The translations under genes and the position numbers were made by a program. From an uncultured Francisellaceae bacterium (GTDB taxonomy: Bacteria; Pseudomonadota; Gammaproteobacteria; Francisellales; CACEW01): a stretch of DNA of 64,000 nucleotides. Below, piece after piece: positions 1 through 64,000 of this stretch. The stretch spans positions 2,341 through 66,340 of the forward strand of contig CAJQSL010000020.1 in the NCBI GenBank assembly GCA_905612315.1, read 5' to 3'. A model generated the notes under the pieces. The model was not told where the DNA came from, did no database searches, and worked only from the letters and a program-made list of their open reading frames with translations. Every line of letters starts with the position of its first letter. Position 1 is the stretch's first letter.

Positions 1-596
1 GCTGGTGCTGAATACGGAGCAATTGCTTTTACTGATACATAAGCTGTACCTTTTTTTGCAAATCCAAGCTTATTAGCGGCAGCATAGGATAAGTCTATTA
101 ATCTGTTATTAACAAATGGCCCTCGATCATTTACTTTTACGATTATGCTTTTATGATTCTTTAAGTTAGTTACTCTGACATATGTTGGTAACGGGAGAGT
201 TCTATGAGCTGCTGTTAAAGCATATATATCATATGTTTCTTTAGAAGATGTTGATTTTTTGTGAAACTGAGTGCCATACCAAGAGGCAATTCCTTTAGCA
301 TAATATCCTTTAGCAGATGTTTTGGGGATATAAACTTTATCATCTATTAAATAGGGGTCATTGCCGTATTCTGATTGTTTCTGTGCAACAAGTTTAAGGG
401 GTTTGACTCTTCTTGGGTTAAATCCATTTGGGGGTGGGCCATCATCATCGGTTTTATGAATGACAGCGTGATTATAACTTGAACTCATTCTTCCAGAAGG
501 TATGGCCGAGCTGCAGCTAGGTAATAAAATATTAGAAATTAACGGTATAGCTAAAAATATAAGCATATATTTTATGTAAGTTATTTTTTCACGCAT
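1..596 (-). CDS. rlpA: RlpA-family septal lytic transglycosylase lipoprotein (N-terminal part; C-terminus runs off the window start)
   Basis: Hand translation of the minus strand from ATG at 596-594 gives MREKITYIKYMLIFLAIPLISNILLPSC (lipobox), then the DPBB core GIASWYGTQFHKKSTSSKETYDIYALTAAHRTLPLPTYVRVTNLKNHKSIIVKVNDRGPFVNNRLIDLSYAAANKLGF. Missing from the ORF track because it is open at the window edge. Confidence 0.8.
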   Translation of the reverse strand, partial: MREKITYIKYMLIFLAIPLISNILLPSCSSAIPSGRMSSSYNHAVIHKTDDDGPPPNGFNPRRVKPLKLVAQKQSEYGNDPYLIDDKVYIPKTSAKGYYAKGIASWYGTQFHKKSTSSKETYDIYALTAAHRTLPLPTYVRVTNLKNHKSIIVKVNDRGPFVNNRLIDLSYAAANKLGFAKKGTAYVSVKAIAPYSAP

Positions 597-603
597 GTTT
601 TAA

Positions 604-1098
604 TTATTCTTGCTCTTTTATAACTAATCTATGAATTATTGCTAATGTTATCTTGGTTAAGATAACTGATGTGGCAAATAAATACAAACCGTATTCTACT
701 CTCATGCTTCCTAATCCAGATAATTTTATTGCAACTATTGTTATAGCAATTACAAAAACATCTAACATTGACCAATTGCCAACAACTTCAATTCTGAACA
801 GCCATTTTTTAATTTTGTTATCATCTTTTGTTAGGAACCATATTAGAGTCAGTAGCGTAAGCTTTATTAAAGGGAAAAACACAGAAAAAAGTGTGACTAT
901 CACAGCGAGGGCTATTTGTTTTTGTTGATATAAAATATGTATAGAGCTTAGCAAACTGATGGTTTGATTAAATATGAAAAACTTATCTAAAGTTAGAAAT
1001 GGTGTGAAAATACCGAATAAGTAAAGCAGCACATCCGCTATTACCATTAAACTTATTAGTATTGTAAATTTTTTGTGCCGAAGAAATAATGGATTCAT
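604..1098 (-). CDS. PqiA-family (paraquat-inducible protein A-like) small integral membrane protein
   Basis: 164 aa with four hydrophobic segments and the PqiA-like stretch GNWSMLDVFVIAITIVAIKL. Confidence 0.55.
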   Translation of the reverse strand: MNPLFLRHKKFTILISLMVIADVLLYLFGIFTPFLTLDKFFIFNQTISLLSSIHILYQQKQIALAVIVTLFSVFFPLIKLTLLTLIWFLTKDDNKIKKWLFRIEVVGNWSMLDVFVIAITIVAIKLSGLGSMRVEYGLYLFATSVILTKITLAIIHRLVIKEQE

Positions 1099-1147
1099 AT
1101 CTGTAGCTACCTATGTTTAATATCAATTATAGTTAATATTAAAAAAA

Positions 1148-1615
1148 TTAGCGATGATAAGGGTGATTTTGTGTCAAACTCCAGCACCGATAAATTTGCT
1201 CAGCTATTACTACTCTTACAACTGGGTGAGCATAAGTAAGTTTAGATAAAGACCATGTCTCATTAGCTTTTTGCTTTAAATCTATGCTTAAGCCATCAGG
1301 GCCGCCTATTATAAAGCTAATATTAGAATAACTTAGTTTTATATCTTCAATTTTTTTGGTCATTTGTTCAGTAGATAATAATTTGCCGGTGGCATCTAGA
1401 GCAATAATATAAGAATTATTTGATACAGCTTTTAATAGAGTATCAGATTCTTGTTTAATTATATTTGGTATATTTGATGATTTAGATCTCTTTATAATTG
1501 GCAAAGATTTAAATTTTAATACATAGTTGCTAGGTAGGCGTGCTTGATATGTTTTGCAGGCTTCATCTACCCAAGATGGCATATTTTGGCCAATAGCAAT
1601 AATTTCAATTTGCAT
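1148..1615 (-). CDS. rlmH: 23S rRNA (pseudouridine1915-N3)-methyltransferase RlmH (SPOUT)
   Basis: 155 aa. Starts MQIEIIAIGQNMPSWV and ends with the typical YRCWSLTQNHPYHR. Lies next to rsfS as in E. coli. Confidence 0.9.
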   Translation of the reverse strand: MQIEIIAIGQNMPSWVDEACKTYQARLPSNYVLKFKSLPIIKRSKSSNIPNIIKQESDTLLKAVSNNSYIIALDATGKLLSTEQMTKKIEDIKLSYSNISFIIGGPDGLSIDLKQKANETWSLSKLTYAHPVVRVVIAEQIYRCWSLTQNHPYHR

Positions 1616-1617
1616 TT

Positions 1618-2040
1618 TTATCTATTTTCTGATGCTTTTTCTAAAGCTATTTGCCAAAGTTTTTCTAGAGCATAATATTGGCGTTTTTCTTTTTGCATTA
1701 CATGTACTATGGTATCTTCAAGGTCTATTAGAATCCATTCTGATTGCGGGTCAGATTCAAAACCTAGGATGGTAACCTTATTTTTTTTGGCTTGTACTCT
1801 TATATTTTCTGCTATAGCCCTGCAGTGAGTAGATGAGTTTCCAGTTATGATTAAAACATAATCTGAAAGAGCGGATAAGTTTTTAACATCTAATAATAAT
1901 AAATTTTCACCTTTTAGGTTTTGGGCTTCTTCCAAAGCTAATTTGGCTGATTTTTGTTTTATTTTACCTAAAGCTTGTGTATCAGTTAGGTCTATTGCAT
2001 TTGTTTCTAGAATATTTGTTTGTTCAGTTGTGTGTGCCAT
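1618..2040 (-). CDS. rsfS: Ribosomal silencing factor RsfS
   Basis: 140 aa. RsfS/YbeB pattern LLLLDVKNLSALSDYVLIITGNSSTHCRAIAENI ... WILIDLEDTIVHVMQKEKRQYYALEKLW. Conserved position upstream of rlmH. Confidence 0.85.
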   Translation of the reverse strand: MAHTTEQTNILETNAIDLTDTQALGKIKQKSAKLALEEAQNLKGENLLLLDVKNLSALSDYVLIITGNSSTHCRAIAENIRVQAKKNKVTILGFESDPQSEWILIDLEDTIVHVMQKEKRQYYALEKLWQIALEKASENR

Positions 2041-2156
2041 TTAATACTTTCCTGTAAAAATTATTTATAACTATATGGTGTGGATTATATCATGATATTA
2101 GCTGGAATTCATGAGGATTTGATTTTTAAAATATAGTGATTTTTATAAATAAATCT

Positions 2157-3218
2157 TTATCTGATATTCTTGATTTTAGCATTATTTAGATAGCTTTCAT
2201 CCATTCCTGCTATTGCCAAGATATAATTTTCTAAAGCACTCCAGCCATCAATAAAAAGTAAGTCATCAGCACCTTTGGTTGTAAGTTCTATTTCATAAGC
2301 ATAACGAATTAGGCGTAAGCATTTTGGATAATCTAATCTATTGATAGCTGCATAAATAATCTTTTGACGCTTTGGCCAGATCTGGTGCTTTTGATATAAG
2401 CTTTCTATCTTACTGGTTTTAAGGCCTTGATGAATTTGGCATAGTACTCTTAAAGATTTTATCGCACTCCAGATTATAAAATGAGCTTCCGTTTTTAGTG
2501 CTTTTAAGTTAACAAATATTTTTTTAGTTTTTTGTAAATTTCCTGCCAAAGCATTATCTATCAAATCAAAAACATTATGCTGATTTTGATTATGGCTAAT
2601 AGGGTTAATATCAGCTTGAGTAATGTGTGTTTTATCTTGGCAAGATAGTTTTTTGAGAAGTTGGTCAGTGGCAAATAAGTTATTTTCAGTAGATTCTAAA
2701 ATAGATTTTATTGCTGATGAATCTAAAGTTAGATTATATCTTTTAGCCTGATTTTGAATCCAGGTAGGCATGTTGTGAGCTTGGGGCGGCCAAATTGCAA
2801 CAGTAATTCCTGTTTTATTAATAGCATCAAAATAAGTGCTTTTTTGTTGAGCTTTAGTAAGCTTTTTATAAGTGATTATTAAGATTTTATTTGTATCTGG
2901 ATTTTTTGCATATTGAATAATTAAATTTGCTATTTTATCATTCGGAAACTGAGATAGGCTAAATATTAAACATTGTTTGTCAGAAAATAATGAGCTTGAA
3001 ATAAGGTGATTTTGAATTGGCTCTATTGAGGCTTGTTGATCTATGTTTTGTCTGATTATTTCAGTGTATCCTTGCTTTTGAGATATCTTTAAAATTTGAT
3101 CAGTGTATTGCTTAATAATAAAGTTTTCATCGCCATATAAAAAATATATTGGTGCAAGTTTGGGGTTTCCATCGTTTTGCTGCAGGGTATTTGCAAGTTT
3201 ATATTCAGTAAGTTGCAT
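2157..3218 (-). CDS. holA: DNA polymerase III delta subunit
   Basis: 353 aa. N-terminal LAPIYFLYGDENFII pattern typical of HolA. Conserved leuS-lptE-holA order. Confidence 0.75.
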   Translation of the reverse strand: MQLTEYKLANTLQQNDGNPKLAPIYFLYGDENFIIKQYTDQILKISQKQGYTEIIRQNIDQQASIEPIQNHLISSSLFSDKQCLIFSLSQFPNDKIANLIIQYAKNPDTNKILIITYKKLTKAQQKSTYFDAINKTGITVAIWPPQAHNMPTWIQNQAKRYNLTLDSSAIKSILESTENNLFATDQLLKKLSCQDKTHITQADINPISHNQNQHNVFDLIDNALAGNLQKTKKIFVNLKALKTEAHFIIWSAIKSLRVLCQIHQGLKTSKIESLYQKHQIWPKRQKIIYAAINRLDYPKCLRLIRYAYEIELTTKGADDLLFIDGWSALENYILAIAGMDESYLNNAKIKNIR

Positions 3219-3233
3219 TTTTTATTAACTTGT

Positions 3234-3770
3234 TTATTGGCTAATTTCGATTAAGCTTTTGACAATCTGATTAGCCAAATTAGGATAAGCCGTTTGACGA
3301 ATTTGTGCTATTTTCGATTCTGAGCTTAAAGCAAGTGAAGCGTTAGATTGGTAGCTGTCCTGGTAGATAAAGGTTCGGGTTACCTCAGATTGAAGGTCAG
3401 ATTTTTTGTTATCACTAGATAATGGTACGAAAGTGACCGTTACTTGGTATGTGTCTGTATAAGTTCCAGCCAAAGAATTTCCTGAGAGGGCGCTGATCCT
3501 TTGTTTGTTTTCTACAGGTCCTACTAAGACAAAAAATTTGGTTTTATAATCTTTTTGTTCTTGTTGGTGGATATTATTATCTTTTAACGTTAATATTAAA
3601 ATTTCTGTAAGTCTAGAGTTAGGCTGGTCAGATTCAAGCTGGATATGTATTGGGTGTTTGGCTGGAATTGCTCTTATAAGATGAAATCCACAGCCTGACA
3701 AAAAGCATGTAAATATAACTAAAGTCAAAAATCTAAATATTTTTTTGTTTGATCTTGAAAGCGATGTCAT
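3234..3770 (-). CDS. lptE: LPS-assembly lipoprotein LptE
   Basis: 178 aa. Signal peptide with lipobox FLSGC. Sits directly between leuS and holA. Confidence 0.65.
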   Translation of the reverse strand: MTSLSRSNKKIFRFLTLVIFTCFLSGCGFHLIRAIPAKHPIHIQLESDQPNSRLTEILILTLKDNNIHQQEQKDYKTKFFVLVGPVENKQRISALSGNSLAGTYTDTYQVTVTFVPLSSDNKKSDLQSEVTRTFIYQDSYQSNASLALSSESKIAQIRQTAYPNLANQIVKSLIEISQ

Positions 3771-3793
3771 TTATTAGAGCCTATATTCAAAAA

Positions 3794-6268
3794 TTAATTA
3801 GCCACAATGTTAAGTAAACGATTCGGAACATAAATAATCTTGCGAATCGTTTTGTCATTAGTTTGAACCTTGACACTTGGAATTTCAAGTGCCAATTTCT
3901 CAATATCATCTTTGTGCGTATTCGGAGTTGCTGATAACTCAGCTCTTTTCTTACCATTAACTTGAATTATTATATTAACATTTTGTTCCGAGAGTAATTT
4001 GGCATCAACTTTTGGCCAGTTTGCGCATAAAATATCATCTCCGTATTTAAGATCTTGCCATAAGATATGACAAATATGCGGCGTAAAAGGAGATAGTATT
4101 AATAATAGAATTTTTAAACCATGATAAATGCAAGTTTGATCTTTAGATTCTTTTAATATATTGAATAATTTCATAGCAGCTGAAATAACAGTATTAAATT
4201 GCTGTTTTTCCATATCAAAAGTTGCTTGTTGCAGTATTTTTTGAATTTGAGAATAATCTTTGTTTTTTGGAGCTTCACAAGATTTATTTTGTAAAATATT
4301 CTCTTTGTGCTCCATCGAAAAAGCCCAGATTTTCTTTAAAAACTTAAAAGATCCATCAACGCCGGAATCAGACCATTCTAAAGATTGCTCCGGAGGAGCT
4401 GCAAATAAAATAAATAATCTAGCGGTGTCCGCGCCATATTTTTCTATTAATGCTTTTGGGTCCACCGTATTGCCTTTAGATTTAGACATTTTGACTCCAT
4501 CCTTTAGAACCATTCCTTGAGAAAGTAGCGCACTAAAGGGCTCATCAGATTTAACTGGGCCAAAATCTCGTAATAATTTATGGAAGAATCTTGCATATAA
4601 AAGATGCATTACCGCATGCTCAATTCCACCTACGTATTGATCAACCGGGCACCAGTGATTTACTCGATCATCCAGCATTGATTGATGCTGATCAAAGCAG
4701 CAGTAGCGAGCATAATACCAAGATGATTCAAAGAATGTATCTAAAGTATCACTGTCTCGAGTGGCTCCCTGACCACACTTTGGACAAGAAGTTTCATAAA
4801 AAGAGTCTGGTGCTTTTAATGTGCCACTTTCTTGGTCAAATAATGGAGTCTCTGGAAGCATAACTGGAAGCTGCTCTTCTGGTACAGGTACAACTCCACA
4901 AGATGAGCAATTTATCATTGGTACTGGCGTACCCCAGTAGCGCTGTCTAGATACACCCCAGTCACGTAATCTATAATTAGTTGTTTGTTTAGCGATATTT
5001 AAATTTACTAATTCTTGAGAGATTTTTTCTTTAGCTTCTTGATTCTTTAAGTGATTAAAATTTGCTGAATTTATTAGAGCACCATCGCCAGTGTAGGCAG
5101 TAGTGTCGATATCTATTGAGTTAATATCTTTGTTATCAATAACTTGAGTAATTGGTAAATTATATTTTTTTGCAAAGTCATGGTCTCTAGCATCATGAGC
5201 TGGGACGCTCATAACAGCACCAGTTCCATAAGTTACTAACACAAAATTAGCAATCCAAATAGGCATCTTTTCTTTATTAAGCGGGTTCTCAACATATAAG
5301 CCTGTGAATAAGCCTTTTTTCTCTTGGGTCTCTAGAGTCGATTCTTGGGTGCCAGCTTTTTTGCACTCTTGAATAAAATCATTAATTTTTAGGTTATCTT
5401 TGGCTAGAGTTTTAGCTAGTTCATGGTCTGGACTTATGCAAAGATAAGTTGCGCCAAAAATTGTATCTGGGCGTGTTGTAAATACTCTAATTTTAGATAT
5501 ATCACTAACATTTTGAGACAAATTGAAATCTATTTCTAAGCCATTAGATTTTCCAATCCAATTTTTTTGCATTGTTTTAACTTGCTCAGGCCAGCTTTTA
5601 AGATGCTCTGAGTCTATTCCTTCTAATAGTTGATCCGCATAATCTGTTATTTTTAAAAACCATTGTGGTATTTTGCGCTTTTCAACTACAGCGCCGGATC
5701 TCCAACCTTTACCATCTATTACTTGTTCATTGGCTAAAACAGTTTTATCGATAGGGTCCCAGTTTACTTCAGATTCTTTTCTATAAACTAAATTATTTTC
5801 ATATAGTTTAATAAAGAAGGCTTGCTCCCACTTATAATAAGTTGGGTCACAAGTGCTTATTTCTCTTTGCCAATCATATCCAAGGCCGAGTTGTCTAAAC
5901 TGCTCGCGCATTTGGTGAATATTTTGAATAGTCCATTCTTTTGGTGGGATTTCATGTTTCACTGCGGCATTTTCAGCTGGAAGCCCGAATGCATCCCAGC
6001 CCATAGGTTGCATGACAGTTTTGCCTAATAATCTTTGGTATCTAGAAATGGCATCACCAATTGAGTAATTTCTAACATGCCCCATGTGTAAATTTCCGCT
6101 TGGGTAAGGCAGCATTGATAGGCAATAAAACTTATCTTTTGGGGGTGTTTTTAAATCAATAGGGGTTTCAAAGCATTTGAAATCATGCCAATATTTTTGC
6201 GCCTGTTGCTCTATTTTATTTGGGTTATATTGATTTAATTCTTGGTTTGGTATTGAGTCTGCGTCCAT
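3794..6268 (-). CDS. leuS: Leucine--tRNA ligase
   Basis: 824 aa. Class I motifs PYPSGNLHMGH (HIGH) and VKMSKSKGN (KMSKS). Confidence 0.97.
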   Translation of the reverse strand: MDADSIPNQELNQYNPNKIEQQAQKYWHDFKCFETPIDLKTPPKDKFYCLSMLPYPSGNLHMGHVRNYSIGDAISRYQRLLGKTVMQPMGWDAFGLPAENAAVKHEIPPKEWTIQNIHQMREQFRQLGLGYDWQREISTCDPTYYKWEQAFFIKLYENNLVYRKESEVNWDPIDKTVLANEQVIDGKGWRSGAVVEKRKIPQWFLKITDYADQLLEGIDSEHLKSWPEQVKTMQKNWIGKSNGLEIDFNLSQNVSDISKIRVFTTRPDTIFGATYLCISPDHELAKTLAKDNLKINDFIQECKKAGTQESTLETQEKKGLFTGLYVENPLNKEKMPIWIANFVLVTYGTGAVMSVPAHDARDHDFAKKYNLPITQVIDNKDINSIDIDTTAYTGDGALINSANFNHLKNQEAKEKISQELVNLNIAKQTTNYRLRDWGVSRQRYWGTPVPMINCSSCGVVPVPEEQLPVMLPETPLFDQESGTLKAPDSFYETSCPKCGQGATRDSDTLDTFFESSWYYARYCCFDQHQSMLDDRVNHWCPVDQYVGGIEHAVMHLLYARFFHKLLRDFGPVKSDEPFSALLSQGMVLKDGVKMSKSKGNTVDPKALIEKYGADTARLFILFAAPPEQSLEWSDSGVDGSFKFLKKIWAFSMEHKENILQNKSCEAPKNKDYSQIQKILQQATFDMEKQQFNTVISAAMKLFNILKESKDQTCIYHGLKILLLILSPFTPHICHILWQDLKYGDDILCANWPKVDAKLLSEQNVNIIIQVNGKKRAELSATPNTHKDDIEKLALEIPSVKVQTNDKTIRKIIYVPNRLLNIVAN

Positions 6269-6452
6269 TTTATTGCTATGCCTTTTTATTTTCTAATAAA
6301 TTATTATTTAGTTTTATCTAAAAAATTGTAAAAAAGTATACCAGATGATTTGTTGGGAGACAAAATGTTCTTGTCTTACATAAATTTACTTATTTTAATG
6401 TGAGTGTGTGTTAGTTAAAGTAAATAATAAAACAAAAACTTATTATCTTCTA

Positions 6453-6481
6453 TTGACCTCCTCCCATTTATTCTATATGAT
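6453..6481 (+). promoter_or_regulatory. Candidate sigma70 promoter of the tRNA-tuf operon
   Basis: TTGACC (6453-6458), a 17-nt spacer, then TATGAT (6476-6481). An A/T-rich UP-like tract lies upstream and a GC-containing discriminator (tcgc) downstream. It sits 14 nt before tRNA-Tyr. Confidence 0.5.
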
Positions 6482-6494
6482 TCGCTTATTTGTG

Positions 6495-6579
6495 GGAGGG
6501 GTTCCCGAGCGGTCAAAGGGAGCAGACTGTAAATCTGCCGGCTCAGCCTTCGTAGGTTCGAATCCTACCCCCTCCACCA
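6495..6579 (+). tRNA. tRNA-Tyr (anticodon GTA), long variable arm, encoded CCA
   Basis: Acceptor stem GGAGGGG/CCCCTCC. Anticodon loop cuGUAaa. T-arm GTAGGTTCGAATCCTAC. Very close to E. coli tyrU. Confidence 0.93.
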
Positions 6580-6609
6580 TTTAACGCAAAAAAGAGAGAC
6601 AATGAAAAT

Positions 6610-6683
6610 GCGGGTGTAGTTCAACGGTAGAACTCCGGCCTTCCAAGCCGATGGTGTGGGTTCGATTCCCATCACCCGCTCCA
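6610..6683 (+). tRNA. tRNA-Gly (anticodon TCC)
   Basis: Acceptor stem GCGGGTG/CACCCGC. Anticodon loop cuUCCaa. T-loop GGTTCGATTCC. Encoded CCA. Confidence 0.92.
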
Positions 6684-6709
6684 GTAATGATGCGTAGGCG
6701 AAGAAGTTC

Positions 6710-6784
<75 letters not shown>

Positions 6785-6881
6785 GGCTTGTTGAGTTGAG
6801 ATAGTTATGAGAAAAGAGTTGAATTGAATTGAATTGAACTAAACTTAAATATAGGTAACCATTAAATTAAGGGGATTAATA

Positions 6882-8072
6882 ATGGCTAAGGAAAAATTTG
6901 AACGCACCAAACCTCACATTAACGTGGGTACAATTGGTCACGTGGATCACGGTAAAACCACTTTGACTGCGGCAATTACGAAAGTAATGGCTGAATTACG
7001 AGGCGGCGAAGCTAAAGGTTATGCGGATATTGATAATGCTCCAGAAGAGCGTGAGCGTGGTATTACTATCGCAACTGCTCACGTTGAATATGAATCTGAG
7101 AAGCGCCACTATGCGCATGTGGATTGTCCAGGACATGCTGACTATGTTAAAAACATGATTACTGGTGCTGCACAGATGGATGGAGCTATCCTTGTTTGTT
7201 CTGCTGCTGATGGCCCAATGCCACAAACTCGTGAGCACATTTTGTTAGCGCGTCAGGTAGGTGTGCCTCATATTATTGTTTTCTTAAACAAGGCAGATAT
7301 GGTTGATGATGCTGAGTTGGTTGAATTAGTTGAAATGGAAGTTCGTGAGTTATTAGATTATTACGAGTTCCCAGGTGATGATACTCCAATTATCATTGGT
7401 TCTGCTCTTAAAGCTTTAGAAGGAGACACTTCTGATGTCGGTGTTCCATCTGTTGTTAAGCTTGTTGAGGCAATGGACGAATACTTCCCAGAACCTAAGC
7501 GTGATATTGACAAGCCATTCTTGCTTCCAATTGAGGATGTGTTCTCTATTTCTGGGCGTGGTACTGTTGTTACTGGGCGTGTTGAAAGAGGTATCGTTAA
7601 AGTTGGTGAGACAGTTGAGATTGTAGGTATAAAAGATACGCAAGAAACTACTGTTACTGGTGTGGAAATGTTCCGTAAGTTACTAGATGAAGGTCGTGCT
7701 GGTGATAATGTTGGCGTTCTTCTTCGTGGCACTAAGCGTGAAGAGGTTGAGCGTGGTCAGGTTCTTGCTCATAAAGGTAGCATCAATCCTCATACTAGCT
7801 TTGAAGCTGAAGTTTATATTCTTTCTAAAGAAGAAGGTGGTAGGCATACTCCATTCTTTAAGGGATATCGTCCTCAGTTTTATTTTAGAACAACTGACGT
7901 TACGGGTAATGTGATTCTTCCTGAGGGCGTTGAGATGGTTATGCCTGGTGATAACATTAAGTTCACAGTTGAGTTGATTTCATCAATCGCTATGGATGAT
8001 GGTGTTAGGTTTGCTATCCGTGAAGGTGGTAGAACTGTAGGTGCCGGCGTTGTATCTAAAATCTTGAAATAA
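6882..8072 (+). CDS. tuf: Elongation factor Tu
   Basis: 396 aa. Starts [28 protein letters not shown], with DCPGHADY and NKADMV GTPase motifs. Confidence 0.99.
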
Positions 8073-8078
8073 GATTAG

Positions 8079-8154
8079 AGGCCAGTGGCTCAATTGGTAG
8101 AGCAGCGGTCTCCAAAACCGCAGGTTGGGGGTTCGAGTCCCTCCTGGCCTGCCA
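8079..8154 (+). tRNA. tRNA-Trp (anticodon CCA)
   Basis: Acceptor stem AGGCCAG/CTGGCCT. Anticodon loop cuCCAaa. T-loop GGTTCGAGTCC. Usual position between tuf and secE. Confidence 0.93.
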
Positions 8155-8166
8155 TATGAAAATATT

Positions 8167-8206
8167 AAAACGGAGGTTTTTTTTATTCCTCCGTTTTGTC
8201 TTTTTT
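8167..8206 (+). terminator. Rho-independent terminator after tuf/tRNA-Trp
   Basis: Perfect 10-bp stem AAAACGGAGG (8167-8176) / CCTCCGTTTT (8188-8197), followed by GTCTTTTTT. Confidence 0.8.
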
Positions 8207-8307
8207 GTAGGGCGTGGTTTTTTGGTTTGGTGGTTTGTAGTTATCTGGCTATTTATGTGCTAGTATTTGGCTGCTTATTTTGTTGATAGTGGTATTTGGA
8301 GTAAGTT

Positions 8308-8763
8308 TTGGCGAAGAGTAGGGTTAAGAAGGTGTCCTCAAAGGGGGCCGGAAAATTGGCAGTTAATGAGCGTGGTGCTGGCAGGTCTGATAAGACTGGA
8401 GGCTCTGATAGTTCAGGGTCTGGTTTTTTTAGTAGTGTAAAGTGGATGTTGGTTTTGATTTTAGGTGTTCTAGCTGTTTTAGGGAACTTGCACTATAACT
8501 ATTATCCTTTTCCTGAAAGGTTGGTGGTTCTAATAGTAATTGGTTTGGTGATGTTTGGCTTGGCATTAAGCACTGAGTCGGGTAGAATGTTTGGCCGGTT
8601 CGTGATGGATGCACGTGCAGAGATGCGCAAAGTTGTTTGGCCATCCAGGCAGGAAATGACACAAATGACAGTAATTGTTATCATTGTCGTTGCTTTGACT
8701 GCGCTTATTTTGTGGGCAGTTGATGGGTTGTTTGCGTATGTTATAAAGAGTTTAATTATGTAG
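8308..8763 (+). CDS. secE: Preprotein translocase subunit SecE (three TM segments, Gly/Ser/Lys-rich N-terminal extension)
   Basis: 151 aa with a TTG start. Three hydrophobic helices. C-terminal VVWPSRQEMTQMTVIVIIVVALTALILW is typical of SecE. Sits directly upstream of nusG. Confidence 0.85.
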   Translation: MAKSRVKKVSSKGAGKLAVNERGAGRSDKTGGSDSSGSGFFSSVKWMLVLILGVLAVLGNLHYNYYPFPERLVVLIVIGLVMFGLALSTESGRMFGRFVMDARAEMRKVVWPSRQEMTQMTVIVIIVVALTALILWAVDGLFAYVIKSLIM

Positions 8764-8778
8764 TTTAAGGTTTTTTAC

Positions 8779-9318
8779 ATGCAGTGGTATGTTGTTAAAG
8801 TCCGAACAGCCTTTGAAAAAAAGGTTAAAGCACAGCTTGAAGAGTTAATCGAACTAAAAGGATTGAAAGATCAGTTCGGGCGTGTGTTGGTGCCAACCGA
8901 AGATATGGTGGTTGCACGTGGCGAGAAAAAAAAGCGTTATAAGATTGAAAGTCGTATTTTTCCAGGGTATGTGTTTGTTGAAATGTCGATGGATGAGCGA
9001 GCATGGCATTTGGTTAGAAGCGTAACTTATGTTCAAGGTTTTATTGGAGGAACTAAAGATAAGCCGACTCCAATCTCTGAAGCTGAGGTGCAAGAAATCT
9101 TAGATCGTATGGAACAAAGTCATGATAGGCCTAAACCTAAAACTGTATTTGAGGTGGGTGAAGTTGTTAGAATTACCGATGGCCCATTTGTTGATTTTAC
9201 CGGTACGGTTGAAGATATTAATTATGAGAAGAGCAGGTTGCGAGTTAGTGTTTCTATTTTTGGTAGATCAACGCCGGTTGAGTTGAATTTTGGTCAAGTT
9301 GAAAAGGAAGTGGTTTAG
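8779..9318 (+). CDS. nusG: Transcription termination/antitermination factor NusG
   Basis: 179 aa. Starts MQWYVVKVRTAFEKKV and carries the KOW region GEVVRITDGPFVDFTGTVEDINYEKSRLRVSVSIFGRSTPVEL. Confidence 0.96.
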   Translation: MQWYVVKVRTAFEKKVKAQLEELIELKGLKDQFGRVLVPTEDMVVARGEKKKRYKIESRIFPGYVFVEMSMDERAWHLVRSVTYVQGFIGGTKDKPTPISEAEVQEILDRMEQSHDRPKPKTVFEVGEVVRITDGPFVDFTGTVEDINYEKSRLRVSVSIFGRSTPVELNFGQVEKEVV

Positions 9319-9424
9319 TATTTTTTGATTTAATTTTTTTGTAAGTTTTAGTTTAAAACTTAATTTAAAGTAAAGGGTAGTATATATAATGCGTTGACCC
9401 GCTAATAAATAGGAGATAAAGAAA

Positions 9425-9883
9425 ATGGCAAAGCAAGTACAGGCTTTTATTAAACTGCAGATACCTGCAGGTAAAGCTAACCCAAGTCCGCCGGTTGGCC
9501 CTGCGTTGGGTCAGCATGGCGTGCAGATTATGGATTTTTGTAAAGCATTTAATGTTGAAACGCAAAAAATGCAACCAGGTGATCCAGTTCCAGTTATTAT
9601 AACTGTATATAAAGATAGAAGTTTCACTTTTGTAGTTAAGACTCCACCGGCTTCTTTTTTAATTAAAAAAGCGTTAGGTCTTAAATCAGGTAGCTCGGTT
9701 CCTAATAAGGATAAGGTTGGTAAGATTACTCTTGCTCAGCTAGAAGATATAGTTAAAACTAAAGAGCCTGATCTAACTGCTGGTAGCCTGAAAGCTGCAA
9801 TGAGAACAATTGCTGGAACCGCTCGAAGTATGGGTGTAGATGCTCCAGAAGAAATTTATCAAGATGATCAGGGAGGGGAGTAA
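9425..9883 (+). CDS. rplK: 50S ribosomal protein L11
   Basis: 152 aa. Contains [34 protein letters not shown]. Confidence 0.96.
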
Positions 9884-9884
9884 A

Positions 9885-10574
9885 ATGGCTATGGGTACTA
9901 GATTTAAAGAGAACAAACTTAAAGTAACAAAATCAGTTTATGCTTTTGAAGAGGGTGTTAGGCTGGTTAAAGATTTGGCAAACGCTAAGTTTCCTGAGTC
10001 CCTAGAGGTTCATATTAATTTGGGCATAGAGTCTAAAAGATCTGATCAAAACGTTAGGGGTGCATGTAATCTTCCTCATGGAACTGGTAAAACGGTTAAA
10101 GTTGCTGTTTTCACACAAGGTGATAAAGCTGAAGAGGCAAGAGCTGCTGGTGCAGACTATGTCGGTTTTGAAGATTTGGCTGAGAAAGTTAAAAAAGGCG
10201 ATTTTGATGCTGATGTGGTAATCGCCTCGCCCGATGCTATGAGAGTGGTTGGTCAGTTGGGTCAGATATTAGGCCCCAAAGGGCTAATGCCAAATCCTAA
10301 AGTTGGCACTGTTACTCCAAACGTTGCTGAGGCGGTTAAAAATGCCAAGACTGGACAGGTAAGATTTAGAAATGATAAAGATGGTATTATTCATTGTGCT
10401 GTTGGTAAAGTAACATTTGATGTAAAGCACCTTTGTGAGAATATTGAAGCTTTAATTCTAGAGCTTAACAAGCTTAAGCCATCTAGTGCTAAGGGAGCTT
10501 TTATTGAAAAGATTTCTATATGTTCTACTATGGGTCCAGGAATAATGCTGGACCTTAGTACAGTAAGTGTGTAG
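9885..10574 (+). CDS. rplA: 50S ribosomal protein L1
   Basis: In frame with track ORF 9840..10574. I prefer the ATG at 9885 because GGAGGGGAG sits 5-13 nt upstream and the rplK stop is at 9881-9883. This gives 229 aa, a normal L1 length. Contains [14 protein letters not shown]. Confidence 0.93.
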
Positions 10575-11004
10575 AATGTGGCACATTTTGAATGAATAGG
10601 TTTAAAAGATTTGATTGACATTGTTTTTTAAGGTTCAAAGTCTTTAAATAACAATGCATCGTCAAAGACCGTAGGTGCTTGAAAGAGCTTAATAAGTTTA
10701 TATTTTTTAATATTAATTGGCCTACGCAGATGGTGAAAGCTGTTTGATTTTATTTTGCCAAATTTTTTGGCTGGGTTTAGTTAAATTTGTTAACATTATC
10801 TAAAGCGGATTGTTGATAATTGTGCTTATTTAAGCATAAATTAGAGATAAAGATTGGATTTGGGATTGTTTGTTAGTCTGGTGTTTGTATTTGACTTGCT
10901 GGCTGTTTTTGGTTGATTTTTATCTTTAGTTTTCTGTTTAAGTGGTTATGGTTTTCAGTAATCTTTGTAAATATGTATTGAGCAATTAAAAAAGGAAACA
11001 ACTT
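10575..11004 (+). promoter_or_regulatory. Long untranslated rplJ leader (expected site of L10/L12 autoregulation)
   Basis: 430-nt non-coding gap between rplA and rplJ, matching the long regulatory leader known in other proteobacteria. No structure was modelled here. Confidence 0.4.
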
Positions 11005-11532
11005 ATGGCTATAACTCGTGAACAAAAAATCAAGATTGTTAACGAATTGAATGGGGTTGCTCAATCTGCTTTATCAGCTGTTACTGCAGATTACTGTGGT
11101 TTATCAGTTGCTCAGATGAACTCTTTGCGGGCGAAAGCTCGCGCTAAGAATGTTTATCTGCGTGTCGTACGAAATACTCTAGTTAAACGTGCTGTTGAAA
11201 ACACTGATTTTGTTTGTTTAACACAAACATTTTCAGGTCCTATCCTATTGGCTTTTTCGAAAGATGAGCCTGGTGCTGCAGCTAGATTGCTTCGTGATTT
11301 TAAAAAAGAAAATGACCAGCTTGAGGTTAAGTCACTTGCCATTTCAGGTGAGTTGCTTCCAGCGTCAGATCTTAATAAACTTGCGAAGATACCTACGTAT
11401 GACGAAGCAATTGCTACACTGATGAGTGTATTGAAAGCGCCTGTAACTCAGCTAGTGAGAACTATTCGTGAGCCTGGGGCTCAAATGGTTCGAGTCTTTG
11501 CTGCAGTTCGTGATGAAAAGAAGCAAACTTAA
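11005..11532 (+). CDS. rplJ: 50S ribosomal protein L10
   Basis: 175 aa. Starts MAITREQKIKIVNELNGVAQSALSAVTADYCGLSVAQMNSLRAKAR. Confidence 0.95.
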   Translation: MAITREQKIKIVNELNGVAQSALSAVTADYCGLSVAQMNSLRAKARAKNVYLRVVRNTLVKRAVENTDFVCLTQTFSGPILLAFSKDEPGAAARLLRDFKKENDQLEVKSLAISGELLPASDLNKLAKIPTYDEAIATLMSVLKAPVTQLVRTIREPGAQMVRVFAAVRDEKKQT

Positions 11533-11574
11533 TTTGTTTTTAAATATTTATATTTTAATTTAGGAGATAAAATA

Positions 11575-11958
11575 ATGGCAGATACAAAACAACAAGTCCT
11601 TGATCTTGTTTCAGATATGAGTGTTATGGATGTGTGTGAATTGGTTACGATGATGGAAGATAAATTTGGTGTTTCAGCTGCAGCTGCAGTTGCCGTAGCC
11701 CCAGCCGGCGATGGTGCTGATGGCGCTGGTGAGGCTGCTGCAGAGCAAACTGAATTTGATGTTGTGCTAACGGAAATTGGCGGCAACAAAATTGCAGTTA
11801 TTAAAGCAGTTAGAGCCATCACGGGTCTTGGTTTAAAAGAAGCTAAAGGTGCAGTTGATGGCGCGCCATCAACTATTAAGCAGGCAGTTGCTAAAGAAGA
11901 AGCTGAAGGCATGAAAAAACAGCTTGAAGAAGCAGGTGCAAAAGCAGAGCTTAAATAA
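11575..11958 (+). CDS. rplL: 50S ribosomal protein L7/L12
   Basis: 127 aa. Ala-rich hinge, then [27 protein letters not shown]. Confidence 0.97.
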
Positions 11959-11981
11959 CTGGCTTTGTTATAAAAAATATT

Positions 11982-12030
11982 AGCAACAAGGAGAATTGTT
12001 AGTTCAATTTGCCTTGTTGCTTTGTTTGTA
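11982..12030 (+). terminator. Hairpin attenuator/terminator between rplL and rpoB
   Basis: 10-bp stem AGCAACAAGG (11982-11991) / CCTTGTTGCT (12012-12021), followed by a T-rich tract TTGTTTGTATTT. A partial terminator is known at this position in E. coli. Confidence 0.6.
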
Positions 12031-12087
12031 TTTGGTATAAATTGATATTAAGTATATTAAACTAGTGTTAATACTGAAGGGAATATT

Positions 12088-15000
12088 ATGGCAGAATTAC
12101 TTCCTCGTTTGAAAGACAAAACCAGATTAGAGTTTGGTCGTATGCATGACATGATGGACTTGCCTGATCTGTTAAAGATACAAAAAGATTCATATACTTT
12201 ATTTGCAAATCTTGATCAATTGTCTGGCTCTACTGATGATAAAGATTTTCCAAAAAATGGTTTAGAAGCTGTTTTTTCATCTGTGTTTCCCATAACCAGT
12301 GCATCAGGAAGCGCGCAATTGCAATATGTTTCTTATCAGTTGATTCCGCCGGTGTTTGATATAAACGAGTGTAGGGTACGAGGGATTACTTATTCGGCCA
12401 CCTTAAGATCTAGGATTAGGTTGGTTGTTTATGATAAGACTGATAAAGCTGATAAAGCTGCTGGCACAGATAAAACTGTAAAGGATATTAAAGAGCAGGA
12501 TGTTTATCTTGGTGAGATTCCTTTAATGACAGAGCATGGTTCTTTTGTTATTAATGGTACTCAAAGAGTTGTGGTGTCTCAGTTGCACCGTTCTCCTGGG
12601 GTGTTTTTCGATGATGATAAGGGTAAAACTCATTCTTCTGGAAAACTGCTTTATAAAGCTGGAATTATTCCTGATAGAGGCTCATGGTTAGATTTTGAGT
12701 TTGATGTGAAAGATATCATGTATGCTCGAATTGATAGAAGAAGAAAGCTTCATATCACTATTATTTTGAAGGCGTTAGGTTTAAGTTCTGCTGAAATTTT
12801 AAAAGAGTATTTTGATTTTGCTAAAATTAAGCTTGGCAAAGGCGGTTTTATATACAAGTGTGACTTAGATATGTTGATGGGAACATCTTTTTATTTTGAA
12901 ATTAAAGATTCTTCCGGGAAAGTTGTTATTGAGGCAGGAAGGCGGATTAATAAAAGAAATCTAAAGCAGATAAAGCAAGCCGGTATAAAAGAAATTGTGA
13001 TAGATGATGAGTTTTTATTAAATAAAGTTACTGCAGAAGATATCTTAGACCCAGAAAGTAAAGACAAGAGTGGAAAGGGTGATAAGAAAGTATTGTTTGC
13101 TGCTAATACAGAGATCACGCAGGAAGTATTGGATGCGCTTAAAGAAAAGAAAATATCGGTATTTAATATCCTAATCACTAACGAATTAGATAAAGGTTCT
13201 TATATTTCAGATACTTTAAGATTAGATAGCGCTCTTTCAAAAATGGAAGCCTTAATAGAGATCTACAGGATGATGCGTCCAGGTGAGCCGCCAACTGAGG
13301 AATCAGCTGAGACTATGTTTGAAGGTTTGTTTTTTAAATCCGATAAATATGATTTGTCTGCTGTTGGACGAATGAAATTAAATAGACGTCTTAGATATAC
13401 AGATGATGTTAAAGATTTAGTCTTAAGAAAAGAAGATATTCTTAATGTAATTAGAGAGTTAGTTAGTATAAGAAATGGTTATGGTGATGTTGATGATATC
13501 GATAACTTAGGCAACAGGCGTGTTCGTTGTGTTGGCGAAATGGTTGAGAAACAATTTAGAATGGGATTGTTTAGAGTTGAGAGGTCAGCGAAAGAGCGTT
13601 TGAGTTTGGTTGATCGCGAGCCTTTGATGCCGCAAGACTTATTAAATGCAAAACCAATTACAGCTACTTTGAAAGAGTTCTTCGGCTCTAGTCAGTTGTC
13701 ACAGTTTATGGATCAAAATAACCCATTATCCGAAGTTACTCATAAGCGTAGAGTATCTGCATTAGGTCCTGGTGGCTTAACTAGGGAGCGGGCTAGTTTT
13801 GAAGTCCGAGATGTGCACCCTACCCACTATGGTCGAGTGTGTCCTATTGAGACTCCTGAGGGGCCAAATATTGGTTTGATTAACTCGTTAGCAAGTTTTG
13901 CTAGAGTTAATAGTTATGGATTTTTAGAAGCGCCTTATCGTAAGGTTGAAAATGGAGTTGCGACTGATCAAATCCATTATCTTTCAGCTATGGAAGAGGC
14001 TGAGTACGTTATTGCGCAAGCAAGTGCCAAGTTGGATAAAAACAATAAGCTTATTGATAAACTTATTCCTTCTCGTGCAAAAAGTGAAACAATTTATGTA
14101 GGGTCTAAGAGTGTAGATTATATGGATATTTCTGCAAGACAGATGGTTTCTATTGCTGCATCTTTAGTGCCATTTTTGGAGCATGATGATGCAAACCGTG
14201 CTTTGATGGGGGCTAATATGCAACGCCAAGCTGTTCCTGTTGTACGCTCTGATCGTCCACTAGTTGGTACTGGTATTGAAAAAATAGTTGCCAGAGACTC
14301 AGGGACTTGTGTTGTTGCAAAACACGATGGCGTAGTTGAAGCAGTTGATGCTACTCGCATAATTTTACGTGTGGATAGCAAAAGTGTACCCAAGACTAAA
14401 GGTGGGGAGCAACCTGTATCAATTGATACTTATACCCTAGAAAAATTTGCTAGATCTAATCACACTACTTGCTTAAATCAAAAGCCTATTGTGTCAAAGG
14501 GAGATAAAGTGCGCAAAGGCGATGTGTTAGCTGATGGCTCCAGTTCAGATAGAGGTGAGTTGGCTTTAGGTCAGAACTTATTGGTAGCCTTTATGCCATG
14601 GCGTGGGCAAAACTTTGAGGATTCAATTTTAATTTCAGAGAGAGTTGTGCAGGAAGATAGATTTACCTCTATGCATATAGAAGAGTTTACCTGCGTTGCT
14701 AGAGATACAAAGCTTGGGCCTGAAGAAATTACAGCAGATATTCCAAATGTTAGTGAGAGTGCACTATCTAAGCTTGATGAGTCAGGAATTGTTTATTTGG
14801 GTGCTCAGGTATCGGAATCAGATATATTGGTTGCCAAAATTACTCCCAAGGGTGAGACGCAGCTTTCACCGGAAGAAAAACTTCTTCGTGCTATTTTTGG
14901 TGAAAAAGCATCGGATGTTAAAGATAGCTCTTTACGTATGCCATCGAGCATGAGCGGAACTGTTATCGATGTTCATGTGTTCTCTCGCGATGGTTCGGAA

Positions 15001-16242
15001 AGAGATGAAAGATCCGTACAGATTAAAACAGACCAAATAGAAAGATACAAAAATAATTTGGATGATGAGCTTAATATTTATAAAAATGTGTTACTTGGCA
15101 AGTTATCTAAGGGGCTTTGTTCTTGTAAAATTGCCAAGAAAGTAGGTAACTATGATAAAGGTGAGCCTATTACTGTTGAGCTTTTAGAAAAATTAGCTGT
15201 TAAGTATATGTTAGATTTAACAGTTAGTGATAAAAAAGTAATGGATGAGTTAAAAACATTACAGCTTCAGCTCAAAGATTATGAGCAGGATTGTCAAAAC
15301 AGATACCAGTATTATCATGACAAAATGATGAAAGGCGATGATTTATCACCTGGAGTAATTAAGATTGTTAAAGTATCTGTTGCGGTTAAGCGTAGGTTGC
15401 AACCGGGTGACAAGATGGCGGGACGACATGGTAATAAAGGTGTTATCTCTAGAGTTATGCCTGTTGAGGATATGCCTTATATGGCAGATGGAACCACTGC
15501 AGATGTTGTTCTTAATCCATTGGGCGTGCCTTCTCGTATGAATGTGGGGCAGATTTTAGAAACTCATTTAGGGTGGGCTGCTAAAGGTTTAGGTGCGAAA
15601 GTTTCTCAAATGTTAGATGCTTCTGTAAAATCTGCAGATTTAAGATCAATGCTCGATGCTATTTATAATAAGCATATGGATAAAAAAGTTGATTTTGCAG
15701 CATATTCAGATAAAGAGGTCGCATCTTTTGCTGAAGGTATTCGTGACGGTGTTCCAATTGCGACTCCAGTTTTTGATGGGGCTCGTGAGTCTCAAATTAA
15801 AGAGTTATTGAAGTTAGCTGATTTGTCAGAGTCTGGTCAAGTGACTTTGTACGATGGTCGTACAGGAGAAGTGTTTCAAAGACCAGTTACCGTGGGTTAT
15901 ATGTACATGTTGAAATTGAACCACCTTGTTGATGATAAAATGCATGCTAGATCAACTGGCTCTTATAGTTTAGTTACGCAGCAGCCATTGGGAGGTAAGG
16001 CCCAATTTGGTGGACAGCGTTTTGGTGAGATGGAAGTCTGGGCTCTAGAGGCATATGGTGCCGCATATACATTGCAAGAGGTTCTTACCGTGAAGTCGGA
16101 TGATATTCAAGGTAGAACACGCATGTATAAGAATATTGTTGATGGTGATTTTCGTATGGAGGCTAATATTCCAGAATCCTTTAAAGTATTGATGAAAGAA
16201 ATTCAGGCTTTGGGTATTAATATTGAACTTGAAAATGACTAA
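12088..16242 (+). CDS. rpoB: DNA-directed RNA polymerase beta subunit
   Basis: 1384 aa. Contains [30 protein letters not shown] (rifampicin region) and the conserved C-terminus. Confidence 0.99.
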
Positions 16243-16248
16243 ATACTT

Positions 16249-16281
16249 TTAGTTTTGTTTTTAGTTTTGTTTTTAGTTTTG
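16249..16281. repeat. Short tandem repeat (TTAGTTTTGTTT x 2.75) in the rpoB-rpoC spacer
   Basis: Read directly: ttagttttgttt ttagttttgttt ttagttttg. Confidence 0.9.
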
Positions 16282-16309
16282 GGTAGATTTTTTAGATAGG
16301 AGAAATCAG

Positions 16310-19300
16310 TTGAAAGACTTATTACAGGTTATTAGACGCACTGCTAAACATGGTTTTGATCGAATTAAAATTGGGCTTGCAAGTCCAGACTTAATTCGTA
16401 GCTGGTCTCATGGTGAAGTTAGGAAGCCTGAGACAGTAAACTATCGTACATTAAGGCCAGAGCGTGATGGTTTATTTTGTGCTAAAACTTTTGGACCTAT
16501 TAAAGATTTCGAATGCTTGTGTGGAAAATATAAACGCCTTAAGCACAGGGGCGTTATTTGTGAAAAATGTGGAGTAGAGGTTACTGAAACGAAAGTTAGA
16601 CGTACAAGAATGGGGCATATCGATCTTGCTTCTCCGGTTGCGCATATTTGGTTTTTAAAGTCTTTACCTTCTCGTATTGGTTTAATGTTGAATATGACTT
16701 TGCGTGATATTGAGAGGGTGCTTTATTTTGAATCTTATGTGGTTACAGATCCCGGTATGACGCCTTTGAGTCGTGGCCAGCTTTTTAGGGAAGAAGACTA
16801 CCTGGATGCCCTAGAGCAATATGGAGATGATTTTGAAGCCCAAATGGGTGCTGAAGCCATTAAGAAATTATTGGAGTCGGTTGAGTTGCAGTCTGAGATT
16901 GATAACATTCGCGAAGAGCTGCCAGTTACGACATCTGAAGCCAAATCTAAAAAATTATCTAAAAGGTTAAAATTATTAGAGTCTTTTAAAGATTCTGGCA
17001 ATAAACCAGGGTGGATGATTATTACAGTGTTGCCTGTATTACCACCTGATTTAAGACCGTTAGTTCCATTAGATGGCGGAAGGTTTGCAACTAGTGATTT
17101 AAATGATTTATACAGAAGAGTTATTAACAGAAATAATAGGCTTAAAAGATTACTTGAGTTAAATGCTCCTGATATTATCGTAAGAAATGAAAAACGAATG
17201 TTGCAAGAAGCAGTAGATGCTTTACTAGATAATGGTAGACGCGGAAGAGTTGTAACTGGCACAAATAAGCGTCCATTGAAATCTCTTGCCGATATGATTA
17301 AAGGTAAACAAGGGCGTTTTCGTCAGAATTTATTAGGTAAGCGAGTAGATTATTCTGGTAGGTCGGTAATTACAGTTGGCCCATCTTTGAAATTACACCA
17401 GTGTGGCTTGCCCAAGAAAATGGCATTAGAATTATTTAAGCCATTTATTTTTAGTAAGCTTGAGTTTGCAGGACATGCAACCACTATTAAGGCTGCCAAG
17501 AAGATGGTTGAGCGTGAAGAGTTAGTTGTATGGGATATTTTAGATGAAGTGATTCGTGAGCATCCTGTCTTATTAAACCGTGCGCCAACTTTGCACCGAC
17601 TTGGTATTCAGGCATTTGAGCCTGTTTTAATTGAGGGTAAAGCTATTCAGTTGCATCCTTTGGTTTGTGTGGCTTATAACGCTGACTTTGATGGAGACCA
17701 AATGGCGGTACACGTACCATTGACTATTGAGGCCCAGCTAGAAGCAAGGGCTTTAATGATGTCAACAAATAATATTTTACATCCAGCAAATGGTGAGCCG
17801 GTTATTTGTCCAACGCAGGATATAGTCCTTGGTCTATATTATATGTCACGAGAGCGTCTAGGAGAAAAGGGTGAAGGCAGCTATTTTGCAGATGTTAATG
17901 AGGTTGATAGAGCTTATTTGCAGGGTGTGGTTTCTTTACAAACCAAGATTAAAGTTAGGATTACAGAAAAGATTTATGATGCTTCAGGTAATTTACATGA
18001 AAAAACTGATTTAGTTGATACAACTATTGGTAGGGCCTTATTATCTAGAATTTTGCCAGAAGGAATGCCTTTTAGTCTTATAAATAAAGTTATGACTAAA
18101 AAAGTTTTAGCGCAAGTTATTGATTATTGTTATCGCCAGTTGGGTATCAAAGCCACTTGTATTTTTGCAGATCAACTTATGTATACGGGTTTTGAGTACT
18201 CTACACAATCTGGCATTTCAATTGGTATTAATGACTTGATTATTCCTGATGCTAAAAAAGGTATTATAGCTAAAGCTGAGTCTGAGATAACAGAAATTGC
18301 AGAGCAGTTTGCATCTGGTTTAGTAACAGAGGGTGAACGTTATAATAAAGCGATTGATATTTGGTCTCGAGCTAATGATCAAATTTCACAAGCGATGATG
18401 AAGGCAATTTCAGAAGAAGAAGTTGAACTACCAGATGGTAAAAAAGTTAAGCAAGAGTCATTTAATGCTGTTCACATGATGGCAGATTCTGGTGCTAGGG
18501 GTTCAGCAGCACAAATAAGACAGTTAGCTGGTATGCGTGGTTTGATGGCAAAGCCAGATGGTAGTATTATTGAGACCCCTATTATTGCTAATTTCCGTGA
18601 AGGCTTAAATGTACTTCAGTATTTTATTTCAACGCATGGTGCGCGTAAAGGTCTCGCTGATACAGCTCTTAAAACTGCTAACTCAGGTTACTTGACTAGA
18701 AGATTAGTCGATGTTTCGCAAGATATGGTAATTATCGAAGAAGATTGTGGTACGTCAGAATGCTTGCAAGTTCGTTCTGTTATTGAAGGCGGCGATGTAG
18801 TAGTTACTCTTAAAGAACGTATTTTAGGTAGGGTATTGGCTAAAGATGTACTTAGGCCAAATACCAGAGGTGAAGTCATTGCGCCAGCTGGGACCTTACT
18901 GGATGAGACTTGGGTTGAAACTTTAGATCAAGAAAGTATCGATGAAGTTTTTGTGCGATCAGCTATTACTTGTGATACAAAGCGTGGAGTTTGTTCTAAG
19001 TGTTATGGTCGAGATTTGGCTAGAGGACATCTAGTAAACCGAGGTGAGGCGGTTGGTGTTATTGCTGCACAGTCAATTGGTGAGCCTGGTACGCAGTTAA
19101 CCATGAGAACGTTCCATATTGGTGGTGCTGCATCGAGGGCAACAACTGAGAATAATGTTTCTGTTAAAACAAAAGGTGTTATTAAATTAGATAACATGAA
19201 AACTGTTTTAAACAGCAAGAAGAAGTTAGTGGTGGTTTCTAGATCCGCTGAGATGGCAGTTTCTGATGAGTTTGGTCGTGAAAGAGAGCGTTATAAAGTT

Positions 19301-20602
19301 CCTTATGGGGCAGAGCTTCCAGTTTCAGATGGAGCTGAAGTTAATCCAGGGGATATAGTTGCTAATTGGGATCCGCATACCCAGCCAATTATTACTGAAG
19401 TAAGTGGTAGGGTTAAATATATAGACTTAGTTGAGGGTGTAAGTATACATGTTCAAACTGATGAACTAACTGGTTTGAGTAGTAAAGTAGTTACGCATGT
19501 TGCGCAAACTCGTAAGAAAAAGGATGCACTTAAGCCTATGATTAAGCTTGTCGATGACAAAGGTAAGGATGTTTATTTCTCAAACAGTAAGGTTCCAGCA
19601 GCTTACTTTTTGCCAGCAAATGCTATTATAGCTATTGATGATGGTCAAAAAGTATCAGTTGGTGATTTTATTGCTAGAGTTCCTCTTGAAGGATCAAAGA
19701 CAAAAGATATTACAGGTGGCTTGCCTAGGGTTGCTGATTTATTCGAAGCTCGTAAGCCTAAAGAGCATGCGATTATGGCTGAAATTTCAGGCATGGTTAG
19801 CTTTGGTAAAGAGACTAAGGGTAAACGACGTTTAGTATTAACACCCACTGATGGCGAAGCTGTTGAGACCATGATTCCTAAATGGCGTCATATAAACGTA
19901 TTTGAAGGTGAGCAAGTTCAACAGGGTGATATTGTCTCCGATGGTCCGATGAACCCGCATGATATTTTGAGACTAAAAAGTGTTAGCGCATTAGCTAATT
20001 ATTTAGTTAATGAGATTCAAGAGGTTTATAGACTTCAAGGTGTTAGAATTAATGATAAACATATTGAAGTTATTATTCGTCAGATGATTCGTAAGATTGA
20101 AGTTCAAAATCCTGGAGACAGCGAAGTATTAATCAAAGGTGAAATGGTGGAAAGAGCTCAGTTTTTTGGTGAAGTAGCGCGTTTAAAAGCTGAGAAGAAA
20201 GTTGAGCCTTTGGGTATTCCAATTCTATTAGGTATAACAAAAGCATCATTGTCTACTGACTCATTTATTTCAGCTGCATCTTTCCAAGAAACTACTCGAG
20301 TATTAACTGAGGCAGCGGTATCTGGTAAGACTGATGGTATGTTTGGTTTGAAAGAAAATGTTACAGTTGGTAGATTAATACCAGCAGGAACAGGCTTAGC
20401 TTACCATGATCTTCGTAAGGGTAGTGAAGCAAGTGCGGCCGCTGAATCTATGGGGCCAACAGCAGCAGAAGTTGAAAGCGCACTAAGTGAGGCTTTGAGT
20501 AAGCAGATGGGTGATGAGCCTGAGGTTGCTGAAGAGGCTTCAAAAGATGAGCCCGTGAAAGTTGAGCCCTCTTCCGATGATAATAAAGCTAAAGAAGACT
20601 AA
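16310..20602 (+). CDS. rpoC: DNA-directed RNA polymerase beta-prime subunit (acidic C-terminal tail)
   Basis: 1430 aa. TTG start preceded by AGGAG. Contains the catalytic motif NADFDGDQM. Confidence 0.99.
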
Positions 20603-20648
20603 AGATTTTATCTAAATTGTTTTTTTGCTTAATATTTAATTAATAATT

Positions 20649-20690
20649 AAAGCCGATATTTTTTATGAGATATCGGCTTTTCTATTCTTC
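20649..20690 (+). terminator. Rho-independent terminator after rpoC
   Basis: Stem AAAGCCGATA (20649-20658) / TATCGGCTTT (20671-20680), followed by a T-rich tail. Confidence 0.6.
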
Positions 20691-20889
20691 TGGGAGCTAC
20701 GTTAAAAATATTCTAAAATCACAATAGGCATTTAGTTTATAAAAAATATCTTTAAAAATAATAGAGTTAACCCCTATCTCTTTGGGCTAAGGTTGGGGTG
20801 GGTGGATCCAAACTGCTATTGTTTTTATTTAAACTAGCATTTATCTAGAAATAAATTAAAATAAGACTACATAATTTTAATGATTTTTT

Positions 20890-21598
20890 TTGGGAGTGCT
20901 GTTGTCAACAGATGATATTGGTTATTCTGATGCTGTCGATGTCTCGAGTTCTTTTGCAGATGATAGCTCAAATTATGAATGTGAGAATTACTTTTCTAAT
21001 TATAATAACCCTAGATATTATAAACTTGTAAAATTTTTTGAAGATTATGTTGCTTCAGCTTTGATTTTAATATTAGTTGCTCCGTTGATGTTATTAATAG
21101 CCATATTAATAAAGCTTACATCTAAGGGGCCTGTTTTTTATAGACAAACTAGAGTGACAATAGCTGGAAAAACTTTTTTAATGCTAAAATTTAGGTCGAT
21201 GCCTGTTAATATAGAAAATAAATCAGGAGCTGTATGGTCGCAAAAATCTGATGATCGAGCTACTATTATTGGAAAGGTTTTAAGAAGAACCAGTTTAGAT
21301 GAGTTGCCTCAGTTTATTAATGTTCTTAAAGGGGAGATGTCTTTAATAGGTCCGAGGCCGGAGAGACCGGTTTTTGTAAAAAAATTTAAAAGTGAGATAA
21401 ATGGTTATTCTGACAGGCATGCAGTAAAAAACAGGAATTACTGGTTGGGCTCAGGTCCAGGGCTGGCGTGGAAGTACTGATCTACAGTCTCGAATAAATT
21501 GTGACTTATACTATATAAGAAACTGGTCTCCAATTTTAGATGTAAAAATAATAATAATTACTTTCTTAAAAGGGTTTATTCACAAAAATGCATACTAA
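20890..21598 (+). pseudogene. Initiating phosphoglycosyl transferase (bacterial sugar transferase, PglC/WbaP C-terminal type), interrupted by a +1 frameshift in an A6 run
   Basis: The track ORF (196 aa) has LKFRSM, DELPQFINVLKGEMSLIGPRPERP and RHAVK, then goes out of frame. Reading one nucleotide later from 21431 gives TGITGWAQVQGWRGSTDLQSRINCDLYYIRNWSPILDVKIIIITFLKGFIHKNAY, with a stop at 21596-21598. That is the canonical C-terminus of this family. Confidence 0.8.
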
Positions 21599-21801
21599 GT
21601 ATTTGTTTTTTTATATATTCAAGTAAAGTAGCATAATTGAAGTTTAAGGTTGACCAATTAGCCGAGGTGCCCAAATAATTTATTTAGATCTTGTTTCAAT
21701 TGTTTCTTTATGTTAGCTTAGGCTTTGCATCTTATTGCTGTTTATTGTCGCGGCCTTGTCGATGATATTACTATAAAACTAATACTTATTGGGAGAGGTA
21801 A

Positions 21802-22644
21802 TTGGCAAACTCAAATCAAGTTAGTTCCGGGCATAAATCAAATACAAACTTTTTCACATTAACAGACTTGTTTAGTGCTCTTATCAGAAGGAAGTTTTTG
21901 TTCCTATGTGTTTTTGTGGTTTTTCTTGTGCTTTCTTTTGTGATAATAATTTTGTCTCCTAGACGTGCCATTTATTTTGCTGTATATACACCAACTAAGG
22001 TATTAGGTCTCGATAGTAAAACGTATCCTATGGCAAGTTTTTTGCAAACTAAAATGAATGCTTTTGTACCTAGAGATAGCAAGTCGGGTGTTTTAAGAAT
22101 AGAGAAGACAGCCATTAACTATAATGTGAATAATAATAATCTAATACTAGAAATTACTGACAGGCAAGATAATAAAGCTAAGGTTAGTAAACTTGTAAAT
22201 GAGGTTGTTTTTAGCTATTTCAATCAATATGAAAAAGAAAAAATTGCTGATATAATTCGTGAGTCAAAGTTTGGAATTATGCAATTAGAGCATCAGTCTA
22301 AAGAAATTAAAGACATTGAAGATGGGTATTTGTCAAGACCGGAAAAAGAAGAGGTTATTATGTTAAAGGGTAGTGACTCGTTATATATGCGAGATCTGGC
22401 TATTCAAGATAAACTTATAGTAAAATTGAATGAAAGTCTTGCTAAAATATCTGACTTAAAAAATGTTATATCCCAAAAGCCCATTGCTTCTAGTTTAGTT
22501 ATAAAGTCTTTTGTAAGTAGGTTTCATTTGTTCTTAAAATTAATTGTTGGTTTTTTGCTAAGCTTTTCACTGGCATTTTTTGTGGTTATATGTCTTGATA
22601 GGTTCTTCGCAGATCCAACACTAAGCAGATCCAACACTAAATGA
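21802..22644 (+). CDS. Wzz-like polysaccharide co-polymerase / chain-length determinant (by topology)
   Basis: 280 aa. TTG start after GGGAGAGG. One TM near each end and a charged, coiled-coil-like periplasmic middle. The call rests on topology and context only. Confidence 0.45.
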   Translation: MANSNQVSSGHKSNTNFFTLTDLFSALIRRKFLFLCVFVVFLVLSFVIIILSPRRAIYFAVYTPTKVLGLDSKTYPMASFLQTKMNAFVPRDSKSGVLRIEKTAINYNVNNNNLILEITDRQDNKAKVSKLVNEVVFSYFNQYEKEKIADIIRESKFGIMQLEHQSKEIKDIEDGYLSRPEKEEVIMLKGSDSLYMRDLAIQDKLIVKLNESLAKISDLKNVISQKPIASSLVIKSFVSRFHLFLKLIVGFLLSFSLAFFVVICLDRFFADPTLSRSNTK

Positions 22645-22759
22645 TAATAACTAAAAATGATATTTGATGCATTGGTAATGTAGATAATAATTATGTGGCT
22701 TTGCAGTTTTCTACAGTGATAAAGCTTGGTTTTGTTTAAGTTGACTATTGGAAGGCTGA

Positions 22760-23941
22760 ATGATTTTAGAAATAGATAATAATAGGTTAAAAAGGGGGAA
22801 GGGTATGGAATATATATTTGCGGATTATTTGATTAAATCTGATAACATAGATGAGGCGTCAATGGCGCTAGTTGTAGGACAGTCTATAGGCAATCCTTAT
22901 AAGCGATCTAATTATGAAACGGCAGAAATATTAAAAAGATACTATGCTACTGTTACTAGCATAGAGCAGAGCGGAGATGCCTATTTAGTAAAAACCAAAT
23001 TTCCTGTTGATTTATTTACTCCTGGCTCCTTTACTCATCTTGTAACGGTGCTTATGGGTGGTCAGATGGACATTGATATTATCAAATCATGTCGCTTGGT
23101 AAGGGTTGATCTTCCTGAGAAGTTTTCACGTTCTTTTCCTGGACCTAAATATGGCATAGAAGGCATTAGGCATCTTATCAAGGCCTATAACCGGCCACTG
23201 ATCGGGGGTATTGTCAAACCCAAGACTGGTCTAAGTTTGAGTGTTCTGTGTGAAATTGTTGAAAAAATGGTTTCAGGAGGAATAGATTTTATTAAAGAAG
23301 ATGAAATTCTTGGTGAAATACAAGGAGCCTGTGTCAAAGAAAGAATTAAGGCTGTGGCAAGTGTTTTAAAGGGTACAAATGTCATATTTGCTCCTGCAAT
23401 TAATGTGCCAATAAATCAGTATCAAGATATTGCTGAAGTACTTAATGCTTATGATAATATTTATGGATATCACTTAAATGTATGGGCTGGACTTGATGCC
23501 TTTCAATATCTATCTGCTCTTGCAAAAAAAGTATCATTCTATCAAAAGTCCGGTGATGGAGTTATTACTAGGGGAAGGTATTCAATATCTTTTGATGTCT
23601 GGTGTAGATTTGCTCGACTTGCTGGTGCAGATATGATTCATGTTGGTATGTTAGGAGGGTATTTGGATGAGCCGCAAGATGTGCTGCAAAGACGAATTGA
23701 TGCATTGCAAAACCCTTTTTATGGCCATAAGGGGACGATTCCTAGTTTTAGTTGTGGGGCCACTCCAGAGCATGTTCCTATGCTTCAAAAAATATTTGGA
23801 AATGATATTATGATTTCAGCTGGAGGATCTATCCATTCTCATAAAGATGGTAGTCTGGCGGGGGTTAGAGAGTTTCGTCAAATGGCTGATGCATGTGCAA
23901 CGACCATGTCTGAAAAAGGGTTAGAGCATGCAGAAGTATAA
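22760..23941 (+). CDS. RuBisCO-like protein (form IV RuBisCO large-subunit homologue)
   Basis: Motifs GGIVKPKTGLS and GGIDFIKEDE. LAGADMIHVGMLGGYLD and SAGGSIHSHKDG align to the RuBisCO active-site segments. An alternative start ATG at 22805 follows AAAGGGGGAAGGG. Confidence 0.85.
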   Translation: MILEIDNNRLKRGKGMEYIFADYLIKSDNIDEASMALVVGQSIGNPYKRSNYETAEILKRYYATVTSIEQSGDAYLVKTKFPVDLFTPGSFTHLVTVLMGGQMDIDIIKSCRLVRVDLPEKFSRSFPGPKYGIEGIRHLIKAYNRPLIGGIVKPKTGLSLSVLCEIVEKMVSGGIDFIKEDEILGEIQGACVKERIKAVASVLKGTNVIFAPAINVPINQYQDIAEVLNAYDNIYGYHLNVWAGLDAFQYLSALAKKVSFYQKSGDGVITRGRYSISFDVWCRFARLAGADMIHVGMLGGYLDEPQDVLQRRIDALQNPFYGHKGTIPSFSCGATPEHVPMLQKIFGNDIMISAGGSIHSHKDGSLAGVREFRQMADACATTMSEKGLEHAEV

Positions 23942-24254
23942 TATTAATAACTATAAGGAAGGATGGTTTATTGGTTGCTTTGAGCCATCTATTTTTAAAA
24001 CTAAAGATTTTGAAGTCGCTCTTAAAGTTCATCGTAAAGGCGAGCATATAGCTAAGCATCGCCATTTATTAGCAGTTGAAATGAACTTATGTATTTCAGG
24101 TGAGATGCATGTTAATGGTTGTGATATAAAAAAAGGCGATATTTTTGTGTTTGATAAAGGGGAAGCATGTGATGTTAATGTGATATCCGATGAGGTTCAA
24201 GTTATATGTGTTAAGTCACCATCAATTCCATCGGATAAAGAAATATGCGAATAG
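23928..24254 (+). CDS. Metal-binding cupin-domain protein
   Basis: 108 aa. Exact cupin motif 1, G-X5-H-X-H-X4-E-X6-G, in KGEHIAKHRHLLAVEMNLCISG. The start overlaps the RLP stop by 14 nt. Confidence 0.7.
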   Translation: MQKYNINNYKEGWFIGCFEPSIFKTKDFEVALKVHRKGEHIAKHRHLLAVEMNLCISGEMHVNGCDIKKGDIFVFDKGEACDVNVISDEVQVICVKSPSIPSDKEICE

Positions 24255-24982
24255 TAGTAATGCCTATGGCTGGATCTGGAAGTCGTTTTAGTAATCTCCA
24301 TCCAGACAAAAAATTAATGCCTATACCTCCTAATAATGATCCTATGTTTATCCATGCTATAAAGAATATTGGATTTGAATTTGATAAGATAGTTTTGTTG
24401 CCACAAAAAGCGAATCAAATAAATTCTGTATTGAATGACTTTAAGGAAATAAAAAAAAAATCAGTAGTTATTGAAACTAACAAGCTTACCAGGGGGCCGC
24501 TTGATACAGTTATGTATGCAAGGCAGTTTTTAGAAGAAAATCCACATGCACAGTTGCTTATTTGTAATTGTGATCAGGTTTTATCCTGGCCGGGTGATTG
24601 GGCACTGGAGTGGTTTCGAGATAGAAATGCTGTGGGAGGCATTCCTACTGTAGAAAGATATAGTGAAAGACACTCTTATGCAAAAATAGACGAAAATTAT
24701 GCATGTAAAATTATTGCGGTAAAAGAAAAGCAGAAGATATCAAATCGAGCCACTATTGGCTTATACTGGTTTCAAACTACATTCGGTTTTTTAAAAGCGG
24801 CAGATACTGTTTTTGATAAAAGAGATACGGCCCCCAATGGAGAGTATTATGTTTCGCATGTCTATAATTATTTGAAAGGACTGATTCTTGAGTATCCTTT
24901 GTGTGAGTTTTGGTCATTAGGAGAGCCGGAAAATTATCTAAATTATATTTCGAAAAATTATATGATAGGAATGGAGGGGTAG
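24245..24982 (+). CDS. Nucleotidyltransferase (sugar/alcohol-phosphate nucleotidylyltransferase fold)
   Basis: 245 aa. N-terminal MRIVVMPMAGSGSRF (the GxGxR signature of NTP-transferases). The start overlaps the cupin stop. Confidence 0.65.
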   Translation: MRIVVMPMAGSGSRFSNLHPDKKLMPIPPNNDPMFIHAIKNIGFEFDKIVLLPQKANQINSVLNDFKEIKKKSVVIETNKLTRGPLDTVMYARQFLEENPHAQLLICNCDQVLSWPGDWALEWFRDRNAVGGIPTVERYSERHSYAKIDENYACKIIAVKEKQKISNRATIGLYWFQTTFGFLKAADTVFDKRDTAPNGEYYVSHVYNYLKGLILEYPLCEFWSLGEPENYLNYISKNYMIGMEG

Positions 24983-27118
24983 TTGATAATGAAGTCTAGT
25001 TTTAAATCAAAGTCTATGCAGTTTTTTTTGCTTTCATTTGTGGTTTTACTGTTTAATGTTGTAATTTATAGCCCATCATTACGCTTTGATGTTACTAATG
25101 AAATGCCTTGGAGGCAAACAGATTCTCAGGCGGAGATTACCGCTTACGCTAAAAATACTACTAGGTTTTACTTGCCAACTGTTAATGCCTCGCTTAAAGA
25201 ATGGGGTCCGGGAGTTATAGAAATTGTTTTTCCTATTTATCAATTTGTTACTGGTAAAATGGTTCCACTTCTAACACCTTTAATAAAAAACAATTTGCAT
25301 TCAGATGTTAAAGGGCCAATTAAGCTTCCTTATGGTATGCATTTTAAAAAATATACTGAAAGTAAGATATTAAAAGGTGATAAAGTTATATATACCCTTA
25401 AGTTTACTCTAGCTCCATCATGGGAATATAAGCTTGCCACTTTGTTTCATAATAATATATCTCAATATTTGCATTTATATTTGGTTTCTAATAAAACCAG
25501 CATGGATAAAAAATGCATTTCATTGGAAGTTAATGGCAATGCTAGCGCAGATACGCCAAGAGAATATTGTTATTCTAATAATGTTATACCTGTTACTTAT
25601 ATTCCTATCTTGCCTGGAGAGAATACTTTTAAGTTTATTTTTAGTAAGAGTATGGCCCCAGGGAATTTAGAGTCGGCAATTAGTTTGTTCCCAACTTCTA
25701 AATACGCAAGTCCCATGTTATTTGTCGGGCGTTTGCTTAATATGTTTGCAGTTGTAGCTATTTCATTAATAATAGCTGTTACGTTTTTCCCTTCGTTAAA
25801 GTATAGATATGCATGTGCCATAGCAATTTCAGCTATACCTGCATTTGGATTTTTTGAAACCTTTATTCATGAAGAAATACAAGCATTTTTATTTGTGTCT
25901 ATTTTTCTTTGGGTTGTTTTTAAAAAGAACTTGAGTCTGAGGTGGTTAGTCTTTGCATCTGTATCTCTTTCAATAGCGGTAGCAATAAGGCCTTACTATA
26001 TTTTGTATAGTTTGATGCTTATTGCATTTATGTTTCGTCAGGATGGTTTTAATATGCTGAAAAAAGCTTCATATTATTTGGCGGGCATATTAATAATAAC
26101 CCCTGCTATATTATGGTATTCCTGGACACAGCACCTTGTTAGGAATGGCGCGGATACTATTGGTATTTTTTCAGGGCGTGTATTTTTGAGTTCTTTGCTT
26201 GATTCTGCGAAGTGGCATGCCTTTTTGGGATTTTTCACGAAGTTCCATTTCGGATTGCCAGTATTCTTTCTTTTTATAATTACAATAGTTGTTTATTTAT
26301 GCTTGCGCTTTAGTAAGAAAATAACATCAAATTTTAATTTTGATGTTTTTCTCGGAGTTGGCTTTATAATTAGTTTAATTTCTCTGCCTTTGATTTTTGA
26401 TTCAGCGTCAATACATAATTATTATTCATTTCCTATTACATCTTATTTTTCAATTGCTTCTATTATATGTTTTTATGAAATATATAAAAATATAGATAAA
26501 AAGCCATACTTGAATAAAAAAAATGAACTATTAAGATTTTCATTTAAAAATATTTTATTTCTTTCTTTTTTCTCTGTGATTATAGTGTCTGGAGTAGCTC
26601 ATACCTATGTTAGATTTTACAAAAATGAGAGAACAGTTTACGACCCGTTGGATTATGTATTATTGGGGGGAGTACCTGGAGAGATATTTTCAAGTAGTGA
26701 TAAAATTGTTTTATTAGGATCAGGTGGGCCGCAAGATTATGGCATGACTAATCGTAATGGAAGAAGAGATGCTGGATTTTATTCTGGATATCACTTCCAA
26801 TCTGTTTCAGAGATTAAAGAGGTGTTAAAAAATGAAAGAAAATATTCAGTAGATACATTAACAACATTTAATAATGATATTCAGCAATTCAAAATTAAAG
26901 ATGAGGATATGAAAAGTTTAACATATTATCTAAACACTTATTATGGACCCATTTCATCATATGCTGGCATTGGTAGTTGTAAGGCAGCTTTGCATAGAAC
27001 TAAAACTTGGGATTTATATACAAAGTTTATATACGAGCTGGCAAAAAATACAAAGGGAAGTGTTGTGTATAAGTATCTAGTAAGCACCCCTTGTTTATTT
27101 ATAAAGTTTCCAAAGTAA
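24983..27118 (+). CDS. Polytopic GT-C-type glycosyltransferase-like membrane protein (copy 1)
   Basis: 711 aa. N-terminal TM, a large hydrophilic insert, about 10 further TMs and a soluble C-terminal domain. Its position next to GT2 + GtrA fits a three-component (GtrABC/ArnCT-like) periplasmic glycosylation system. The real start may be the ATG at 24989. Confidence 0.55.
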   Translation: MIMKSSFKSKSMQFFLLSFVVLLFNVVIYSPSLRFDVTNEMPWRQTDSQAEITAYAKNTTRFYLPTVNASLKEWGPGVIEIVFPIYQFVTGKMVPLLTPLIKNNLHSDVKGPIKLPYGMHFKKYTESKILKGDKVIYTLKFTLAPSWEYKLATLFHNNISQYLHLYLVSNKTSMDKKCISLEVNGNASADTPREYCYSNNVIPVTYIPILPGENTFKFIFSKSMAPGNLESAISLFPTSKYASPMLFVGRLLNMFAVVAISLIIAVTFFPSLKYRYACAIAISAIPAFGFFETFIHEEIQAFLFVSIFLWVVFKKNLSLRWLVFASVSLSIAVAIRPYYILYSLMLIAFMFRQDGFNMLKKASYYLAGILIITPAILWYSWTQHLVRNGADTIGIFSGRVFLSSLLDSAKWHAFLGFFTKFHFGLPVFFLFIITIVVYLCLRFSKKITSNFNFDVFLGVGFIISLISLPLIFDSASIHNYYSFPITSYFSIASIICFYEIYKNIDKKPYLNKKNELLRFSFKNILFLSFFSVIIVSGVAHTYVRFYKNERTVYDPLDYVLLGGVPGEIFSSSDKIVLLGSGGPQDYGMTNRNGRRDAGFYSGYHFQSVSEIKEVLKNERKYSVDTLTTFNNDIQQFKIKDEDMKSLTYYLNTYYGPISSYAGIGSCKAALHRTKTWDLYTKFIYELAKNTKGSVVYKYLVSTPCLFIKFPK

Positions 27119-27142
27119 CAAATTGTTTTTATGGTTTAAATT

Positions 27143-28000
27143 ATGAAAGATATAGGTGTAGATAGTCTGCTTTCTTGTGAAGTTGCCAAAGCCTGTGATG
27201 ACTACTTGTCTTTACTAAATGTTTCTATAGATACTATAAATATTAAAAGTCTTGATAAAGATTCTTTAATAAAGAATTATTCGTTAATTAGCAAAAAAGA
27301 GCTGACTCTTATATCAGTTTTTTATAACGAGCAGTCTAATGTCATGCCTTTTTATTTAGAATGCAGGCGACTAAATAGAATTTTTAATATTAAAAACTTT
27401 ATTTTTGTACAAAATGGATCAACTGATAATACAGAAAAACTATTGGACAAACTAAGTGAGTTGGATTCCCGGGTTAAAATAGTAACTATAGAAAATAATC
27501 AAGGATATGGTTATGGATTTAAACAGGGCCTTGCGGCGAGTAAAACTGACTTAGTATTATTAAATCACTCAGATTGCCAATTCGATGCGTATGCTTATTT
27601 TACTCAGCACTTTCCTTTAGTTATGAGTTTTGATCCAGAGGTTGATTTGCTTATTCCTGTAAGAAGGGGGCGTACATTTTATCCAAAGATTCGTAGCATT
27701 GCCCTTAGGTGTCTAGCTTCTATAATACTCAGGCAGGCTGTTGTAGAATTTAATGGCCAACCAAAAATATTTTTGAAAAGCAAAATTAAAAATCTAGATT
27801 TATTGCCAAATGACTTTTGTTTTGATGCTGCCGTAATTCATCAGCTTTTAAAGCAGTATAAACGTAGGTTCTTTCTTGATTCTGTTGAATTGCCAAGGTT
27901 TGATGGTGTTTCTTCATGGTCCAGGCTGCTGTCAGGTCAAGTTAAGTTAACTTGGAGTTATATTTTTGGCATTTTAAAGCTTAAAAGATGTAGGTTTTAG
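27143..28000 (+). CDS. GT2-family glycosyltransferase, polyprenyl-phosphate sugar synthase-like (copy 1)
   Basis: 285 aa. Contains LTLISVFYNEQSNV ... FVQNGSTDNT ... NQGYGYGFKQGL ... LLNHSDCQFD (GT-A fold with a DxD-like motif). Confidence 0.7.
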   Translation: MKDIGVDSLLSCEVAKACDDYLSLLNVSIDTINIKSLDKDSLIKNYSLISKKELTLISVFYNEQSNVMPFYLECRRLNRIFNIKNFIFVQNGSTDNTEKLLDKLSELDSRVKIVTIENNQGYGYGFKQGLAASKTDLVLLNHSDCQFDAYAYFTQHFPLVMSFDPEVDLLIPVRRGRTFYPKIRSIALRCLASIILRQAVVEFNGQPKIFLKSKIKNLDLLPNDFCFDAAVIHQLLKQYKRRFFLDSVELPRFDGVSSWSRLLSGQVKLTWSYIFGILKLKRCRF

Positions 28001-28017
28001 TTGAGAGTTTTTTTATT

Positions 28018-28479
28018 ATGATAATTATAGCTCATAGAGGTAATATTAATGGTATAAATAGTACCAATCATAATGTGGCTAAAATTTGGGATGCAATTGA
28101 AGATGGATTTTATGTAGAACTAGATCTTTGGTGTATTAAAAACAATTATTATCTAGGGCATGACAAACCTGAGGTACAAATTCAGCTGACAGATTTTGAT
28201 CACCCTCAAGTTTTTTTTCACCTTAAGAATCTTTTTCTACCAAAGTTAAAATTTGCAGATGCTTTTGCTATTAATAATGATGATTATGTGTTTACGCTGC
28301 GTGATAAATTATGGTGCAATTATAAAGTGGGGTATTCGAATGATTCTATCATATGTGCTCCTGAGCTTGTTGGATCTACCGATAATTTGGATGATTTCAT
28401 AAATGGTCATCGGGGAGCGTTTGGTATATGTACAGATTATGGCATGAAAGTAAGAAATATTCTTAGTAGCCTAGTATGA
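28018..28479 (+). CDS. Short glycerophosphodiester phosphodiesterase (GDPD)-like protein (copy 1)
   Basis: 153 aa. Has IAHRGN, VELDLW and LGHDKP, matching the GDPD catalytic HR..E.D..HD pattern. It is much shorter than a full GDPD barrel. Confidence 0.5.
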   Translation: MIIIAHRGNINGINSTNHNVAKIWDAIEDGFYVELDLWCIKNNYYLGHDKPEVQIQLTDFDHPQVFFHLKNLFLPKLKFADAFAINNDDYVFTLRDKLWCNYKVGYSNDSIICAPELVGSTDNLDDFINGHRGAFGICTDYGMKVRNILSSLV

Positions 28480-28874
28480 TATTATATAAGCAATATAAAT
28501 CTATATTTTTTCAGTTATGTCGTTTTGGAATTGTTGGCGTAAGTGCAGTAATTATAAATTTATTAATTGTGATTTTTATTGTAGAGACATTTGATTGGCC
28601 GCCATTATTGGCAAATATTATTGGATTTATTGTTGCTTGTCAGGTTGCTTTCTTGGGTCATAATTTATGGACTTTTAAAATGGATACCGACGCAAGTAAC
28701 TCTTGGTTGAAGTTTGTGATGGTTGCGACTTTTAGTTTGGGTTTAACTCAATTATTGTTTTTTATTTTACTGCAAGTTTTCGCTTTATATTATGTTTTTG
28801 CTTTAATTCTGACTCAAATGCTAGTTCCTATTGTGACATTTTTATTGAGTAAATACTGGGCTTTTAGGCATTGA
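28476..28874 (+). CDS. GtrA-family small membrane protein (lipid-linked sugar translocation) (copy 1)
   Basis: 132 aa with four TMs. N-terminal FQLCRFGIVGVSAVIINLLI and C-terminal KYWAFR are typical of the GtrA family. Overlaps the preceding stop by 4 nt. Confidence 0.75.
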   Translation: MILYKQYKSIFFQLCRFGIVGVSAVIINLLIVIFIVETFDWPPLLANIIGFIVACQVAFLGHNLWTFKMDTDASNSWLKFVMVATFSLGLTQLLFFILLQVFALYYVFALILTQMLVPIVTFLLSKYWAFRH

Positions 28875-28937
28875 TTTAGGTGCTGGATTTTGCCTTGGGT
28901 TAGTGTTATTGTTTAAATCTTATTTTAGTGAGTGTAG

Positions 28938-29255
<318 letters not shown>

Positions 29256-29354
29256 TATGATCTATGTCTGTTTGTTAAATATATGGGTTACAAAGGCAGT
29301 AAAAAAAAGTAAAACCTATTTTTCATAAGAGTGCTTTAAGTTTTAAAAAATAAT

Positions 29355-31274
29355 GTGGGGGTTATTGTGAATATTATAATGCCAATTAATGGTATTGGTA
29401 GTCGTTTTGTTAATGAGTCATACCTGACCCCTAAGTCACTTATAAAGATTTTGGGAAAGCCGATGATAGTTCGTGTAATTGAGTCTCTTTCCTTAACGCA
29501 AAGTGATTTGATTACTATAATTTATCGCAGTTCATTAGATGAAATGGGTTTTTGCGATTTATTGAAGCATTATTTTGGCGAGTTTAATTTTAATTTCATT
29601 CCCATTTGCCATGATACTAAAGGTGCGGCTGATACTGTTTTGCGGGGAATTGCAAGTTTATCCTTAGGTGCTTTAGATGTTCCACAACTTATTCTCGATT
29701 GTGATACTATTTATCATGGAGACATTATTCATGAGTATAAAAAGTATCAAGATAATAGGATATTTTACTTTCATGATTTAGAAGGTGAACCAATCTATTC
29801 ATATATAGAAGTTGATGAAAATTTTTATGTACGAAATATAGCGGAAAAGAGGAAGATATCACATTATGCTAGTGTGGGTTGCTATGGTTTTAAAAATGGT
29901 TTATTGTTGCGGAAATATTGTGAGAAAGCCATTAGTTCACTAAACAGTGGAAATGAGCGTTACATCTCCGATGTTTATGGGTCAATGCTAAGGGATGGCA
30001 TATCAGTTGGTGCGAGTCAATATGAGAAATTTAGCTGTGTTGGAACACCTCTTCAGTTAAAATATTTTTCATCATTGCCAGATAATAGTGATAGAGTATT
30101 ACGTTTTTGTTTTGATATTGATAATACGCTAGTTACCTATCCTGCGGTTAGAGGAGACTACTCAACTGTACGTCCTATACCTGAAGTAATTTCATTTTTG
30201 AAAATAGTTAAGTCTCTAGGACACTACATAATTCTTTACACCGCTCGCCGAATGAAAACACACAATGGGAATGTTAAAGCTGTTATAGAAGATATAAAGG
30301 AAGTAACTCTTGCAACACTTTCAAAATTCGAGATTCCCTTCGATGAAATTAATTTTGGCAAGCCGTACGCAGATTTTTATATTGATGATTTAGCGATCGA
30401 CCCTAAAAAGTGCCTTGAAAAGCAAACAGGATTTTATGACCTGGATATTATGCCAAGAGACTACCATACATTGAATGTTATCGATGGGTGGTATAAAAAA
30501 TCAGGTAATATTCAAGGTGAATTGTTTTGGTATAATTCAGTTCCCAAACAACTTAGTATATTTTTGCCAGATCATAGGTCAATAAATGACGAAGAGCTAT
30601 TAACGAAAAAAGTTGAGGGGCTATCTTTCACTCACTTATTTATTAACAATGCCCTTAAGTCTGATTACTTGGAGAAGTTGTTAAATGCTCTTGATATAAT
30701 ACATTCATATCCCATTTCTGAAAAACTTGACAACCAAAATCTAATTTATTTGAATTATGCCAAAAAGCTTAAAGAAAGGTTCGATGGCTATTCATATAGT
30801 AGATTTGAAAGGAGTCAAGAGGTCTATGATTTCTTGTTATCATCATTAGTTTCCTATTCTGATCAGAATTTGGGGGTTTTAGGAATAATTCATGGTGATC
30901 CTGTTTTCACCAACTGTTTTCTCACAACCAATGGTAAAATTAAGTTTATTGATCCTCGTGGAGAGTTGGGACATGAAAAGTCAATTTATGGTGATATATT
31001 TTATGATCTGTCAAAAGTATATCAGTCATTGGTTGGTTATGACTTTATAGTGATGGGAAAAGTATTAGATTTTAAAGCTATACAATCTCTAAAGTCTTTT
31101 TTTGAAAATTACGTTGAGGATAGGTGGGGAAGGCATAGGATGTCACACATAAAAATAATTACAGCCGCTAATCTTTTTTCTCTTATTCCTCTTCATAATA
31201 ACGATAAGTGTAAGTTTTATTATGATTTAATAGGTGAGATAAATCTTGATCTATCTAAGGAGGTAATATTTTGA
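29355..31274 (+). CDS. Trifunctional fusion: nucleotidyltransferase - HAD phosphatase - APH/choline-kinase-like kinase
   Basis: 639 aa. N-terminus MPINGIGSRF resembles the 245-aa nucleotidyltransferase. The middle has HAD motifs FCFDIDNTLV, ILYTARR and GKPYADFYIDDLAI. The C-terminus has the kinase Brenner-type motif IIHGDPVFTNCF and FIDPRG. The likely start is the GTG at 29367 or the ATG at 29379. Confidence 0.65.
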   Translation: MGVIVNIIMPINGIGSRFVNESYLTPKSLIKILGKPMIVRVIESLSLTQSDLITIIYRSSLDEMGFCDLLKHYFGEFNFNFIPICHDTKGAADTVLRGIASLSLGALDVPQLILDCDTIYHGDIIHEYKKYQDNRIFYFHDLEGEPIYSYIEVDENFYVRNIAEKRKISHYASVGCYGFKNGLLLRKYCEKAISSLNSGNERYISDVYGSMLRDGISVGASQYEKFSCVGTPLQLKYFSSLPDNSDRVLRFCFDIDNTLVTYPAVRGDYSTVRPIPEVISFLKIVKSLGHYIILYTARRMKTHNGNVKAVIEDIKEVTLATLSKFEIPFDEINFGKPYADFYIDDLAIDPKKCLEKQTGFYDLDIMPRDYHTLNVIDGWYKKSGNIQGELFWYNSVPKQLSIFLPDHRSINDEELLTKKVEGLSFTHLFINNALKSDYLEKLLNALDIIHSYPISEKLDNQNLIYLNYAKKLKERFDGYSYSRFERSQEVYDFLLSSLVSYSDQNLGVLGIIHGDPVFTNCFLTTNGKIKFIDPRGELGHEKSIYGDIFYDLSKVYQSLVGYDFIVMGKVLDFKAIQSLKSFFENYVEDRWGRHRMSHIKIITAANLFSLIPLHNNDKCKFYYDLIGEINLDLSKEVIF

Positions 31275-31348
31275 GTCAAGGACTAGTTTTACATTTGACT
31301 TATTAAGAGTTATGTTGGAAAAATTATATAATAGGAATAGAGGGTTAG

Positions 31349-33484
31349 TTGATAGTGAAGTCTAGTTTTAAATCAAAGTCTATGCAGTTTTTTTTGCTTT
31401 CATTTGTGGTTTTACTGTTTAATGTTGTAATTTATAGCCCATCATTACGCTTTGATGTTACTAATGAAATGCCTTGGAGGCAAACAGATTCTCAGGCGGA
31501 GATTACCGCTTACGCTAAAAATACTACTAGGTTTTACTTGCCAACTGTTAATGCCTCGCTTAAAGAATGGGGTCCGGGAGTTATAGAAATTGTTTTTCCT
31601 ATTTATCAATTTGTTACTGGTAAAATGGTTCCACTTCTAACACCTTTAATAAAAAACAATTTGCATTCAGATGTTAAAGGGCCAATTAAGCTTCCTTATG
31701 GTATGCATTTTAAAAAATATACTGAAAGTAAGATATTAAAAGGTGATAAAGTTATATATACCCTTAAGTTTACTCTAGCTCCATCATGGGAATATAAGCT
31801 TGCCACTTTGTTTCATAATAATATATCTCAATATTTGCATTTATATTTGGTTTCTAATAAAACCAGCATGGATAAAAAATGCATTTCATTGGAAGTTAAT
31901 GGCAATGCTAGCGCAGATACGCCAAGAGAATATTGTTATTCTAATAATGTTATACCTGTTACTTATATTCCTATCTTGCCTGGAGAGAATACTTTTAAGT
32001 TTATTTTTAGTAAGAGTATGGCCCCAGGGAATTTAGAGTCGGCAATTAGTTTGTTCCCAACTTCTAAATACGCAAGTCCCATGTTATTTGTCGGGCGTTT
32101 GCTTAATATGTTTGCAGTTGTAGCTATTTCATTAATAATAGCTGTTACGTTTTTCCCTTCGTTAAAGTATAGATATGCATGTGCCATAGCAATTTCAGCT
32201 ATACCTGCATTTGGATTTTTTGAAACCTTTATTCATGAAGAAATACAAGCATTTTTATTTGTGTCTATTTTTCTTTGGGTTGTTTTTAAAAAGAACTTGA
32301 GTCTGAGGTGGTTAGTCTTTGCATCTGTATCTCTTTCAATAGCGGTAGCAATAAGGCCTTACTATATTTTGTATAGTTTGATGCTTATTGCATTTATGTT
32401 TCGTCAGGATGGTTTTAATATGCTGAAAAAAGCTTCATATTATTTGGCGGGCATATTAATAATAACCCCTGCTATATTATGGTATTCCTGGACACAGCAC
32501 CTTGTTAGGAATGGCGCGGATACTATTGGTATTTTTTCAGGGCGTGTATTTTTGAGTTCTTTGCTTGATTCTGCGAAGTGGCATGCCTTTTTGGGATTTT
32601 TCACGAAGTTCCATTTCGGATTGCCAGTATTCTTTCTTTTTATAATTACAATAGTTGTTTATTTATGCTTGCGCTTTAGTAAGAAAATAACATCAAATTT
32701 TAATTTTGATGTTTTTCTCGGAGTTGGCTTTATAATTAGTTTAATTTCTCTGCCTTTGATTTTTGATTCAGCGTCAATACATAATTATTATTCATTTCCT
32801 ATTACATCTTATTTTTCAATTGCTTCTATTATATGTTTTTATGAAATATATAAAAATATAGATAAAAAGCCATACTTGAATAAAAAAAATGAACTATTAA
32901 GATTTTCATTTAAAAATATTTTATTTCTTTCTTTTTTCTCTGTGATTATAGTGTCTGGAGTAGCTCATACCTATGTTAGATTTTACAAAAATGAGAGAAC
33001 AGTTTACGACCCGTTGGATTATGTATTATTGGGGGGAGTACCTGGAGAGATATTTTCAAGTAGTGATAAAATTGTTTTATTAGGATCAGGTGGGCCGCAA
33101 GATTATGGCATGACTAATCGTAATGGAAGAAGAGATGCTGGATTTTATTCTGGATATCACTTCCAATCTGTTTCAGAGATTAAAGAGGTGTTAAAAAATG
33201 AAAGAAAATATTCAGTAGATACATTAACAACATTTAATAATGATATTCAGCAATTCAAAATTAAAGATGAGGATATGAAAAGTTTAACATATTATCTAAA
33301 CACTTATTATGGACCCATTTCATCATATGCTGGCATTGGTAGTTGTAAGGCAGCTTTGCATAGAACTAAAACTTGGGATTTATATACAAAGTTTATATAC
33401 GAGCTGGCAAAAAATACAAAGGGAAGTGTTGTGTATAAGTATCTAGTAAGCACCCCTTGTTTATTTATAAAGTTTCCAAAGTAA
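31349..33484 (+). CDS. Polytopic GT-C-type glycosyltransferase-like membrane protein (copy 2)
   Basis: Translation identical to 24983..27118 except residue 3 (V instead of M). Confidence 0.55.
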   Translation: MIVKSSFKSKSMQFFLLSFVVLLFNVVIYSPSLRFDVTNEMPWRQTDSQAEITAYAKNTTRFYLPTVNASLKEWGPGVIEIVFPIYQFVTGKMVPLLTPLIKNNLHSDVKGPIKLPYGMHFKKYTESKILKGDKVIYTLKFTLAPSWEYKLATLFHNNISQYLHLYLVSNKTSMDKKCISLEVNGNASADTPREYCYSNNVIPVTYIPILPGENTFKFIFSKSMAPGNLESAISLFPTSKYASPMLFVGRLLNMFAVVAISLIIAVTFFPSLKYRYACAIAISAIPAFGFFETFIHEEIQAFLFVSIFLWVVFKKNLSLRWLVFASVSLSIAVAIRPYYILYSLMLIAFMFRQDGFNMLKKASYYLAGILIITPAILWYSWTQHLVRNGADTIGIFSGRVFLSSLLDSAKWHAFLGFFTKFHFGLPVFFLFIITIVVYLCLRFSKKITSNFNFDVFLGVGFIISLISLPLIFDSASIHNYYSFPITSYFSIASIICFYEIYKNIDKKPYLNKKNELLRFSFKNILFLSFFSVIIVSGVAHTYVRFYKNERTVYDPLDYVLLGGVPGEIFSSSDKIVLLGSGGPQDYGMTNRNGRRDAGFYSGYHFQSVSEIKEVLKNERKYSVDTLTTFNNDIQQFKIKDEDMKSLTYYLNTYYGPISSYAGIGSCKAALHRTKTWDLYTKFIYELAKNTKGSVVYKYLVSTPCLFIKFPK

Positions 33485-33508
33485 CAAATTGTTTTTATGG
33501 TTTAAATT

Positions 33509-34366
33509 ATGAAAGATATAGGTGTAGATAGTCTGCTTTCTTGTGAAGTTGCCAAAGCCTGTGATGACTACTTGTCTTTACTAAATGTTTCTATAGATAC
33601 TATAAATATTAAAAGTCTTGATAAAGATTCTTTAATAAAGAATTATTCGTTAATTAGCAAAAAAGAGCTGACTCTTATATCAGTTTTTTATAACGAGCAG
33701 TCTAATGTCATGCCTTTTTATTTAGAATGCAGGCGACTAAATAGAATTTTTAATATTAAAAACTTTATTTTTGTACAAAATGGATCAACTGATAATACAG
33801 AAAAACTATTGGACAAACTAAGTGAGTTGGATTCCCGGGTTAAAATAGTAACTATAGAAAATAATCAAGGATATGGTTATGGATTTAAACAGGGCCTTGC
33901 GGCGAGTAAAACTGACTTAGTATTATTAAATCACTCAGATTGCCAATTCGATGCGTATGCTTATTTTACTCAGCACTTTCCTTTAGTTATGAGTTTTGAT
34001 CCAGAGGTTGATTTGCTTATTCCTGTAAGAAGGGGGCGTACATTTTATCCAAAGATTCGTAGCATTGCCCTTAGGTGTCTAGCTTCTATAATACTCAGGC
34101 AGGCTGTTGTAGAATTTAATGGCCAACCAAAAATATTTTTGAAAAGCAAAATTAAAAATCTAGATTTATTGCCAAATGACTTTTGTTTTGATGCTGCCGT
34201 AATTCATCAGCTTTTAAAGCAGTATAAACGTAGGTTCTTTCTTGATTCTGTTGAATTGCCAAGGTTTGATGGTGTTTCTTCATGGTCCAGGCTGCTGTCA
34301 GGTCAAGTTAAGTTAACTTGGAGTTATATTTTTGGCATTTTAAAGCTTAAAAGATGTAGGTTTTAG
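33509..34366 (+). CDS. GT2-family glycosyltransferase (copy 2)
   Basis: Translation identical to 27143..28000. Confidence 0.7.
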   Translation: MKDIGVDSLLSCEVAKACDDYLSLLNVSIDTINIKSLDKDSLIKNYSLISKKELTLISVFYNEQSNVMPFYLECRRLNRIFNIKNFIFVQNGSTDNTEKLLDKLSELDSRVKIVTIENNQGYGYGFKQGLAASKTDLVLLNHSDCQFDAYAYFTQHFPLVMSFDPEVDLLIPVRRGRTFYPKIRSIALRCLASIILRQAVVEFNGQPKIFLKSKIKNLDLLPNDFCFDAAVIHQLLKQYKRRFFLDSVELPRFDGVSSWSRLLSGQVKLTWSYIFGILKLKRCRF

Positions 34367-34383
34367 TTGAGAGTTTTTTTATT

Positions 34384-34845
34384 ATGATAATTATAGCTCA
34401 TAGAGGTAATATTAATGGTATAAATAGTACCAATCATAATGTGGCTAAAATTTGGGATGCAATTGAAGATGGATTTTATGTAGAACTAGATCTTTGGTGT
34501 ATTAAAAACAATTATTATCTAGGGCATGACAAACCTGAGGTACAAATTCAGCTGACAGATTTTGATCACCCTCAAGTTTTTTTTCACCTTAAGAATCTTT
34601 TTCTACCAAAGTTAAAATTTGCAGATGCTTTTGCTATTAATAATGATGATTATGTGTTTACGCTGCGTGATAAATTATGGTGCAATTATAAAGTGGGGTA
34701 TTCGAATGATTCTATCATATGTGCTCCTGAGCTTGTTGGATCTACCGATAATTTGGATGATTTCATAAATGGTCATCGGGGAGCGTTTGGTATATGTACA
34801 GATTATGGCATGAAAGTAAGAAATATTCTTAGTAGCCTAGTATGA
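34384..34845 (+). CDS. Short GDPD-like protein (copy 2)
   Basis: Translation identical to 28018..28479. Confidence 0.5.
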   Translation: MIIIAHRGNINGINSTNHNVAKIWDAIEDGFYVELDLWCIKNNYYLGHDKPEVQIQLTDFDHPQVFFHLKNLFLPKLKFADAFAINNDDYVFTLRDKLWCNYKVGYSNDSIICAPELVGSTDNLDDFINGHRGAFGICTDYGMKVRNILSSLV

Positions 34846-35240
34846 TATTATATAAGCAATATAAATCTATATTTTTTCAGTTATGTCGTTTTGGAATTGT
34901 TGGCGTAAGTGCAGTAATTATAAATTTATTAATTGTGATTTTTATTGTAGAGACATTTGATTGGCCGCCATTATTGGCAAATATTATTGGATTTATTGTT
35001 GCTTGTCAGGTTGCTTTCTTGGGTCATAATTTATGGACTTTTAAAATGGATACCGACGCAAGTAACTCTTGGTTGAAGTTTGTGATGGTTGCGACTTTTA
35101 GTTTGGGTTTAACTCAATTATTGTTTTTTATTTTACTGCAAGTTTTCGCTTTATATTATGTTTTTGCTTTAATTCTGACTCAAATGCTAGTTCCTATTGT
35201 GACATTTTTATTGAGTAAATACTGGGCTTTTAGGCATTGA
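34842..35240 (+). CDS. GtrA-family membrane protein (copy 2)
   Basis: Translation identical to 28476..28874. Confidence 0.75.
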   Translation: MILYKQYKSIFFQLCRFGIVGVSAVIINLLIVIFIVETFDWPPLLANIIGFIVACQVAFLGHNLWTFKMDTDASNSWLKFVMVATFSLGLTQLLFFILLQVFALYYVFALILTQMLVPIVTFLLSKYWAFRH

Positions 35241-35303
35241 TTTAGGTGCTGGATTTTGCCTTGGGTTAGTGTTATTGTTTAAATCTTATTTTAGTGAGTG
35301 TAG

Positions 35304-36407
<1,104 letters not shown>

Positions 36408-36409
36408 TT

Positions 36410-37597
36410 ATGACAGATTTTATTCCGTATGGAACCCAGTGTATAGATGATAGTGATATTGAATATGTAATAAAAGCATTAAAATCAAATTGGCTAACTC
36501 AAGGCCCAGCTATTAAGTCGTTTGAGTATGAAATATCAAAATATTGTGGTGTCAAACATGCGATTGCGGTATGTAATGCCACAGCGGCGTTGCATTTGTG
36601 TTGCCTGGCTCTAGATGTAGGTGAAGGAGATTTGGTCTGGACTTCTCCAATCACATTTGTATCTTCAGCATATTGTGCCATATGTTGTGGGGCTAAAGTT
36701 GATTTTGTAGATATAGATTCTAAAACTTATAATATGTCGGTAGAGGCTCTGGAAGATAAATTAATTCAAGCTCGTAAACAAAATAAATTACCTAAAGTAG
36801 TTATTCCTGTTCATTTCGCTGGTCAATCTTGTGACATGAAAAAAATCAAAGAACTATCTATAGAGTATGGATTTAAAATTATTGAAGATGCCTCCCATGC
36901 AATTGGTGGCGAATATTTAAATAATAAAATAGGAAGTTGTCAATATTCTGATTTAAGTGTTTTTAGTTTTCATCCAGTTAAAATTATTACTACTGGTGAA
37001 GGCGGCATGATCACAACTAATGATGATAAATTGGCTGAAAAAATAGCTATGCTGCGTACTCACGGTATAACCAGAGATCCTAATTTAATGACAAATTCAA
37101 AAGATCAGGTTCAAAACAATGGGGCTTGGTATTATGAGCAGTTAGATTTGGGTTTTAATTATAGAATTACCGATATTCAATGCGCTTTAGGTTTATCGCA
37201 ATTTAAAAAATTGGATAAATTTATATCAATGCGCCATGACATTGCTAAAAAATATAATAATAGTTTTCTAGATTTAGATATTGTTACTCCGTATCAAAGT
37301 CCAGATGCATATTCGGCTTTACATTTATACCCGATACAAGTTGCAGATGCCAGTGAAAGAAAAGAAGTATTTGAGTTTTTAAGAGAAAATAATATTGGTG
37401 TAAATGTGCATTATATTCCTGTTTATTGGCAACCGTATTATCAAAAGTTGGGCTTTAAAGTAGGGCTTTGTCCTGATGCTGAAAAATATTATGCCAGATC
37501 TATAAGTTTACCTATGTACCCAAAGTTAATTAATAAGCAAATAGAGTATGTTGTTGAAAAAATTAAAGAAGCGACTATTTCTTATAGTTTTAGTTAA
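36410..37597 (+). CDS. pseC: UDP-4-amino-4,6-dideoxy-N-acetyl-beta-L-altrosamine transaminase (DegT/DnrJ/EryC1 family)
   Basis: 395 aa. Starts IPYGTQCIDDSDIEYVIKALKSNWLTQGP, with SFHPVKIITTGEGG (PLP lysine). Adjacent to pseB. Confidence 0.8.
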   Translation: MTDFIPYGTQCIDDSDIEYVIKALKSNWLTQGPAIKSFEYEISKYCGVKHAIAVCNATAALHLCCLALDVGEGDLVWTSPITFVSSAYCAICCGAKVDFVDIDSKTYNMSVEALEDKLIQARKQNKLPKVVIPVHFAGQSCDMKKIKELSIEYGFKIIEDASHAIGGEYLNNKIGSCQYSDLSVFSFHPVKIITTGEGGMITTNDDKLAEKIAMLRTHGITRDPNLMTNSKDQVQNNGAWYYEQLDLGFNYRITDIQCALGLSQFKKLDKFISMRHDIAKKYNNSFLDLDIVTPYQSPDAYSALHLYPIQVADASERKEVFEFLRENNIGVNVHYIPVYWQPYYQKLGFKVGLCPDAEKYYARSISLPMYPKLINKQIEYVVEKIKEATISYSFS

Positions 37598-37612
37598 AGT
37601 TAAAAGAGAATT

Positions 37613-38143
37613 ATGCTAAAAAAATATATATCTTCAAACAAAAAAATATATTTGAGAGAGATCTTAGATATAGATGTCACGCAAAAGTATGTAGATTGGC
37701 TTAATGATAAAGAAATAAATCAATATTTGGAAGCTAGGTTTATTAAGCACTCTTTAGATACAGCTAAACAATATATTAAAGCTATGTATGAATCTTCTGA
37801 CAATAAAATTTTTGGTATTTTTGATAATGATACTAATCAGCATATTGGAAATATTAAACTAGGAGGTGTTGATTTTTTTCATCGTCGGGCACATTTAGGC
37901 ATTATGATCGGGGATAAAAATTATTGGGGTCAAGGAATTGCTACTGAGGCTATTAAAATTATTTCTAGAATTGCTAAAAATGAACTTAATCTAAATAAGT
38001 TGTATGCTGGGGCTTATTCTGTAAATTTAGGCAGCATTAATGCTTTTGTTAAGGCGGGTTGGGAGCAAGAGGGTGTTCAAAAAAAATATAGCAAATTAAA
38101 TGAGTTGTTTGTAGATAACATTATTATGGGGAAAACTCTGTGA
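37613..38143 (+). CDS. GNAT-family N-acetyltransferase (candidate PseH)
   Basis: 176 aa. GNAT motif A region YWGQGIATEAIKIISRIA. Located inside the pse cluster. Confidence 0.6.
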   Translation: MLKKYISSNKKIYLREILDIDVTQKYVDWLNDKEINQYLEARFIKHSLDTAKQYIKAMYESSDNKIFGIFDNDTNQHIGNIKLGGVDFFHRRAHLGIMIGDKNYWGQGIATEAIKIISRIAKNELNLNKLYAGAYSVNLGSINAFVKAGWEQEGVQKKYSKLNELFVDNIIMGKTL

Positions 38144-39024
38144 CTATAGTTTTAGGGTCAGCCCAATTTGGACTAAATTATGGGGTCACAAACTCTTCGG
38201 GAAAAGTATCATTAGAGAAGGTTTGTGGTATTTTAGATCTGGCTTATCAAAATAATATTGAGACAATAGATACGTCTACTCAATATGGAAACTCTGAAAA
38301 AATAATAGGCCTGGCTAGTCAAAAGATTAATAAAAAATTTAATATAGTTACCAAAACTAGATCATTTGCAAATACAAGTATTAAACAAACATTAAATTAT
38401 TTAGATTCAGATTTTGAAAATTCTATTAATAACTTAAAAGATAATAATATAAAGGCATTATTATTTCATAACAGCCATGATTTGCTAGAAAATAGAGCAG
38501 ATCATTTATATAAATCAGCTTTAAATTTAAAAAGTAATAATTCTCAATTAAAAATAGGTGTAAGTGTTTATTCTCCAAATGAGTTATTAACTATTATGGA
38601 TAGATACCCAATTGAGATTGTGCAATTTCCTTTAAATATTTTTGACCAAAGGTTTATTCCATTATTAGATATATTAAAAAATAAAAATATTGAGATTCAT
38701 ACTAGAAGCGCATTTTTGCAAGGAATTTTATTGCAAGATATTGAGAATAATGCATTGCCAGATTTTTTTAGTAAATTTATAAATTATTTTAATAGATATA
38801 GACAAAATATTTCTAAATCTGGGTGCACTAAATTGCGAGCTTGTATTGATTTCGCTAAGAATTATAGTAATAACTTAGTTTTGGGAGTTTTAGATTGTCA
38901 GCAGCTGCAAGAAATTATCTCAATTTATAACCAAGATGATAGCCAAGAGGGCTTAAGTGATTTATTTAAAGAGTTTACTAAAATGCCTTTAGCCTTAATT
39001 GATCCAAGGGGGTGGCCGCAATGA
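38140..39024 (+). CDS. Aldo/keto reductase family oxidoreductase
   Basis: 294 aa. Contains LGSAQFGLNYGV, IDTSTQYGNSE and the spacing typical of the AKR barrel. Confidence 0.6.
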   Translation: MTIVLGSAQFGLNYGVTNSSGKVSLEKVCGILDLAYQNNIETIDTSTQYGNSEKIIGLASQKINKKFNIVTKTRSFANTSIKQTLNYLDSDFENSINNLKDNNIKALLFHNSHDLLENRADHLYKSALNLKSNNSQLKIGVSVYSPNELLTIMDRYPIEIVQFPLNIFDQRFIPLLDILKNKNIEIHTRSAFLQGILLQDIENNALPDFFSKFINYFNRYRQNISKSGCTKLRACIDFAKNYSNNLVLGVLDCQQLQEIISIYNQDDSQEGLSDLFKEFTKMPLALIDPRGWPQ

Positions 39025-39800
39025 TATTAGCTATACTTCAAGCTCGTTTCAATTCGACTAGATTACCAGGAAAGGTTTTAAAAAAAGTTAGAGCCAAAAC
39101 ATTATTAGAAATTCAAGTTTCTAGGCTTAATAAGTCTCATTATATTGACAAACTAGTTATTGCAACGAGTGAAGATATTTTAGATGATGCTATTGCAAAT
39201 ATGTGTTTTGATAATAATATTGAGTGCTTTAGGGGTAGTCTAGATGATGTTTTAGATAGATATTATCAATGCGCCAAGCAATATAACCCTACGCATGTTG
39301 TTAGGGTTACTGGTGATTGTCCTATTATAGATACTGAGGTTGTTGATCAGGTAATTAAGTCTCATTTAGATTCGCAAGCTGACTATACTTCTAATGCTTT
39401 AAAGCCTACATTTCCTGATGGCTTAGATATAGAAATTATGCAATATAATGTTCTATGCGAGATCTGGAGAAAATCGACTTTATTTTCCGAAAAAGAGCAT
39501 GTAACTCAGTATATTTATAATAATAAAAATTGCTTTAAATTAAATAGCTATACAAATAAAACAGATTACTCTGGGTTGAGGTGGACTGTAGATAACCCTG
39601 AAGATTTTAAAGTTGTGAGTTATATAATAGAAGAGCTATATTTTGAGAATCCTGATTTTAGTTGGAAAGAAGTATTGAGGCTATATGATAGCGAAAAACA
39701 TAAAAACATACTTAGCGAGAATATGGATTTTAAACGTAACAGCGGCATGCAAAGTTCAATTTTAAAAGATTTAGAGTTTAGTGAAAAGGTTGGTAATTAG
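39012..39800 (+). CDS. Cytidylyltransferase of the SpsF/acylneuraminate cytidylyltransferase family (candidate CMP-pseudaminate synthase PseF)
   Basis: 262 aa. Starts ILAILQARFNSTRLPGKVLKKV, then VVRVTGDCPIID. Confidence 0.65.
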   Translation: MAAMILAILQARFNSTRLPGKVLKKVRAKTLLEIQVSRLNKSHYIDKLVIATSEDILDDAIANMCFDNNIECFRGSLDDVLDRYYQCAKQYNPTHVVRVTGDCPIIDTEVVDQVIKSHLDSQADYTSNALKPTFPDGLDIEIMQYNVLCEIWRKSTLFSEKEHVTQYIYNNKNCFKLNSYTNKTDYSGLRWTVDNPEDFKVVSYIIEELYFENPDFSWKEVLRLYDSEKHKNILSENMDFKRNSGMQSSILKDLEFSEKVGN

Positions 39801-41105
39801 GTGAATATTATTAGTAATAGATATCAAAAATCTGAAGCTTTATTAAAGAGTGCTTTAGAGGTTATACCTTTGGGCAGTCAAACTTTTAGTAAGAGCTATA
39901 CTCAGTTTCCGCATGGAGTTTCTCCTTATTTTATTGATAGAGGGAAAGGGGCTTATGTTTGGGATGTTGATGGAAATAAATATTTAGATTTGGTTAATGG
40001 CTTAGCATCTGTATCTTTAGGGTACTGCGATGAACAAGTAGATAATGCTGTAAAAAAACAGATAGACAAAGGAGTTACTTTTTCTTTAGCAACAGAGTTA
40101 GAGCAAAAATTGGCCAGAAAATTAATTGAGCATATTCCAAGCGCACAAATGGTTCGTTTTGGTAAAAATGGCACTGATGCTACAAGTGGCGCTATTAGAG
40201 TTGCTAGGGCAGTTACTGGTAAGGATCATGTTTTGGTGTGTGGCTATCATGGCTGGCAAGATTGGTACATTGGGTCTACTACTAAAAATTTAGGTGTACC
40301 TGAGGCTACTAAGGAGTTAGCGCATCACTTTAAATATAATAATTTAGATAGCTTAGATGAGTTATTAAATAAATATAAAGATAATGTTGCTGCTGTTATT
40401 ATGGAACCGATGAACGTTGAGTTTCCTAAAGATAATTTTTTAGAAAATTGTAAAAAACTTGCGCATGATAATAACGCTTTGTTTATTTTTGATGAAACTG
40501 TAACTGGGTTTAGGTTTTCACTTGGGGGCGCGCAGAAACATTTTGGAGTCACTCCAGATTTAGCAACTTTTGGAAAAGGTATGGGTAATGGCTATCCAAT
40601 TAGTGCATTAGTTGGCAAAAAAGAATATATGCAAATAATGGAAGATGTGTTTCTTTCATCTACTTTTGGCGGTGAGTCGGTTTCTATTGCAGCTTCATTA
40701 GCAGTAATAAAAAAATTAGAGCAAACCAATGGCATTACACATATTCATAATATAGGAGAGCAAATTATAGAAAAAACCAAAAAGCTTATTGCTGCATATA
40801 ATTTGGATGATATTATTTCTGTACACGGACATCCTTGCTGGTCATTTTTAGTTATTAAAGATTATGCAAATTATTCTTCATGGGATATTAAAACTTTATT
40901 TATGCAGGAGTGTTTGCAGCGTGGGTTATTAACATTTTGTACGCATAATATTAGTTATGCCTATAGTCAAAATGAGGTTGATTATATTGAAAATATTTAT
41001 AGTGATGTTTTTCCTATTATAAAAAGTGCTATTGATAATAATAAACTTTACGATAGTTTATTGTGTGAGCCATTAAAGCAATTATTCAAGGTTCGTGAAA
41101 TATGA
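39801..41105 (+). CDS. Class III PLP aminotransferase (glutamate-1-semialdehyde 2,1-aminomutase-like)
   Basis: 434 aa with a GTG start. Contains FGKNGTDATSGAIRVARAVTG, IFDETVTGFRFSLGGAQ and TFGKGMGNGYP (PLP lysine). Confidence 0.75.
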   Translation: MNIISNRYQKSEALLKSALEVIPLGSQTFSKSYTQFPHGVSPYFIDRGKGAYVWDVDGNKYLDLVNGLASVSLGYCDEQVDNAVKKQIDKGVTFSLATELEQKLARKLIEHIPSAQMVRFGKNGTDATSGAIRVARAVTGKDHVLVCGYHGWQDWYIGSTTKNLGVPEATKELAHHFKYNNLDSLDELLNKYKDNVAAVIMEPMNVEFPKDNFLENCKKLAHDNNALFIFDETVTGFRFSLGGAQKHFGVTPDLATFGKGMGNGYPISALVGKKEYMQIMEDVFLSSTFGGESVSIAASLAVIKKLEQTNGITHIHNIGEQIIEKTKKLIAAYNLDDIISVHGHPCWSFLVIKDYANYSSWDIKTLFMQECLQRGLLTFCTHNISYAYSQNEVDYIENIYSDVFPIIKSAIDNNKLYDSLLCEPLKQLFKVREI

Positions 41106-42205
41106 GTATGAATATAATTATTCGTACTGATGCATCAAATATGATTGGCACTGGTCATGTTATGCGCTGTTTAACACTAGCTGAAAAATTAACTCAGAAT
41201 TATCAGGCAAAAATAACTTTTATATGTAGAGACTTACCAGGAAATTTATCAGAAGTTATAAAATTTAAAGGTTTCGGATTTAAGTTGTTAGCATTTTCGC
41301 CAGAGAATAAAGGACAATATTCCAAAACTCCTCCCAATGATGATTATGATAAATGGTTAGGAGTTAGATTAGAAGATGATGCCAAAGAAACTTTAGAAAA
41401 TGTTTTAGAATTTAATGAGAAAATAGATTTATTGATTATTGATCATTATGCATTAGATATTAAGTGGGAAAAAGTATTAAGATCAAAAGTTGAAAAAATA
41501 ATGGTTATAGATGATTTGGCTAATAGAAAGCATGATTGTGATATCATTTTAGATCATAATTTTTATTTAAATTTCGAATCCAGATACGATAAGTTAGTGC
41601 CACAAAGTTGTAAAAAGTTATTGGGATCAAAGCATGCTTTGATAAACTCCAAATTAAAACAAGTTAAAGAAAATAGGTCCCGAGCCGGCAAGGGGAATAA
41701 ACTTAATAAGGTGGAAACTGTTTTAGTATTTTTAGGCGGTGCAGATCCTAAAAACTTTACAGCTTTAGCTTTGGAACAGGCATTAAATTCTGAGCAGTTA
41801 AAAGATTGTATATTTAATGTTGTTTTAGGTAAAAATAACCCACATAAATTAGCACTAAAACAAAAATATGCGAAATATGATAATGTAGTATTTCATGTAC
41901 AGCCGAGTTATTATTACGGGTTATTAGCAAGGGCGGATTTGGCCATAGGTGCTGGTGGAGTATCCCAGCTTGAGAGGTGTTATGTTCAGTTGCCATCGAT
42001 TGTTATCCCTGCTGCTGATAATCAAAGAGAACTTGTAGAAAAGTTTGTAAGGGAAAAGTATATAATTAGTTCAAATAAACTCTTGCATCCAGTGGTCTTT
42101 GAAGTGGGAACTTGCTTGCGCTTTTTGGAGGTTGAGTTACTTCACTGCTATTCTATTTTTTCATCTAATAGGTGTCATAAAAATATTTCTATAAATTTGG
42201 AATAA
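41102..42205 (+). CDS. pseG: UDP-2,4-diacetamido-2,4,6-trideoxy-beta-L-altropyranose hydrolase
   Basis: 367 aa. Starts IIIRTDASNMIGTGHVMRCLTLAEKL, typical of PseG, with a GT-B-like fold and the GAGGVSQLERCYVQLP region. Confidence 0.7.
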   Translation: MSMNIIIRTDASNMIGTGHVMRCLTLAEKLTQNYQAKITFICRDLPGNLSEVIKFKGFGFKLLAFSPENKGQYSKTPPNDDYDKWLGVRLEDDAKETLENVLEFNEKIDLLIIDHYALDIKWEKVLRSKVEKIMVIDDLANRKHDCDIILDHNFYLNFESRYDKLVPQSCKKLLGSKHALINSKLKQVKENRSRAGKGNKLNKVETVLVFLGGADPKNFTALALEQALNSEQLKDCIFNVVLGKNNPHKLALKQKYAKYDNVVFHVQPSYYYGLLARADLAIGAGGVSQLERCYVQLPSIVIPAADNQRELVEKFVREKYIISSNKLLHPVVFEVGTCLRFLEVELLHCYSIFSSNRCHKNISINLE

Positions 42206-42234
42206 CTTTTTGCAACAGGACCATTATGTGTTAA

Positions 42235-43014
42235 TTAGGTATATGGATTCTTTTCAAGAAGTGCGTATTTATTATTTTTTAACATATCCATACCTGTATC
42301 AAATACGCCATTTATTTCGCAAACACAAACTGGTAATTTATCATCTATCATCATTGTCCTCATGCATCCATTTTTTATTGATTGATAATACAATGCTAAG
42401 TTATCAGTTCTTATATCCAAGTCATAATTTCTAACATTATATAAAAATGTATCTTCGATTCTCTTATCTTCATTAATTATCGCACCGGGAAATTTTTTTA
42501 TATATCTATAATCGACTTTAAAATACTGCTCTAGATAATGTAAAAATGTGGAAGGAGGACTGCCTGGATTTACAATAGGAAGATTTAAAAATAACCCTTT
42601 AGCTCTCATTTTTAATAATCTATCGAATATACTATCCTTACCAAATGCATCTGTAGAGATATTGTTTGTGATATCTTTGGCATGCTTGCCAATTGCAACA
42701 AAAGAAAAAATAGGGTGCAAAGATCTAAAGCTATCTTTATGATTAAGCATAAAGTTTGAGAAATAACCAACTACTGACATGGTTTTCTTAGAATCAAAAA
42801 TACCGGTTTGACAGAAGCTATAGGTAAAGCTAGGAACGATTAGTGTCCCATCTCTTCCAATGACACTGAAAATTGATTCCAATATATTGCTACAATGCTG
42901 CTTTAACTTTATATTATTATCACGGCATATGTCGGTATCTACATGCATTAAAACGACATCGTTTTTTTTAATTCCTAGTTCTGTGATTGCACTAATAATT
43001 TTCTTAATAATCAT
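42235..43014 (-). CDS. AAC(3)/YokD-family N-acyltransferase
   Basis: 259 aa. Contains ELGIKKNDVVLMHVDTD ... GTLIVPSFTYSF, as in the aminoglycoside 3-N-acetyltransferase family. Confidence 0.65.
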   Translation of the reverse strand: MIIKKIISAITELGIKKNDVVLMHVDTDICRDNNIKLKQHCSNILESIFSVIGRDGTLIVPSFTYSFCQTGIFDSKKTMSVVGYFSNFMLNHKDSFRSLHPIFSFVAIGKHAKDITNNISTDAFGKDSIFDRLLKMRAKGLFLNLPIVNPGSPPSTFLHYLEQYFKVDYRYIKKFPGAIINEDKRIEDTFLYNVRNYDLDIRTDNLALYYQSIKNGCMRTMMIDDKLPVCVCEINGVFDTGMDMLKNNKYALLEKNPYT

Positions 43015-43070
43015 TTTGTATAAACTCCATTAAGTTACAATAATAACTGATAAAACTAAAAGTAAGCTTG

Positions 43071-45491
43071 TTAAGCATAACACCATCGAATTAATTTTTC
43101 AGTTGGAAAACTATCATCCCAAGGGAGAGTAAAGTCAGCCATATGTCCAATTGGAGCAATTCGCGATACTCCTTTTTGTAAAAATAATTTTGCTATTTTA
43201 TCCCTTCTAAAACTTTTCAATTCTAATCCCACAACTTGATTGTCTGAAGATAGTAGATCTGCTATTTGCGATAAATCTTCTATTTCATGGACAAATATAG
43301 TTCTTCCATATACGGGATCATTTAATTTTACTTCTTTATCAAAGAATATTGTCCATTTCATATTGGTTGATGTAATAATGTTCTGAATTTTTTTATTTTG
43401 ATAAGCGCATAATCTTGCTGATTTGATTTTGTCAAAAGCATTAAAATCCTTTTGGTTACCAATAATTTGTATTGATATTTCTTCCATTCTGTTTTTTAAA
43501 AGAGACAAAAATGTTTCCGTAGATATTTTAGCTCCTTTCTCAATAAAAACATTATGAGAAGATGCGCATGCTTTCTGGTCAAAAATTGAACAATCAATAG
43601 CAATTGACCTTGCTATTCTATTTACTTTTCTTTCCAGTTCCATAGACTCTCTACCAATTGCACTCAACGATAACTTTGGTCCAAAGACTATATCTTCAGC
43701 ATTATATTTTTTAGGAAAATTAACAATTGATTCTACAGCTTCTTTTCCGCCCCAAGCTACTCTTACATCAGATATTTTTGATAAAGATTTATTATTTTCA
43801 GAATTTCTATCAACATATAATAAACAAATAGCATCAGTAATGTCTTTGCCTTTAATCTTCTTACCATTTAAAGTTTTTACATCAATCTCTGATATTATAT
43901 TTAACATTTTTTGCAAAACAGCCAAAGAATTTTTAGATATTTTTATAATATTGGCATTTTTACAGATAATTGAAATTAGAATAGATATGATTCCAAGCGT
44001 TGGAACATTACCAGCAACCCAGTGAGTTACAATCCCTCTTGGTAAGGCGATTAACTTTTTGTTATATTCAGTATTAAAAATAAATTCGTCTAGATGATGT
44101 TTTGAACCTCTCAAAGATAGATTAAGGTTTTGCTCAAAACTTCCTGATAGGATCCAATTTATGATAAAATCCATTCCCGCATATTTATATTCTATTAAAT
44201 CTGAATCAGCGCTCCAGATTTTTGCGGCCTTTTTAAATATACCGATAATTTCATCTGTTGATAATTTTGCTAATTTTTGTTGAGCAGTGTTTAGTTGAAG
44301 TTCAATTAGTTGCCAATTATCTATATGAGTGAATGTTTTTTTACTTTCAAAATAGTACAAAATTGCTTGTTCTTTATTTTCAATGAAGCTATTTTTTTCT
44401 AAAATTTTTGTAGCAATAACATCTCCACAACCTCTAATTTCTGCAGATTTTGCCCTGCCGATAACTTTAAAATAAGTACCTTTTCTACCGCATTTACAAT
44501 CGTCATTGCCTGTAATTTGTATTAAATCATCAGTGATGAGGGAAAACCCAGTATATGACCTAGGAACAAGGGATAAAAATTGTCCAACTCCAGTTTGGCC
44601 ATCTGGTAGAATATCATAGGAGTAAGGATTTCTAACTATTAAATGTGCGTGGTCTGGCACATGTTTAAATCCATATCTACATTCTGGATAAATAGTTCCC
44701 ATCTGCTCGGTAAAACCATAAATATCTATTATATTTTCTGGTTTTAGTTTAAAAACTTCACAAGTATCTTCTATAAATTTTTCCCTACTAACCTGCTGAT
44801 CAGCAAGTTTTTTCCATCCGCCTATATGAATTAGATAACTGTTTTCTGGAAGCGTTAAAGTAATATTGTTTTGTTTACAAAACTTAATTAAATATATATA
44901 AACCAGAAAGGTGAAACCGCATAATATTAATGGGTTTTTATTTTCACTGATTATGTCTTTAATTTTTTGAATATTTGCTTTATAAGAATTATCGCTATTT
45001 TCTAAAATAAAATCTGACTTAGTGGCAAAATTGGTAAAACCACCAATTGCGCCATGTCTCGCGCTGATATCAAAAGAATTAGTTTGCGGCGGAACATCAC
45101 ATATTAAAAAATGTCTTCTTTCTTTTCCAATAAAATTGGAAAGACTTGCTATCAAAGAGAATACTTGTCTTTTTGAGGTTTCGTTATCAATGTTAATGAC
45201 AGATGGCACTCCTGAGGTCGAGGAGGAAAGTAAAGATCTATGAATTTTTTTTGAACTAGTAAAACTTTTACCATTTTCTTTGAAGTATTGTACCGGAAGG
45301 AAGGGTGCTTTATCTAGAGAAGTAAAAAAATCTTGGTTTTGATATTCATTATCGATAATTTTTTTATATAAACTATTATTTTGGTAGTGATATAAGTGCT
45401 CTTCTTTAATATATGGCAATAATAACTCTTTTTTTTCTGATAATTTCAGAGTAAATGCTGAGGATTTTATATATTCAATTACTGGTTTCAT
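43071..45491 (-). CDS. Fusion of LuxE-like acyl-protein synthetase (N-terminal) and LuxC-like acyl-CoA/acyl-protein reductase (C-terminal)
   Basis: 806 aa. The N-terminal half has the LuxE-type LLPYIKEEHLYHYQNNSLYKKI. The C-terminal half has the LuxC signatures THWVAGNVPTLGIISILISIICKNANIIKISKNS and a candidate catalytic Cys in FDQKACASSHNVF. Confidence 0.65.
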   Translation of the reverse strand: MKPVIEYIKSSAFTLKLSEKKELLLPYIKEEHLYHYQNNSLYKKIIDNEYQNQDFFTSLDKAPFLPVQYFKENGKSFTSSKKIHRSLLSSSTSGVPSVINIDNETSKRQVFSLIASLSNFIGKERRHFLICDVPPQTNSFDISARHGAIGGFTNFATKSDFILENSDNSYKANIQKIKDIISENKNPLILCGFTFLVYIYLIKFCKQNNITLTLPENSYLIHIGGWKKLADQQVSREKFIEDTCEVFKLKPENIIDIYGFTEQMGTIYPECRYGFKHVPDHAHLIVRNPYSYDILPDGQTGVGQFLSLVPRSYTGFSLITDDLIQITGNDDCKCGRKGTYFKVIGRAKSAEIRGCGDVIATKILEKNSFIENKEQAILYYFESKKTFTHIDNWQLIELQLNTAQQKLAKLSTDEIIGIFKKAAKIWSADSDLIEYKYAGMDFIINWILSGSFEQNLNLSLRGSKHHLDEFIFNTEYNKKLIALPRGIVTHWVAGNVPTLGIISILISIICKNANIIKISKNSLAVLQKMLNIISEIDVKTLNGKKIKGKDITDAICLLYVDRNSENNKSLSKISDVRVAWGGKEAVESIVNFPKKYNAEDIVFGPKLSLSAIGRESMELERKVNRIARSIAIDCSIFDQKACASSHNVFIEKGAKISTETFLSLLKNRMEEISIQIIGNQKDFNAFDKIKSARLCAYQNKKIQNIITSTNMKWTIFFDKEVKLNDPVYGRTIFVHEIEDLSQIADLLSSDNQVVGLELKSFRRDKIAKLFLQKGVSRIAPIGHMADFTLPWDDSFPTEKLIRWCYA

Positions 45492-45492
45492 G

Positions 45493-46626
45493 TTAATAAG
45501 CTGCTTTAAGAATTTTCATAAAATCATCAGTGGTTAAGTCTTCAGGAAAGAATCGTGATAAGGTATCATTTTGTGCCAAATAAGCATATTTGGGGAAATC
45601 ATTAACATTTAGTTGTGTAAAACCTGATATTTTGTTTTTAATACCAATTGCTGGCAAAATTTCTTCATAAATTTCTGAAATAATATAGTCCAAATTTTTA
45701 TAACCTATTTTTAAAGCAAGGTCATTATACTTTTCTTTCAAGTTAGAATTTTTTTTGCTATGAGTTTTAATCACCTCGGGCAATAAAAGTCCAGTAGCCA
45801 CGCCATGAGGTATTGATGGAATATTATGAGCTAAAGCATGAGCGGGGCCAACAACATTTATATTTTGGACAATGCCAGCAAAATAAGCTCCAATTAGGGC
45901 CGGGTTTGCATAATCTTTATGGTTATTTTTTAGTTTTTGAAAAGCATTTAACAAATTTTGCAAAGCATGACAAACTAAATTGCCAGCCATGATGTTTTGC
46001 ATTTTACTTACGTAACCCTCTAGGCAATGAGATAGAGCATCCAGCATAGATGGAATTAGAATCTTTAGCGGTATGTTTTGTAATAAATTTGCATCTAAAA
46101 TTGCCAGGTCAGGTAAAAAATCGTGTGTAACAACAGGTATTTTCTTCAGTCCATCCTCACTTGTAATAATGGCACTAGAACTTGTCTCACTTCCTGTGCC
46201 GGCAGTAGTTGGTACCGCAACAAATCTAGCTTTTTTACGAAGGGGCGGCAAAGAAAATGGTATACTTAAGCGCTCATTATCAAAATTAGGATTTTCATAT
46301 AATGCCCAAGCTATTTTTGCTCCATCAATTACTGAGCCTCCTCCAATTGCAACAATCCAGTCTGGATTAAAATCTAGCAATTGACCAACACTTTCTTTAA
46401 TCTTTGATAGTTTCGGCTCTCCATGCCATTTCGGATTGAAGACTTTGCATTCAAATCTTTTTTTATTAGCAGTAATTTTGCTAATAGTTTCATATTCATC
46501 GCAACTTCTTTTAGTTGCAAAAATAGCAATTTTTCTGGCGGGTATTCTGGCGAGATAGGATAATCCTCCTTCTTGACATAAGGTTTGTTTGGCAGATATC
46601 AAAGTTGAGGTTGATAAATTTAACAT
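45493..46626 (-). CDS. Iron-containing alcohol dehydrogenase
   Basis: 377 aa. Has GGGSVIDGAK, TTAGTGSETS and His-rich metal-site regions (LSHCLEGY, AHALAHN). Confidence 0.8.
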   Translation of the reverse strand: MLNLSTSTLISAKQTLCQEGGLSYLARIPARKIAIFATKRSCDEYETISKITANKKRFECKVFNPKWHGEPKLSKIKESVGQLLDFNPDWIVAIGGGSVIDGAKIAWALYENPNFDNERLSIPFSLPPLRKKARFVAVPTTAGTGSETSSSAIITSEDGLKKIPVVTHDFLPDLAILDANLLQNIPLKILIPSMLDALSHCLEGYVSKMQNIMAGNLVCHALQNLLNAFQKLKNNHKDYANPALIGAYFAGIVQNINVVGPAHALAHNIPSIPHGVATGLLLPEVIKTHSKKNSNLKEKYNDLALKIGYKNLDYIISEIYEEILPAIGIKNKISGFTQLNVNDFPKYAYLAQNDTLSRFFPEDLTTDDFMKILKAAY

Positions 46627-48083
46627 TATATTCCTTGGATTATTTTCTTTACTTCAGAAGTTAGTGTTTTCCCAGTTTCTGATCTGGGAATGAAGTTAGC
46701 AAACATTATTTTTTTAGGGATGGCAAAATTTTCTAGATATTTTCTCAGTTCATTGATGATGAAATTCTCAGAAACGTTTTCTTGTCTTACAATCAAAGCC
46801 ATAGGAGCCTCTCCTAGAATTTTATCTTCTAAAGATATTACAGCAGTATCTATAATACCTTTAACTTTTAATAATGCAGCCTTTATTTCTTCAGAGGAAA
46901 TTTTTAAACCGCCAATATTAATTAGATCTTTTTTTCTACCATTAATAAATAAATACCCTGCTTTATCTATATATCCCAAATCGCCAGTTTTGAAATAATC
47001 ATTTTCAATATTGTTTGCTTTTTCATTCCAATATCCTGCAAATAGGTGATTACCACCTATACATATTTCACCATCAATAATTTTAACTTTGACATCTTGT
47101 GAGGTTGGTTTCCCAACGGATTTATAATATTCTTTTTTTTGGTCAGATAGAGTGATAAAAAATGAACGAGATGCTTCAGTTAGGCCATAATAAAACATTA
47201 TTCTAAGACCAGGGCAGTTGGTAATTAAGTCTTTAGTTATCTCTTCCGGTAGTTTTTCTGTATTAATAACAATATAATCTAGTTTACGGAGGGTGGAAAT
47301 TGTTTTATTTCTAAATCTTTCATTTAAAAGGATTTTGAGCATTGACGGGGTAAGTGCTGTGGCGTTGTAATTTTTATTAAAAGCTGCAAAAAATTTTTTT
47401 AAAGATTTAATTCCATCCGTAATATATACAGTGCCTCCACCTGAATGGGTACAATAAACATGACCTAGACCAAAATTATGATATATGGGTAAAGGGATAA
47501 CTTCTTTGTTATTTTGTGTGTAACCAATATAATTTTTAATATTATTCAATGCCTGGTTGACACAAGCGTGAGTTAATTTTACCCCTTTAGGTTTCCCAGT
47601 AGAGCCAGTAGTAAACATTATAGCAACCAGCTCCTGGGGATTAATATTAAATTCTTTTCTGGCTATAAATTTTTGACTAAATGGCGACAGAATATGAGCT
47701 AACTCATTATATTTACTAATTTTAATAATTTCTAAGTTTATAACTTTATCTAGATCTTTATCCGTGAAAAGTATTTTTGCCTTTAACTCACTTGAAAAAT
47801 ATATTGCTCTGTCTTGTTTTAAATCATTAGAAATTGGAACTGAAATGGCTCCTAAAAGAATAGTTGCATAGTGCAATACAATTTGTTGTGCAGAGTTTCC
47901 AAGGGCATTAATAATAATATCTTGTTTTTTTATTCCTTTATATGACAAAAATTGGGTTGCTGCATATACAATGTTTGCTAGTTTATCATAAGTAAAACTT
48001 TCTTCTTTATCTTGTAGAGCAATATTCTGGGCGCAACCCTCATTCAAGGCTTTTTTGAATATAGTAGCAATGAAGTTGTTCAT
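46626..48083 (-). CDS. AMP-dependent synthetase/ligase (adenylate-forming enzyme)
   Basis: 485 aa. Has the MFTTGSTGKPKGVKLTH AMP-binding motif, YGLTE, TGDLGYID and GRKKDLINIGG. Confidence 0.85.
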   Translation of the reverse strand: MNNFIATIFKKALNEGCAQNIALQDKEESFTYDKLANIVYAATQFLSYKGIKKQDIIINALGNSAQQIVLHYATILLGAISVPISNDLKQDRAIYFSSELKAKILFTDKDLDKVINLEIIKISKYNELAHILSPFSQKFIARKEFNINPQELVAIMFTTGSTGKPKGVKLTHACVNQALNNIKNYIGYTQNNKEVIPLPIYHNFGLGHVYCTHSGGGTVYITDGIKSLKKFFAAFNKNYNATALTPSMLKILLNERFRNKTISTLRKLDYIVINTEKLPEEITKDLITNCPGLRIMFYYGLTEASRSFFITLSDQKKEYYKSVGKPTSQDVKVKIIDGEICIGGNHLFAGYWNEKANNIENDYFKTGDLGYIDKAGYLFINGRKKDLINIGGLKISSEEIKAALLKVKGIIDTAVISLEDKILGEAPMALIVRQENVSENFIINELRKYLENFAIPKKIMFANFIPRSETGKTLTSEVKKIIQGI

Positions 48084-48304
48084 GCTTTCTCTTTTAGGAT
48101 TTCAACTATGTCACCAAATGTTTCCATTTCTAAAACTTCATCTATATCTAACCTAACCTCAAAATCTTTTTCTAAGGCAAGGATCAAGTTTTGATGTGCT
48201 AAAGAGTCCCACTCTGGGATATCACCTGGACCTAAGTCTTCTGTTATAATAGATGGGTTGATTTTTAAAGATTCTGCAATTGTTTTTTTTATTTTTTCTT
48301 TCAT
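48080..48304 (-). CDS. Acyl carrier protein
   Basis: 74 aa. Has the DSL phosphopantetheine attachment context (IPEWDSLAHQNLILALE). The stop overlaps the ligase start (ATGA). Confidence 0.8.
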   Translation of the reverse strand: MKEKIKKTIAESLKINPSIITEDLGPGDIPEWDSLAHQNLILALEKDFEVRLDIDEVLEMETFGDIVEILKEKA

Positions 48305-48560
48305 GATTTAAAATTAATTCCGATTTTTTAGTATTCAATAATTTTAACGTTCAGCCAATCAAATAACAAGTTATAGATCGATTCTGTCAAACCAAATTAA
48401 AAATGAGGAGCGTCAAGCTTTTTTGGAGAAAAAATTTGAGCACACTTTAGTATTAATAATTTTGAATACTATTTTTTACAAGTCTTTAGTTTAAATTTGT
48501 ATGCCTTGAGTATGATAATTTTTATTATTACAATACCTTTTTCTTCATGGTAAGATCAGC

Positions 48561-49637
48561 GTGAGCGAATTAATATTAGATAAAATGGCGGTAAATATGA
48601 AGATACTAGATGTTTCTAAAATTAATAAACCTTTTATCATTGCTGAAATGTCAGGCAATCATAATCAGTCTTTAGATAGAGCATTAAAAATTGTAGAAGA
48701 GGCGGCAAAAGCTGGTGCCGATGCGATAAAATTGCAAACTTATACCGCTGACACCATGACTTTAAATATTGATAAAGATGAATTTAAAGTAACAGATAAA
48801 GATAGCTTATGGTATGGCAGGCATTTATATGAGCTGTACGAAGAAGCTCATACTCCTTGGGAGTGGCACAAACCTATTTTTGATAAAGCCAAAGAGTTAG
48901 GTATTATGGCTTTTAGTACTCCTTTTGATCATACAGCGGTAGATTTTCTAGAAGACTTAAATGTACCATTTTATAAAATAGCATCGTTTGAGAATACTGA
49001 TGTTAATTTAATTCGTAAAGTTGCAAGCACTGGTAAGCCAGTTATTATATCTACTGGTATGGCTAGTTTAGAAGATCTGCAATTAATGGTAAATACTATT
49101 AGAGATGCGGGTTGTGAAAACTTTGTAATGTTAAAATGCACTAGTGCATATCCTGCCTCTGCGTTAGATGCAAATATAAGAACAATTCCACATATGTCCC
49201 AAATGTTTGATTGTCCTGTTGGGATATCAGATCATACAATGGGTATTGGAGTACCAATTGCAGCTGTAGCTTTAGGAGCTATGGTAATTGAAAAGCATTT
49301 CTGTTTATCTCGTGCAGAAGGTGGGGTTGATTCTGCTTTTTCTTTAGAGCCACATGAACTTAAATTATTAGTTGAAGAGACAAACAGAGCCTATCAAGCG
49401 CTTGGGAAAGTAAAATATCAAACATCAGCTATCGAAGAAAAAAGCAAGCAGCATAGACGTTCTATTTATTTTGTAAAAGATATGAAAGCTGGGGATATGA
49501 TTACTGAGAACTGCCTAAGATGTATTCGGCCTGGATTCGGATTGCCTCCTAAATATTGGGATAAGCTGATTAACTCTCTAGTTAAAGTAGATGTTTCATT
49601 AGGAACTCCGGCATCCTTAAATTTAGTTCTCGAGTGA
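48561..49637 (+). CDS. pseI: Pseudaminic acid synthase
   Basis: 358 aa. Contains FIIAEMSGNHNQSLDRALKIVEEAAKAGADAIKLQTYTADTMT and a C-terminal SAF domain. Close in pattern to Campylobacter PseI. The start is uncertain (GTG at 48561 or a nearby ATG). Confidence 0.8.
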   Translation: MSELILDKMAVNMKILDVSKINKPFIIAEMSGNHNQSLDRALKIVEEAAKAGADAIKLQTYTADTMTLNIDKDEFKVTDKDSLWYGRHLYELYEEAHTPWEWHKPIFDKAKELGIMAFSTPFDHTAVDFLEDLNVPFYKIASFENTDVNLIRKVASTGKPVIISTGMASLEDLQLMVNTIRDAGCENFVMLKCTSAYPASALDANIRTIPHMSQMFDCPVGISDHTMGIGVPIAAVALGAMVIEKHFCLSRAEGGVDSAFSLEPHELKLLVEETNRAYQALGKVKYQTSAIEEKSKQHRRSIYFVKDMKAGDMITENCLRCIRPGFGLPPKYWDKLINSLVKVDVSLGTPASLNLVLE

Positions 49638-49647
49638 GAGCAGATCT

Positions 49648-50886
49648 ATGAGTCAAGTAAAAAAAGGTATATTACTGCTTTTTTTGGCACTATCTACTGT
49701 GGGAAATATACCTTTGCACGGCGGAACTACCCAGCTAAATCAACTCGTTTTGGCAATTTTTATTTTTTTAAGTTTATTTTTGGTTAAACGTTATCCTAGT
49801 AAATTTTTGGTGTTTTTTTTATTTACTTTGAGTTTGATTTTAGTTGGGTCACTAAAAGGTATCGGTAATATATGGCTTTTGGGAGACCTATCTAAATTGT
49901 TGTTATTATTGGGGGCTATGGCCGCATTTGTTGTGGTCTTAGATGATATGGAAAGTTTTTACTTTTTTGTTAAATATGCTTCAATTTTATTTATTTTGAC
50001 TATTGTTTTTGGTTTTTTGATGAATCCTCATTTAAGTATTGCAGAGCATAGGTTAGTTAATCTTAATATTTCTGGGGGTGGTGGGCCTTTGGGTTGGGCT
50101 GCTGCTGTTTTGTTTTCACTATATGGAGTAGTAGTTAACTATATTAAAGAAAAAAGAAAAGTTAAAAACTTGTTATTATTTGCGCTAACTTTAATTATAT
50201 TTGCCTCTTTATCTAGAAATGCCATATTGTTTTATATTATATATTTGATTTTTATGCGTAGAAAAGATTTATGGTATATTGCCTTATTAAGTTGTATCTT
50301 TTCCGTTTTATTATTTTTATGCCTTATATTATTTAAGTTTGTTCCATTTTCTGTGGTGACAGCTAATGCTTATCGTTTTGTGCCCTCTGGGATGTCAGAG
50401 ATGTTAGGTTTGCCGCATATTGATTGGCCGTTGTCTGGTAGAAGCCTTATTTGGAGTGGTTTTATTTTAAAATATATAGAAAGTAATTTTACAACTTTAA
50501 TTTTTGGTTATGGAATTGGCTCAGTATCTATTCATATTCCTGCTGCTGATTATTTTTCACGGGATCCACATAATTTTTTTATATCTATTCTGATGACATT
50601 TGGTTTGTTAGGTTTAGTATCCAGTGTTTTATTTTGGAGTTGTTCTTTGTATTATTTTAAAGCATTAAAAAATAGGGAAAGCTTTAGCGTGTTAGTCGCT
50701 TTGCTTTTTGGCCTTATGTTTAATAGTATTTGGCGTTTTTCAAGTATTATATGGTTAAATGCACTTTTATTTATATTTCCATATTTGTGGTTGTCTGTGA
50801 AAAAAGAATTTTATGGATCTTCTAATATGCAAGATTCTATAGTTGCTCCAAGATTATCTATGGATATGAAGGATGATAATTCATGA
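49648..50886 (+). CDS. wzy: O-antigen polymerase/ligase-family membrane protein (Wzy-like)
   Basis: 412 aa, about 10-12 TMs with a larger loop before the last helices. Polysaccharide-locus context with wzx. Confidence 0.55.
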   Translation: MSQVKKGILLLFLALSTVGNIPLHGGTTQLNQLVLAIFIFLSLFLVKRYPSKFLVFFLFTLSLILVGSLKGIGNIWLLGDLSKLLLLLGAMAAFVVVLDDMESFYFFVKYASILFILTIVFGFLMNPHLSIAEHRLVNLNISGGGGPLGWAAAVLFSLYGVVVNYIKEKRKVKNLLLFALTLIIFASLSRNAILFYIIYLIFMRRKDLWYIALLSCIFSVLLFLCLILFKFVPFSVVTANAYRFVPSGMSEMLGLPHIDWPLSGRSLIWSGFILKYIESNFTTLIFGYGIGSVSIHIPAADYFSRDPHNFFISILMTFGLLGLVSSVLFWSCSLYYFKALKNRESFSVLVALLFGLMFNSIWRFSSIIWLNALLFIFPYLWLSVKKEFYGSSNMQDSIVAPRLSMDMKDDNS

Positions 50887-51941
50887 GGGTTTTACATTTA
50901 TTTTTAGTTAGCTCACCTCTGCAGACAATTACAGTATCTAATATACTTAAGCAATATTTAGGTAAACCTGATGAGGATATTTGTCTGTTTTGTGAGGGCG
51001 ACAGGTTAAAATCGCAAGTTGATGAATCTTTGTGGACTAAGGTTATCTATGGTAATGATACTAGGCCTTCAATTAATAAAGCAAAGAAGAGTATTAGGAC
51101 TAATTTAAATCTTTTAAAGCCTTTAGTTGATTCATATGAAAAGATTATTTTATATGTAGGTGATCTTTATTGGTTATTTAATAATACAATGTTTTCTATG
51201 TTGAAAAACAGAAAACTTAAGTATTTTAAGTGTAATTTGTTTGATGAGGGTTTGGTTTTATATAGACATGATAAAGAGAAGTATATAAATTTAAAAAAAC
51301 AGTTTGTAAAGTTTATCTGGCAAAGGTTACATGGTTTTTCGGCAAGTTTATTATGGAGGGATCCTATACAAATCCCATGTTGGATTAACCGTATTTATTG
51401 TTATCACCCGGGGTTATTAAAAGCTCCAGATTGGGTTGAGGTTAAAGATCTAGATGTTAATTATATTTCAGATTATTTGGAGGAGCAAAGAAGCTCTTTG
51501 CCTGAATTGCCTGTTATAGGGGAACGAACATTATTATATTTATCACAACCTTATTATCGTGTTATGCCCTTAGATAAATGGAAGCAAGTTATAACATCGC
51601 TTAAAAACTATGCCAGAACTTTAGGTGTTAAGGATATTTATGTAAAACCGCATGATGGGGATACTAGGGAGTGGATTAATTATTTGCTTGAAGAGGGTGG
51701 TTTTAAATTATTTACTAAAGTGCGCTCAGGTGTGGCAATTGAATTGCTTGCTTCAGAATTATCGTTTGACTATGTGGTAAGCACGGGTAGTTCGGCCTTA
51801 TTTAATTTAAAGTTATTCGGTTATAATGGTAAGGTTATTTCTTACGGGCTTGAAAAATCAGCAATAAGCCGTAAGATTAAAAAATTACATGAGGCATCAT
51901 TTAGAATATATAAACACGTTGGAGTGGAGACTGTTGACTAA
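50883..51941 (+). CDS. GT52-like (sialyltransferase-family) glycosyltransferase, candidate pseudaminyltransferase
   Basis: 352 aa. Segments resemble Neisseria Lst-type GT52: CNLFDEGLVLY (compare FDDGTGNL), LLYLSQPYY, IYVKPHDGD (compare YVAPHPRQ) and VVSTGSSALFNL. Recalled from memory, not searched. Confidence 0.4.
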   Translation: MRVLHLFLVSSPLQTITVSNILKQYLGKPDEDICLFCEGDRLKSQVDESLWTKVIYGNDTRPSINKAKKSIRTNLNLLKPLVDSYEKIILYVGDLYWLFNNTMFSMLKNRKLKYFKCNLFDEGLVLYRHDKEKYINLKKQFVKFIWQRLHGFSASLLWRDPIQIPCWINRIYCYHPGLLKAPDWVEVKDLDVNYISDYLEEQRSSLPELPVIGERTLLYLSQPYYRVMPLDKWKQVITSLKNYARTLGVKDIYVKPHDGDTREWINYLLEEGGFKLFTKVRSGVAIELLASELSFDYVVSTGSSALFNLKLFGYNGKVISYGLEKSAISRKIKKLHEASFRIYKHVGVETVD

Positions 51942-52488
51942 AAAGATATTAGATATTGGTTGTGGTAATAATAAAACTCCAGGGGCTATTGGTGTTGATT
52001 TTGTAAATTTGCCTGGTGTCGATATAGTGTGTGATTTGAATAAAGACTGGCCAATTGAGGATAGTGGCTATGATCAAATTATATTTAGACATAGTATGAA
52101 TCACTTTAATGATATCTACCATATTATGAAACAAGCACACCGGGTACTAAAAAAGGGCGGTTTAATGGAGGTGGTAGCTCCTCATTTTTCGAGTGATAAT
52201 ATTTTTACAGACCCTACAGTAAAATTTTTTATAGGGTATCGATCTTTTGACTATTTTTGTGACAATGTTTCTAGTAAGTATCATTATTATTCAGATGCTC
52301 GTTTTATCTTAAATAAACGTAAAATCTTTTTATACAAGTCTGATTGTAATACGATTAAGCAAAAAATATTTAGCTCTTTTATATGGCCTTTCGATGCAAT
52401 TATAAATTCGGCGCCGAGGATTTATGAGAAGTTTTTTTGTTTTATTTTTCGAGCAAACGAAATCGTATTTGAGTTAAAAGTGAAATGA
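51889..52488 (+). CDS. Class I SAM-dependent methyltransferase
   Basis: Motif I KILDIGCGNN, then a GGLMEV post-II region. The true start is probably a TTG at about 51919-51931, because 51889 overlaps the upstream gene by 53 nt. Confidence 0.7.
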   Translation: MRHHLEYINTLEWRLLTKKILDIGCGNNKTPGAIGVDFVNLPGVDIVCDLNKDWPIEDSGYDQIIFRHSMNHFNDIYHIMKQAHRVLKKGGLMEVVAPHFSSDNIFTDPTVKFFIGYRSFDYFCDNVSSKYHYYSDARFILNKRKIFLYKSDCNTIKQKIFSSFIWPFDAIINSAPRIYEKFFCFIFRANEIVFELKVK

Positions 52489-53780
52489 TAAGGCGTCTAC
52501 TTAATTCAGATATGTTTAAAAATAGGCATTATATTCAAGGCCTTGCATTTCAAAAAGGTATGCCTTTTGTTATTATCCCGTTAATTATTTGGGCATTTGG
52601 AATTAATCATTATACTGAATATGTTTTAATTTATTCAGTTGTGCAGATAGCGGCTTTATTCCAGTCCTTGGGTTCGCACGCATCCTTTATCGTTTTTTGG
52701 TACCATGAAGAAGATAAGCAAAAGTATCTAGCGCAACAGATTTATTTGCTTGTTGCATTGAGTTTGATTATAAGCGTGCCTGTTGCTTTTATTATTTATA
52801 TGGCTAGTTTTTTTATGGCCAATATTCATTTTGGAATAGAATCTGTTCTCACAATATTGACGTATTCGTTTTGTTATAATTTATCTATGCTAGGTGTTTC
52901 ATTAATGCGTTCTCAGCTACAATCTAGGGCTTATTTTTGGATAACTTTATTGGCTGGGATTTTGTTAATCTCTCTTTTGTTTTTATCGAGATTTTTATCA
53001 GACAGGCTTGCTTTAAGTTTTTATTCTAGTTTGAATTGCCTTATTTATATTAATATATTGGTTTTGTTAATACAGGCATTGTTATTTATTTATGTTTCAA
53101 AAGAGAAGTTTTCTATCTCTTTGTTTTCACTCTCGTATTTTAATTCACTAGATTTATCAAGGTTTTCTAAACAAATCTTGCCCTATTGTATACCGGTTAT
53201 GCTATATACGTTGCTAACTTTATCAGTTTTTACTATAGATAAAATTATTATCAGATTTTTTTATTCACAGAGTATTTATAATCAATATATATTGGATTAT
53301 CAATTCGCTTTTGTCGTTAATATTTTTTCTATTATTATAGGGATGTATAATTTGCCTATATTTTGTCAGTTAATCAAAGCTTGTGATATGTTAGGTTTAA
53401 AGAAAAATATATTATCTAATTATGCTCTAGCCATTTTTGGATCTATTTTTATTTCTATAGGGATTTATATTTATGCTTTTTTAGTTAATATTGATCTTAG
53501 TTATGGCTATTGGGTTTTGTCTGGAGCATTTCTTGTTACAAATATATTTTCAATTAATGTAAGTTTGATGGAGGCATTCAGGAAGGCTAATAAATTAGCT
53601 TTTTTAACTTTGATACCAACTATTGGCTTTTTTGTATGCTTTGTTTTTTTTGCCAAGCTTAACAGAATAGAAGTTAACTATTTTTTATTTATGGTTTATT
53701 ATGTTATTCTGTCGGCTCTATCGTGGGCATATTTATCTAAATATAACCTTTTTAGAATATTAACAATTATAAAAAACTAA
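52485..53780 (+). CDS. wzx: Wzx-type oligosaccharide flippase (MOP superfamily)
   Basis: 431 aa, about 12 TMs. N-terminal pattern typical of polysaccharide biosynthesis protein flippases. Confidence 0.65.
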   Translation: MIRRLLNSDMFKNRHYIQGLAFQKGMPFVIIPLIIWAFGINHYTEYVLIYSVVQIAALFQSLGSHASFIVFWYHEEDKQKYLAQQIYLLVALSLIISVPVAFIIYMASFFMANIHFGIESVLTILTYSFCYNLSMLGVSLMRSQLQSRAYFWITLLAGILLISLLFLSRFLSDRLALSFYSSLNCLIYINILVLLIQALLFIYVSKEKFSISLFSLSYFNSLDLSRFSKQILPYCIPVMLYTLLTLSVFTIDKIIIRFFYSQSIYNQYILDYQFAFVVNIFSIIIGMYNLPIFCQLIKACDMLGLKKNILSNYALAIFGSIFISIGIYIYAFLVNIDLSYGYWVLSGAFLVTNIFSINVSLMEAFRKANKLAFLTLIPTIGFFVCFVFFAKLNRIEVNYFLFMVYYVILSALSWAYLSKYNLFRILTIIKN

Positions 53781-53930
53781 TTAAATGAAAAAGAAAAAAA
53801 TAGCAATAGTGTATGACTGCCCATATCCATTTTATCATGGAGGTGGGGAGAAGAGGCTCTACGAGGTAGCCAAAAGGTTAGCAGCTTCCAATTGGGAAGT
53901 TCACTGGTATGCCCTAAAGTTTTGGTCAGG
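53555..53930. repeat. Direct repeat copy 1 (376 bp) spanning the wzx 3' end and GT4 5' end
   Basis: Aligned by eye to 61122..61498, with 5 substitutions and one 1-nt indel. Confidence 0.95.
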
Positions 53931-53934
53931 CTGA
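53785..53934 (+). pseudogene. Truncated 5' fragment (49 codons) of the GT4 glycosyltransferase gene
   Basis: MKKKKIAIVYDCPYPFYHGGGEKRLYEVAKRLAASNWEVHWYALKFW equals the N-terminus of the intact gene at 61353. Homology stops at 53930, then a stop codon follows. Confidence 0.9.
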
Positions 53935-54088
53935 TATAAATGCCGCATGTAATATTAAGCAATGTTTAGATGACAAAGAAATAACTCGTTATATGTCTTA
54001 TTTTAAGGTTAAACAAATATTGCTTGATAGGCTTCATGCTTCGGAGGAGTTACTTGTTTTAAATAGGGGCCGCCCCTCCAAGACTCTA
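53930..54088 (+). mobile_element. Remnant of the 3' end of an IS200/IS605-type tnpB (RuvC-III motif only)
   Basis: The frame starting at the junction reads ADINAACNIKQ..., resembling the conserved D-x-NAA-x-NI motif near the TnpB/Cas12 C-terminus, with a stop about 50 codons later. A GGGGCCGCCCC palindrome lies at 54065-54075. Only a short motif is left, so this is weak. Confidence 0.4.
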
Positions 54089-54337
54089 GTTACGTGCCAG
54101 TAATGGATATTAACAGAGAGCGGAATTACTTAAAAATAATGATGTTATAAGATGGTATGTGATTTTTTTGAACGGTTTATCAATATAAGTGGGACACAAC
54201 CAGGAGAGGAAAATGACACCAGTATCTAAACTTTATTTTGTTAGTTGTTTGGTTTTTAATAAAATTTGACGGTGGTTTTTTGTTGGGTGTTAAATAATTA
54301 CGTTAATTTTAATGTTGTGATTGCAGAGGAGAAAAAT

Positions 54338-55540
54338 ATGTTTGAGATTAATACTTGTGAAGTTTGTGAAAATAAAAAATTAGATAGTGTTTTTAATTTG
54401 GGCAAGTTGCCCCTTAATGAATGTCTGGTTCCGATTGGTACAAATCATATTTGTGAGAAGTATCCTATCGAGATTTTATTTTGTAAAACATGCAAGACTG
54501 CTCACCAGAAGTATCAAGTACCTAAACAGGATTTATTTCAGAAAAGTTATAAGTACAGAGCAAGAATGACAGGTAGTGTGCTAAAAGGAATGTCAAATTT
54601 AGTTGAATCGTGTGAACATCGCTATGGAAACTTGAGTGATAAGCTTGTATTGGATATAGGGTGTAATGATGGTAGTTTATTGAACTTTTTTGAGAAAAAA
54701 GGGTGTAGGACAATTGGGGTTGAGCCTACAGACGCTGCACTTGATTCTAAACATAAAATTATTAATTCTTATTTCGATGACAGCTCTACATCTTTAATTT
54801 TAGAAAAAGTTGGGCAACCAGACATTATAACGTTTACTAATGTATTTGCTCACATTGAAGACCTGAACGAGATGCTGATTAATTTAAAAAGATTGATTGG
54901 GCCAAATACAAAACTAGTAATAGAAAATCATTATTTGGGAGCCGTGTTGGAAAGCGGGCAATTTGATACATTTTATCATGAGCACCCTAGAACATACTCT
55001 AAAGAAAGTTTTGAAGTCATTGCATCAAAACTTGGTTTGTATCTTACAGATTTTGAGTTTGTTAGTAGATACGGTGGTAATATTCGTGTATTTATTAGTT
55101 CAGAAAAGTCAATAAATAAGAAGAGTATTGATGAAAGTAATTTTTATGAACAATTTAAGATGATGTCCGCCGATATCAATGAATGGAAAAAAGAAACGCG
55201 ACAGTTCTTTTTAAATATGGTTGCAATTAATGGTAAATTAAGAGCTAAAGCATTCCCTGGTAGGGCAGCTATTCTAATAAACATTTTGGGGCTAAATGAA
55301 AAACATATATCTGCAGTATATGAAATTAAAGGTTCAATTAAGGTTGGATATTATGTTCCAGGCACTAGAATTCCCATTTTACCTGAAGCAGATTTATATG
55401 CTGAGGAAAACTTATCTAAACCAATCTTGAATTTGGCATGGCATTTGCCTACTGAGGTGCGCGCTAATCTAGCAAAAAATGGTTATACCGGTGAGATTAT
55501 AGATATAAAAACAGCTAATTTTTCTGAGGAGGAGTGTTGA
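54338..55540 (+). CDS. SAM-dependent sugar C-methyltransferase-like protein (Zn-ribbon N-terminus, TylCIII-type architecture)
   Basis: ATG at 54338 preceded by AGAGGAG. N-terminal CEVCENKKL...CKTCKTAHQ zinc-ribbon, then methyltransferase motif I VLDIGCNDGSLL and a C-terminal domain. The track start at 54266 was rejected. Confidence 0.6.
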   Translation: MFEINTCEVCENKKLDSVFNLGKLPLNECLVPIGTNHICEKYPIEILFCKTCKTAHQKYQVPKQDLFQKSYKYRARMTGSVLKGMSNLVESCEHRYGNLSDKLVLDIGCNDGSLLNFFEKKGCRTIGVEPTDAALDSKHKIINSYFDDSSTSLILEKVGQPDIITFTNVFAHIEDLNEMLINLKRLIGPNTKLVIENHYLGAVLESGQFDTFYHEHPRTYSKESFEVIASKLGLYLTDFEFVSRYGGNIRVFISSEKSINKKSIDESNFYEQFKMMSADINEWKKETRQFFLNMVAINGKLRAKAFPGRAAILINILGLNEKHISAVYEIKGSIKVGYYVPGTRIPILPEADLYAEENLSKPILNLAWHLPTEVRANLAKNGYTGEIIDIKTANFSEEEC

Positions 55541-55643
55541 GTGAATTATTTTTATTTGTTGGTTTTTCAGATGATTATTATGATGAGAAAGATTATATAA
55601 GGGATTATGGTGAGTTTATTAAAATAAGGAGAGATAAATAATT

Positions 55644-56228
55644 ATGCAGCAATCAAAAAATTTATACCTCAGGTTAGTTAAGGAATCTGATGCTAACTTT
55701 ATATTGTCATTAAGGTTAAATAAGAACCTTAATTCTTATTTAACCCCGGTTAATGATAATGTGGATGAGCAAATTAAGTGGATTAAAAAATACAAATTAA
55801 AAGAGTTAGAGGGTTTAGAATATTATTTTATTATTATGGACAAAACCCTAGGTGCGATTGGTTTAGTAAGAATTTATGATATAGATTACGCTCAAAAGGC
55901 TTTTACCTGGGGAAGTTGGGTTTTAAAAGAAGATAGACCGAAATATGCGGCCATAGAGAGTGCCATGCTTTCTTATGAGTTTGCTTTTAATGAACTGGGT
56001 TTATTCATAGCCAATTTTAATGTTATGAAGGAAAACGGTAGGGCAATAAATTTCTATAAACATTTTGGTGCTAATTATTTGTTCTCAGATGATATTAATC
56101 ATTATTTTGAGTTGACAAAAAAAACATACCTTTCATTGAAGTATAACAAATACTATAAGTTTTTATTAAATTGTATTGACAACAATCAGAATAATGCATT
56201 GGAGGTTTTAAAAGAGTATTATGATTAA
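55644..56228 (+). CDS. GNAT-family N-acetyltransferase
   Basis: 194 aa. Starts [20 protein letters not shown], with a GNAT core. Immediately upstream of a DegT aminotransferase (overlapping by 8 nt). Confidence 0.6.
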
Positions 56229-57327
56229 ATTTCTAGATTTAAGCAAATCTTACATAGAGTTACAGTCTCAATTTGATGATGCTTATCGAAGGGTGATGAA
56301 TTCAGGTTGGTACCTCTTGGGCGATGAGTTGAAGTGTTTTGAAAGTGAGTTTGCGACGTATTGCGGAACAGATTATTGTGTGGGTGTTGGAAATGGTCTT
56401 GAATCTTTAGAATTGCTGTTGAGAGCTTATAATATCGGAGAAGGTGACGAAGTCATTGTTCCCTCAAATACTTATATTGCGACTTGGTTAGCAGTTAGTG
56501 CTGTTGGGGCAACGGTAGTGCCTGTGGAGCCTGATATGCGAACTTATAATATAAACCCAAACTTGATTGAGGCTGCCATTACAAATAAGACCAAAGCTAT
56601 TATACCTGTCCATTTATACGGACAGTCTTGTGATATGGATCCTATTATGAATATTGCAAAGAAGTACAGTTTAGTAGTTATTGAAGATGCCGCACAAGCG
56701 CATGGAGCTCTTTATAAAAATCGCAAGGTTGGTTCTTTAGGACATTCTGCTGGCTTTAGCTTTTACCCTGGAAAAAATCTTGGTGCATTTGGTGATGCTG
56801 GTGGCATTACAACTAATGATAAGAATATCGCGGATAGAGTACGTGCTCTAAGAAACTATGGATCTGAAAAAAAGTATTATAATCAGGAAAAAGGCATGAA
56901 TTCGAGGTTGGATGAATTGCAAGCATCTTTTTTAAGAGTGAAATTATCTATGCTTGATGTATGGAATCAACGTCGTCAAGAAATAGCTAATCAATATATA
57001 AAGAGCTTATCTGGCGTCTCAGGTATTATTCTTCCCACAGTATTAGAAAGGGCTGCTCCAGTTTGGCATTTGTTTGTGATTCGAACATTTTCTCGTGGCA
57101 GGCTACAAGATTATTTAAAAAATAGCGGTATTCAGACCTTAATTCATTACCCAATACCGCCACATAAGCAGCAAGCTTATAGTGAAATGCACCATTTAAC
57201 TTATCTTAAGTCCGAAGAGCTCCATCAATCTATCCTTAGTTTGCCTATGGGGCCCCATTTGTGTGAAACAGACATAGGTAAGGTTACAGATGTTATCTTG
57301 GAGGCGGAAACTTTACAATACCTATAA
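56221..57327 (+). CDS. DegT/DnrJ/EryC1-family NDP-4-keto(or 3-keto)-6-deoxyhexose aminotransferase
   Basis: 368 aa. Contains [42 protein letters not shown] and [15 protein letters not shown] (PLP lysine). Confidence 0.8.
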
Positions 57328-57448
57328 GGAAAACAAGGTCGTTTTTCTAAAGTTTTTCAAAAGTCATGTTAACTTTTTAGTTTTGATTAATTAATCTAGA
57401 TGACATATGATCGTTATATTAAAAAAACCCCACTTTTGGCGCTATATT

Positions 57449-58378
57449 ATGAAAAAAATATCAGTAATAACTCCAGTATATTTTAATTCGGAGTCTTTAT
57501 TATTGCATATTGAAGCTATTAAGGAGCAAAGGGATATATTATTGCGTGATTTAAATGTCGAACTTGAATTAATTTATGTAAACGATGGATCGGGTGATGA
57601 TTCTCTTAAAATACTAAGGGTAATTAAAGAAAAGTATCCAGCTTGGGTGATGGTGGTTAGCTTTACACGTAACTTTGGTTCATTGCGAGCAATTAAGGCT
57701 GGGTTTAGTTATGCTTCGGGTGATTGTGTCACCTGTTTAAGTGCTGATCTACAAGATCCTGCATGCTTATTGCCTAAAATGGTTAAATTGTGGCTTCAGG
57801 GGAGTAATTACGTGATTTGCGAGAGGCAAGGTAGAAATGATCCTCTAATTAGCAAGTTTTTTTCAAAGTTGTTTTATTTTTTAACACGTCGAATGATTCT
57901 TTCGTCATATCCTAAAGGTGGTTTCGATGTTTTTCTTCTTGGGAAGAAATATTTACATTACATAACAAATTCTGGGAGAAACTTTAATATAATTTTATTG
58001 AGTTACTGGTTAGGGATAAAGCCCAAAAAAATTAATTATACTCGATTAGAAAGAAAACATGGAAAATCTAGATGGACTTTTCGTAAGAAAATTAGGTTAA
58101 TGATAGATGCATTTTTAGGATTTTCAACTGTTCCAATTAGAGCAGCTTCTTTATTGGGAATTATAACTTCAGTTGGAAGTTTTTTTTATGGTTTTTATTC
58201 ATTTATTGTGACTTTAATAAAGGGAGTTTCTGTTCCAGGATATGCTAGCACGATTTGTTTGATGAGTTTTTTACTTGGCTTGGTTATTTTTATGTTGGGT
58301 ATAATTGGTGAATATTTGGCTCGAATTTATGATGAGGTAGGTAATAAGCCTGATTATATAGTTGAGGATGTATTTTGA
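57449..58378 (+). CDS. GT2-family polyprenyl-phosphate glycosyltransferase (GtrB/ArnC-like, two C-terminal TMs)
   Basis: The ATG at 57449 gives MKKISVITPVYFNSESL. Also has VNDGSGDDS and LSADLQDP (DxD-type), plus two C-terminal TM helices as in GtrB/ArnC. Confidence 0.75.
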   Translation: MKKISVITPVYFNSESLLLHIEAIKEQRDILLRDLNVELELIYVNDGSGDDSLKILRVIKEKYPAWVMVVSFTRNFGSLRAIKAGFSYASGDCVTCLSADLQDPACLLPKMVKLWLQGSNYVICERQGRNDPLISKFFSKLFYFLTRRMILSSYPKGGFDVFLLGKKYLHYITNSGRNFNIILLSYWLGIKPKKINYTRLERKHGKSRWTFRKKIRLMIDAFLGFSTVPIRAASLLGIITSVGSFFYGFYSFIVTLIKGVSVPGYASTICLMSFLLGLVIFMLGIIGEYLARIYDEVGNKPDYIVEDVF

Positions 58379-58770
58379 TGGGACTAAACAAGCAGTTTAT
58401 TTTGTTTTTTATTGCGGGTATTATTAATACGCTGACAACTTATCTAGTTTATATCTTTCTTTTAAGCATTATTCCATACACTTATGCTTACAGTATAACA
58501 TTTGGATTTGGCATAATTATTTCTTATTGTTTGCAGGTGATTTTTGTTTTTAAGGTTGAGTTTTCTTTTTTCAAAATGTTATCATTTCCTTTAGTTTACG
58601 TTCCCCAGTATTTTTTGGGGTTGGGTGTTTTATACATTTGTGTAAAGGTTTATTTATTTGAGCCTTGGATTTCAGGTGTTATAGTTATTATTGTAACTCT
58701 TCCTATAACTTTTATTTTGAGTCGTTTTGTCTTGAGTAACAAAGGCTTTAGAGGCAGGTCTAGATGTTGA
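58375..58770 (+). CDS. GtrA-family membrane protein
   Basis: 131 aa with four TMs. Overlaps the GT2 stop by 4 nt. Confidence 0.7.
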   Translation: MMGLNKQFILFFIAGIINTLTTYLVYIFLLSIIPYTYAYSITFGFGIIISYCLQVIFVFKVEFSFFKMLSFPLVYVPQYFLGLGVLYICVKVYLFEPWISGVIVIIVTLPITFILSRFVLSNKGFRGRSRC

Positions 58771-58794
58771 TTTTGATATGGTGGGTATACGTTA

Positions 58795-59346
58795 GTGGTT
58801 AGGAAAATAGGTGGGGTTTTGATATTACTCGTGCTCATTATTATTGCAATTATTAATTTTGTGGCGGATTTTAGCTTGCTCAACGGAGAGCGTAAAGCAT
58901 TACTAATTGATAGTTCAACCGTGAAAAATCATATTTGCCAGCCTACAAGTGTGGAAGTGATTTGTATTCGCAGGCGTTTCTTGGATAATTTATTCAAACT
59001 TGCTAAACAACCGTTATCTGTAAAGAAGCATTCATTTATCTTTATTCCTGGTAGTGCCGGTGCCTTTTGGCAGTTTGCAGGTAAAGATAACTGTCGAGCA
59101 GCTGGTAATGTTGTTCCTGCTGTCACCGGTATCGCGATGATTTATGGACTTCCATCCTACCGCGTCTGCCCTTATTCATCATTATATGTGGACTATTTTA
59201 CGAAAGACGTTAGTGATTTTAGAAAGAAACTATTTGATTATCAAAATAGACGTAGTGTTTGTAAAAAAGCTTTGCAATATGGTGTGCAAAAAGTTTTTGC
59301 ATTTACAGATTTGGGGAGGTACAAGGTATGGCAGTGCAAGAAATAG
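58795..59346 (+). CDS. Hypothetical membrane-anchored, Cys-containing exported protein
   Basis: 183 aa. GTG start, N-terminal TM (GGVLILLVLIIIAIINFV), and a soluble part with 8 Cys. I recognised no family. Confidence 0.35.
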   Translation: MVRKIGGVLILLVLIIIAIINFVADFSLLNGERKALLIDSSTVKNHICQPTSVEVICIRRRFLDNLFKLAKQPLSVKKHSFIFIPGSAGAFWQFAGKDNCRAAGNVVPAVTGIAMIYGLPSYRVCPYSSLYVDYFTKDVSDFRKKLFDYQNRRSVCKKALQYGVQKVFAFTDLGRYKVWQCKK

Positions 59347-60878
59347 ACCGTATTATATGGAGCGATTGTGCCGTTGGTTTGTTCAGTTGGCTATTAAGTG
59401 TTGGATTTAGCGTTATTTATATCATTTTTTTTCAAATCGACTTTTACTTGTTCACACAGGTGGCTTTTGGGTTGAGCTTATCTGCATTAGTTTTGGTTCT
59501 ACCAAGCTTGCTTTCAATTTTGCTTAGCTTCAAGCTGGGGTCGAGTTTTTTGTTAATATGTGATCATTTGATTTCTTTGTTTTTTTTGCTATTTCTGGCC
59601 ATGATAGGTTTTTATTTGCCAGAAATTGCAGGGCATGTAGTGGTAGGTGTTGTTTGTTTGTTTTCTCTTTTAAGCATATTTTATGCTTTCTTTTTGTATT
59701 TAAAGTATCCTAAAGTTATAGCTAGTGTATTATTGATATTATTTATAGTTGTTCTAGTTATTGTTATACCGCGGGCGGCTATTATTTCGACATCATCGTT
59801 TCCTAATGCTGTAGATGGTTTGTTTTCTCAACGAGGGGTTACCAACGATTATTTTTTTTACAGTGGTATTTTATCTATGCTAAAAACGCATGGTATTGTT
59901 TCTGATGGATTACTGGGCCTACAGACGATGAAAATTTATTGGGGGAGCGAATGGGTTAGCGCTGGTTTTTCTAACTGGCTGCATTTAAACAGTATGAATG
60001 CTATTGTTTGGAGTTTCACCGTTTTATTTATTCCTTTCTTTATTAAACAGGCACTTTTGCTTGGTCTGAGAATAAATCAGTATGTTAAAAAAGATGGTGT
60101 ACAACAACTGGGTTATACCAGCTTATTGGTTTTGGTATTATTACTAACTTTGTTGCTCTCTAATTATTCAATAAGAGCGGGAGTTTGGCAGTCAATTGTC
60201 TCTCAAGCAACCTTTACACTATCAACAGGTATTGTTTTGGTTTTTGTGGGTGTTTTGTTTTACTTAATGGATGAGAGTGCCGTTTTAGAGACTCAGTCTA
60301 GAGCAGTTCGTTTAGGCATTATCGTTTTAGTACTACCGTTGTTGATGTTGTTAATTGGTTGGACAAAAACCAGTAACTTATTGATTGTAGGTTTATTGTA
60401 CGGATTTATTTGGCTACGTTTTGGACTGTTTCGTTGCCGGGAGTATAACTTATCATTATTTTTGTCGGTTATGGTGACTTTGCTAGTCAATTATCAGTTT
60501 AAACCAACATTATATGGTGCTGCAGGTATGCAAATAGATTGGTTTAACTTTTTTAAGCAGTATGTTCCAAATATACCCCTTTATTTATTAAGTAACTTTG
60601 CATTGCTGTGGCTTTATTTATGGCTCAGAATTTTAGGTGCAGGTTCTAAGTTATTGTCTTTTAAGAGTTGGCGCCAGGGTCTGTTTTTTGATTTGGAGCT
60701 TTGCTTTGTTTTGGCTTTTGTGTGTGTTTTTTTGACTAGCTTGTGGAAAATTGGTGGAGGTTCAGCGGGATATTTTATTGAGGTCTTTCGGGTGTCAACT
60801 TTATTTTTTTCTTTGTTTGCTGTTTATCAATTGTTATATTCAAATTATGACTCATTTATTGGTAATAGGCATCAATAA
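59328..60878 (+). CDS. Polytopic membrane protein, candidate GT-C/GtrC-type transferase of the second three-component module
   Basis: 516 aa and more than 12 TMs. Position after GT2 + GtrA. No motif-level confirmation. Confidence 0.4.
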   Translation: MAVQEIDRIIWSDCAVGLFSWLLSVGFSVIYIIFFQIDFYLFTQVAFGLSLSALVLVLPSLLSILLSFKLGSSFLLICDHLISLFFLLFLAMIGFYLPEIAGHVVVGVVCLFSLLSIFYAFFLYLKYPKVIASVLLILFIVVLVIVIPRAAIISTSSFPNAVDGLFSQRGVTNDYFFYSGILSMLKTHGIVSDGLLGLQTMKIYWGSEWVSAGFSNWLHLNSMNAIVWSFTVLFIPFFIKQALLLGLRINQYVKKDGVQQLGYTSLLVLVLLLTLLLSNYSIRAGVWQSIVSQATFTLSTGIVLVFVGVLFYLMDESAVLETQSRAVRLGIIVLVLPLLMLLIGWTKTSNLLIVGLLYGFIWLRFGLFRCREYNLSLFLSVMVTLLVNYQFKPTLYGAAGMQIDWFNFFKQYVPNIPLYLLSNFALLWLYLWLRILGAGSKLLSFKSWRQGLFFDLELCFVLAFVCVFLTSLWKIGGGSAGYFIEVFRVSTLFFSLFAVYQLLYSNYDSFIGNRHQ

Positions 60879-60921
60879 GTAAAAAATGCGTCTTATACAT
60901 TACGACGTGAGCTCTATATAA

Positions 60922-61116
60922 CTAGCCCATAATTTTTGCTATTTGTTTAGCATTAAAATTTAATGATGGTTTCTTGTTTTTTAGTGAATATGCTACCAAT
61001 CCTGAAACTAAATTAACCATAAAATTTATAACATTTCTAAGTCTAGAGTGTTCTTTTGGAAAATGTGTTTTTGCTAAGATAAGAATCATCCTGTAGAGAA
61101 TGATTTTATATCTGAT
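60922..61116 (-). mobile_element. C-terminal remnant of an IS982-like (IS4/IS5-superfamily DDE) transposase
   Basis: The minus-strand frame reads ...AKTHFPKEHSRLRNVINFMVNLVSGLVAYSLKNKKPSLNF.... This resembles the conserved EHSRHRS-x-NF-x-NL-xx-GL-x-AY...KKPSL transposase C-terminus, recalled from memory. No N-terminal part is present. Confidence 0.5.
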
Positions 61117-61121
61117 TCAGG

Positions 61122-61348
61122 TAATGTTAAGTTTGATGGAGGCATTCAGAAAGGCTAATAAATTAGCTTTTTTAACTTTGATACCAACTATTGGCTTTTT
61201 TGTATGCTTTGTTTTTTTTGCCAAGCTTAACAGAATAGAAGTTAACTATTTTTTATTTATGGTTTATTATGTTATTCTGTCGGCTCTATCGTGGGCATAT
61301 TTATCTAAATATAACCTTTTTAGAATATTAACAATTATAAAAAACTAA
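61122..61348 (+). pseudogene. Orphan 3' fragment of wzx (last ~75 codons)
   Basis: SLMEAFRKANKLAFLTLIPTIGFFVCFVFFAKLNRIEVNYFLFMVYYVILSALSWAYLSKYNLFRILTIIKN is identical to the C-terminus of the intact wzx at 52485..53780. Confidence 0.9.
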
Positions 61349-61498
61349 TTAAATGAAAAAGAAAAAAATAGCAATAGTGTATGACTGCCCATATCCATTT
61401 TATCATGGAGGTGGGGAGAAGAGACTCTACGAGGTAGCCAAAAGGTTAGCAGCTTCCAATTGGGAAGTTCACTGGTATGCATTAAAGTTTTGGCCAGG
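61122..61498. repeat. Direct repeat copy 2 (377 bp)
   Basis: See 53555..53930. Confidence 0.95.
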
Positions 61499-62519
61499 AG
61501 AAAAACATATAATACATGATAATATTCATTATCATGCCATAGGAAAACAAAAGCCACTTTACAAAAGTTCTGGCAAACGATCAATGTTTGAAGCATTATA
61601 TTTTTCAATGTGTATTTTTAAAAAATTAGATTGGTATAAGTTTGACATCATTCACATTGGACAATGGCCTTATCTCCCCATTTTTATTATTAAATTTCTA
61701 AGTTTATTATCACCGAAGAGTAAGATATCAGTTGACTGGTGGGAGGTTTGGGGTAAGAGCTGGCGTAAGCAGGTTAAAAAGATAGGGTTTATCGGGCAAT
61801 TTATTGAAAGAGTAGCGCCCAAAATTACAAACGGTATAATTTCTATTAGTGAGAAAGGGCATGAACAATTAATTGGTATAGGCGCTAATAGCGAAAAAAT
61901 GCGTCTTATACATAATGGGATTGATTATAAATTTATTAATTCAATTGAAGCATCTAGTAGGGATATGTATGATATAGCCTATCTTGGTAGATTAAAAAAT
62001 CATAAAAATGTTGACCATATTTTACATGCGACCAAATTTATTAAAGATAGTGGGTTATTAATTCGTGTGTTAATTATTGGTGATGGTCCAGAGTATGATA
62101 ATCTTAGGGAGCTTGCTAACGAATTAGATATTAATGATAACATTGATTTTTTGGGGCAGATAAAATCAGATGAAAAAGCCTTTAGTTTACTTAAATCTGC
62201 GAAGATATTTATACATCCTTCGGTAAAAGAAGGTGGTGGTAGTATTACTTTATTAGAGGCTAATGCATGTGGGTTACCGGTCATTGCTTATGCTACTGAT
62301 TATGGTATTGCCAATGATTTAATTAATGAAGGTAATAATGGAGTGTGGGTCGAAAAAGTTGACTCTAGAGCTTTATCTATAAAAATAAAAGAAGTACTGG
62401 AGAATAAACCTTTGTTAGAACACATGAAAAAAAACTCTGTTATATTTTCTAAGAAATTTGACTGGGATGAGTTGATAAAGCAATATGATAGTTATTTTTA
62501 TAAGTTAGTTAATACTTGA
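61353..62519 (+). CDS. GT4-family (GT-B, Glycos_transf_1) glycosyltransferase
   Basis: 388 aa. Contains GGGEKRLYEVAKRL, and the EGGGSITLLEANACGLPVIA region (E-x7-E type motif). Confidence 0.8.
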   Translation: MKKKKIAIVYDCPYPFYHGGGEKRLYEVAKRLAASNWEVHWYALKFWPGEKHIIHDNIHYHAIGKQKPLYKSSGKRSMFEALYFSMCIFKKLDWYKFDIIHIGQWPYLPIFIIKFLSLLSPKSKISVDWWEVWGKSWRKQVKKIGFIGQFIERVAPKITNGIISISEKGHEQLIGIGANSEKMRLIHNGIDYKFINSIEASSRDMYDIAYLGRLKNHKNVDHILHATKFIKDSGLLIRVLIIGDGPEYDNLRELANELDINDNIDFLGQIKSDEKAFSLLKSAKIFIHPSVKEGGGSITLLEANACGLPVIAYATDYGIANDLINEGNNGVWVEKVDSRALSIKIKEVLENKPLLEHMKKNSVIFSKKFDWDELIKQYDSYFYKLVNT

Positions 62520-62530
62520 GGGGTGTTTTT

Positions 62531-62965
62531 ATGATTGAAAAAATAGAAGCAAATAATATTCAAATAGCACAGATTATAAGAAAAAGTTTTGGTGGAGAGG
62601 GTACTAAATTTGCAACTTCATCAGATAACGCACTACAAGTTGGGGTTATATGTAGAAAAACTGGAGAAGAAATTGCGGCACATAGGCATCTAGATGTAAG
62701 TTTGTCTCATCAGGGGCCGCGCCAAGAATTTCTTTATGTAGTCAAAGGCGAGGTGACTGTTAAATTCTTTGACAATAATTCCAAAGAAATCGGGTCTAGA
62801 GTCTTATATGCAGGGGATTCTTTGATACAATTTTCTGGCGGCCATCAGTTTTTGTTTAATGATGATACTAAGTTAATTGAAGTTAAGCAGGGTCCTTATA
62901 CTGACATAGGAGAAGATAAAGCTTTTATACAAAAACAAAGTCAAGTAGAAGAGATGGTTTTATGA
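62531..62965 (+). CDS. Cupin-domain protein (second copy of the GE-x-IA-x-HRH type)
   Basis: ATG at 62531 preceded by GAGGGG. TGEEIAAHRHL resembles KGEHIAKHRHL of the cupin at 23928. The stop overlaps the start of a DegT aminotransferase. Confidence 0.6.
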   Translation: MIEKIEANNIQIAQIIRKSFGGEGTKFATSSDNALQVGVICRKTGEEIAAHRHLDVSLSHQGPRQEFLYVVKGEVTVKFFDNNSKEIGSRVLYAGDSLIQFSGGHQFLFNDDTKLIEVKQGPYTDIGEDKAFIQKQSQVEEMVL

Positions 62966-64000
62966 TTCCAGTTAACACGCCACATATCGCAGAGAAAGAG
63001 AAGCAATATGTTAATCAATGTTTAGATACGGGTTGGATCTCATCTGCTGGTCATTTTGTAGATGAATTTGAGAAGCAGTTTGCAAATTATTGTGATTGTA
63101 AGTTTGGAGTGACGACTACAAACGGAACTTCAGCTATTCATTTGGCGTTAAAGAGTTTGGATATTGGCCCAGGAGATGAGGTTTTAGTCCCAGCTTTTAC
63201 CATGGCAGGCTCTGTTTACCCTATCGTTCAGTGTGGGGCTAAACCGGTATTTGTTGATAGTGAAATGGACACCTATAATATTGATTTCCAGGATTCTCTA
63301 TCTAAAATAACTCCTAAAACAAAGGCAATTATTGTTGTGCATATATACGGGCATTCGGTTGATATGGATCCTTTTATTGAGCTTTGTCGTGAAAAAAACA
63401 TATATTTAATAGAGGATGCAGCTGAGGCTCATGGCGCACTTTATAAAGGTAGAAAAGCAGGAAGTATGGGTGATGTAGCTTGTTTTAGTTTTTTTGCGAA
63501 TAAAATCATTACAACAGGTGAAGGCGGAATGATCGTATCAAATAACGAACAGTTAATTAACAAGGCAAAGCGATTAAAAAATTTAGCGCATTCAAACGTT
63601 AGATTTATTCATGATTTACCTGAAGCATATAATTATCGAATGACCAATATGCAAGCTGCTATAGGATTAGCTCAGCTAGAGAGGGTAGAGGTTATAATTG
63701 ATAGAAAGATTTATAATGCTAATTTATATAATGAATTACTTGCAGATATTCCTTATCTTAAAACACCTACGAAAAAGCCTTGGGCAAAAAATGTTTATTG
63801 GATGTATGCTGTGCTTTTACAAGCTGATTCAAAATTTGATAAAGCCGATTTAATGTTAAAATTAAAAGAAAAGGGGATAGAAACGCGTTCATTTTTTTAT
63901 CCATTGGATAAATCTCCAGCATTTAAACAATACGTGCAGAATCAAAATCCTTGCAAAAATGCGGATGAACTGGGGAGTAGAGGCTTTTATTTGCCATCTG
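62962..64000 (+). CDS. DegT/DnrJ/EryC1-family aminotransferase (partial, runs off the window end)
   Basis: Hand translation from ATG 62962 gives MIPVNTPHIAEKEKQYVNQCLDTGWISSAGHFVDEFEKQFANYCDCKFGVTTTNGTSAIHLALKSL... and later FSFFANKIITTGEGGMI (PLP lysine). Open at the window edge, so absent from the ORF track. Confidence 0.8.
   Translation, partial: MIPVNTPHIAEKEKQYVNQCLDTGWISSAGHFVDEFEKQFANYCDCKFGVTTTNGTSAIHLALKSLDIGPGDEVLVPAFTMAGSVYPIVQCGAKPVFVDSEMDTYNIDFQDSLSKITPKTKAIIVVHIYGHSVDMDPFIELCREKNIYLIEDAAEAHGALYKGRKAGSMGDVACFSFFANKIITTGEGGMIVSNNEQLINKAKRLKNLAHSNVRFIHDLPEAYNYRMTNMQAAIGLAQLERVEVIIDRKIYNANLYNELLADIPYLKTPTKKPWAKNVYWMYAVLLQADSKFDKADLMLKLKEKGIETRSFFYPLDKSPAFKQYVQNQNPCKNADELGSRGFYLPS

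What the first reader, a model, noticed from the sequence alone, without database searches (positions are those of the whole stretch)
42235..48304. Reverse-oriented carrier-protein acyl-tailoring operon embedded in the pseudaminic acid genes
Five tightly packed minus-strand genes sit between pseG and pseI. The ACP/ligase pair overlaps by 4 nt, ligase/ADH by 1 nt, and there is a 1-nt gap before the next gene.

The five are ACP, an adenylate-forming ligase, an Fe-alcohol dehydrogenase, a LuxE-LuxC fusion, and an AAC(3)/YokD-like N-acyltransferase.

This set could load a carboxylic acid onto a carrier, reduce a carboxyl group to an aldehyde or alcohol, and transfer the product to an amino group. 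Pseudaminic acid has two acylatable amines (N5, N7). The module plausibly installs a non-acetyl, possibly hydroxylated or reduced, N-acyl group.

I recall lux-like and ACP genes being noted next to pse genes in some flagellin glycosylation islands, without a defined function. That recollection needs verification.
Basis: partly seen in the sequence, partly recalled or inferred. Interest (0 to 1): 0.75.

Follow-up and report, generated by a model that had tools for sequence, protein, structure and literature searches.

The report
Hydroxyacyl-carrier operon inside pseudaminic acid genes
Five back-to-front genes inside a sugar-coat gene cluster of an uncultured gammaproteobacterium look like the cholera bacterium's "tetronate" genes joined to an unusual transferase, and probably put a small hydroxylated acyl group, not acetyl, on pseudaminic acid.

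Summary
Five intact, translationally coupled minus-strand genes lie between pseG and pseI: ACP, AMP-ligase, Fe-alcohol dehydrogenase, a LuxE-LuxC fusion, and an AAC(3)-fold protein. All catalytic motifs are present.

The first four genes match, in order, architecture and size, the Vibrio cholerae O1 wbe/rfb K-L-M-N genes (VC0248-0251). Those genes are assigned to 3-deoxy-L-glycero-tetronate (2,4-dihydroxybutanoyl) N-acylation of perosamine. That pathway was proposed in 1995, is supported by mutants, and has never been reconstituted.

The same four-gene cassette, in the same order, occurs in most of 80 genomes examined, from many bacterial phyla. It is almost always in amino-sugar or nonulosonic-acid loci.

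The fifth gene belongs to a small AAC(3)-fold subfamily that sits beside an ACP and alternative acyl-ACP supply modules:
- FkbH, which would give glyceryl-ACP
- FabD/KASIII/KR
- this cassette

It usually also sits beside a Cj1295-like DUF4910 protein. I therefore read it as an acyl-ACP-dependent N-acyltransferase, not a resistance enzyme.

The exact acyl group and the acceptor nitrogen (N5 or N7) are inferred only. Lux-like genes next to pse genes were already listed for Aeromonas and Enterobacteriaceae, where they were read as "fatty acid" genes. I rate this a new variant of a known but biochemically untested kind, of moderate interest.

The parts
48080..48304 (-). Dedicated acyl carrier protein (74 aa), RfbK/WbeK-like
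   Evidence: Pfam PP-binding 2.9e-5. NCBIfam ACP models reach 4e-9. The phosphopantetheine serine, Ser34, lies in WDSLAH. It is 44-62% identical to the ACPs of the same cassette elsewhere. It is 32-40% identical to the small proteins upstream of AAC3-like genes in L090 and L091.
46626..48083 (-). Adenylate-forming acid-ACP (or CoA) ligase (485 aa), in the RfbL/WbeL position
   Evidence: AMP-binding 1.1e-51 plus AMP-binding_C. Core motifs are intact: TTGSTGKPKG 158-167, YYGLTE 298-303, KTGDLG 365-370, and the catalytic Lys in SETGKT 468-473. The best solved relatives are oxalyl-/oxalate-CoA ligases, FadD13, MenE and MatB. Their scores are too close to name a substrate. This ligase belongs to the smaller of two ligase clades found in such cassettes, 23 loci against 54.
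45493..46626 (-). Iron-type alcohol dehydrogenase (377 aa), in the RfbM/WbeM position
   Evidence: Fe-ADH 1.4e-31 plus ADH_Fe_C 1.3e-22. The NAD motif GGGS (95-98) and the metal ligands in LDALSH (195-200) and HALAHNIPSIPHG (263-275) are present. The nearest solved relatives are AdhE ADH domains and FucO.
43071..45491 (-). LuxE-LuxC fusion (806 aa): ATP-dependent carboxylate activation plus NAD(P)H thioester reduction to an aldehyde; in the RfbN/WbeN position
   Evidence: LuxE 8.6e-66 (residues 9-363) and LuxC 3.8e-68 (residues 407-803). It matches PDB 7xc6 chains E (LuxE) and A (LuxC). Cys355 (RGCGD) aligns with the Cys near the LuxE C-terminus (chain residue 364). Cys642 (DQKACASS) aligns with the LuxC DQQAC cysteine. 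Both Cys residues and the SSSTSG loop are invariant in 18 homologues. Fused homologues are found in 229 GTDB species.
42235..43014 (-). AAC(3)-fold N-acyltransferase (259 aa), predicted to use acyl-ACP; same kind as the gene annotated Cj1296/7 in C. jejuni
   Evidence: Antibiotic_NAT 4.8e-25. It falls far below the NCBIfam AAC(3) resistance cut-off (57 bits against 270). The invariant residues T156, H159 and E162 lie in TFLHYLEQ and align with the TxxHxxE motif of AAC(3)-IVa and YokD. The subfamily profile also hits FrbF. Relatives always lie next to an ACP and an acyl-supply module.
48305..48560 (.). 256-bp divergent intergenic region between the ACP gene and pseI; the only sizeable non-coding stretch, and the presumed site of divergent promoters
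   Evidence: Sequence read. The consensus promoter scan is no better than chance (39 sites found, 36.9 expected), so no promoter is shown.
35346..37597 (+). pseB and pseC (UDP-GlcNAc 4,6-dehydratase and 4-aminotransferase); these make the free 4-amine that becomes N7 of Pse
   Evidence: TIGR03589 PseB scores 555 bits against a cut-off of 408. TIGR03588 PseC scores 540 bits against 424.
37613..38143 (+). GNAT (Acetyltransf_3) in the pseH position; PseH status uncertain
   Evidence: Acetyltransf_3 9e-21. TIGR03585 PseH scores only 40 bits against a cut-off of 93. There is no BLAST similarity to the PseH domain of the V. aquimaris PseG-PseH fusion.
38140..41105 (+). Aldo-keto reductase, SpsF-like cytidylyltransferase (the presumed CMP-Pse synthetase) and a class-III aminotransferase
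   Evidence: Aldo_ket_red 5e-18, CTP_transf_3 1e-29, Aminotran_3 2e-57. PRK06209 (GSA-aminomutase-like) scores 412 bits. The AKR plus class-III aminotransferase pair also occurs in Aeromonas group I islands that lack lux-like genes.
41102..42205 (+). pseG (UDP-sugar hydrolase), convergent with the AAC3-like gene; 29 nt separate the two stop codons
   Evidence: TIGR03590 PseG scores 269 bits against a cut-off of 154. Sequence read.
48561..49637 (+). pseI (pseudaminic acid synthase)
   Evidence: TIGR03586 PseI scores 506 bits against a cut-off of 340, plus NeuB and SAF domains.
49648..51941 (+). Wzy-like polymerase and an alpha-2,8-polysialyltransferase-like protein (candidate Pse transferase)
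   Evidence: Wzy_C 1e-5 (below the Pfam cut-off) and A-2_8-polyST 2.3e-16. A polyST-like gene also lies beside the cassette in V. vulnificus and in Vibrio sp. SCSIO 43137.

Best explanation
The operon is a carrier-protein-based module that makes a short, hydroxylated acyl group and transfers it to an amino sugar, most probably pseudaminic acid or its UDP-4-amino precursor.

Proposed steps:
1. The LuxE domain adenylates a carboxylate of a small di-acid and passes the acyl group through its own Cys355 to Cys642 of the LuxC domain. By analogy with V. cholerae O1, the di-acid would be L-malate.
2. The LuxC domain reduces the thioester with NAD(P)H to an aldehyde.
3. The Fe-ADH reduces the aldehyde to a primary alcohol. 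In the V. cholerae case the product would be 2,4-dihydroxybutanoate, which is 3-deoxy-L-glycero-tetronate.
4. The AMP-ligase loads the other carboxylate onto Ser34 of the dedicated ACP. This could happen before or after the reductions; the data do not fix the order.
5. The AAC(3)-fold enzyme uses the acyl-ACP, in place of acetyl-CoA, to N-acylate the sugar amine.

No Cj1295-like deacetylase lies in the window. The simplest acceptor is therefore the free 4-amine made by PseC, which becomes N7 of Pse. The alternative is N5 after deacetylation by an enzyme encoded elsewhere.

Shown here: gene content, intact catalytic motifs, the conserved gene order across phyla, the glycan-locus context, and the pairing of AAC3-like genes with ACPs.

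Inferred: the substrate, the product, the order of the steps, and the acceptor.
For: (1) Domains and catalytic residues are intact.

(2) The four-gene set and its order match V. cholerae O1.
- VC0248-VC0252 are assigned to tetronate biosynthesis.
- WbeL (VC0249) is a 471-aa protein with a putative ATP-binding domain, called a putative CoA ligase in PMC12208996.
- WbeM (VC0250) is an Fe-ADH of 1125 nt.
- Mutations in each are linked to loss or alteration of the O1 antigen, or to phage resistance (PMC3441752, PMC9915646).
- RfbL is said to activate 2,4-dihydroxybutanoic acid onto CoA or onto the carrier RfbK (PMC12208996 citing Morona 1995).
- The Vibrio cassettes fetched here have 76/472-479/374-375/825-827-aa products in that order.

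(3) The order ACP-ligase-FeADH-LuxEC is conserved in most of 80 GTDB loci from many phyla. Recurrent neighbours, by number of loci:
- DegT aminotransferases, 25
- NeuB-type synthases, 17
- PglD-like N-acyltransferases, 33
- KASIII, 33
- SDRs, 34

(4) The closest relatives (64% and 45% identity) keep all five genes in the same order. V. aquimaris has cassette, AAC3-like, DUF4910, then pseB-C-F-G/H-I in one row.

(5) AAC3-like genes elsewhere follow an ACP together with a different acyl-supply module. One is an FkbH-domain protein (252 bits), which would load glycerate. Another is FabD+KASIII+KR. This argues that acyl-ACP is the donor.

(6) C. jejuni has the pair Cj1295 (aminopeptidase-like) and Cj1296/7 ('aminoglycoside N3'-acetyltransferase') right after pseB/C. 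Cj1295 is needed for the 5-N-(2,3-di-O-methylglyceroyl) form of Pse (PMC3068675, PMC3025981).

(7) A. piscicola AH-3 carries ACP/FabG/ligase/LuxE/LuxC next to pseH and bears a 376.14-Da Pse derivative. Replacing one acetyl of Pse5Ac7Ac with a C4H6O3 acyl gives 376.148 Da.
Against: - No V. cholerae sequence could be aligned here. Similarity to the Vibrio cassettes fetched is moderate: LuxEC 35-36%, FeADH 36-44%, ACP 44-54%, ligase only 26-28%.
- The window's ligase falls in a different clade from the Vibrio-type ligases. The acid may therefore differ; succinate, malonate, oxalate or a sugar acid are all possible.
- The tetronate pathway itself has never been reconstituted.
- The fifth gene is not what follows the cassette in other Vibrio loci. 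There it is a 345-363-aa protein with no family match, plus a polysaccharide deacetylase.
- A GNAT in the pseH position could already acetylate the 4-amine, and no deacetylase partner was found in 64 kb. How a free amine is provided is therefore unclear.
- A second DegT/GNAT pair at 55644-57327 offers another possible acceptor.
- No AAC(3)-family enzyme has, to my knowledge, been shown to use acyl-ACP.
Confidence: 0.68

Rival explanations
1. The module is a lux-type fatty acid reductase set. It channels long-chain fatty acids into a fatty aldehyde or alcohol and yields a lipid-bearing 'liposugar'. This is how the Aeromonas and Enterobacteriaceae flagellin-island papers read such genes.
For: Pfam names LuxE and LuxC. 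The ligase hits 'long-chain-fatty-acid--CoA ligase' models. Both island papers give this reading.
Against: - The scores are far below the NCBIfam LuxC and LuxE equivalog cut-offs (108 against 750; 103 against 550).
- There is no luxD and no luxAB.
- The same gene set in V. cholerae O1 goes with a C4 dihydroxy acyl group.
- The Aeromonas Pse derivative is only 60 Da heavier than Pse5Ac7Ac.
- An Fe-ADH next to an N-acyltransferase makes little sense for a lipid tail.
Confidence: 0.06
2. The module is real but serves another amino sugar of the same polysaccharide. One candidate is the product of the second DegT aminotransferase at 56221-57327, by analogy with perosamine in V. cholerae. Its position between pseG and pseI would then be incidental.
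For: Across the 80 loci the cassette sits more often beside DegT/PglD-type genes (25-33 loci) than beside NeuB (17 loci). A second GNAT+DegT pair lies about 7 kb downstream.
Against: - The AAC3-like subfamily in particular goes with NeuB-type loci and with the Cj1295-like protein, which is linked to Pse N5 modification.
- In V. aquimaris, the cassette, the AAC3-like gene and DUF4910 directly precede pseBCFGHI.
- The second DegT already has its own GNAT.
Confidence: 0.14
3. The LuxC aldehyde is not only reduced. The neighbouring class-III aminotransferase (39801-41105) transaminates it, giving an omega-amino acyl group such as 4-amino-2-hydroxybutanoyl, as in butirosin.
For: A class-III aminotransferase lies two genes away, and another lies next to DUF4910 and the cassette in L083. 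The LysW pathway shows that carrier-bound semialdehydes can be transaminated (established knowledge).
Against: - The AKR plus class-III aminotransferase pair occurs in Aeromonas group I Pse islands that have no lux-like genes.
- None of the 80 cassette loci showed a homologue of this aminotransferase.
- The Fe-ADH is translationally coupled within the cassette.
Confidence: 0.07
4. The 259-aa protein is an ordinary aminoglycoside 3-N-acetyltransferase (a resistance gene), unrelated to the four upstream genes.
For: Antibiotic_NAT Pfam hit, and weak hits to AAC(3) structures.
Against: - It scores 57 bits against the 270-bit AAC_3 cut-off.
- The same five-gene order is kept at 64% and 45% identity.
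- The subfamily always sits beside an ACP and glycan genes.
- FrbF shows that the fold also serves biosynthesis.
Confidence: 0.02

Closest known systems
Vibrio cholerae O1 tetronate genes rfb/wbe K-L-M-N-O (VC0248-VC0252)
   Same: Both have an ACP, an AMP-ligase (471 aa in V. cholerae), an Fe-alcohol dehydrogenase (374 aa) and a LuxE-LuxC two-domain protein (825 aa), in that order. Both sit inside a surface-polysaccharide locus. In V. cholerae the genes are assigned to making a hydroxylated C4 acyl group that N-acylates an amino sugar.
   Different: - The acceptor there is perosamine; here it is presumably pseudaminic acid.
- The fifth gene here is an AAC(3)-fold protein. VC0252 could not be examined.
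- The window's ligase belongs to a different clade from the Vibrio-type ligases.
- The block is inverted relative to its locus.
Aeromonas group II and Enterobacteriaceae flagellin glycosylation islands (ACP, FabG, AMP-ligase, LuxE, LuxC beside pse genes)
   Same: Carrier protein, ligase, and LuxE/LuxC-type activation and reduction are encoded next to pse genes. The function is undefined.
   Different: - LuxE and LuxC are separate proteins there.
- An SDR (FabG-like) takes the place of the Fe-ADH.
- No AAC3-like gene is reported.
- The setting is flagellar, with maf genes, whereas the window is a Wzy-type polysaccharide locus.
Campylobacter jejuni Cj1295 / Cj1296-7 (with ACP and FabH genes nearby, from my recollection of that locus)
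   Same: An AAC(3)-annotated transferase sits directly after pseB/pseC. It lies in a region linked to replacement of a Pse N-acetyl by a hydroxy-acid-derived acyl group, 2,3-di-O-methylglyceroyl.
   Different: - The aminopeptidase-like partner (Cj1295, DUF4910/DUF2172) is absent from the window.
- The acyl supply is different.
- No sequence comparison with Cj1296/7 was possible.
LuxCDE fatty acid reductase of luminous bacteria (PDB 7xc6)
   Same: The same two folds are present, and both acyl-relay cysteines are conserved. The chemistry is the same: acid plus ATP plus NADPH gives an aldehyde.
   Different: - LuxE and LuxC are fused here.
- There is no LuxD and no luciferase.
- The scores are far below the equivalog cut-offs.
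- The substrate is predicted to be short and polar.
Butirosin AHBA side-chain system (BtrI/J/K/O/V/H) and LysW amino-group carrier pathways (from established knowledge, not tested here)
   Same: The logic is shared. A small acid is tailored while bound to, or before being bound to, a dedicated carrier protein. It is then transferred as an N-acyl group to an amino sugar (butirosin). In the LysW pathway, a carrier-bound carboxylate is activated and reduced to a semialdehyde.
   Different: The enzyme families are unrelated: ATP-grasp ligase, kinase plus dehydrogenase, and a BtrH-type transferase.

Membership tests
WbeKLMN(O)-type tetronate N-acyl module (V. cholerae O1) | Operon with ACP, AMP-ligase, Fe-ADH and a LuxE-LuxC fusion, in that order | tested here: met
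   for the window. Sizes and annotations of VC0249-0251 come from PMC3441752 and PMC9915646. The same order is seen in the Vibrio loci L018, L087, L093 and L094.
WbeKLMN(O)-type tetronate N-acyl module (V. cholerae O1) | Located in a surface-polysaccharide locus that makes an amino sugar | tested here: met
   PseB/C/G/I, Wzy-like, Bac_transf, Wzz-like and glycosyltransferase genes surround it.
WbeKLMN(O)-type tetronate N-acyl module (V. cholerae O1) | Sequence orthology to VC0248-VC0251 | tested here: inconclusive
   No V. cholerae sequence was available. Against other Vibrio cassettes: LuxEC 35-36%, FeADH 36-44%, ACP 44-54%, ligase 26-28%. The LuxEC proteins form one group, but the window's ligase is in the other of two ligase clades.
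WbeKLMN(O)-type tetronate N-acyl module (V. cholerae O1) | Product is 3-deoxy-L-glycero-tetronyl (2,4-dihydroxybutanoyl) amide | not testable with these tools
   This needs MS/NMR of the glycan or in-vitro assays. There is only an indirect mass match in Aeromonas.
LuxCDE bioluminescence fatty acid reductase | Equivalog-level similarity to LuxC and LuxE | tested here: not met
   NF052251 LuxC scores 108 bits against a cut-off of 750. NF052244 LuxE scores 103 bits against 550.
LuxCDE bioluminescence fatty acid reductase | Conserved acyl-relay cysteines and nucleotide motifs | tested here: met
   C355 and C642 align with the LuxE and LuxC cysteines of 7xc6 and are invariant in 18 homologues.
LuxCDE bioluminescence fatty acid reductase | Accompanied by luxD and luxAB | tested here: not met
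   The Pfam and NCBIfam scans of the ORFs from 20890 to 62519 found no such genes.
AAC(3) aminoglycoside resistance acetyltransferases | Score above the NCBIfam AAC_3 family cut-off | tested here: not met
   57 bits against 270. Subtype models score 24-39 bits against cut-offs of 420-560.
AAC(3) aminoglycoside resistance acetyltransferases | Antibiotic_NAT fold with the TxxHxxE catalytic motif | tested here: met
   Pfam 4.8e-25. T156, H159 and E162 are invariant and align with AAC(3)-IVa and YokD.
Cj1295 / Cj1296-7-type Pse N-acyl exchange pair | AAC(3)-type transferase encoded within the pse genes | tested here: met
   The annotation of Cj1296/7 is taken from PMC3025981. No sequence comparison was made.
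Cj1295 / Cj1296-7-type Pse N-acyl exchange pair | Adjacent aminopeptidase-like DUF4910/DUF2172 protein | tested here: not met
   tblastn and a DUF4910 profile search of all six frames of the window found nothing. The protein is present in L048, L053, L081, L083, L090-L093.

The most novel reading that the evidence does not exclude
The AAC(3)-fold protein is the founding example of an acyl-ACP-dependent amino-sugar N-acyltransferase. It works as a plug-in partner for at least three interchangeable acyl-ACP supply modules:
- the WbeKLMN-like reductive cassette
- FkbH, giving glyceryl-ACP
- FabD/KASIII/KR

Together with the Cj1295-like deacetylase, this would account for much of the unexplained N-acyl diversity of nonulosonic acids. 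It would also identify the 'fatty acid' genes of Aeromonas and enterobacterial flagellin islands as makers of a tetronyl-type group, namely the 376-Da Pse.

In the loci where a split transketolase and SDRs replace the Fe-ADH, the LuxC aldehyde may instead be extended by two carbons. That would give terminal-triol acyl groups of the kind seen on Treponema denticola flagellin.
Probability: 0.4. Interest if true: 0.65.

Novelty: new variant of a known kind. Interest (0 to 1): 0.45.

Why it matters
Nonulosonic acids such as pseudaminic acid decorate flagella, capsules and LPS. Their N-acyl groups determine antigenicity and phage or immune recognition. The enzymes that install non-acetyl groups are largely unknown.

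This locus ties together three observations that the papers read here treat separately:
- the never-reconstituted V. cholerae O1 tetronate genes
- the unexplained lux-like genes in flagellin glycosylation islands
- the Cj1295/Cj1296 region of C. jejuni

It gives each a concrete, testable chemistry.

It also points to a natural route to 2,4-dihydroxybutyrate-type acids. And it cautions against reading Antibiotic_NAT hits in glycan loci as resistance genes.

Tried and rejected
- **Promoter and terminator scan of 41900-48700.** The counts equal the shuffled expectation (39 against 36.9; 3 against 2.7). It is uninformative.
- **Source lookup for the window's own LuxE-LuxC protein.** It is not on record.
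- **Organism.** rpoB is only 62-64% identical to any named genus (Fangia, Facilibium, Cysteiniphilum, Caedibacter, Haliea). No known glycan structure can therefore be linked to this organism.
- **Ligase substrate from solved structures.** Oxalate, malonate, OSB, fatty-acid and NRPS adenylation enzymes all score within a few orders of magnitude of each other. I rejected this as a way to name the acid.
- **Deacetylase partner in the window.** I searched for the Cj1295-like DUF4910 protein, the Polysacc_deac_1 protein, the 345-aa protein and the VOC protein seen in other loci. None was found.
- **The 345-363-aa proteins downstream of Vibrio cassettes.** They are not AAC3-like and match no Pfam or NCBIfam family.
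- **Hidden AAC3-like genes in the 89 loci.** A profile search found none beyond the 9 already known.
- **Plasmid collection.** It holds only distant, mostly unfused LuxE/LuxC homologues of at most 35% identity.
- **Literature.** No open paper combines 'dihydroxybut*' with pseudaminic acid. My recollection of a dihydroxybutanoyl-Pse in Kribbella could not be verified, and I do not use it.
- **Structure prediction.** I did not run it. The folds are already clear from sequence, and the tools cannot assess ligand pockets.
- **The 'liposugar' reading and the resistance-gene reading.** I considered both and rejected them (see rival explanations).

Full report
**1. Observation**

The ORF list reproduces the five minus-strand reading frames at the stated coordinates:
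- 42235-43014, 259 aa
- 43071-45491, 806 aa
- 45493-46626, 377 aa
- 46626-48083, 485 aa
- 48080-48304, 74 aa

A 56-nt spacer precedes the last gene.

Every other ORF of at least 100 aa from 6882 to the end of the window is on the + strand, apart from a few short ones nested inside + strand genes. The block is therefore a clean inversion inside a long co-directional locus. GC content (0.30-0.32) matches the surroundings, and only the GC skew flips.

Pfam and NCBIfam confirm every domain: PP-binding; AMP-binding plus AMP-binding_C; Fe-ADH plus ADH_Fe_C; LuxE (residues 9-363) and LuxC (residues 407-803) in one chain; and Antibiotic_NAT.

The flanks are bona fide PseG and PseI, above the TIGRFAM cut-offs. 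PseB and PseC lie upstream. Between them are a GNAT, an aldo-keto reductase, an SpsF-like cytidylyltransferase and a class-III aminotransferase.

**2. Are the proteins functional?**

The translations carry the expected motifs:
- ACP: Ser34 in WDSLAH.
- Ligase: TTGSTGKPKG, YYGLTE, KTGDLG, and the catalytic Lys in SETGKT.
- Fe-ADH: GGGS, and the Asp/His metal ligands in LDALSH and HALAHNIPSIPHG.
- LuxE domain: SSSTSG and YGFTEQMG.

Against the solved LuxC-LuxE complex 7xc6, Cys355 (RGCGD) aligns with the cysteine near the LuxE C-terminus. Cys642 (DQKACASS) aligns with the LuxC DQQAC cysteine. From my knowledge of the Lux system, these are the two acyl-relay cysteines. Both are invariant in 18 diverse homologues.

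In the AAC3-like protein, T156, H159 and E162 (TFLHYLEQ) are invariant across 20 subfamily members. They align with the TxxHxxE motif of AAC(3)-IVa and YokD. The profile also hits FrbF, a biosynthetic member of the fold.

The protein scores 57 bits against the 270-bit AAC_3 resistance cut-off. It should not be called a resistance gene.

**3. Setting**

rpoB at 12088-16242 places the window in an uncultured gammaproteobacterium. It is 62-64% identical to the nearest named genera; closer relatives are known only from metagenomes.

Downstream of rpoBC lies one large surface-polysaccharide locus. It contains:
- an initiating transferase, a Wzz-like protein and glycosyltransferases
- GtrA-like proteins and methyltransferases
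- a Wzy-like protein and a polysialyltransferase-like protein
- a second GNAT+DegT pair

No flagellar or maf genes were seen. This is more likely an O-antigen or capsule locus than a flagellin island.

**4. Relatives**

The LuxE-LuxC fusion is common. There are 707 hits in the protein collection, the closest at 64% identity. Fused relatives occur in 229 GTDB species.

In the 80 retrievable loci, tblastn with the window's proteins shows ACP, ligase, Fe-ADH and LuxEC in the same order and spacing almost everywhere. The carriers include Proteobacteria, Bacteroidota, Firmicutes, Verrucomicrobia, Planctomycetes, Nitrospirae and Spirochaetes.

I clustered all neighbouring ORFs. The recurrent partners, by number of loci, are:
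- FabG-like SDRs, 34
- KASIII, 33
- PglD-like hexapeptide N-acyltransferases, 33
- DegT aminotransferases, 25
- NeuB-type synthases, 17
- a split transketolase, 17 (Bacteroidales-type loci, which lack an adjacent Fe-ADH)
- VOC proteins, 14
- a 345-aa protein with no family match, plus a polysaccharide deacetylase, 10 (nonulosonic-acid clusters, including V. vulnificus and V. fortis)
- AAC3-like, 9
- DUF4910/DUF2172, 6 (next to an AAC3-like gene wherever the contig extends that far)

The two closest relatives (64% and 45% identity) keep all five genes in the window's order and add a DUF4910 protein.

Vibrio aquimaris, a cultured species, has the following in one row: cassette, a divergent AAC3-like gene (E 9e-36 to the subfamily profile), DUF4910, pseB, pseC, pseF, pseG/H, pseI.

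**5. The known counterpart**

Aeromonas group II and many enterobacterial flagellin islands carry ACP, FabG, AMP-ligase, LuxE and LuxC next to pse genes. Those papers read them as 'fatty acid' genes and guessed at a liposugar.

There is a closer and older counterpart that those two papers do not mention in the passages I read: the V. cholerae O1 wbe/rfb region.
- VC0248-VC0252 are assigned to tetronate biosynthesis.
- WbeL (VC0249) is 471 aa with a putative ATP-binding domain.
- WbeM (VC0250, 1125 nt) is an iron alcohol dehydrogenase.
- Deleting wbeL abolishes the O1 antigen, and mutations in wbeM and wbeN were found in phage-resistant isolates.

[quoted passage not shown] A recent paper, citing Morona et al. 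1995 (Gene 166:19), describes RfbL as activating that acid onto CoA or onto the carrier RfbK.

The Vibrio cassettes fetched here have products of 76, 472-479, 374-375 and 825-827 aa. These agree with the published sizes for VC0249-VC0251.

By architecture and order, the window's first four genes are therefore a WbeKLMN-type module. Orthology is not shown. The window's ligase falls in the smaller of two ligase clades, not the Vibrio one.

**6. The fifth gene**

Relatives of the AAC3-like protein are few (23 hits). Their contexts are telling.
- In L092 the gene follows FabD, KASIII, ACP and a ketoreductase. It precedes DUF4910 and NeuB.
- In L090 and L091 it follows a 544-552-aa protein and a 74-78-aa protein.
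- The large protein of L090 is an FkbH-domain protein (TIGR01686, 252 bits). By established knowledge, FkbH loads a glyceryl unit onto an ACP.
- The small proteins are homologous to the window's ACP.

One transferase family thus sits behind three different acyl-ACP supply modules. The simplest reading is that it takes its acyl group from the ACP.

C. jejuni provides partial experimental support. Cj1295 is aminopeptidase-like, the same kind as DUF4910/DUF2172. It is required for the 5-N-(2,3-di-O-methylglyceroyl) form of Pse and was proposed to remove the N5 acetyl. The neighbouring gene Cj1296/7 is annotated as an aminoglycoside N3'-acetyltransferase.

**7. Mechanism**

I propose that LuxE-LuxC and the Fe-ADH turn one carboxyl group of a small di-acid into a primary alcohol. 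The ligase and ACP carry the other carboxyl. The AAC3-like enzyme then transfers the hydroxyacyl group to an amine of the Pse pathway.

If the acid is L-malate, as in the V. cholerae scheme, the product is a 2,4-dihydroxybutanoyl amide.

One external clue fits. A. piscicola AH-3 has the lux-like module and carries a Pse derivative of 376.14 Da plus an unknown 102-Da moiety. Pse5Ac7Ac with one acetyl replaced by C4H6O3 computes to 376.148 Da, and C4H6O3 is 102.03 Da. This is arithmetic only, not proof. O-methylglyceroyl is isobaric.

The order of the steps is open: free acid first, or ACP-bound.

The acceptor is also open. The window lacks the DUF4910 partner, which favours the PseC-generated 4-amine (future N7). 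But a GNAT sits in the pseH position, with PseH model score 40 against a cut-off of 93.

**8. A side inference**

In the loci that lack an adjacent Fe-ADH, a split transketolase and SDRs sit next to the ACP, ligase and LuxEC genes. A transketolase adds a two-carbon glycolaldehyde unit to an aldehyde. Ketoreduction would then give a terminal triol.

A four-carbon semialdehyde extended this way would give a 2-hydroxy-4,5,6-trihydroxyhexanoyl skeleton. The Treponema denticola flagellin sugar carries a 2-methoxy-4,5,6-trihydroxyhexanoyl group. T. parvum has DUF4910, AAC3-like, VOC and the cassette next to NeuB.

This is speculation. It suggests that the LuxC aldehyde is a branch point.

**9. Verdict**

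The system is not categorically new. It is a variant of the V. cholerae tetronate module, with a different acceptor sugar and a different, AAC(3)-fold, transferase. That module is widespread but has never been characterised biochemically.

The main added value is threefold:
- linking three literatures
- re-reading the 'fatty acid' genes of flagellin islands
- the proposal that this AAC(3)-fold subfamily uses acyl-ACP

Noticed in passing
window 24949-29239 and 31315-35605: A 4,291-bp direct repeat at 99.77% identity. Each copy holds a 711-aa protein with no family match, a GT2, a 153-aa ORF, a GtrA-like protein and the first ~260 nt of pseB. Copy 1 therefore ends in a 5' pseB fragment. A 639-aa ORF with a nucleotidyltransferase domain (29355-31274) lies between the copies. 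This could be a real segmental duplication or an assembly artefact.
   Followed up: partly
window 22760-23941: A RuBisCO-large-chain-like protein (PF00016 8e-32, plus the N-terminal domain) sits inside the polysaccharide locus. A 108-aa ORF and a nucleotidyltransferase follow it. This is an unusual neighbour for glycan genes. It may be a RuBisCO-like protein acting on a sugar phosphate.
   Followed up: no
window 38140-41105: An aldo-keto reductase and a class-III (GSA-aminomutase-like, PRK06209 412 bits) aminotransferase flank an SpsF-like cytidylyltransferase that gave no PseF-model hit. The same AKR plus class-III aminotransferase pair is listed in Aeromonas group I Pse islands. Homologues of the cytidylyltransferase and the aminotransferase (47% and 46% identity) occur in L083. 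Their role in Pse chemistry is unknown.
   Followed up: partly
L090 7111-11036; L091 5852-9732: An FkbH-domain protein (TIGR01686 252 bits, scanned in L090; L091 has a similar 544-aa protein in the same position), a small ACP, an AAC3-like gene and DUF4910 lie together in marine metagenome glycan loci; NeuB is nearby in L091. I predict this is an N-glyceroyl module for an amino sugar or nonulosonic acid.
   Followed up: partly
L035, L040, L044, L049, L051, L056-L060, L063, L066, L069, L073, L075, L076 (Bacteroidales-type loci): The cassette lacks an adjacent Fe-ADH. Instead it is preceded by a split transketolase (N and C halves), one or two SDRs, and often KASIII. This suggests a different fate for the LuxC aldehyde.
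   Followed up: partly
L018, L087, L094 and seven other loci, just downstream of LuxEC: A conserved 345-363-aa protein with no Pfam or NCBIfam match, followed by a Polysacc_deac_1 deacetylase, lies in legionaminic-type clusters. It is a candidate for an alternative acyltransferase/deacetylase pair. It is not related to the AAC3-like subfamily.
   Followed up: partly
window 50883-51941: An alpha-2,8-polysialyltransferase-like protein (PF07388 2.3e-16) lies next to a Wzy-like gene. It is a likely Pse transferase. Similar genes lie beside the cassette in V. vulnificus and in Vibrio sp. SCSIO 43137.
   Followed up: no
window 48561-48590: The pseI ORF is listed from GTG 48561, but the PseI model aligns only from residue 23, and an ATG lies at about 48586. 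The true start may be downstream, which would lengthen the divergent intergenic region.
   Followed up: no

What the first reader, a model, noticed from the sequence alone, without database searches (positions are those of the whole stretch)
43071..45491. LuxE-LuxC fused into one 806-aa protein next to an Fe-ADH, with a class III aminotransferase nearby
In bioluminescence systems LuxE (synthetase) and LuxC (reductase) are separate subunits that channel an acyl group to an aldehyde. Here both halves are in one ORF:
- The N-terminal half has the LuxE-type LLPYIKEEHLYHYQNN.
- The C-terminal half has the LuxC-type HWVAGNVPTLG and a Cys in FDQKACASSH.

The aldehyde product could be reduced by the adjacent Fe-ADH. 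It could instead be transaminated by the glutamate-1-semialdehyde aminomutase-like enzyme at 39801..41105, a family that handles aldehyde/amine pairs. That gives an acid-to-aldehyde-to-alcohol or acid-to-aldehyde-to-amine branch for a sugar substituent.
Basis: partly seen in the sequence, partly recalled or inferred. Interest (0 to 1): 0.6.

Follow-up and report, generated by a model that had tools for sequence, protein, structure and literature searches.

The report
RfbN-type fused carboxylic acid reductase
The fused LuxE-LuxC gene is real and looks catalytically intact, but it belongs to the long-known RfbN/WbeN family that Vibrio cholerae O1 is proposed to use to build the hydroxy-acid decoration of its O antigen. 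Here the same gene cassette sits inside a pseudaminic-acid sugar cluster of an uncultured marine bacterium.

Summary
**Verdict: a real feature, and a new member of a known kind.**

- **The gene.** The 806-aa ORF lies on the minus strand. It has an N-terminal LuxE domain and a C-terminal LuxC domain. The LuxE adenylation residues (K227, R346) and both acyl-accepting cysteines (C355, C642) are invariant in 119 homologues.
- **The operon.** It is gene 4 of a tightly packed five-gene operon: acyl carrier protein (ACP), AMP-ligase, Fe-ADH, LuxE-LuxC, AAC(3)-like acyltransferase.
- **The known relative.** The first four genes are colinear and homologous with wbeK-L-M-N (rfbKLMN) of V. cholerae O1. 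That locus was fetched and identified here. The fusion is 34% identical over its full length (E 2e-176).
- **How common.** At least 225 species across many phyla carry the fusion. In 45 of the 80 best loci the ACP-ligase-Fe-ADH genes sit directly upstream.
- **Likely role.** It reduces the distal carboxylate of a short acid to an aldehyde, and Fe-ADH reduces that to an alcohol. The hydroxyacyl group is then carried on ACP and N-linked to a pseudaminic-acid (Pse) precursor.
- **What differs here.** The transferase has an AAC(3) fold, not the hexapeptide fold of WbeO, and the host cluster makes Pse.
- **The amine branch.** That gene belongs to a separate conserved block (aldo-keto reductase (AKR), cytidylyltransferase, aminotransferase, PseG) that occurs in genomes without the fusion.
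- **Earlier reports.** This scan reached the same verdict on other DNA (e1-2043446, e1-2410326, e1-2410325).

The parts
48080..48304 (-). Acyl carrier protein, 74 aa, with a DSL phosphopantetheine-attachment motif. First gene of the operon and homologue of V. cholerae WbeK/RfbK.
   Evidence: ORF and sequence. Pfam PP-binding, E 2.9e-5. 52% identical to the 80-aa ACP of the V. cholerae O1 locus. Its stop overlaps the ligase start (ATGA).
46626..48083 (-). AMP-forming acyl ligase, 485 aa. Homologue of WbeL/RfbL and the proposed loader of the acid onto the ACP.
   Evidence: Pfam AMP-binding E 1.1e-51 plus AMP-binding_C. 26% identical over 492 columns to WbeL, E 1.3e-39. PMC12208996 describes RfbL as activating 2,4-dihydroxybutanoic acid onto CoA or RfbK.
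45493..46626 (-). Iron-containing alcohol dehydrogenase, 377 aa. Homologue of WbeM/RfbM and the proposed aldehyde to alcohol step.
   Evidence: Pfam Fe-ADH E 1.4e-31 plus ADH_Fe_C E 1.3e-22. 38% identical to WbeM, E 1.8e-69. A homologue lies directly upstream of the fusion in 52 of 80 related loci.
43071..45491 (-). LuxE-LuxC fusion, 806 aa (P0001). RfbN/WbeN-type carboxylate reductase.
   Evidence: Pfam LuxE and LuxC. 34% identical over 813 columns to V. cholerae O1 WbeN, E 2e-176. AlphaFold2 model with mean pLDDT 92.5 and pTM 0.87.
44403..45467 (-). LuxE (acyl-protein synthetase, PaaK-like adenylating) domain, residues 9-363. Contains K227 (codon 44811-44813), R346 (44454-44456) and the acyl-accepting C355 (44427-44429).
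   Evidence: The alignment to PDB 7xc6 chain E puts K227, R346 and C355 on LuxE K238, R355 and C364 (residue roles from PMC9157457). All three are invariant in 119 sequences. Codons checked.
44274..44402 (-). Inter-domain linker, about residues 364-406. This is the only low-confidence stretch of the model.
   Evidence: Ten-residue block means of pLDDT are 77, 63 and 77 for residues 351-380, and pLDDT is below 50 at 369-371.
43083..44273 (-). LuxC (ALDH-fold acyl-thioester reductase) domain, residues 407-803. The catalytic C642 is encoded by codon 43566-43568.
   Evidence: FDQKAC(642)ASS aligns with YDQQACFST of PDB 7xc6 chain A. C642 is invariant. The best fold match is 7xc6_A, E 4e-23, TM 0.69 by target.
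42235..43014 (-). AAC(3)-like (Antibiotic_NAT) acyltransferase, 259 aa. Last gene of the operon and the proposed N-acyltransferase. It is not homologous to the hexapeptide transferase WbeO.
   Evidence: Pfam PF02522, E 4.8e-25. No significant match to WbeO, which is a Hexapep protein. The same family follows the fusion in the closest marine relatives L093, L096-98 and L102, at 36-47% identity.

Best explanation
The ORF is an RfbN/WbeN-family enzyme: an ATP- and NADPH-dependent carboxylate reductase in a single chain.

**Inferred mechanism**, by homology with the LuxC-LuxE complex:
1. The LuxE domain adenylates a carboxylate (K227/R346).
2. It captures the acyl group as a thioester on C355, which lies just before the flexible inter-domain linker.
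3. The acyl group passes to C642 of the ALDH-fold LuxC domain.
4. NADPH releases it as an aldehyde.
5. The co-translated Fe-ADH reduces the aldehyde to an alcohol.
6. The AMP-ligase and the ACP carry the resulting omega-hydroxy acid as an acyl-ACP. Alternatively, they tether a dicarboxylic acid first, so that the reduction happens on the carrier.
7. The AAC(3)-fold transferase moves the acyl group onto an amino group of a pseudaminic-acid (Pse) precursor made by the flanking pseB/C/G/I genes.

**Likely acyl group.** A short hydroxy acid of the kind made in V. cholerae O1, where it is (S)-2,4-dihydroxybutanoyl ('tetronate'). That compound corresponds chemically to L-malate with its C4 carboxyl reduced. 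A relative such as 4-hydroxybutanoyl (from succinate) is also possible.

**Shown here:** the family membership, the conserved catalytic residues, and the cassette synteny and its distribution.

**Inferred:** the substrate, the order of steps, the acceptor, and which amine is acylated.
For: - **Domains and residues.** Both domains are present. The catalytic residues align to the solved LuxC-LuxE complex and are invariant.
- **Identity of the comparison locus.** L092 is the V. cholerae O1 wbe region. Its gene lengths match PMC9915646: manC 1398 nt, manB 1392, gmd 1122, wbeM 1125, wbeN 2478. WbeL is 471 aa with an A8 tract at nt 108, as in PMC3441752.
- **Homology to that locus.** The window's ACP, ligase, Fe-ADH and fusion are colinear with it, at 52%, 26%, 38% and 34% identity.
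- **Genetics in V. cholerae.** Loss of wbeL abolishes the O1 antigen. Phage-resistant isolates carry wbeN or wbeM mutations. RfbL is described as activating 2,4-dihydroxybutanoic acid onto CoA or RfbK.
- **Conservation.** In the 80 best of 225 species loci, a ligase lies upstream on the same strand in 74, an ACP in 71, and an adjacent Fe-ADH in 52.
- **Variable last gene.** The gene after the fusion is usually a transferase of varying family: KASIII-like, hexapeptide, GNAT or AAC(3). That fits a common donor module with lineage-specific acceptors.
- **Chemical precedent.** Hydroxyacyl N-substituents occur in marine bacteria. Examples are 5-N-lactoyl Pse, and 4-hydroxybutanoyl on an amino sugar in a title cited by PMC7281560.
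- **Not a lux system.** No LuxD homologue was found in the genome, which is 90% complete.
Against: - No biochemical reconstitution of any RfbKLMNO-type cassette turned up in the paper library. Even the reference pathway rests on a sequence-based proposal plus genetics.
- The ligase is only 26% identical to WbeL, and the transferase is unrelated to WbeO. The acid and the acceptor may therefore differ from those of V. cholerae.
- The window also has a PseH-like GNAT (37613..38143), so it is unclear which amine is left free for the special acyl group.
- A second amino-sugar cassette (DegT at 56221..57327) could be the acceptor instead.
- The organism is uncultured, so no glycan structure exists.
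Confidence: 0.65

Rival explanations
1. Amine branch. The aldehyde made by the fusion is transaminated by the class III (GSA-aminomutase-like) enzyme at 39801..41105. This would give an omega-amino acyl group, for example 4-amino-2-hydroxybutanoyl, for the sugar.
For: - The aminotransferase is about 2 kb away.
- In one related marine lineage (L096-98), a 46%-identical homologue lies in the same-strand run of genes, two genes upstream of the ACP.
- Its solved relatives include sugar C-6' aldehyde aminotransferases.
Against: - It is on the opposite strand, in the pse operon.
- No homologue lies within 10 kb of the fusion in any of 80 loci.
- It belongs to a conserved AKR - CTP_transf_3 - aminotransferase - PseG block, seen in 7 loci of 6 genomes.
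- The five of those genomes that were tested, all about 100% complete, show no fusion at E <= 1e-10.
- The Fe-ADH is translationally coupled to the fusion, which argues for the alcohol route.
Confidence: 0.07
2. Lipid reading. As in bioluminescence, the fusion reduces a long-chain fatty acid to a fatty aldehyde or alcohol, and the glycan carries a lipid ('liposugar'). This was suggested for LuxC/LuxE homologues in Aeromonas and enterobacterial flagellin glycosylation islands.
For: - PMC7874193 and PMC4875605 interpret ACP, ligase, LuxE and LuxC genes next to pse genes as fatty-acid enzymes.
- NCBIfam's nearest named models are the long-chain LuxC and LuxE models.
Against: - Scores are far below the equivalog cut-offs: 108 bits against 750 for LuxC, and 103 against 550 for LuxE.
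- The only family member tied to a known product (V. cholerae O1) is linked to a C4 dihydroxy acid.
- No LuxD homologue was found in the genome, and no FabG or FabZ is among the genes annotated around the cassette.
- In one relative a lactate/malate dehydrogenase gene follows the fusion (L071), which points to small hydroxy acids.
Confidence: 0.08
3. Reverse or transfer-only reading. The Fe-ADH and the LuxC domain run oxidatively (alcohol to aldehyde to enzyme thioester), and the LuxE domain serves mainly as an acyl-transfer arm to the ACP. The cassette would then activate an alcohol or aldehyde rather than reduce an acid.
For: - ALDH-fold thioester chemistry is reversible in principle.
- UniRef labels a relative 'LuxE/PaaK family acyltransferase'.
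- A separate AMP-ligase is already present for adenylation.
Against: - The LuxE adenylation residues K227 and R346 are invariant in 119 sequences, which argues that ATP chemistry is retained.
- The known V. cholerae product carries a terminal alcohol, as expected from reduction.
Confidence: 0.08

Closest known systems
RfbN / WbeN (VC0251) of Vibrio cholerae O1, within rfbKLMNO = wbeK-O (VC0248-VC0252). This is the proposed 3-deoxy-L-glycero-tetronate (2,4-dihydroxybutanoyl) module (Morona et al. 1995, Gene 166:19, cited in PMC12208996).
   Same: - Same LuxE-N / LuxC-C fusion: 825 aa against 806 aa, 34% identical end to end, E 2e-176.
- Same upstream order ACP - AMP-ligase - Fe-ADH, and all three are homologous.
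- The same catalytic Lys, Arg and two Cys are conserved.
- Both lie in a surface-polysaccharide locus.
   Different: - The fifth gene is an AAC(3)-fold acyltransferase here, against the hexapeptide (LbH) WbeO in V. cholerae.
- The host pathway is pseudaminic acid here, against GDP-perosamine there.
- The ligase is only 26% identical, so the acid may differ.
LuxC-LuxE fatty acid reductase complex of luminous bacteria (Photobacterium phosphoreum, PDB 7xc6; PMC9157457)
   Same: - Same two folds.
- Same catalytic residues: LuxE K238, R355 and C364, and the catalytic LuxC Cys (C296 in the paper's numbering).
- Presumably the same adenylate to Cys thioester to Cys thioester to NADPH-reduction chemistry.
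   Different: - The lux proteins are separate subunits, encoded apart in luxCDABE.
- Their substrate is C14 fatty acid supplied by LuxD.
- Similarity is weak (E 4e-24 and 7e-15), and scores are far below the NCBIfam equivalog cut-offs.
- In the fusion the mobile Cys loop is internal and followed by a linker, not at a free C-terminus.
Split LuxE + LuxC genes with ACP and AMP-ligase in the flagellin glycosylation islands of Aeromonas (PMC7874193) and Enterobacteriaceae (PMC4875605). Similar split cassettes occur in three Vibrio genomes (L089-L091).
   Same: - Next to pse genes.
- Same gene order, ACP and/or ligase, then LuxE, then LuxC.
- The LuxE part is 34-35% identical to the window's LuxE domain.
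   Different: - Two separate genes.
- As described in those papers, these islands carry a 3-oxoacyl-ACP reductase (FabG) rather than an Fe-ADH.
- Function is equally untested.

Membership tests
RfbN/WbeN family (fused LuxE-LuxC of polysaccharide acyl-tailoring cassettes) | A single polypeptide with an N-terminal LuxE (PF04443) domain and a C-terminal LuxC (PF05893) domain | tested here: met
   Pfam gives residues 9-363 and 407-803, E 8.6e-66 and 3.8e-68. V. cholerae WbeN has the same architecture.
RfbN/WbeN family (fused LuxE-LuxC of polysaccharide acyl-tailoring cassettes) | Full-length sequence homology to V. cholerae O1 WbeN | tested here: met
   BLASTP gives 34% identity over 813 columns, covering residues 8-803, E 2e-176. 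The locus was identified as V. cholerae O1 by gene lengths and the wbeL A8 tract at nt 108 (with PMC3441752 and PMC9915646).
RfbN/WbeN family (fused LuxE-LuxC of polysaccharide acyl-tailoring cassettes) | Conserved adenylation Lys/Arg and two acyl-accepting cysteines | tested here: met
   K227, R346, C355 and C642 are invariant in a 119-sequence alignment that includes WbeN. They align to the functional residues of 7xc6.
RfbN/WbeN family (fused LuxE-LuxC of polysaccharide acyl-tailoring cassettes) | Operon context ACP - AMP-ligase - Fe-ADH directly upstream | tested here: met
   Seen in the window. Each gene is homologous to WbeK, WbeL or WbeM. The same arrangement occurs in 45 of 80 related loci.
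V. cholerae-type tetronate module (rfbKLMNO) in the strict sense | Hexapeptide-repeat acyltransferase (WbeO) as the fifth gene | tested here: not met
   The window's fifth gene is PF02522 Antibiotic_NAT. WbeO is Hexapep. The two show no significant similarity.
V. cholerae-type tetronate module (rfbKLMNO) in the strict sense | The product is 2,4-dihydroxybutanoyl amide-linked to perosamine | not testable with these tools
   No glycan chemistry is available. No perosamine synthase (a DegT/perosamine pair as in L092) lies next to the cassette. The flanking genes are pseB/C/G/I.
Bioluminescence fatty acid reductase (LuxC + LuxE, NCBIfam equivalogs NF052251 and NF052244) | Scores above the equivalog cut-offs; separate subunits; lux partners such as LuxD | tested here: not met
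   107.9 bits against a cut-off of 750, and 103 against 550. The protein is fused. No LuxD (PF02273) match was found in the 90%-complete genome.

The most novel reading that the evidence does not exclude
The AAC(3)-fold protein that ends this cassette, and the cassettes of its closest marine relatives, would be the first member of the aminoglycoside-acetyltransferase family shown to take an acyl-ACP donor. It would N-acylate a nonulosonic-acid precursor and give a pseudaminic acid with an omega-hydroxyacyl amide (for example 2,4-dihydroxybutanoyl or 4-hydroxybutanoyl). To my knowledge, unchecked, no Pse carrying a 2,4-dihydroxybutanoyl amide has been described. In the variant that uses the neighbouring class III aminotransferase, the group would be an amino-hydroxyacyl one reminiscent of the butirosin side chain.
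Probability: 0.3. Interest if true: 0.45.

Novelty: new member of a known kind. Interest (0 to 1): 0.25.

Why it matters
- The RfbKLMN-type module is a widespread cassette for decorating amino sugars of bacterial surfaces with short hydroxy acids. It occurs in at least 225 species, from Bacteroidales of the gut to marine Gammaproteobacteria.
- No reconstitution of it turned up in the paper library searched here. These decorations shape antigenicity and phage recognition, as in V. cholerae O1.
- This window adds one more host pathway (pseudaminic acid) and one more transferase family (AAC(3) fold) to the module.
- It also shows that the neighbouring class III aminotransferase belongs to a different conserved pse sub-module. 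That sub-module is uncharacterised as far as I know; no literature search was made for it.
- For the fusion itself, the result is a correction. It is a known architecture, not a discovery.

Tried and rejected
- **Amine branch through the class III aminotransferase.** Rejected on co-occurrence.
- **True lux system or long-chain fatty acid reductase.** Rejected on NCBIfam scores and the absence of LuxD.
- **Promoter and terminator scan of 41900-48700.** Matches were no more frequent than in shuffled sequence, so they say nothing about operon boundaries.
- **Named control genomes of the genome search.** They do not include V. cholerae. The O1 locus was reached instead through a search of the genus of Vibrio fortis (the genome behind L020), and recognised by published gene lengths and the wbeL A8 tract.
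- **PDB sequence search with the AAC(3)-like protein.** It gave only marginal hits (E about 4e-4) to aminoglycoside N3-acetyltransferases, so there is no functional lead.
- **Fold search of the whole model.** ALDH-fold hits dominated. It adds only that LuxC (7xc6_A) is the best structural match.
- **Model coordinates.** They are not returned, so Cys-to-Cys and Cys-to-Lys distances and the polarity of the pocket could not be measured.
- **Literature.** Searches found no in-vitro study of WbeN or WbeM, and no paper naming a 2,4-dihydroxybutanoyl or 4-hydroxybutanoyl pseudaminic acid. The original Gene 1995 paper is not in the library. Its content is taken from papers that cite it and from my own recollection.
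- **DUF4910/DUF2172 protein.** It accompanies the AAC(3)-like gene in three related marine lineages. It was sought in the window and not found.
Full report
**1. Observation**

The interval 43071..45491 holds one 806-aa ORF on the minus strand. Pfam finds LuxE over residues 9-363 (E 8.6e-66) and LuxC over 407-803 (E 3.8e-68).

**2. Catalytic residues**

A sequence search of the PDB finds only the two chains of the P. phosphoreum LuxC-LuxE complex, 7xc6. In those alignments:
- K227 in HIGGWK falls on LuxE K238.
- R346 falls on LuxE R355.
- C355 in EIRGCG falls on LuxE C364.
- C642 in FDQKACASS falls on the Cys of YDQQACFST in LuxC.

PMC9157457 names K238 and R355 as the adenylation/thioesterification pair. 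It names C364 as the acylated Cys on a mobile C-terminal motif, and the LuxC Cys as the catalytic one. The paper numbers that Cys 296. The deposited chain has 477 residues while the paper numbers residues up to 488, which fits an offset of about 11; this offset is my inference. All four residues are invariant in alignments of 12 and of 119 fused homologues, the larger one including V. cholerae WbeN.

**3. The operon**

The fusion is gene 4 of five minus-strand genes that overlap or nearly abut:

| Gene | Coordinates | Size and family |
|---|---|---|
| ACP | 48304..48080 | 74 aa, DSL motif, PP-binding |
| AMP-ligase | 48083..46626 | 485 aa |
| Fe-ADH | 46626..45493 | 377 aa |
| LuxE-LuxC | 45491..43071 | 806 aa |
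| AAC(3)-like acyltransferase | 43014..42235 | 259 aa, PF02522 |

The operon is inverted between plus-strand pse genes. Upstream are:
- pseB (35346)
- pseC (36410)
- a PseH-like GNAT (37613)
- an AKR (38140)
- a CTP_transf_3 cytidylyltransferase (39012)
- the class III aminotransferase (39801)
- pseG (41102; TIGR03590, 269 bits)

Downstream is pseI (48561; TIGR03586, 506 bits).

**4. Identification with the V. cholerae O1 cassette**

The gene order recalled rfbKLMNO of V. cholerae O1, so I tested the link.
[quoted passage not shown] Phage-resistant isolates carry mutations in these genes.
- PMC3441752 describes wbeL (VC0249, 471 aa) as required for tetronate synthesis, with an A8 tract at nt 108. 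Its deletion abolishes the O1 antigen.
- PMC12208996 describes RfbL as activating 2,4-dihydroxybutanoic acid onto CoA or the carrier RfbK, citing Morona et al. 1995.

A search of 251 genomes of the genus of Vibrio fortis found six with fused homologues. One, G127 (4.0 Mb), gave locus L092. Its ORF lengths reproduce the published ones: 1398, 1392, 1122, 1125 and 2478 nt, and 471 aa. Its wbeL carries A8 at nt 108. I take L092 to be the V. cholerae O1 wbe region.

Against L092:

| Window protein | Identity to V. cholerae homologue |
|---|---|
| ACP | 52% |
| Ligase | 26% (E 1e-39) |
| Fe-ADH | 38% (E 2e-69) |
| Fusion | 34% over 813 columns (E 2e-176) |

The gene order is the same. WbeN itself scores 694 and 462 bits on Pfam LuxE and LuxC. 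The fifth genes are unrelated: WbeO is a hexapeptide-repeat transferase, and the window has an AAC(3)-fold protein.

**5. Distribution**

- The large protein collection returned 178 hits, and all 120 listed carry both Pfam domains. All but two truncated entries are about 800-860 aa. Named sources include Reyranella, Formosa, Treponema parvum, Parabacteroides and Lachnospiraceae.
- A scan of one genome per species confirmed relatives in 225 stretches and returned 80 loci from many phyla.
- In those 80 loci, a ligase homologue lies upstream on the same strand in 74 and an ACP in 71. An Fe-ADH lies directly adjacent in 52. All three occur in 45.
- In 23 loci, mostly Bacteroidales, ACP and ligase are present without the Fe-ADH.
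- The gene after the fusion varies: KASIII-like (13), an unknown 355-aa protein (7), hexapeptide (5), GT2 (5), metallo-beta-lactamase fold (4), a second ligase (3), GNATs, and a lactate/malate dehydrogenase.
- The closest marine metagenomic relatives (60-64% and 45% identity) keep ACP - ligase - Fe-ADH - fusion - AAC(3)-like. They add a DUF4910/DUF2172 protein that the window lacks.
- Others at 41-46% identity carry a hexapeptide transferase, in one case followed by a DegT aminotransferase as in V. cholerae.
- Split LuxE and LuxC genes in the same order, with ACP or ligase, occur in three Vibrio genomes. They also occur in the flagellin glycosylation islands of Aeromonas and enterobacteria.
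- Association with a Pse synthase is not unique to this window. Four of the 80 loci have a PseI homologue of at least 40% identity nearby.

**6. Structure**

AlphaFold2 with the 119-sequence alignment gives mean pLDDT 92.5 and pTM 0.87. The only weak stretch is about residues 351-380, where ten-residue block means are 63-77 and pLDDT drops below 50 at 369-371. This is the linker just after C355. Foldseek's best match is LuxC of 7xc6 (E 4e-23), followed by ALDH-superfamily enzymes.

In the lux complex, the Cys-bearing C-terminal tail of LuxE must travel more than 30 Å between sites. In the fusion the same motif is internal, next to a flexible linker. That is compatible with the same swinging-arm mechanism, but this is inference.

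**7. The class III aminotransferase**

No homologue lies within 10 kb of the fusion in any of the 80 loci. A sample of 300 genomes of the same class gave 17 with a match at E <= 1e-60, G000 itself included. In 7 loci from 6 genomes the gene sits in the same block as here, AKR - CTP_transf_3 - aminotransferase - PseG. Five of those genomes, all about 100% complete, have no match to the fusion at E <= 1e-10. The same query does find its targets elsewhere.

The aminotransferase is therefore a component of a conserved pse sub-module, not a dedicated partner of the reductase. One related marine lineage (L096-98) does place a 46%-identical homologue two genes upstream of the ACP, together with a 46%-identical cytidylyltransferase. 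A link cannot be fully excluded, and I give the amine branch about 7%. None of these claims rests on the unpublished genome G290.

**8. Mechanism and its limits**

*Shown:* family membership, intact catalytic residues, cassette synteny, and the modular distribution with variable transferases.

*Inferred:*
- The fusion reduces a carboxylate to an aldehyde, and Fe-ADH reduces that to an alcohol.
- The ligase and ACP hold the acid as a thioester, before or after the reduction.
- The AAC(3)-fold enzyme N-acylates a Pse precursor.

The acyl group is unknown. By chemistry, (S)-2,4-dihydroxybutanoate is L-malate with C4 reduced, and 4-hydroxybutanoate is the same product from succinate. Hydroxyacyl amides are documented in marine bacteria: 5-N-lactoyl Pse in Psychrobacter, and 3-N-(4-hydroxybutanoyl) quinovosamine in Idiomarina, cited in PMC7281560. 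I found no in-vitro study of any member of the cassette.

**9. Verdict**

This is a genuine, probably active RfbN/WbeN-type fused carboxylate reductase in a wbeKLMN-like cassette. It is a new member of a known kind. What distinguishes it is the AAC(3)-fold transferase and the Pse host locus.

I reached this reading before consulting earlier notes on the family. Those notes (e1-2043446, e1-2410326, e1-2410325, on other genomes) agree with it. That prompted me to look for the small ACP ORF, which I then confirmed myself.

Noticed in passing
window 38140-42205 (+); also L104-L106, L115-L117, L121: AKR - CTP_transf_3 cytidylyltransferase - class III (GSA-aminomutase-like) aminotransferase - PseG is a conserved syntenic block. 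It occurs in 7 loci of 6 other genomes of the same class; the five of those genomes that were tested lack the LuxE-LuxC fusion. The cytidylyltransferase does not match the NCBIfam PseF model, and the genome has no PseF-model match above cut-off. This block may therefore hold a non-canonical CMP-Pse synthetase plus two extra, unexplained tailoring steps.
   Followed up: partly
window 24949-29034 and 31315-35400 (+): Two copies of a stretch of about 4.1 kb are 99.9% identical (4086 aligned bases). Each holds an unknown 711-aa protein, a GT2, a 153-aa ORF and a GtrA-like protein. The match ran to the end of the stretch I compared, so the repeat may extend further. It could be a recent tandem duplication or an assembly artefact.
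   Followed up: partly
L093 13249-14538; L096 5697-7055; L102 6229-7515: In the closest marine relatives, a DUF4910/DUF2172/HTH_47 (aminopeptidase-like) protein accompanies the AAC(3)-like transferase next to the cassette. No homologue is in the window. It could be a deacylase that frees an amine for re-acylation.
   Followed up: partly
L071 12376-13350; L075 3082-4020; 23 of the 80 loci in all: A variant cassette, mostly in Bacteroidales, lacks the Fe-ADH (ACP - ligase - fusion only). In L071 the fusion is followed by a lactate/malate dehydrogenase gene, and the downstream ORF of L075 clusters with it. This hints at 2-hydroxy-acid substrates.
   Followed up: no
window 37613-38143 (+): The PseH-like GNAT scores only 40 bits against the PseH model, whose cut-off is 93. 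It is unclear whether it acetylates the PseC product, or whether the AAC(3)-like enzyme takes that role with the special acyl group.
   Followed up: no
L089, L090, L091 (three genomes of the same genus as Vibrio fortis): Split LuxE and LuxC genes, adjacent and in the same order as the domains of the fusion, lie with an ACP or AMP-ligase gene beside them. The LuxE part is 34-35% identical to the window's LuxE domain. That is much closer than the bioluminescence LuxE is.
   Followed up: partly
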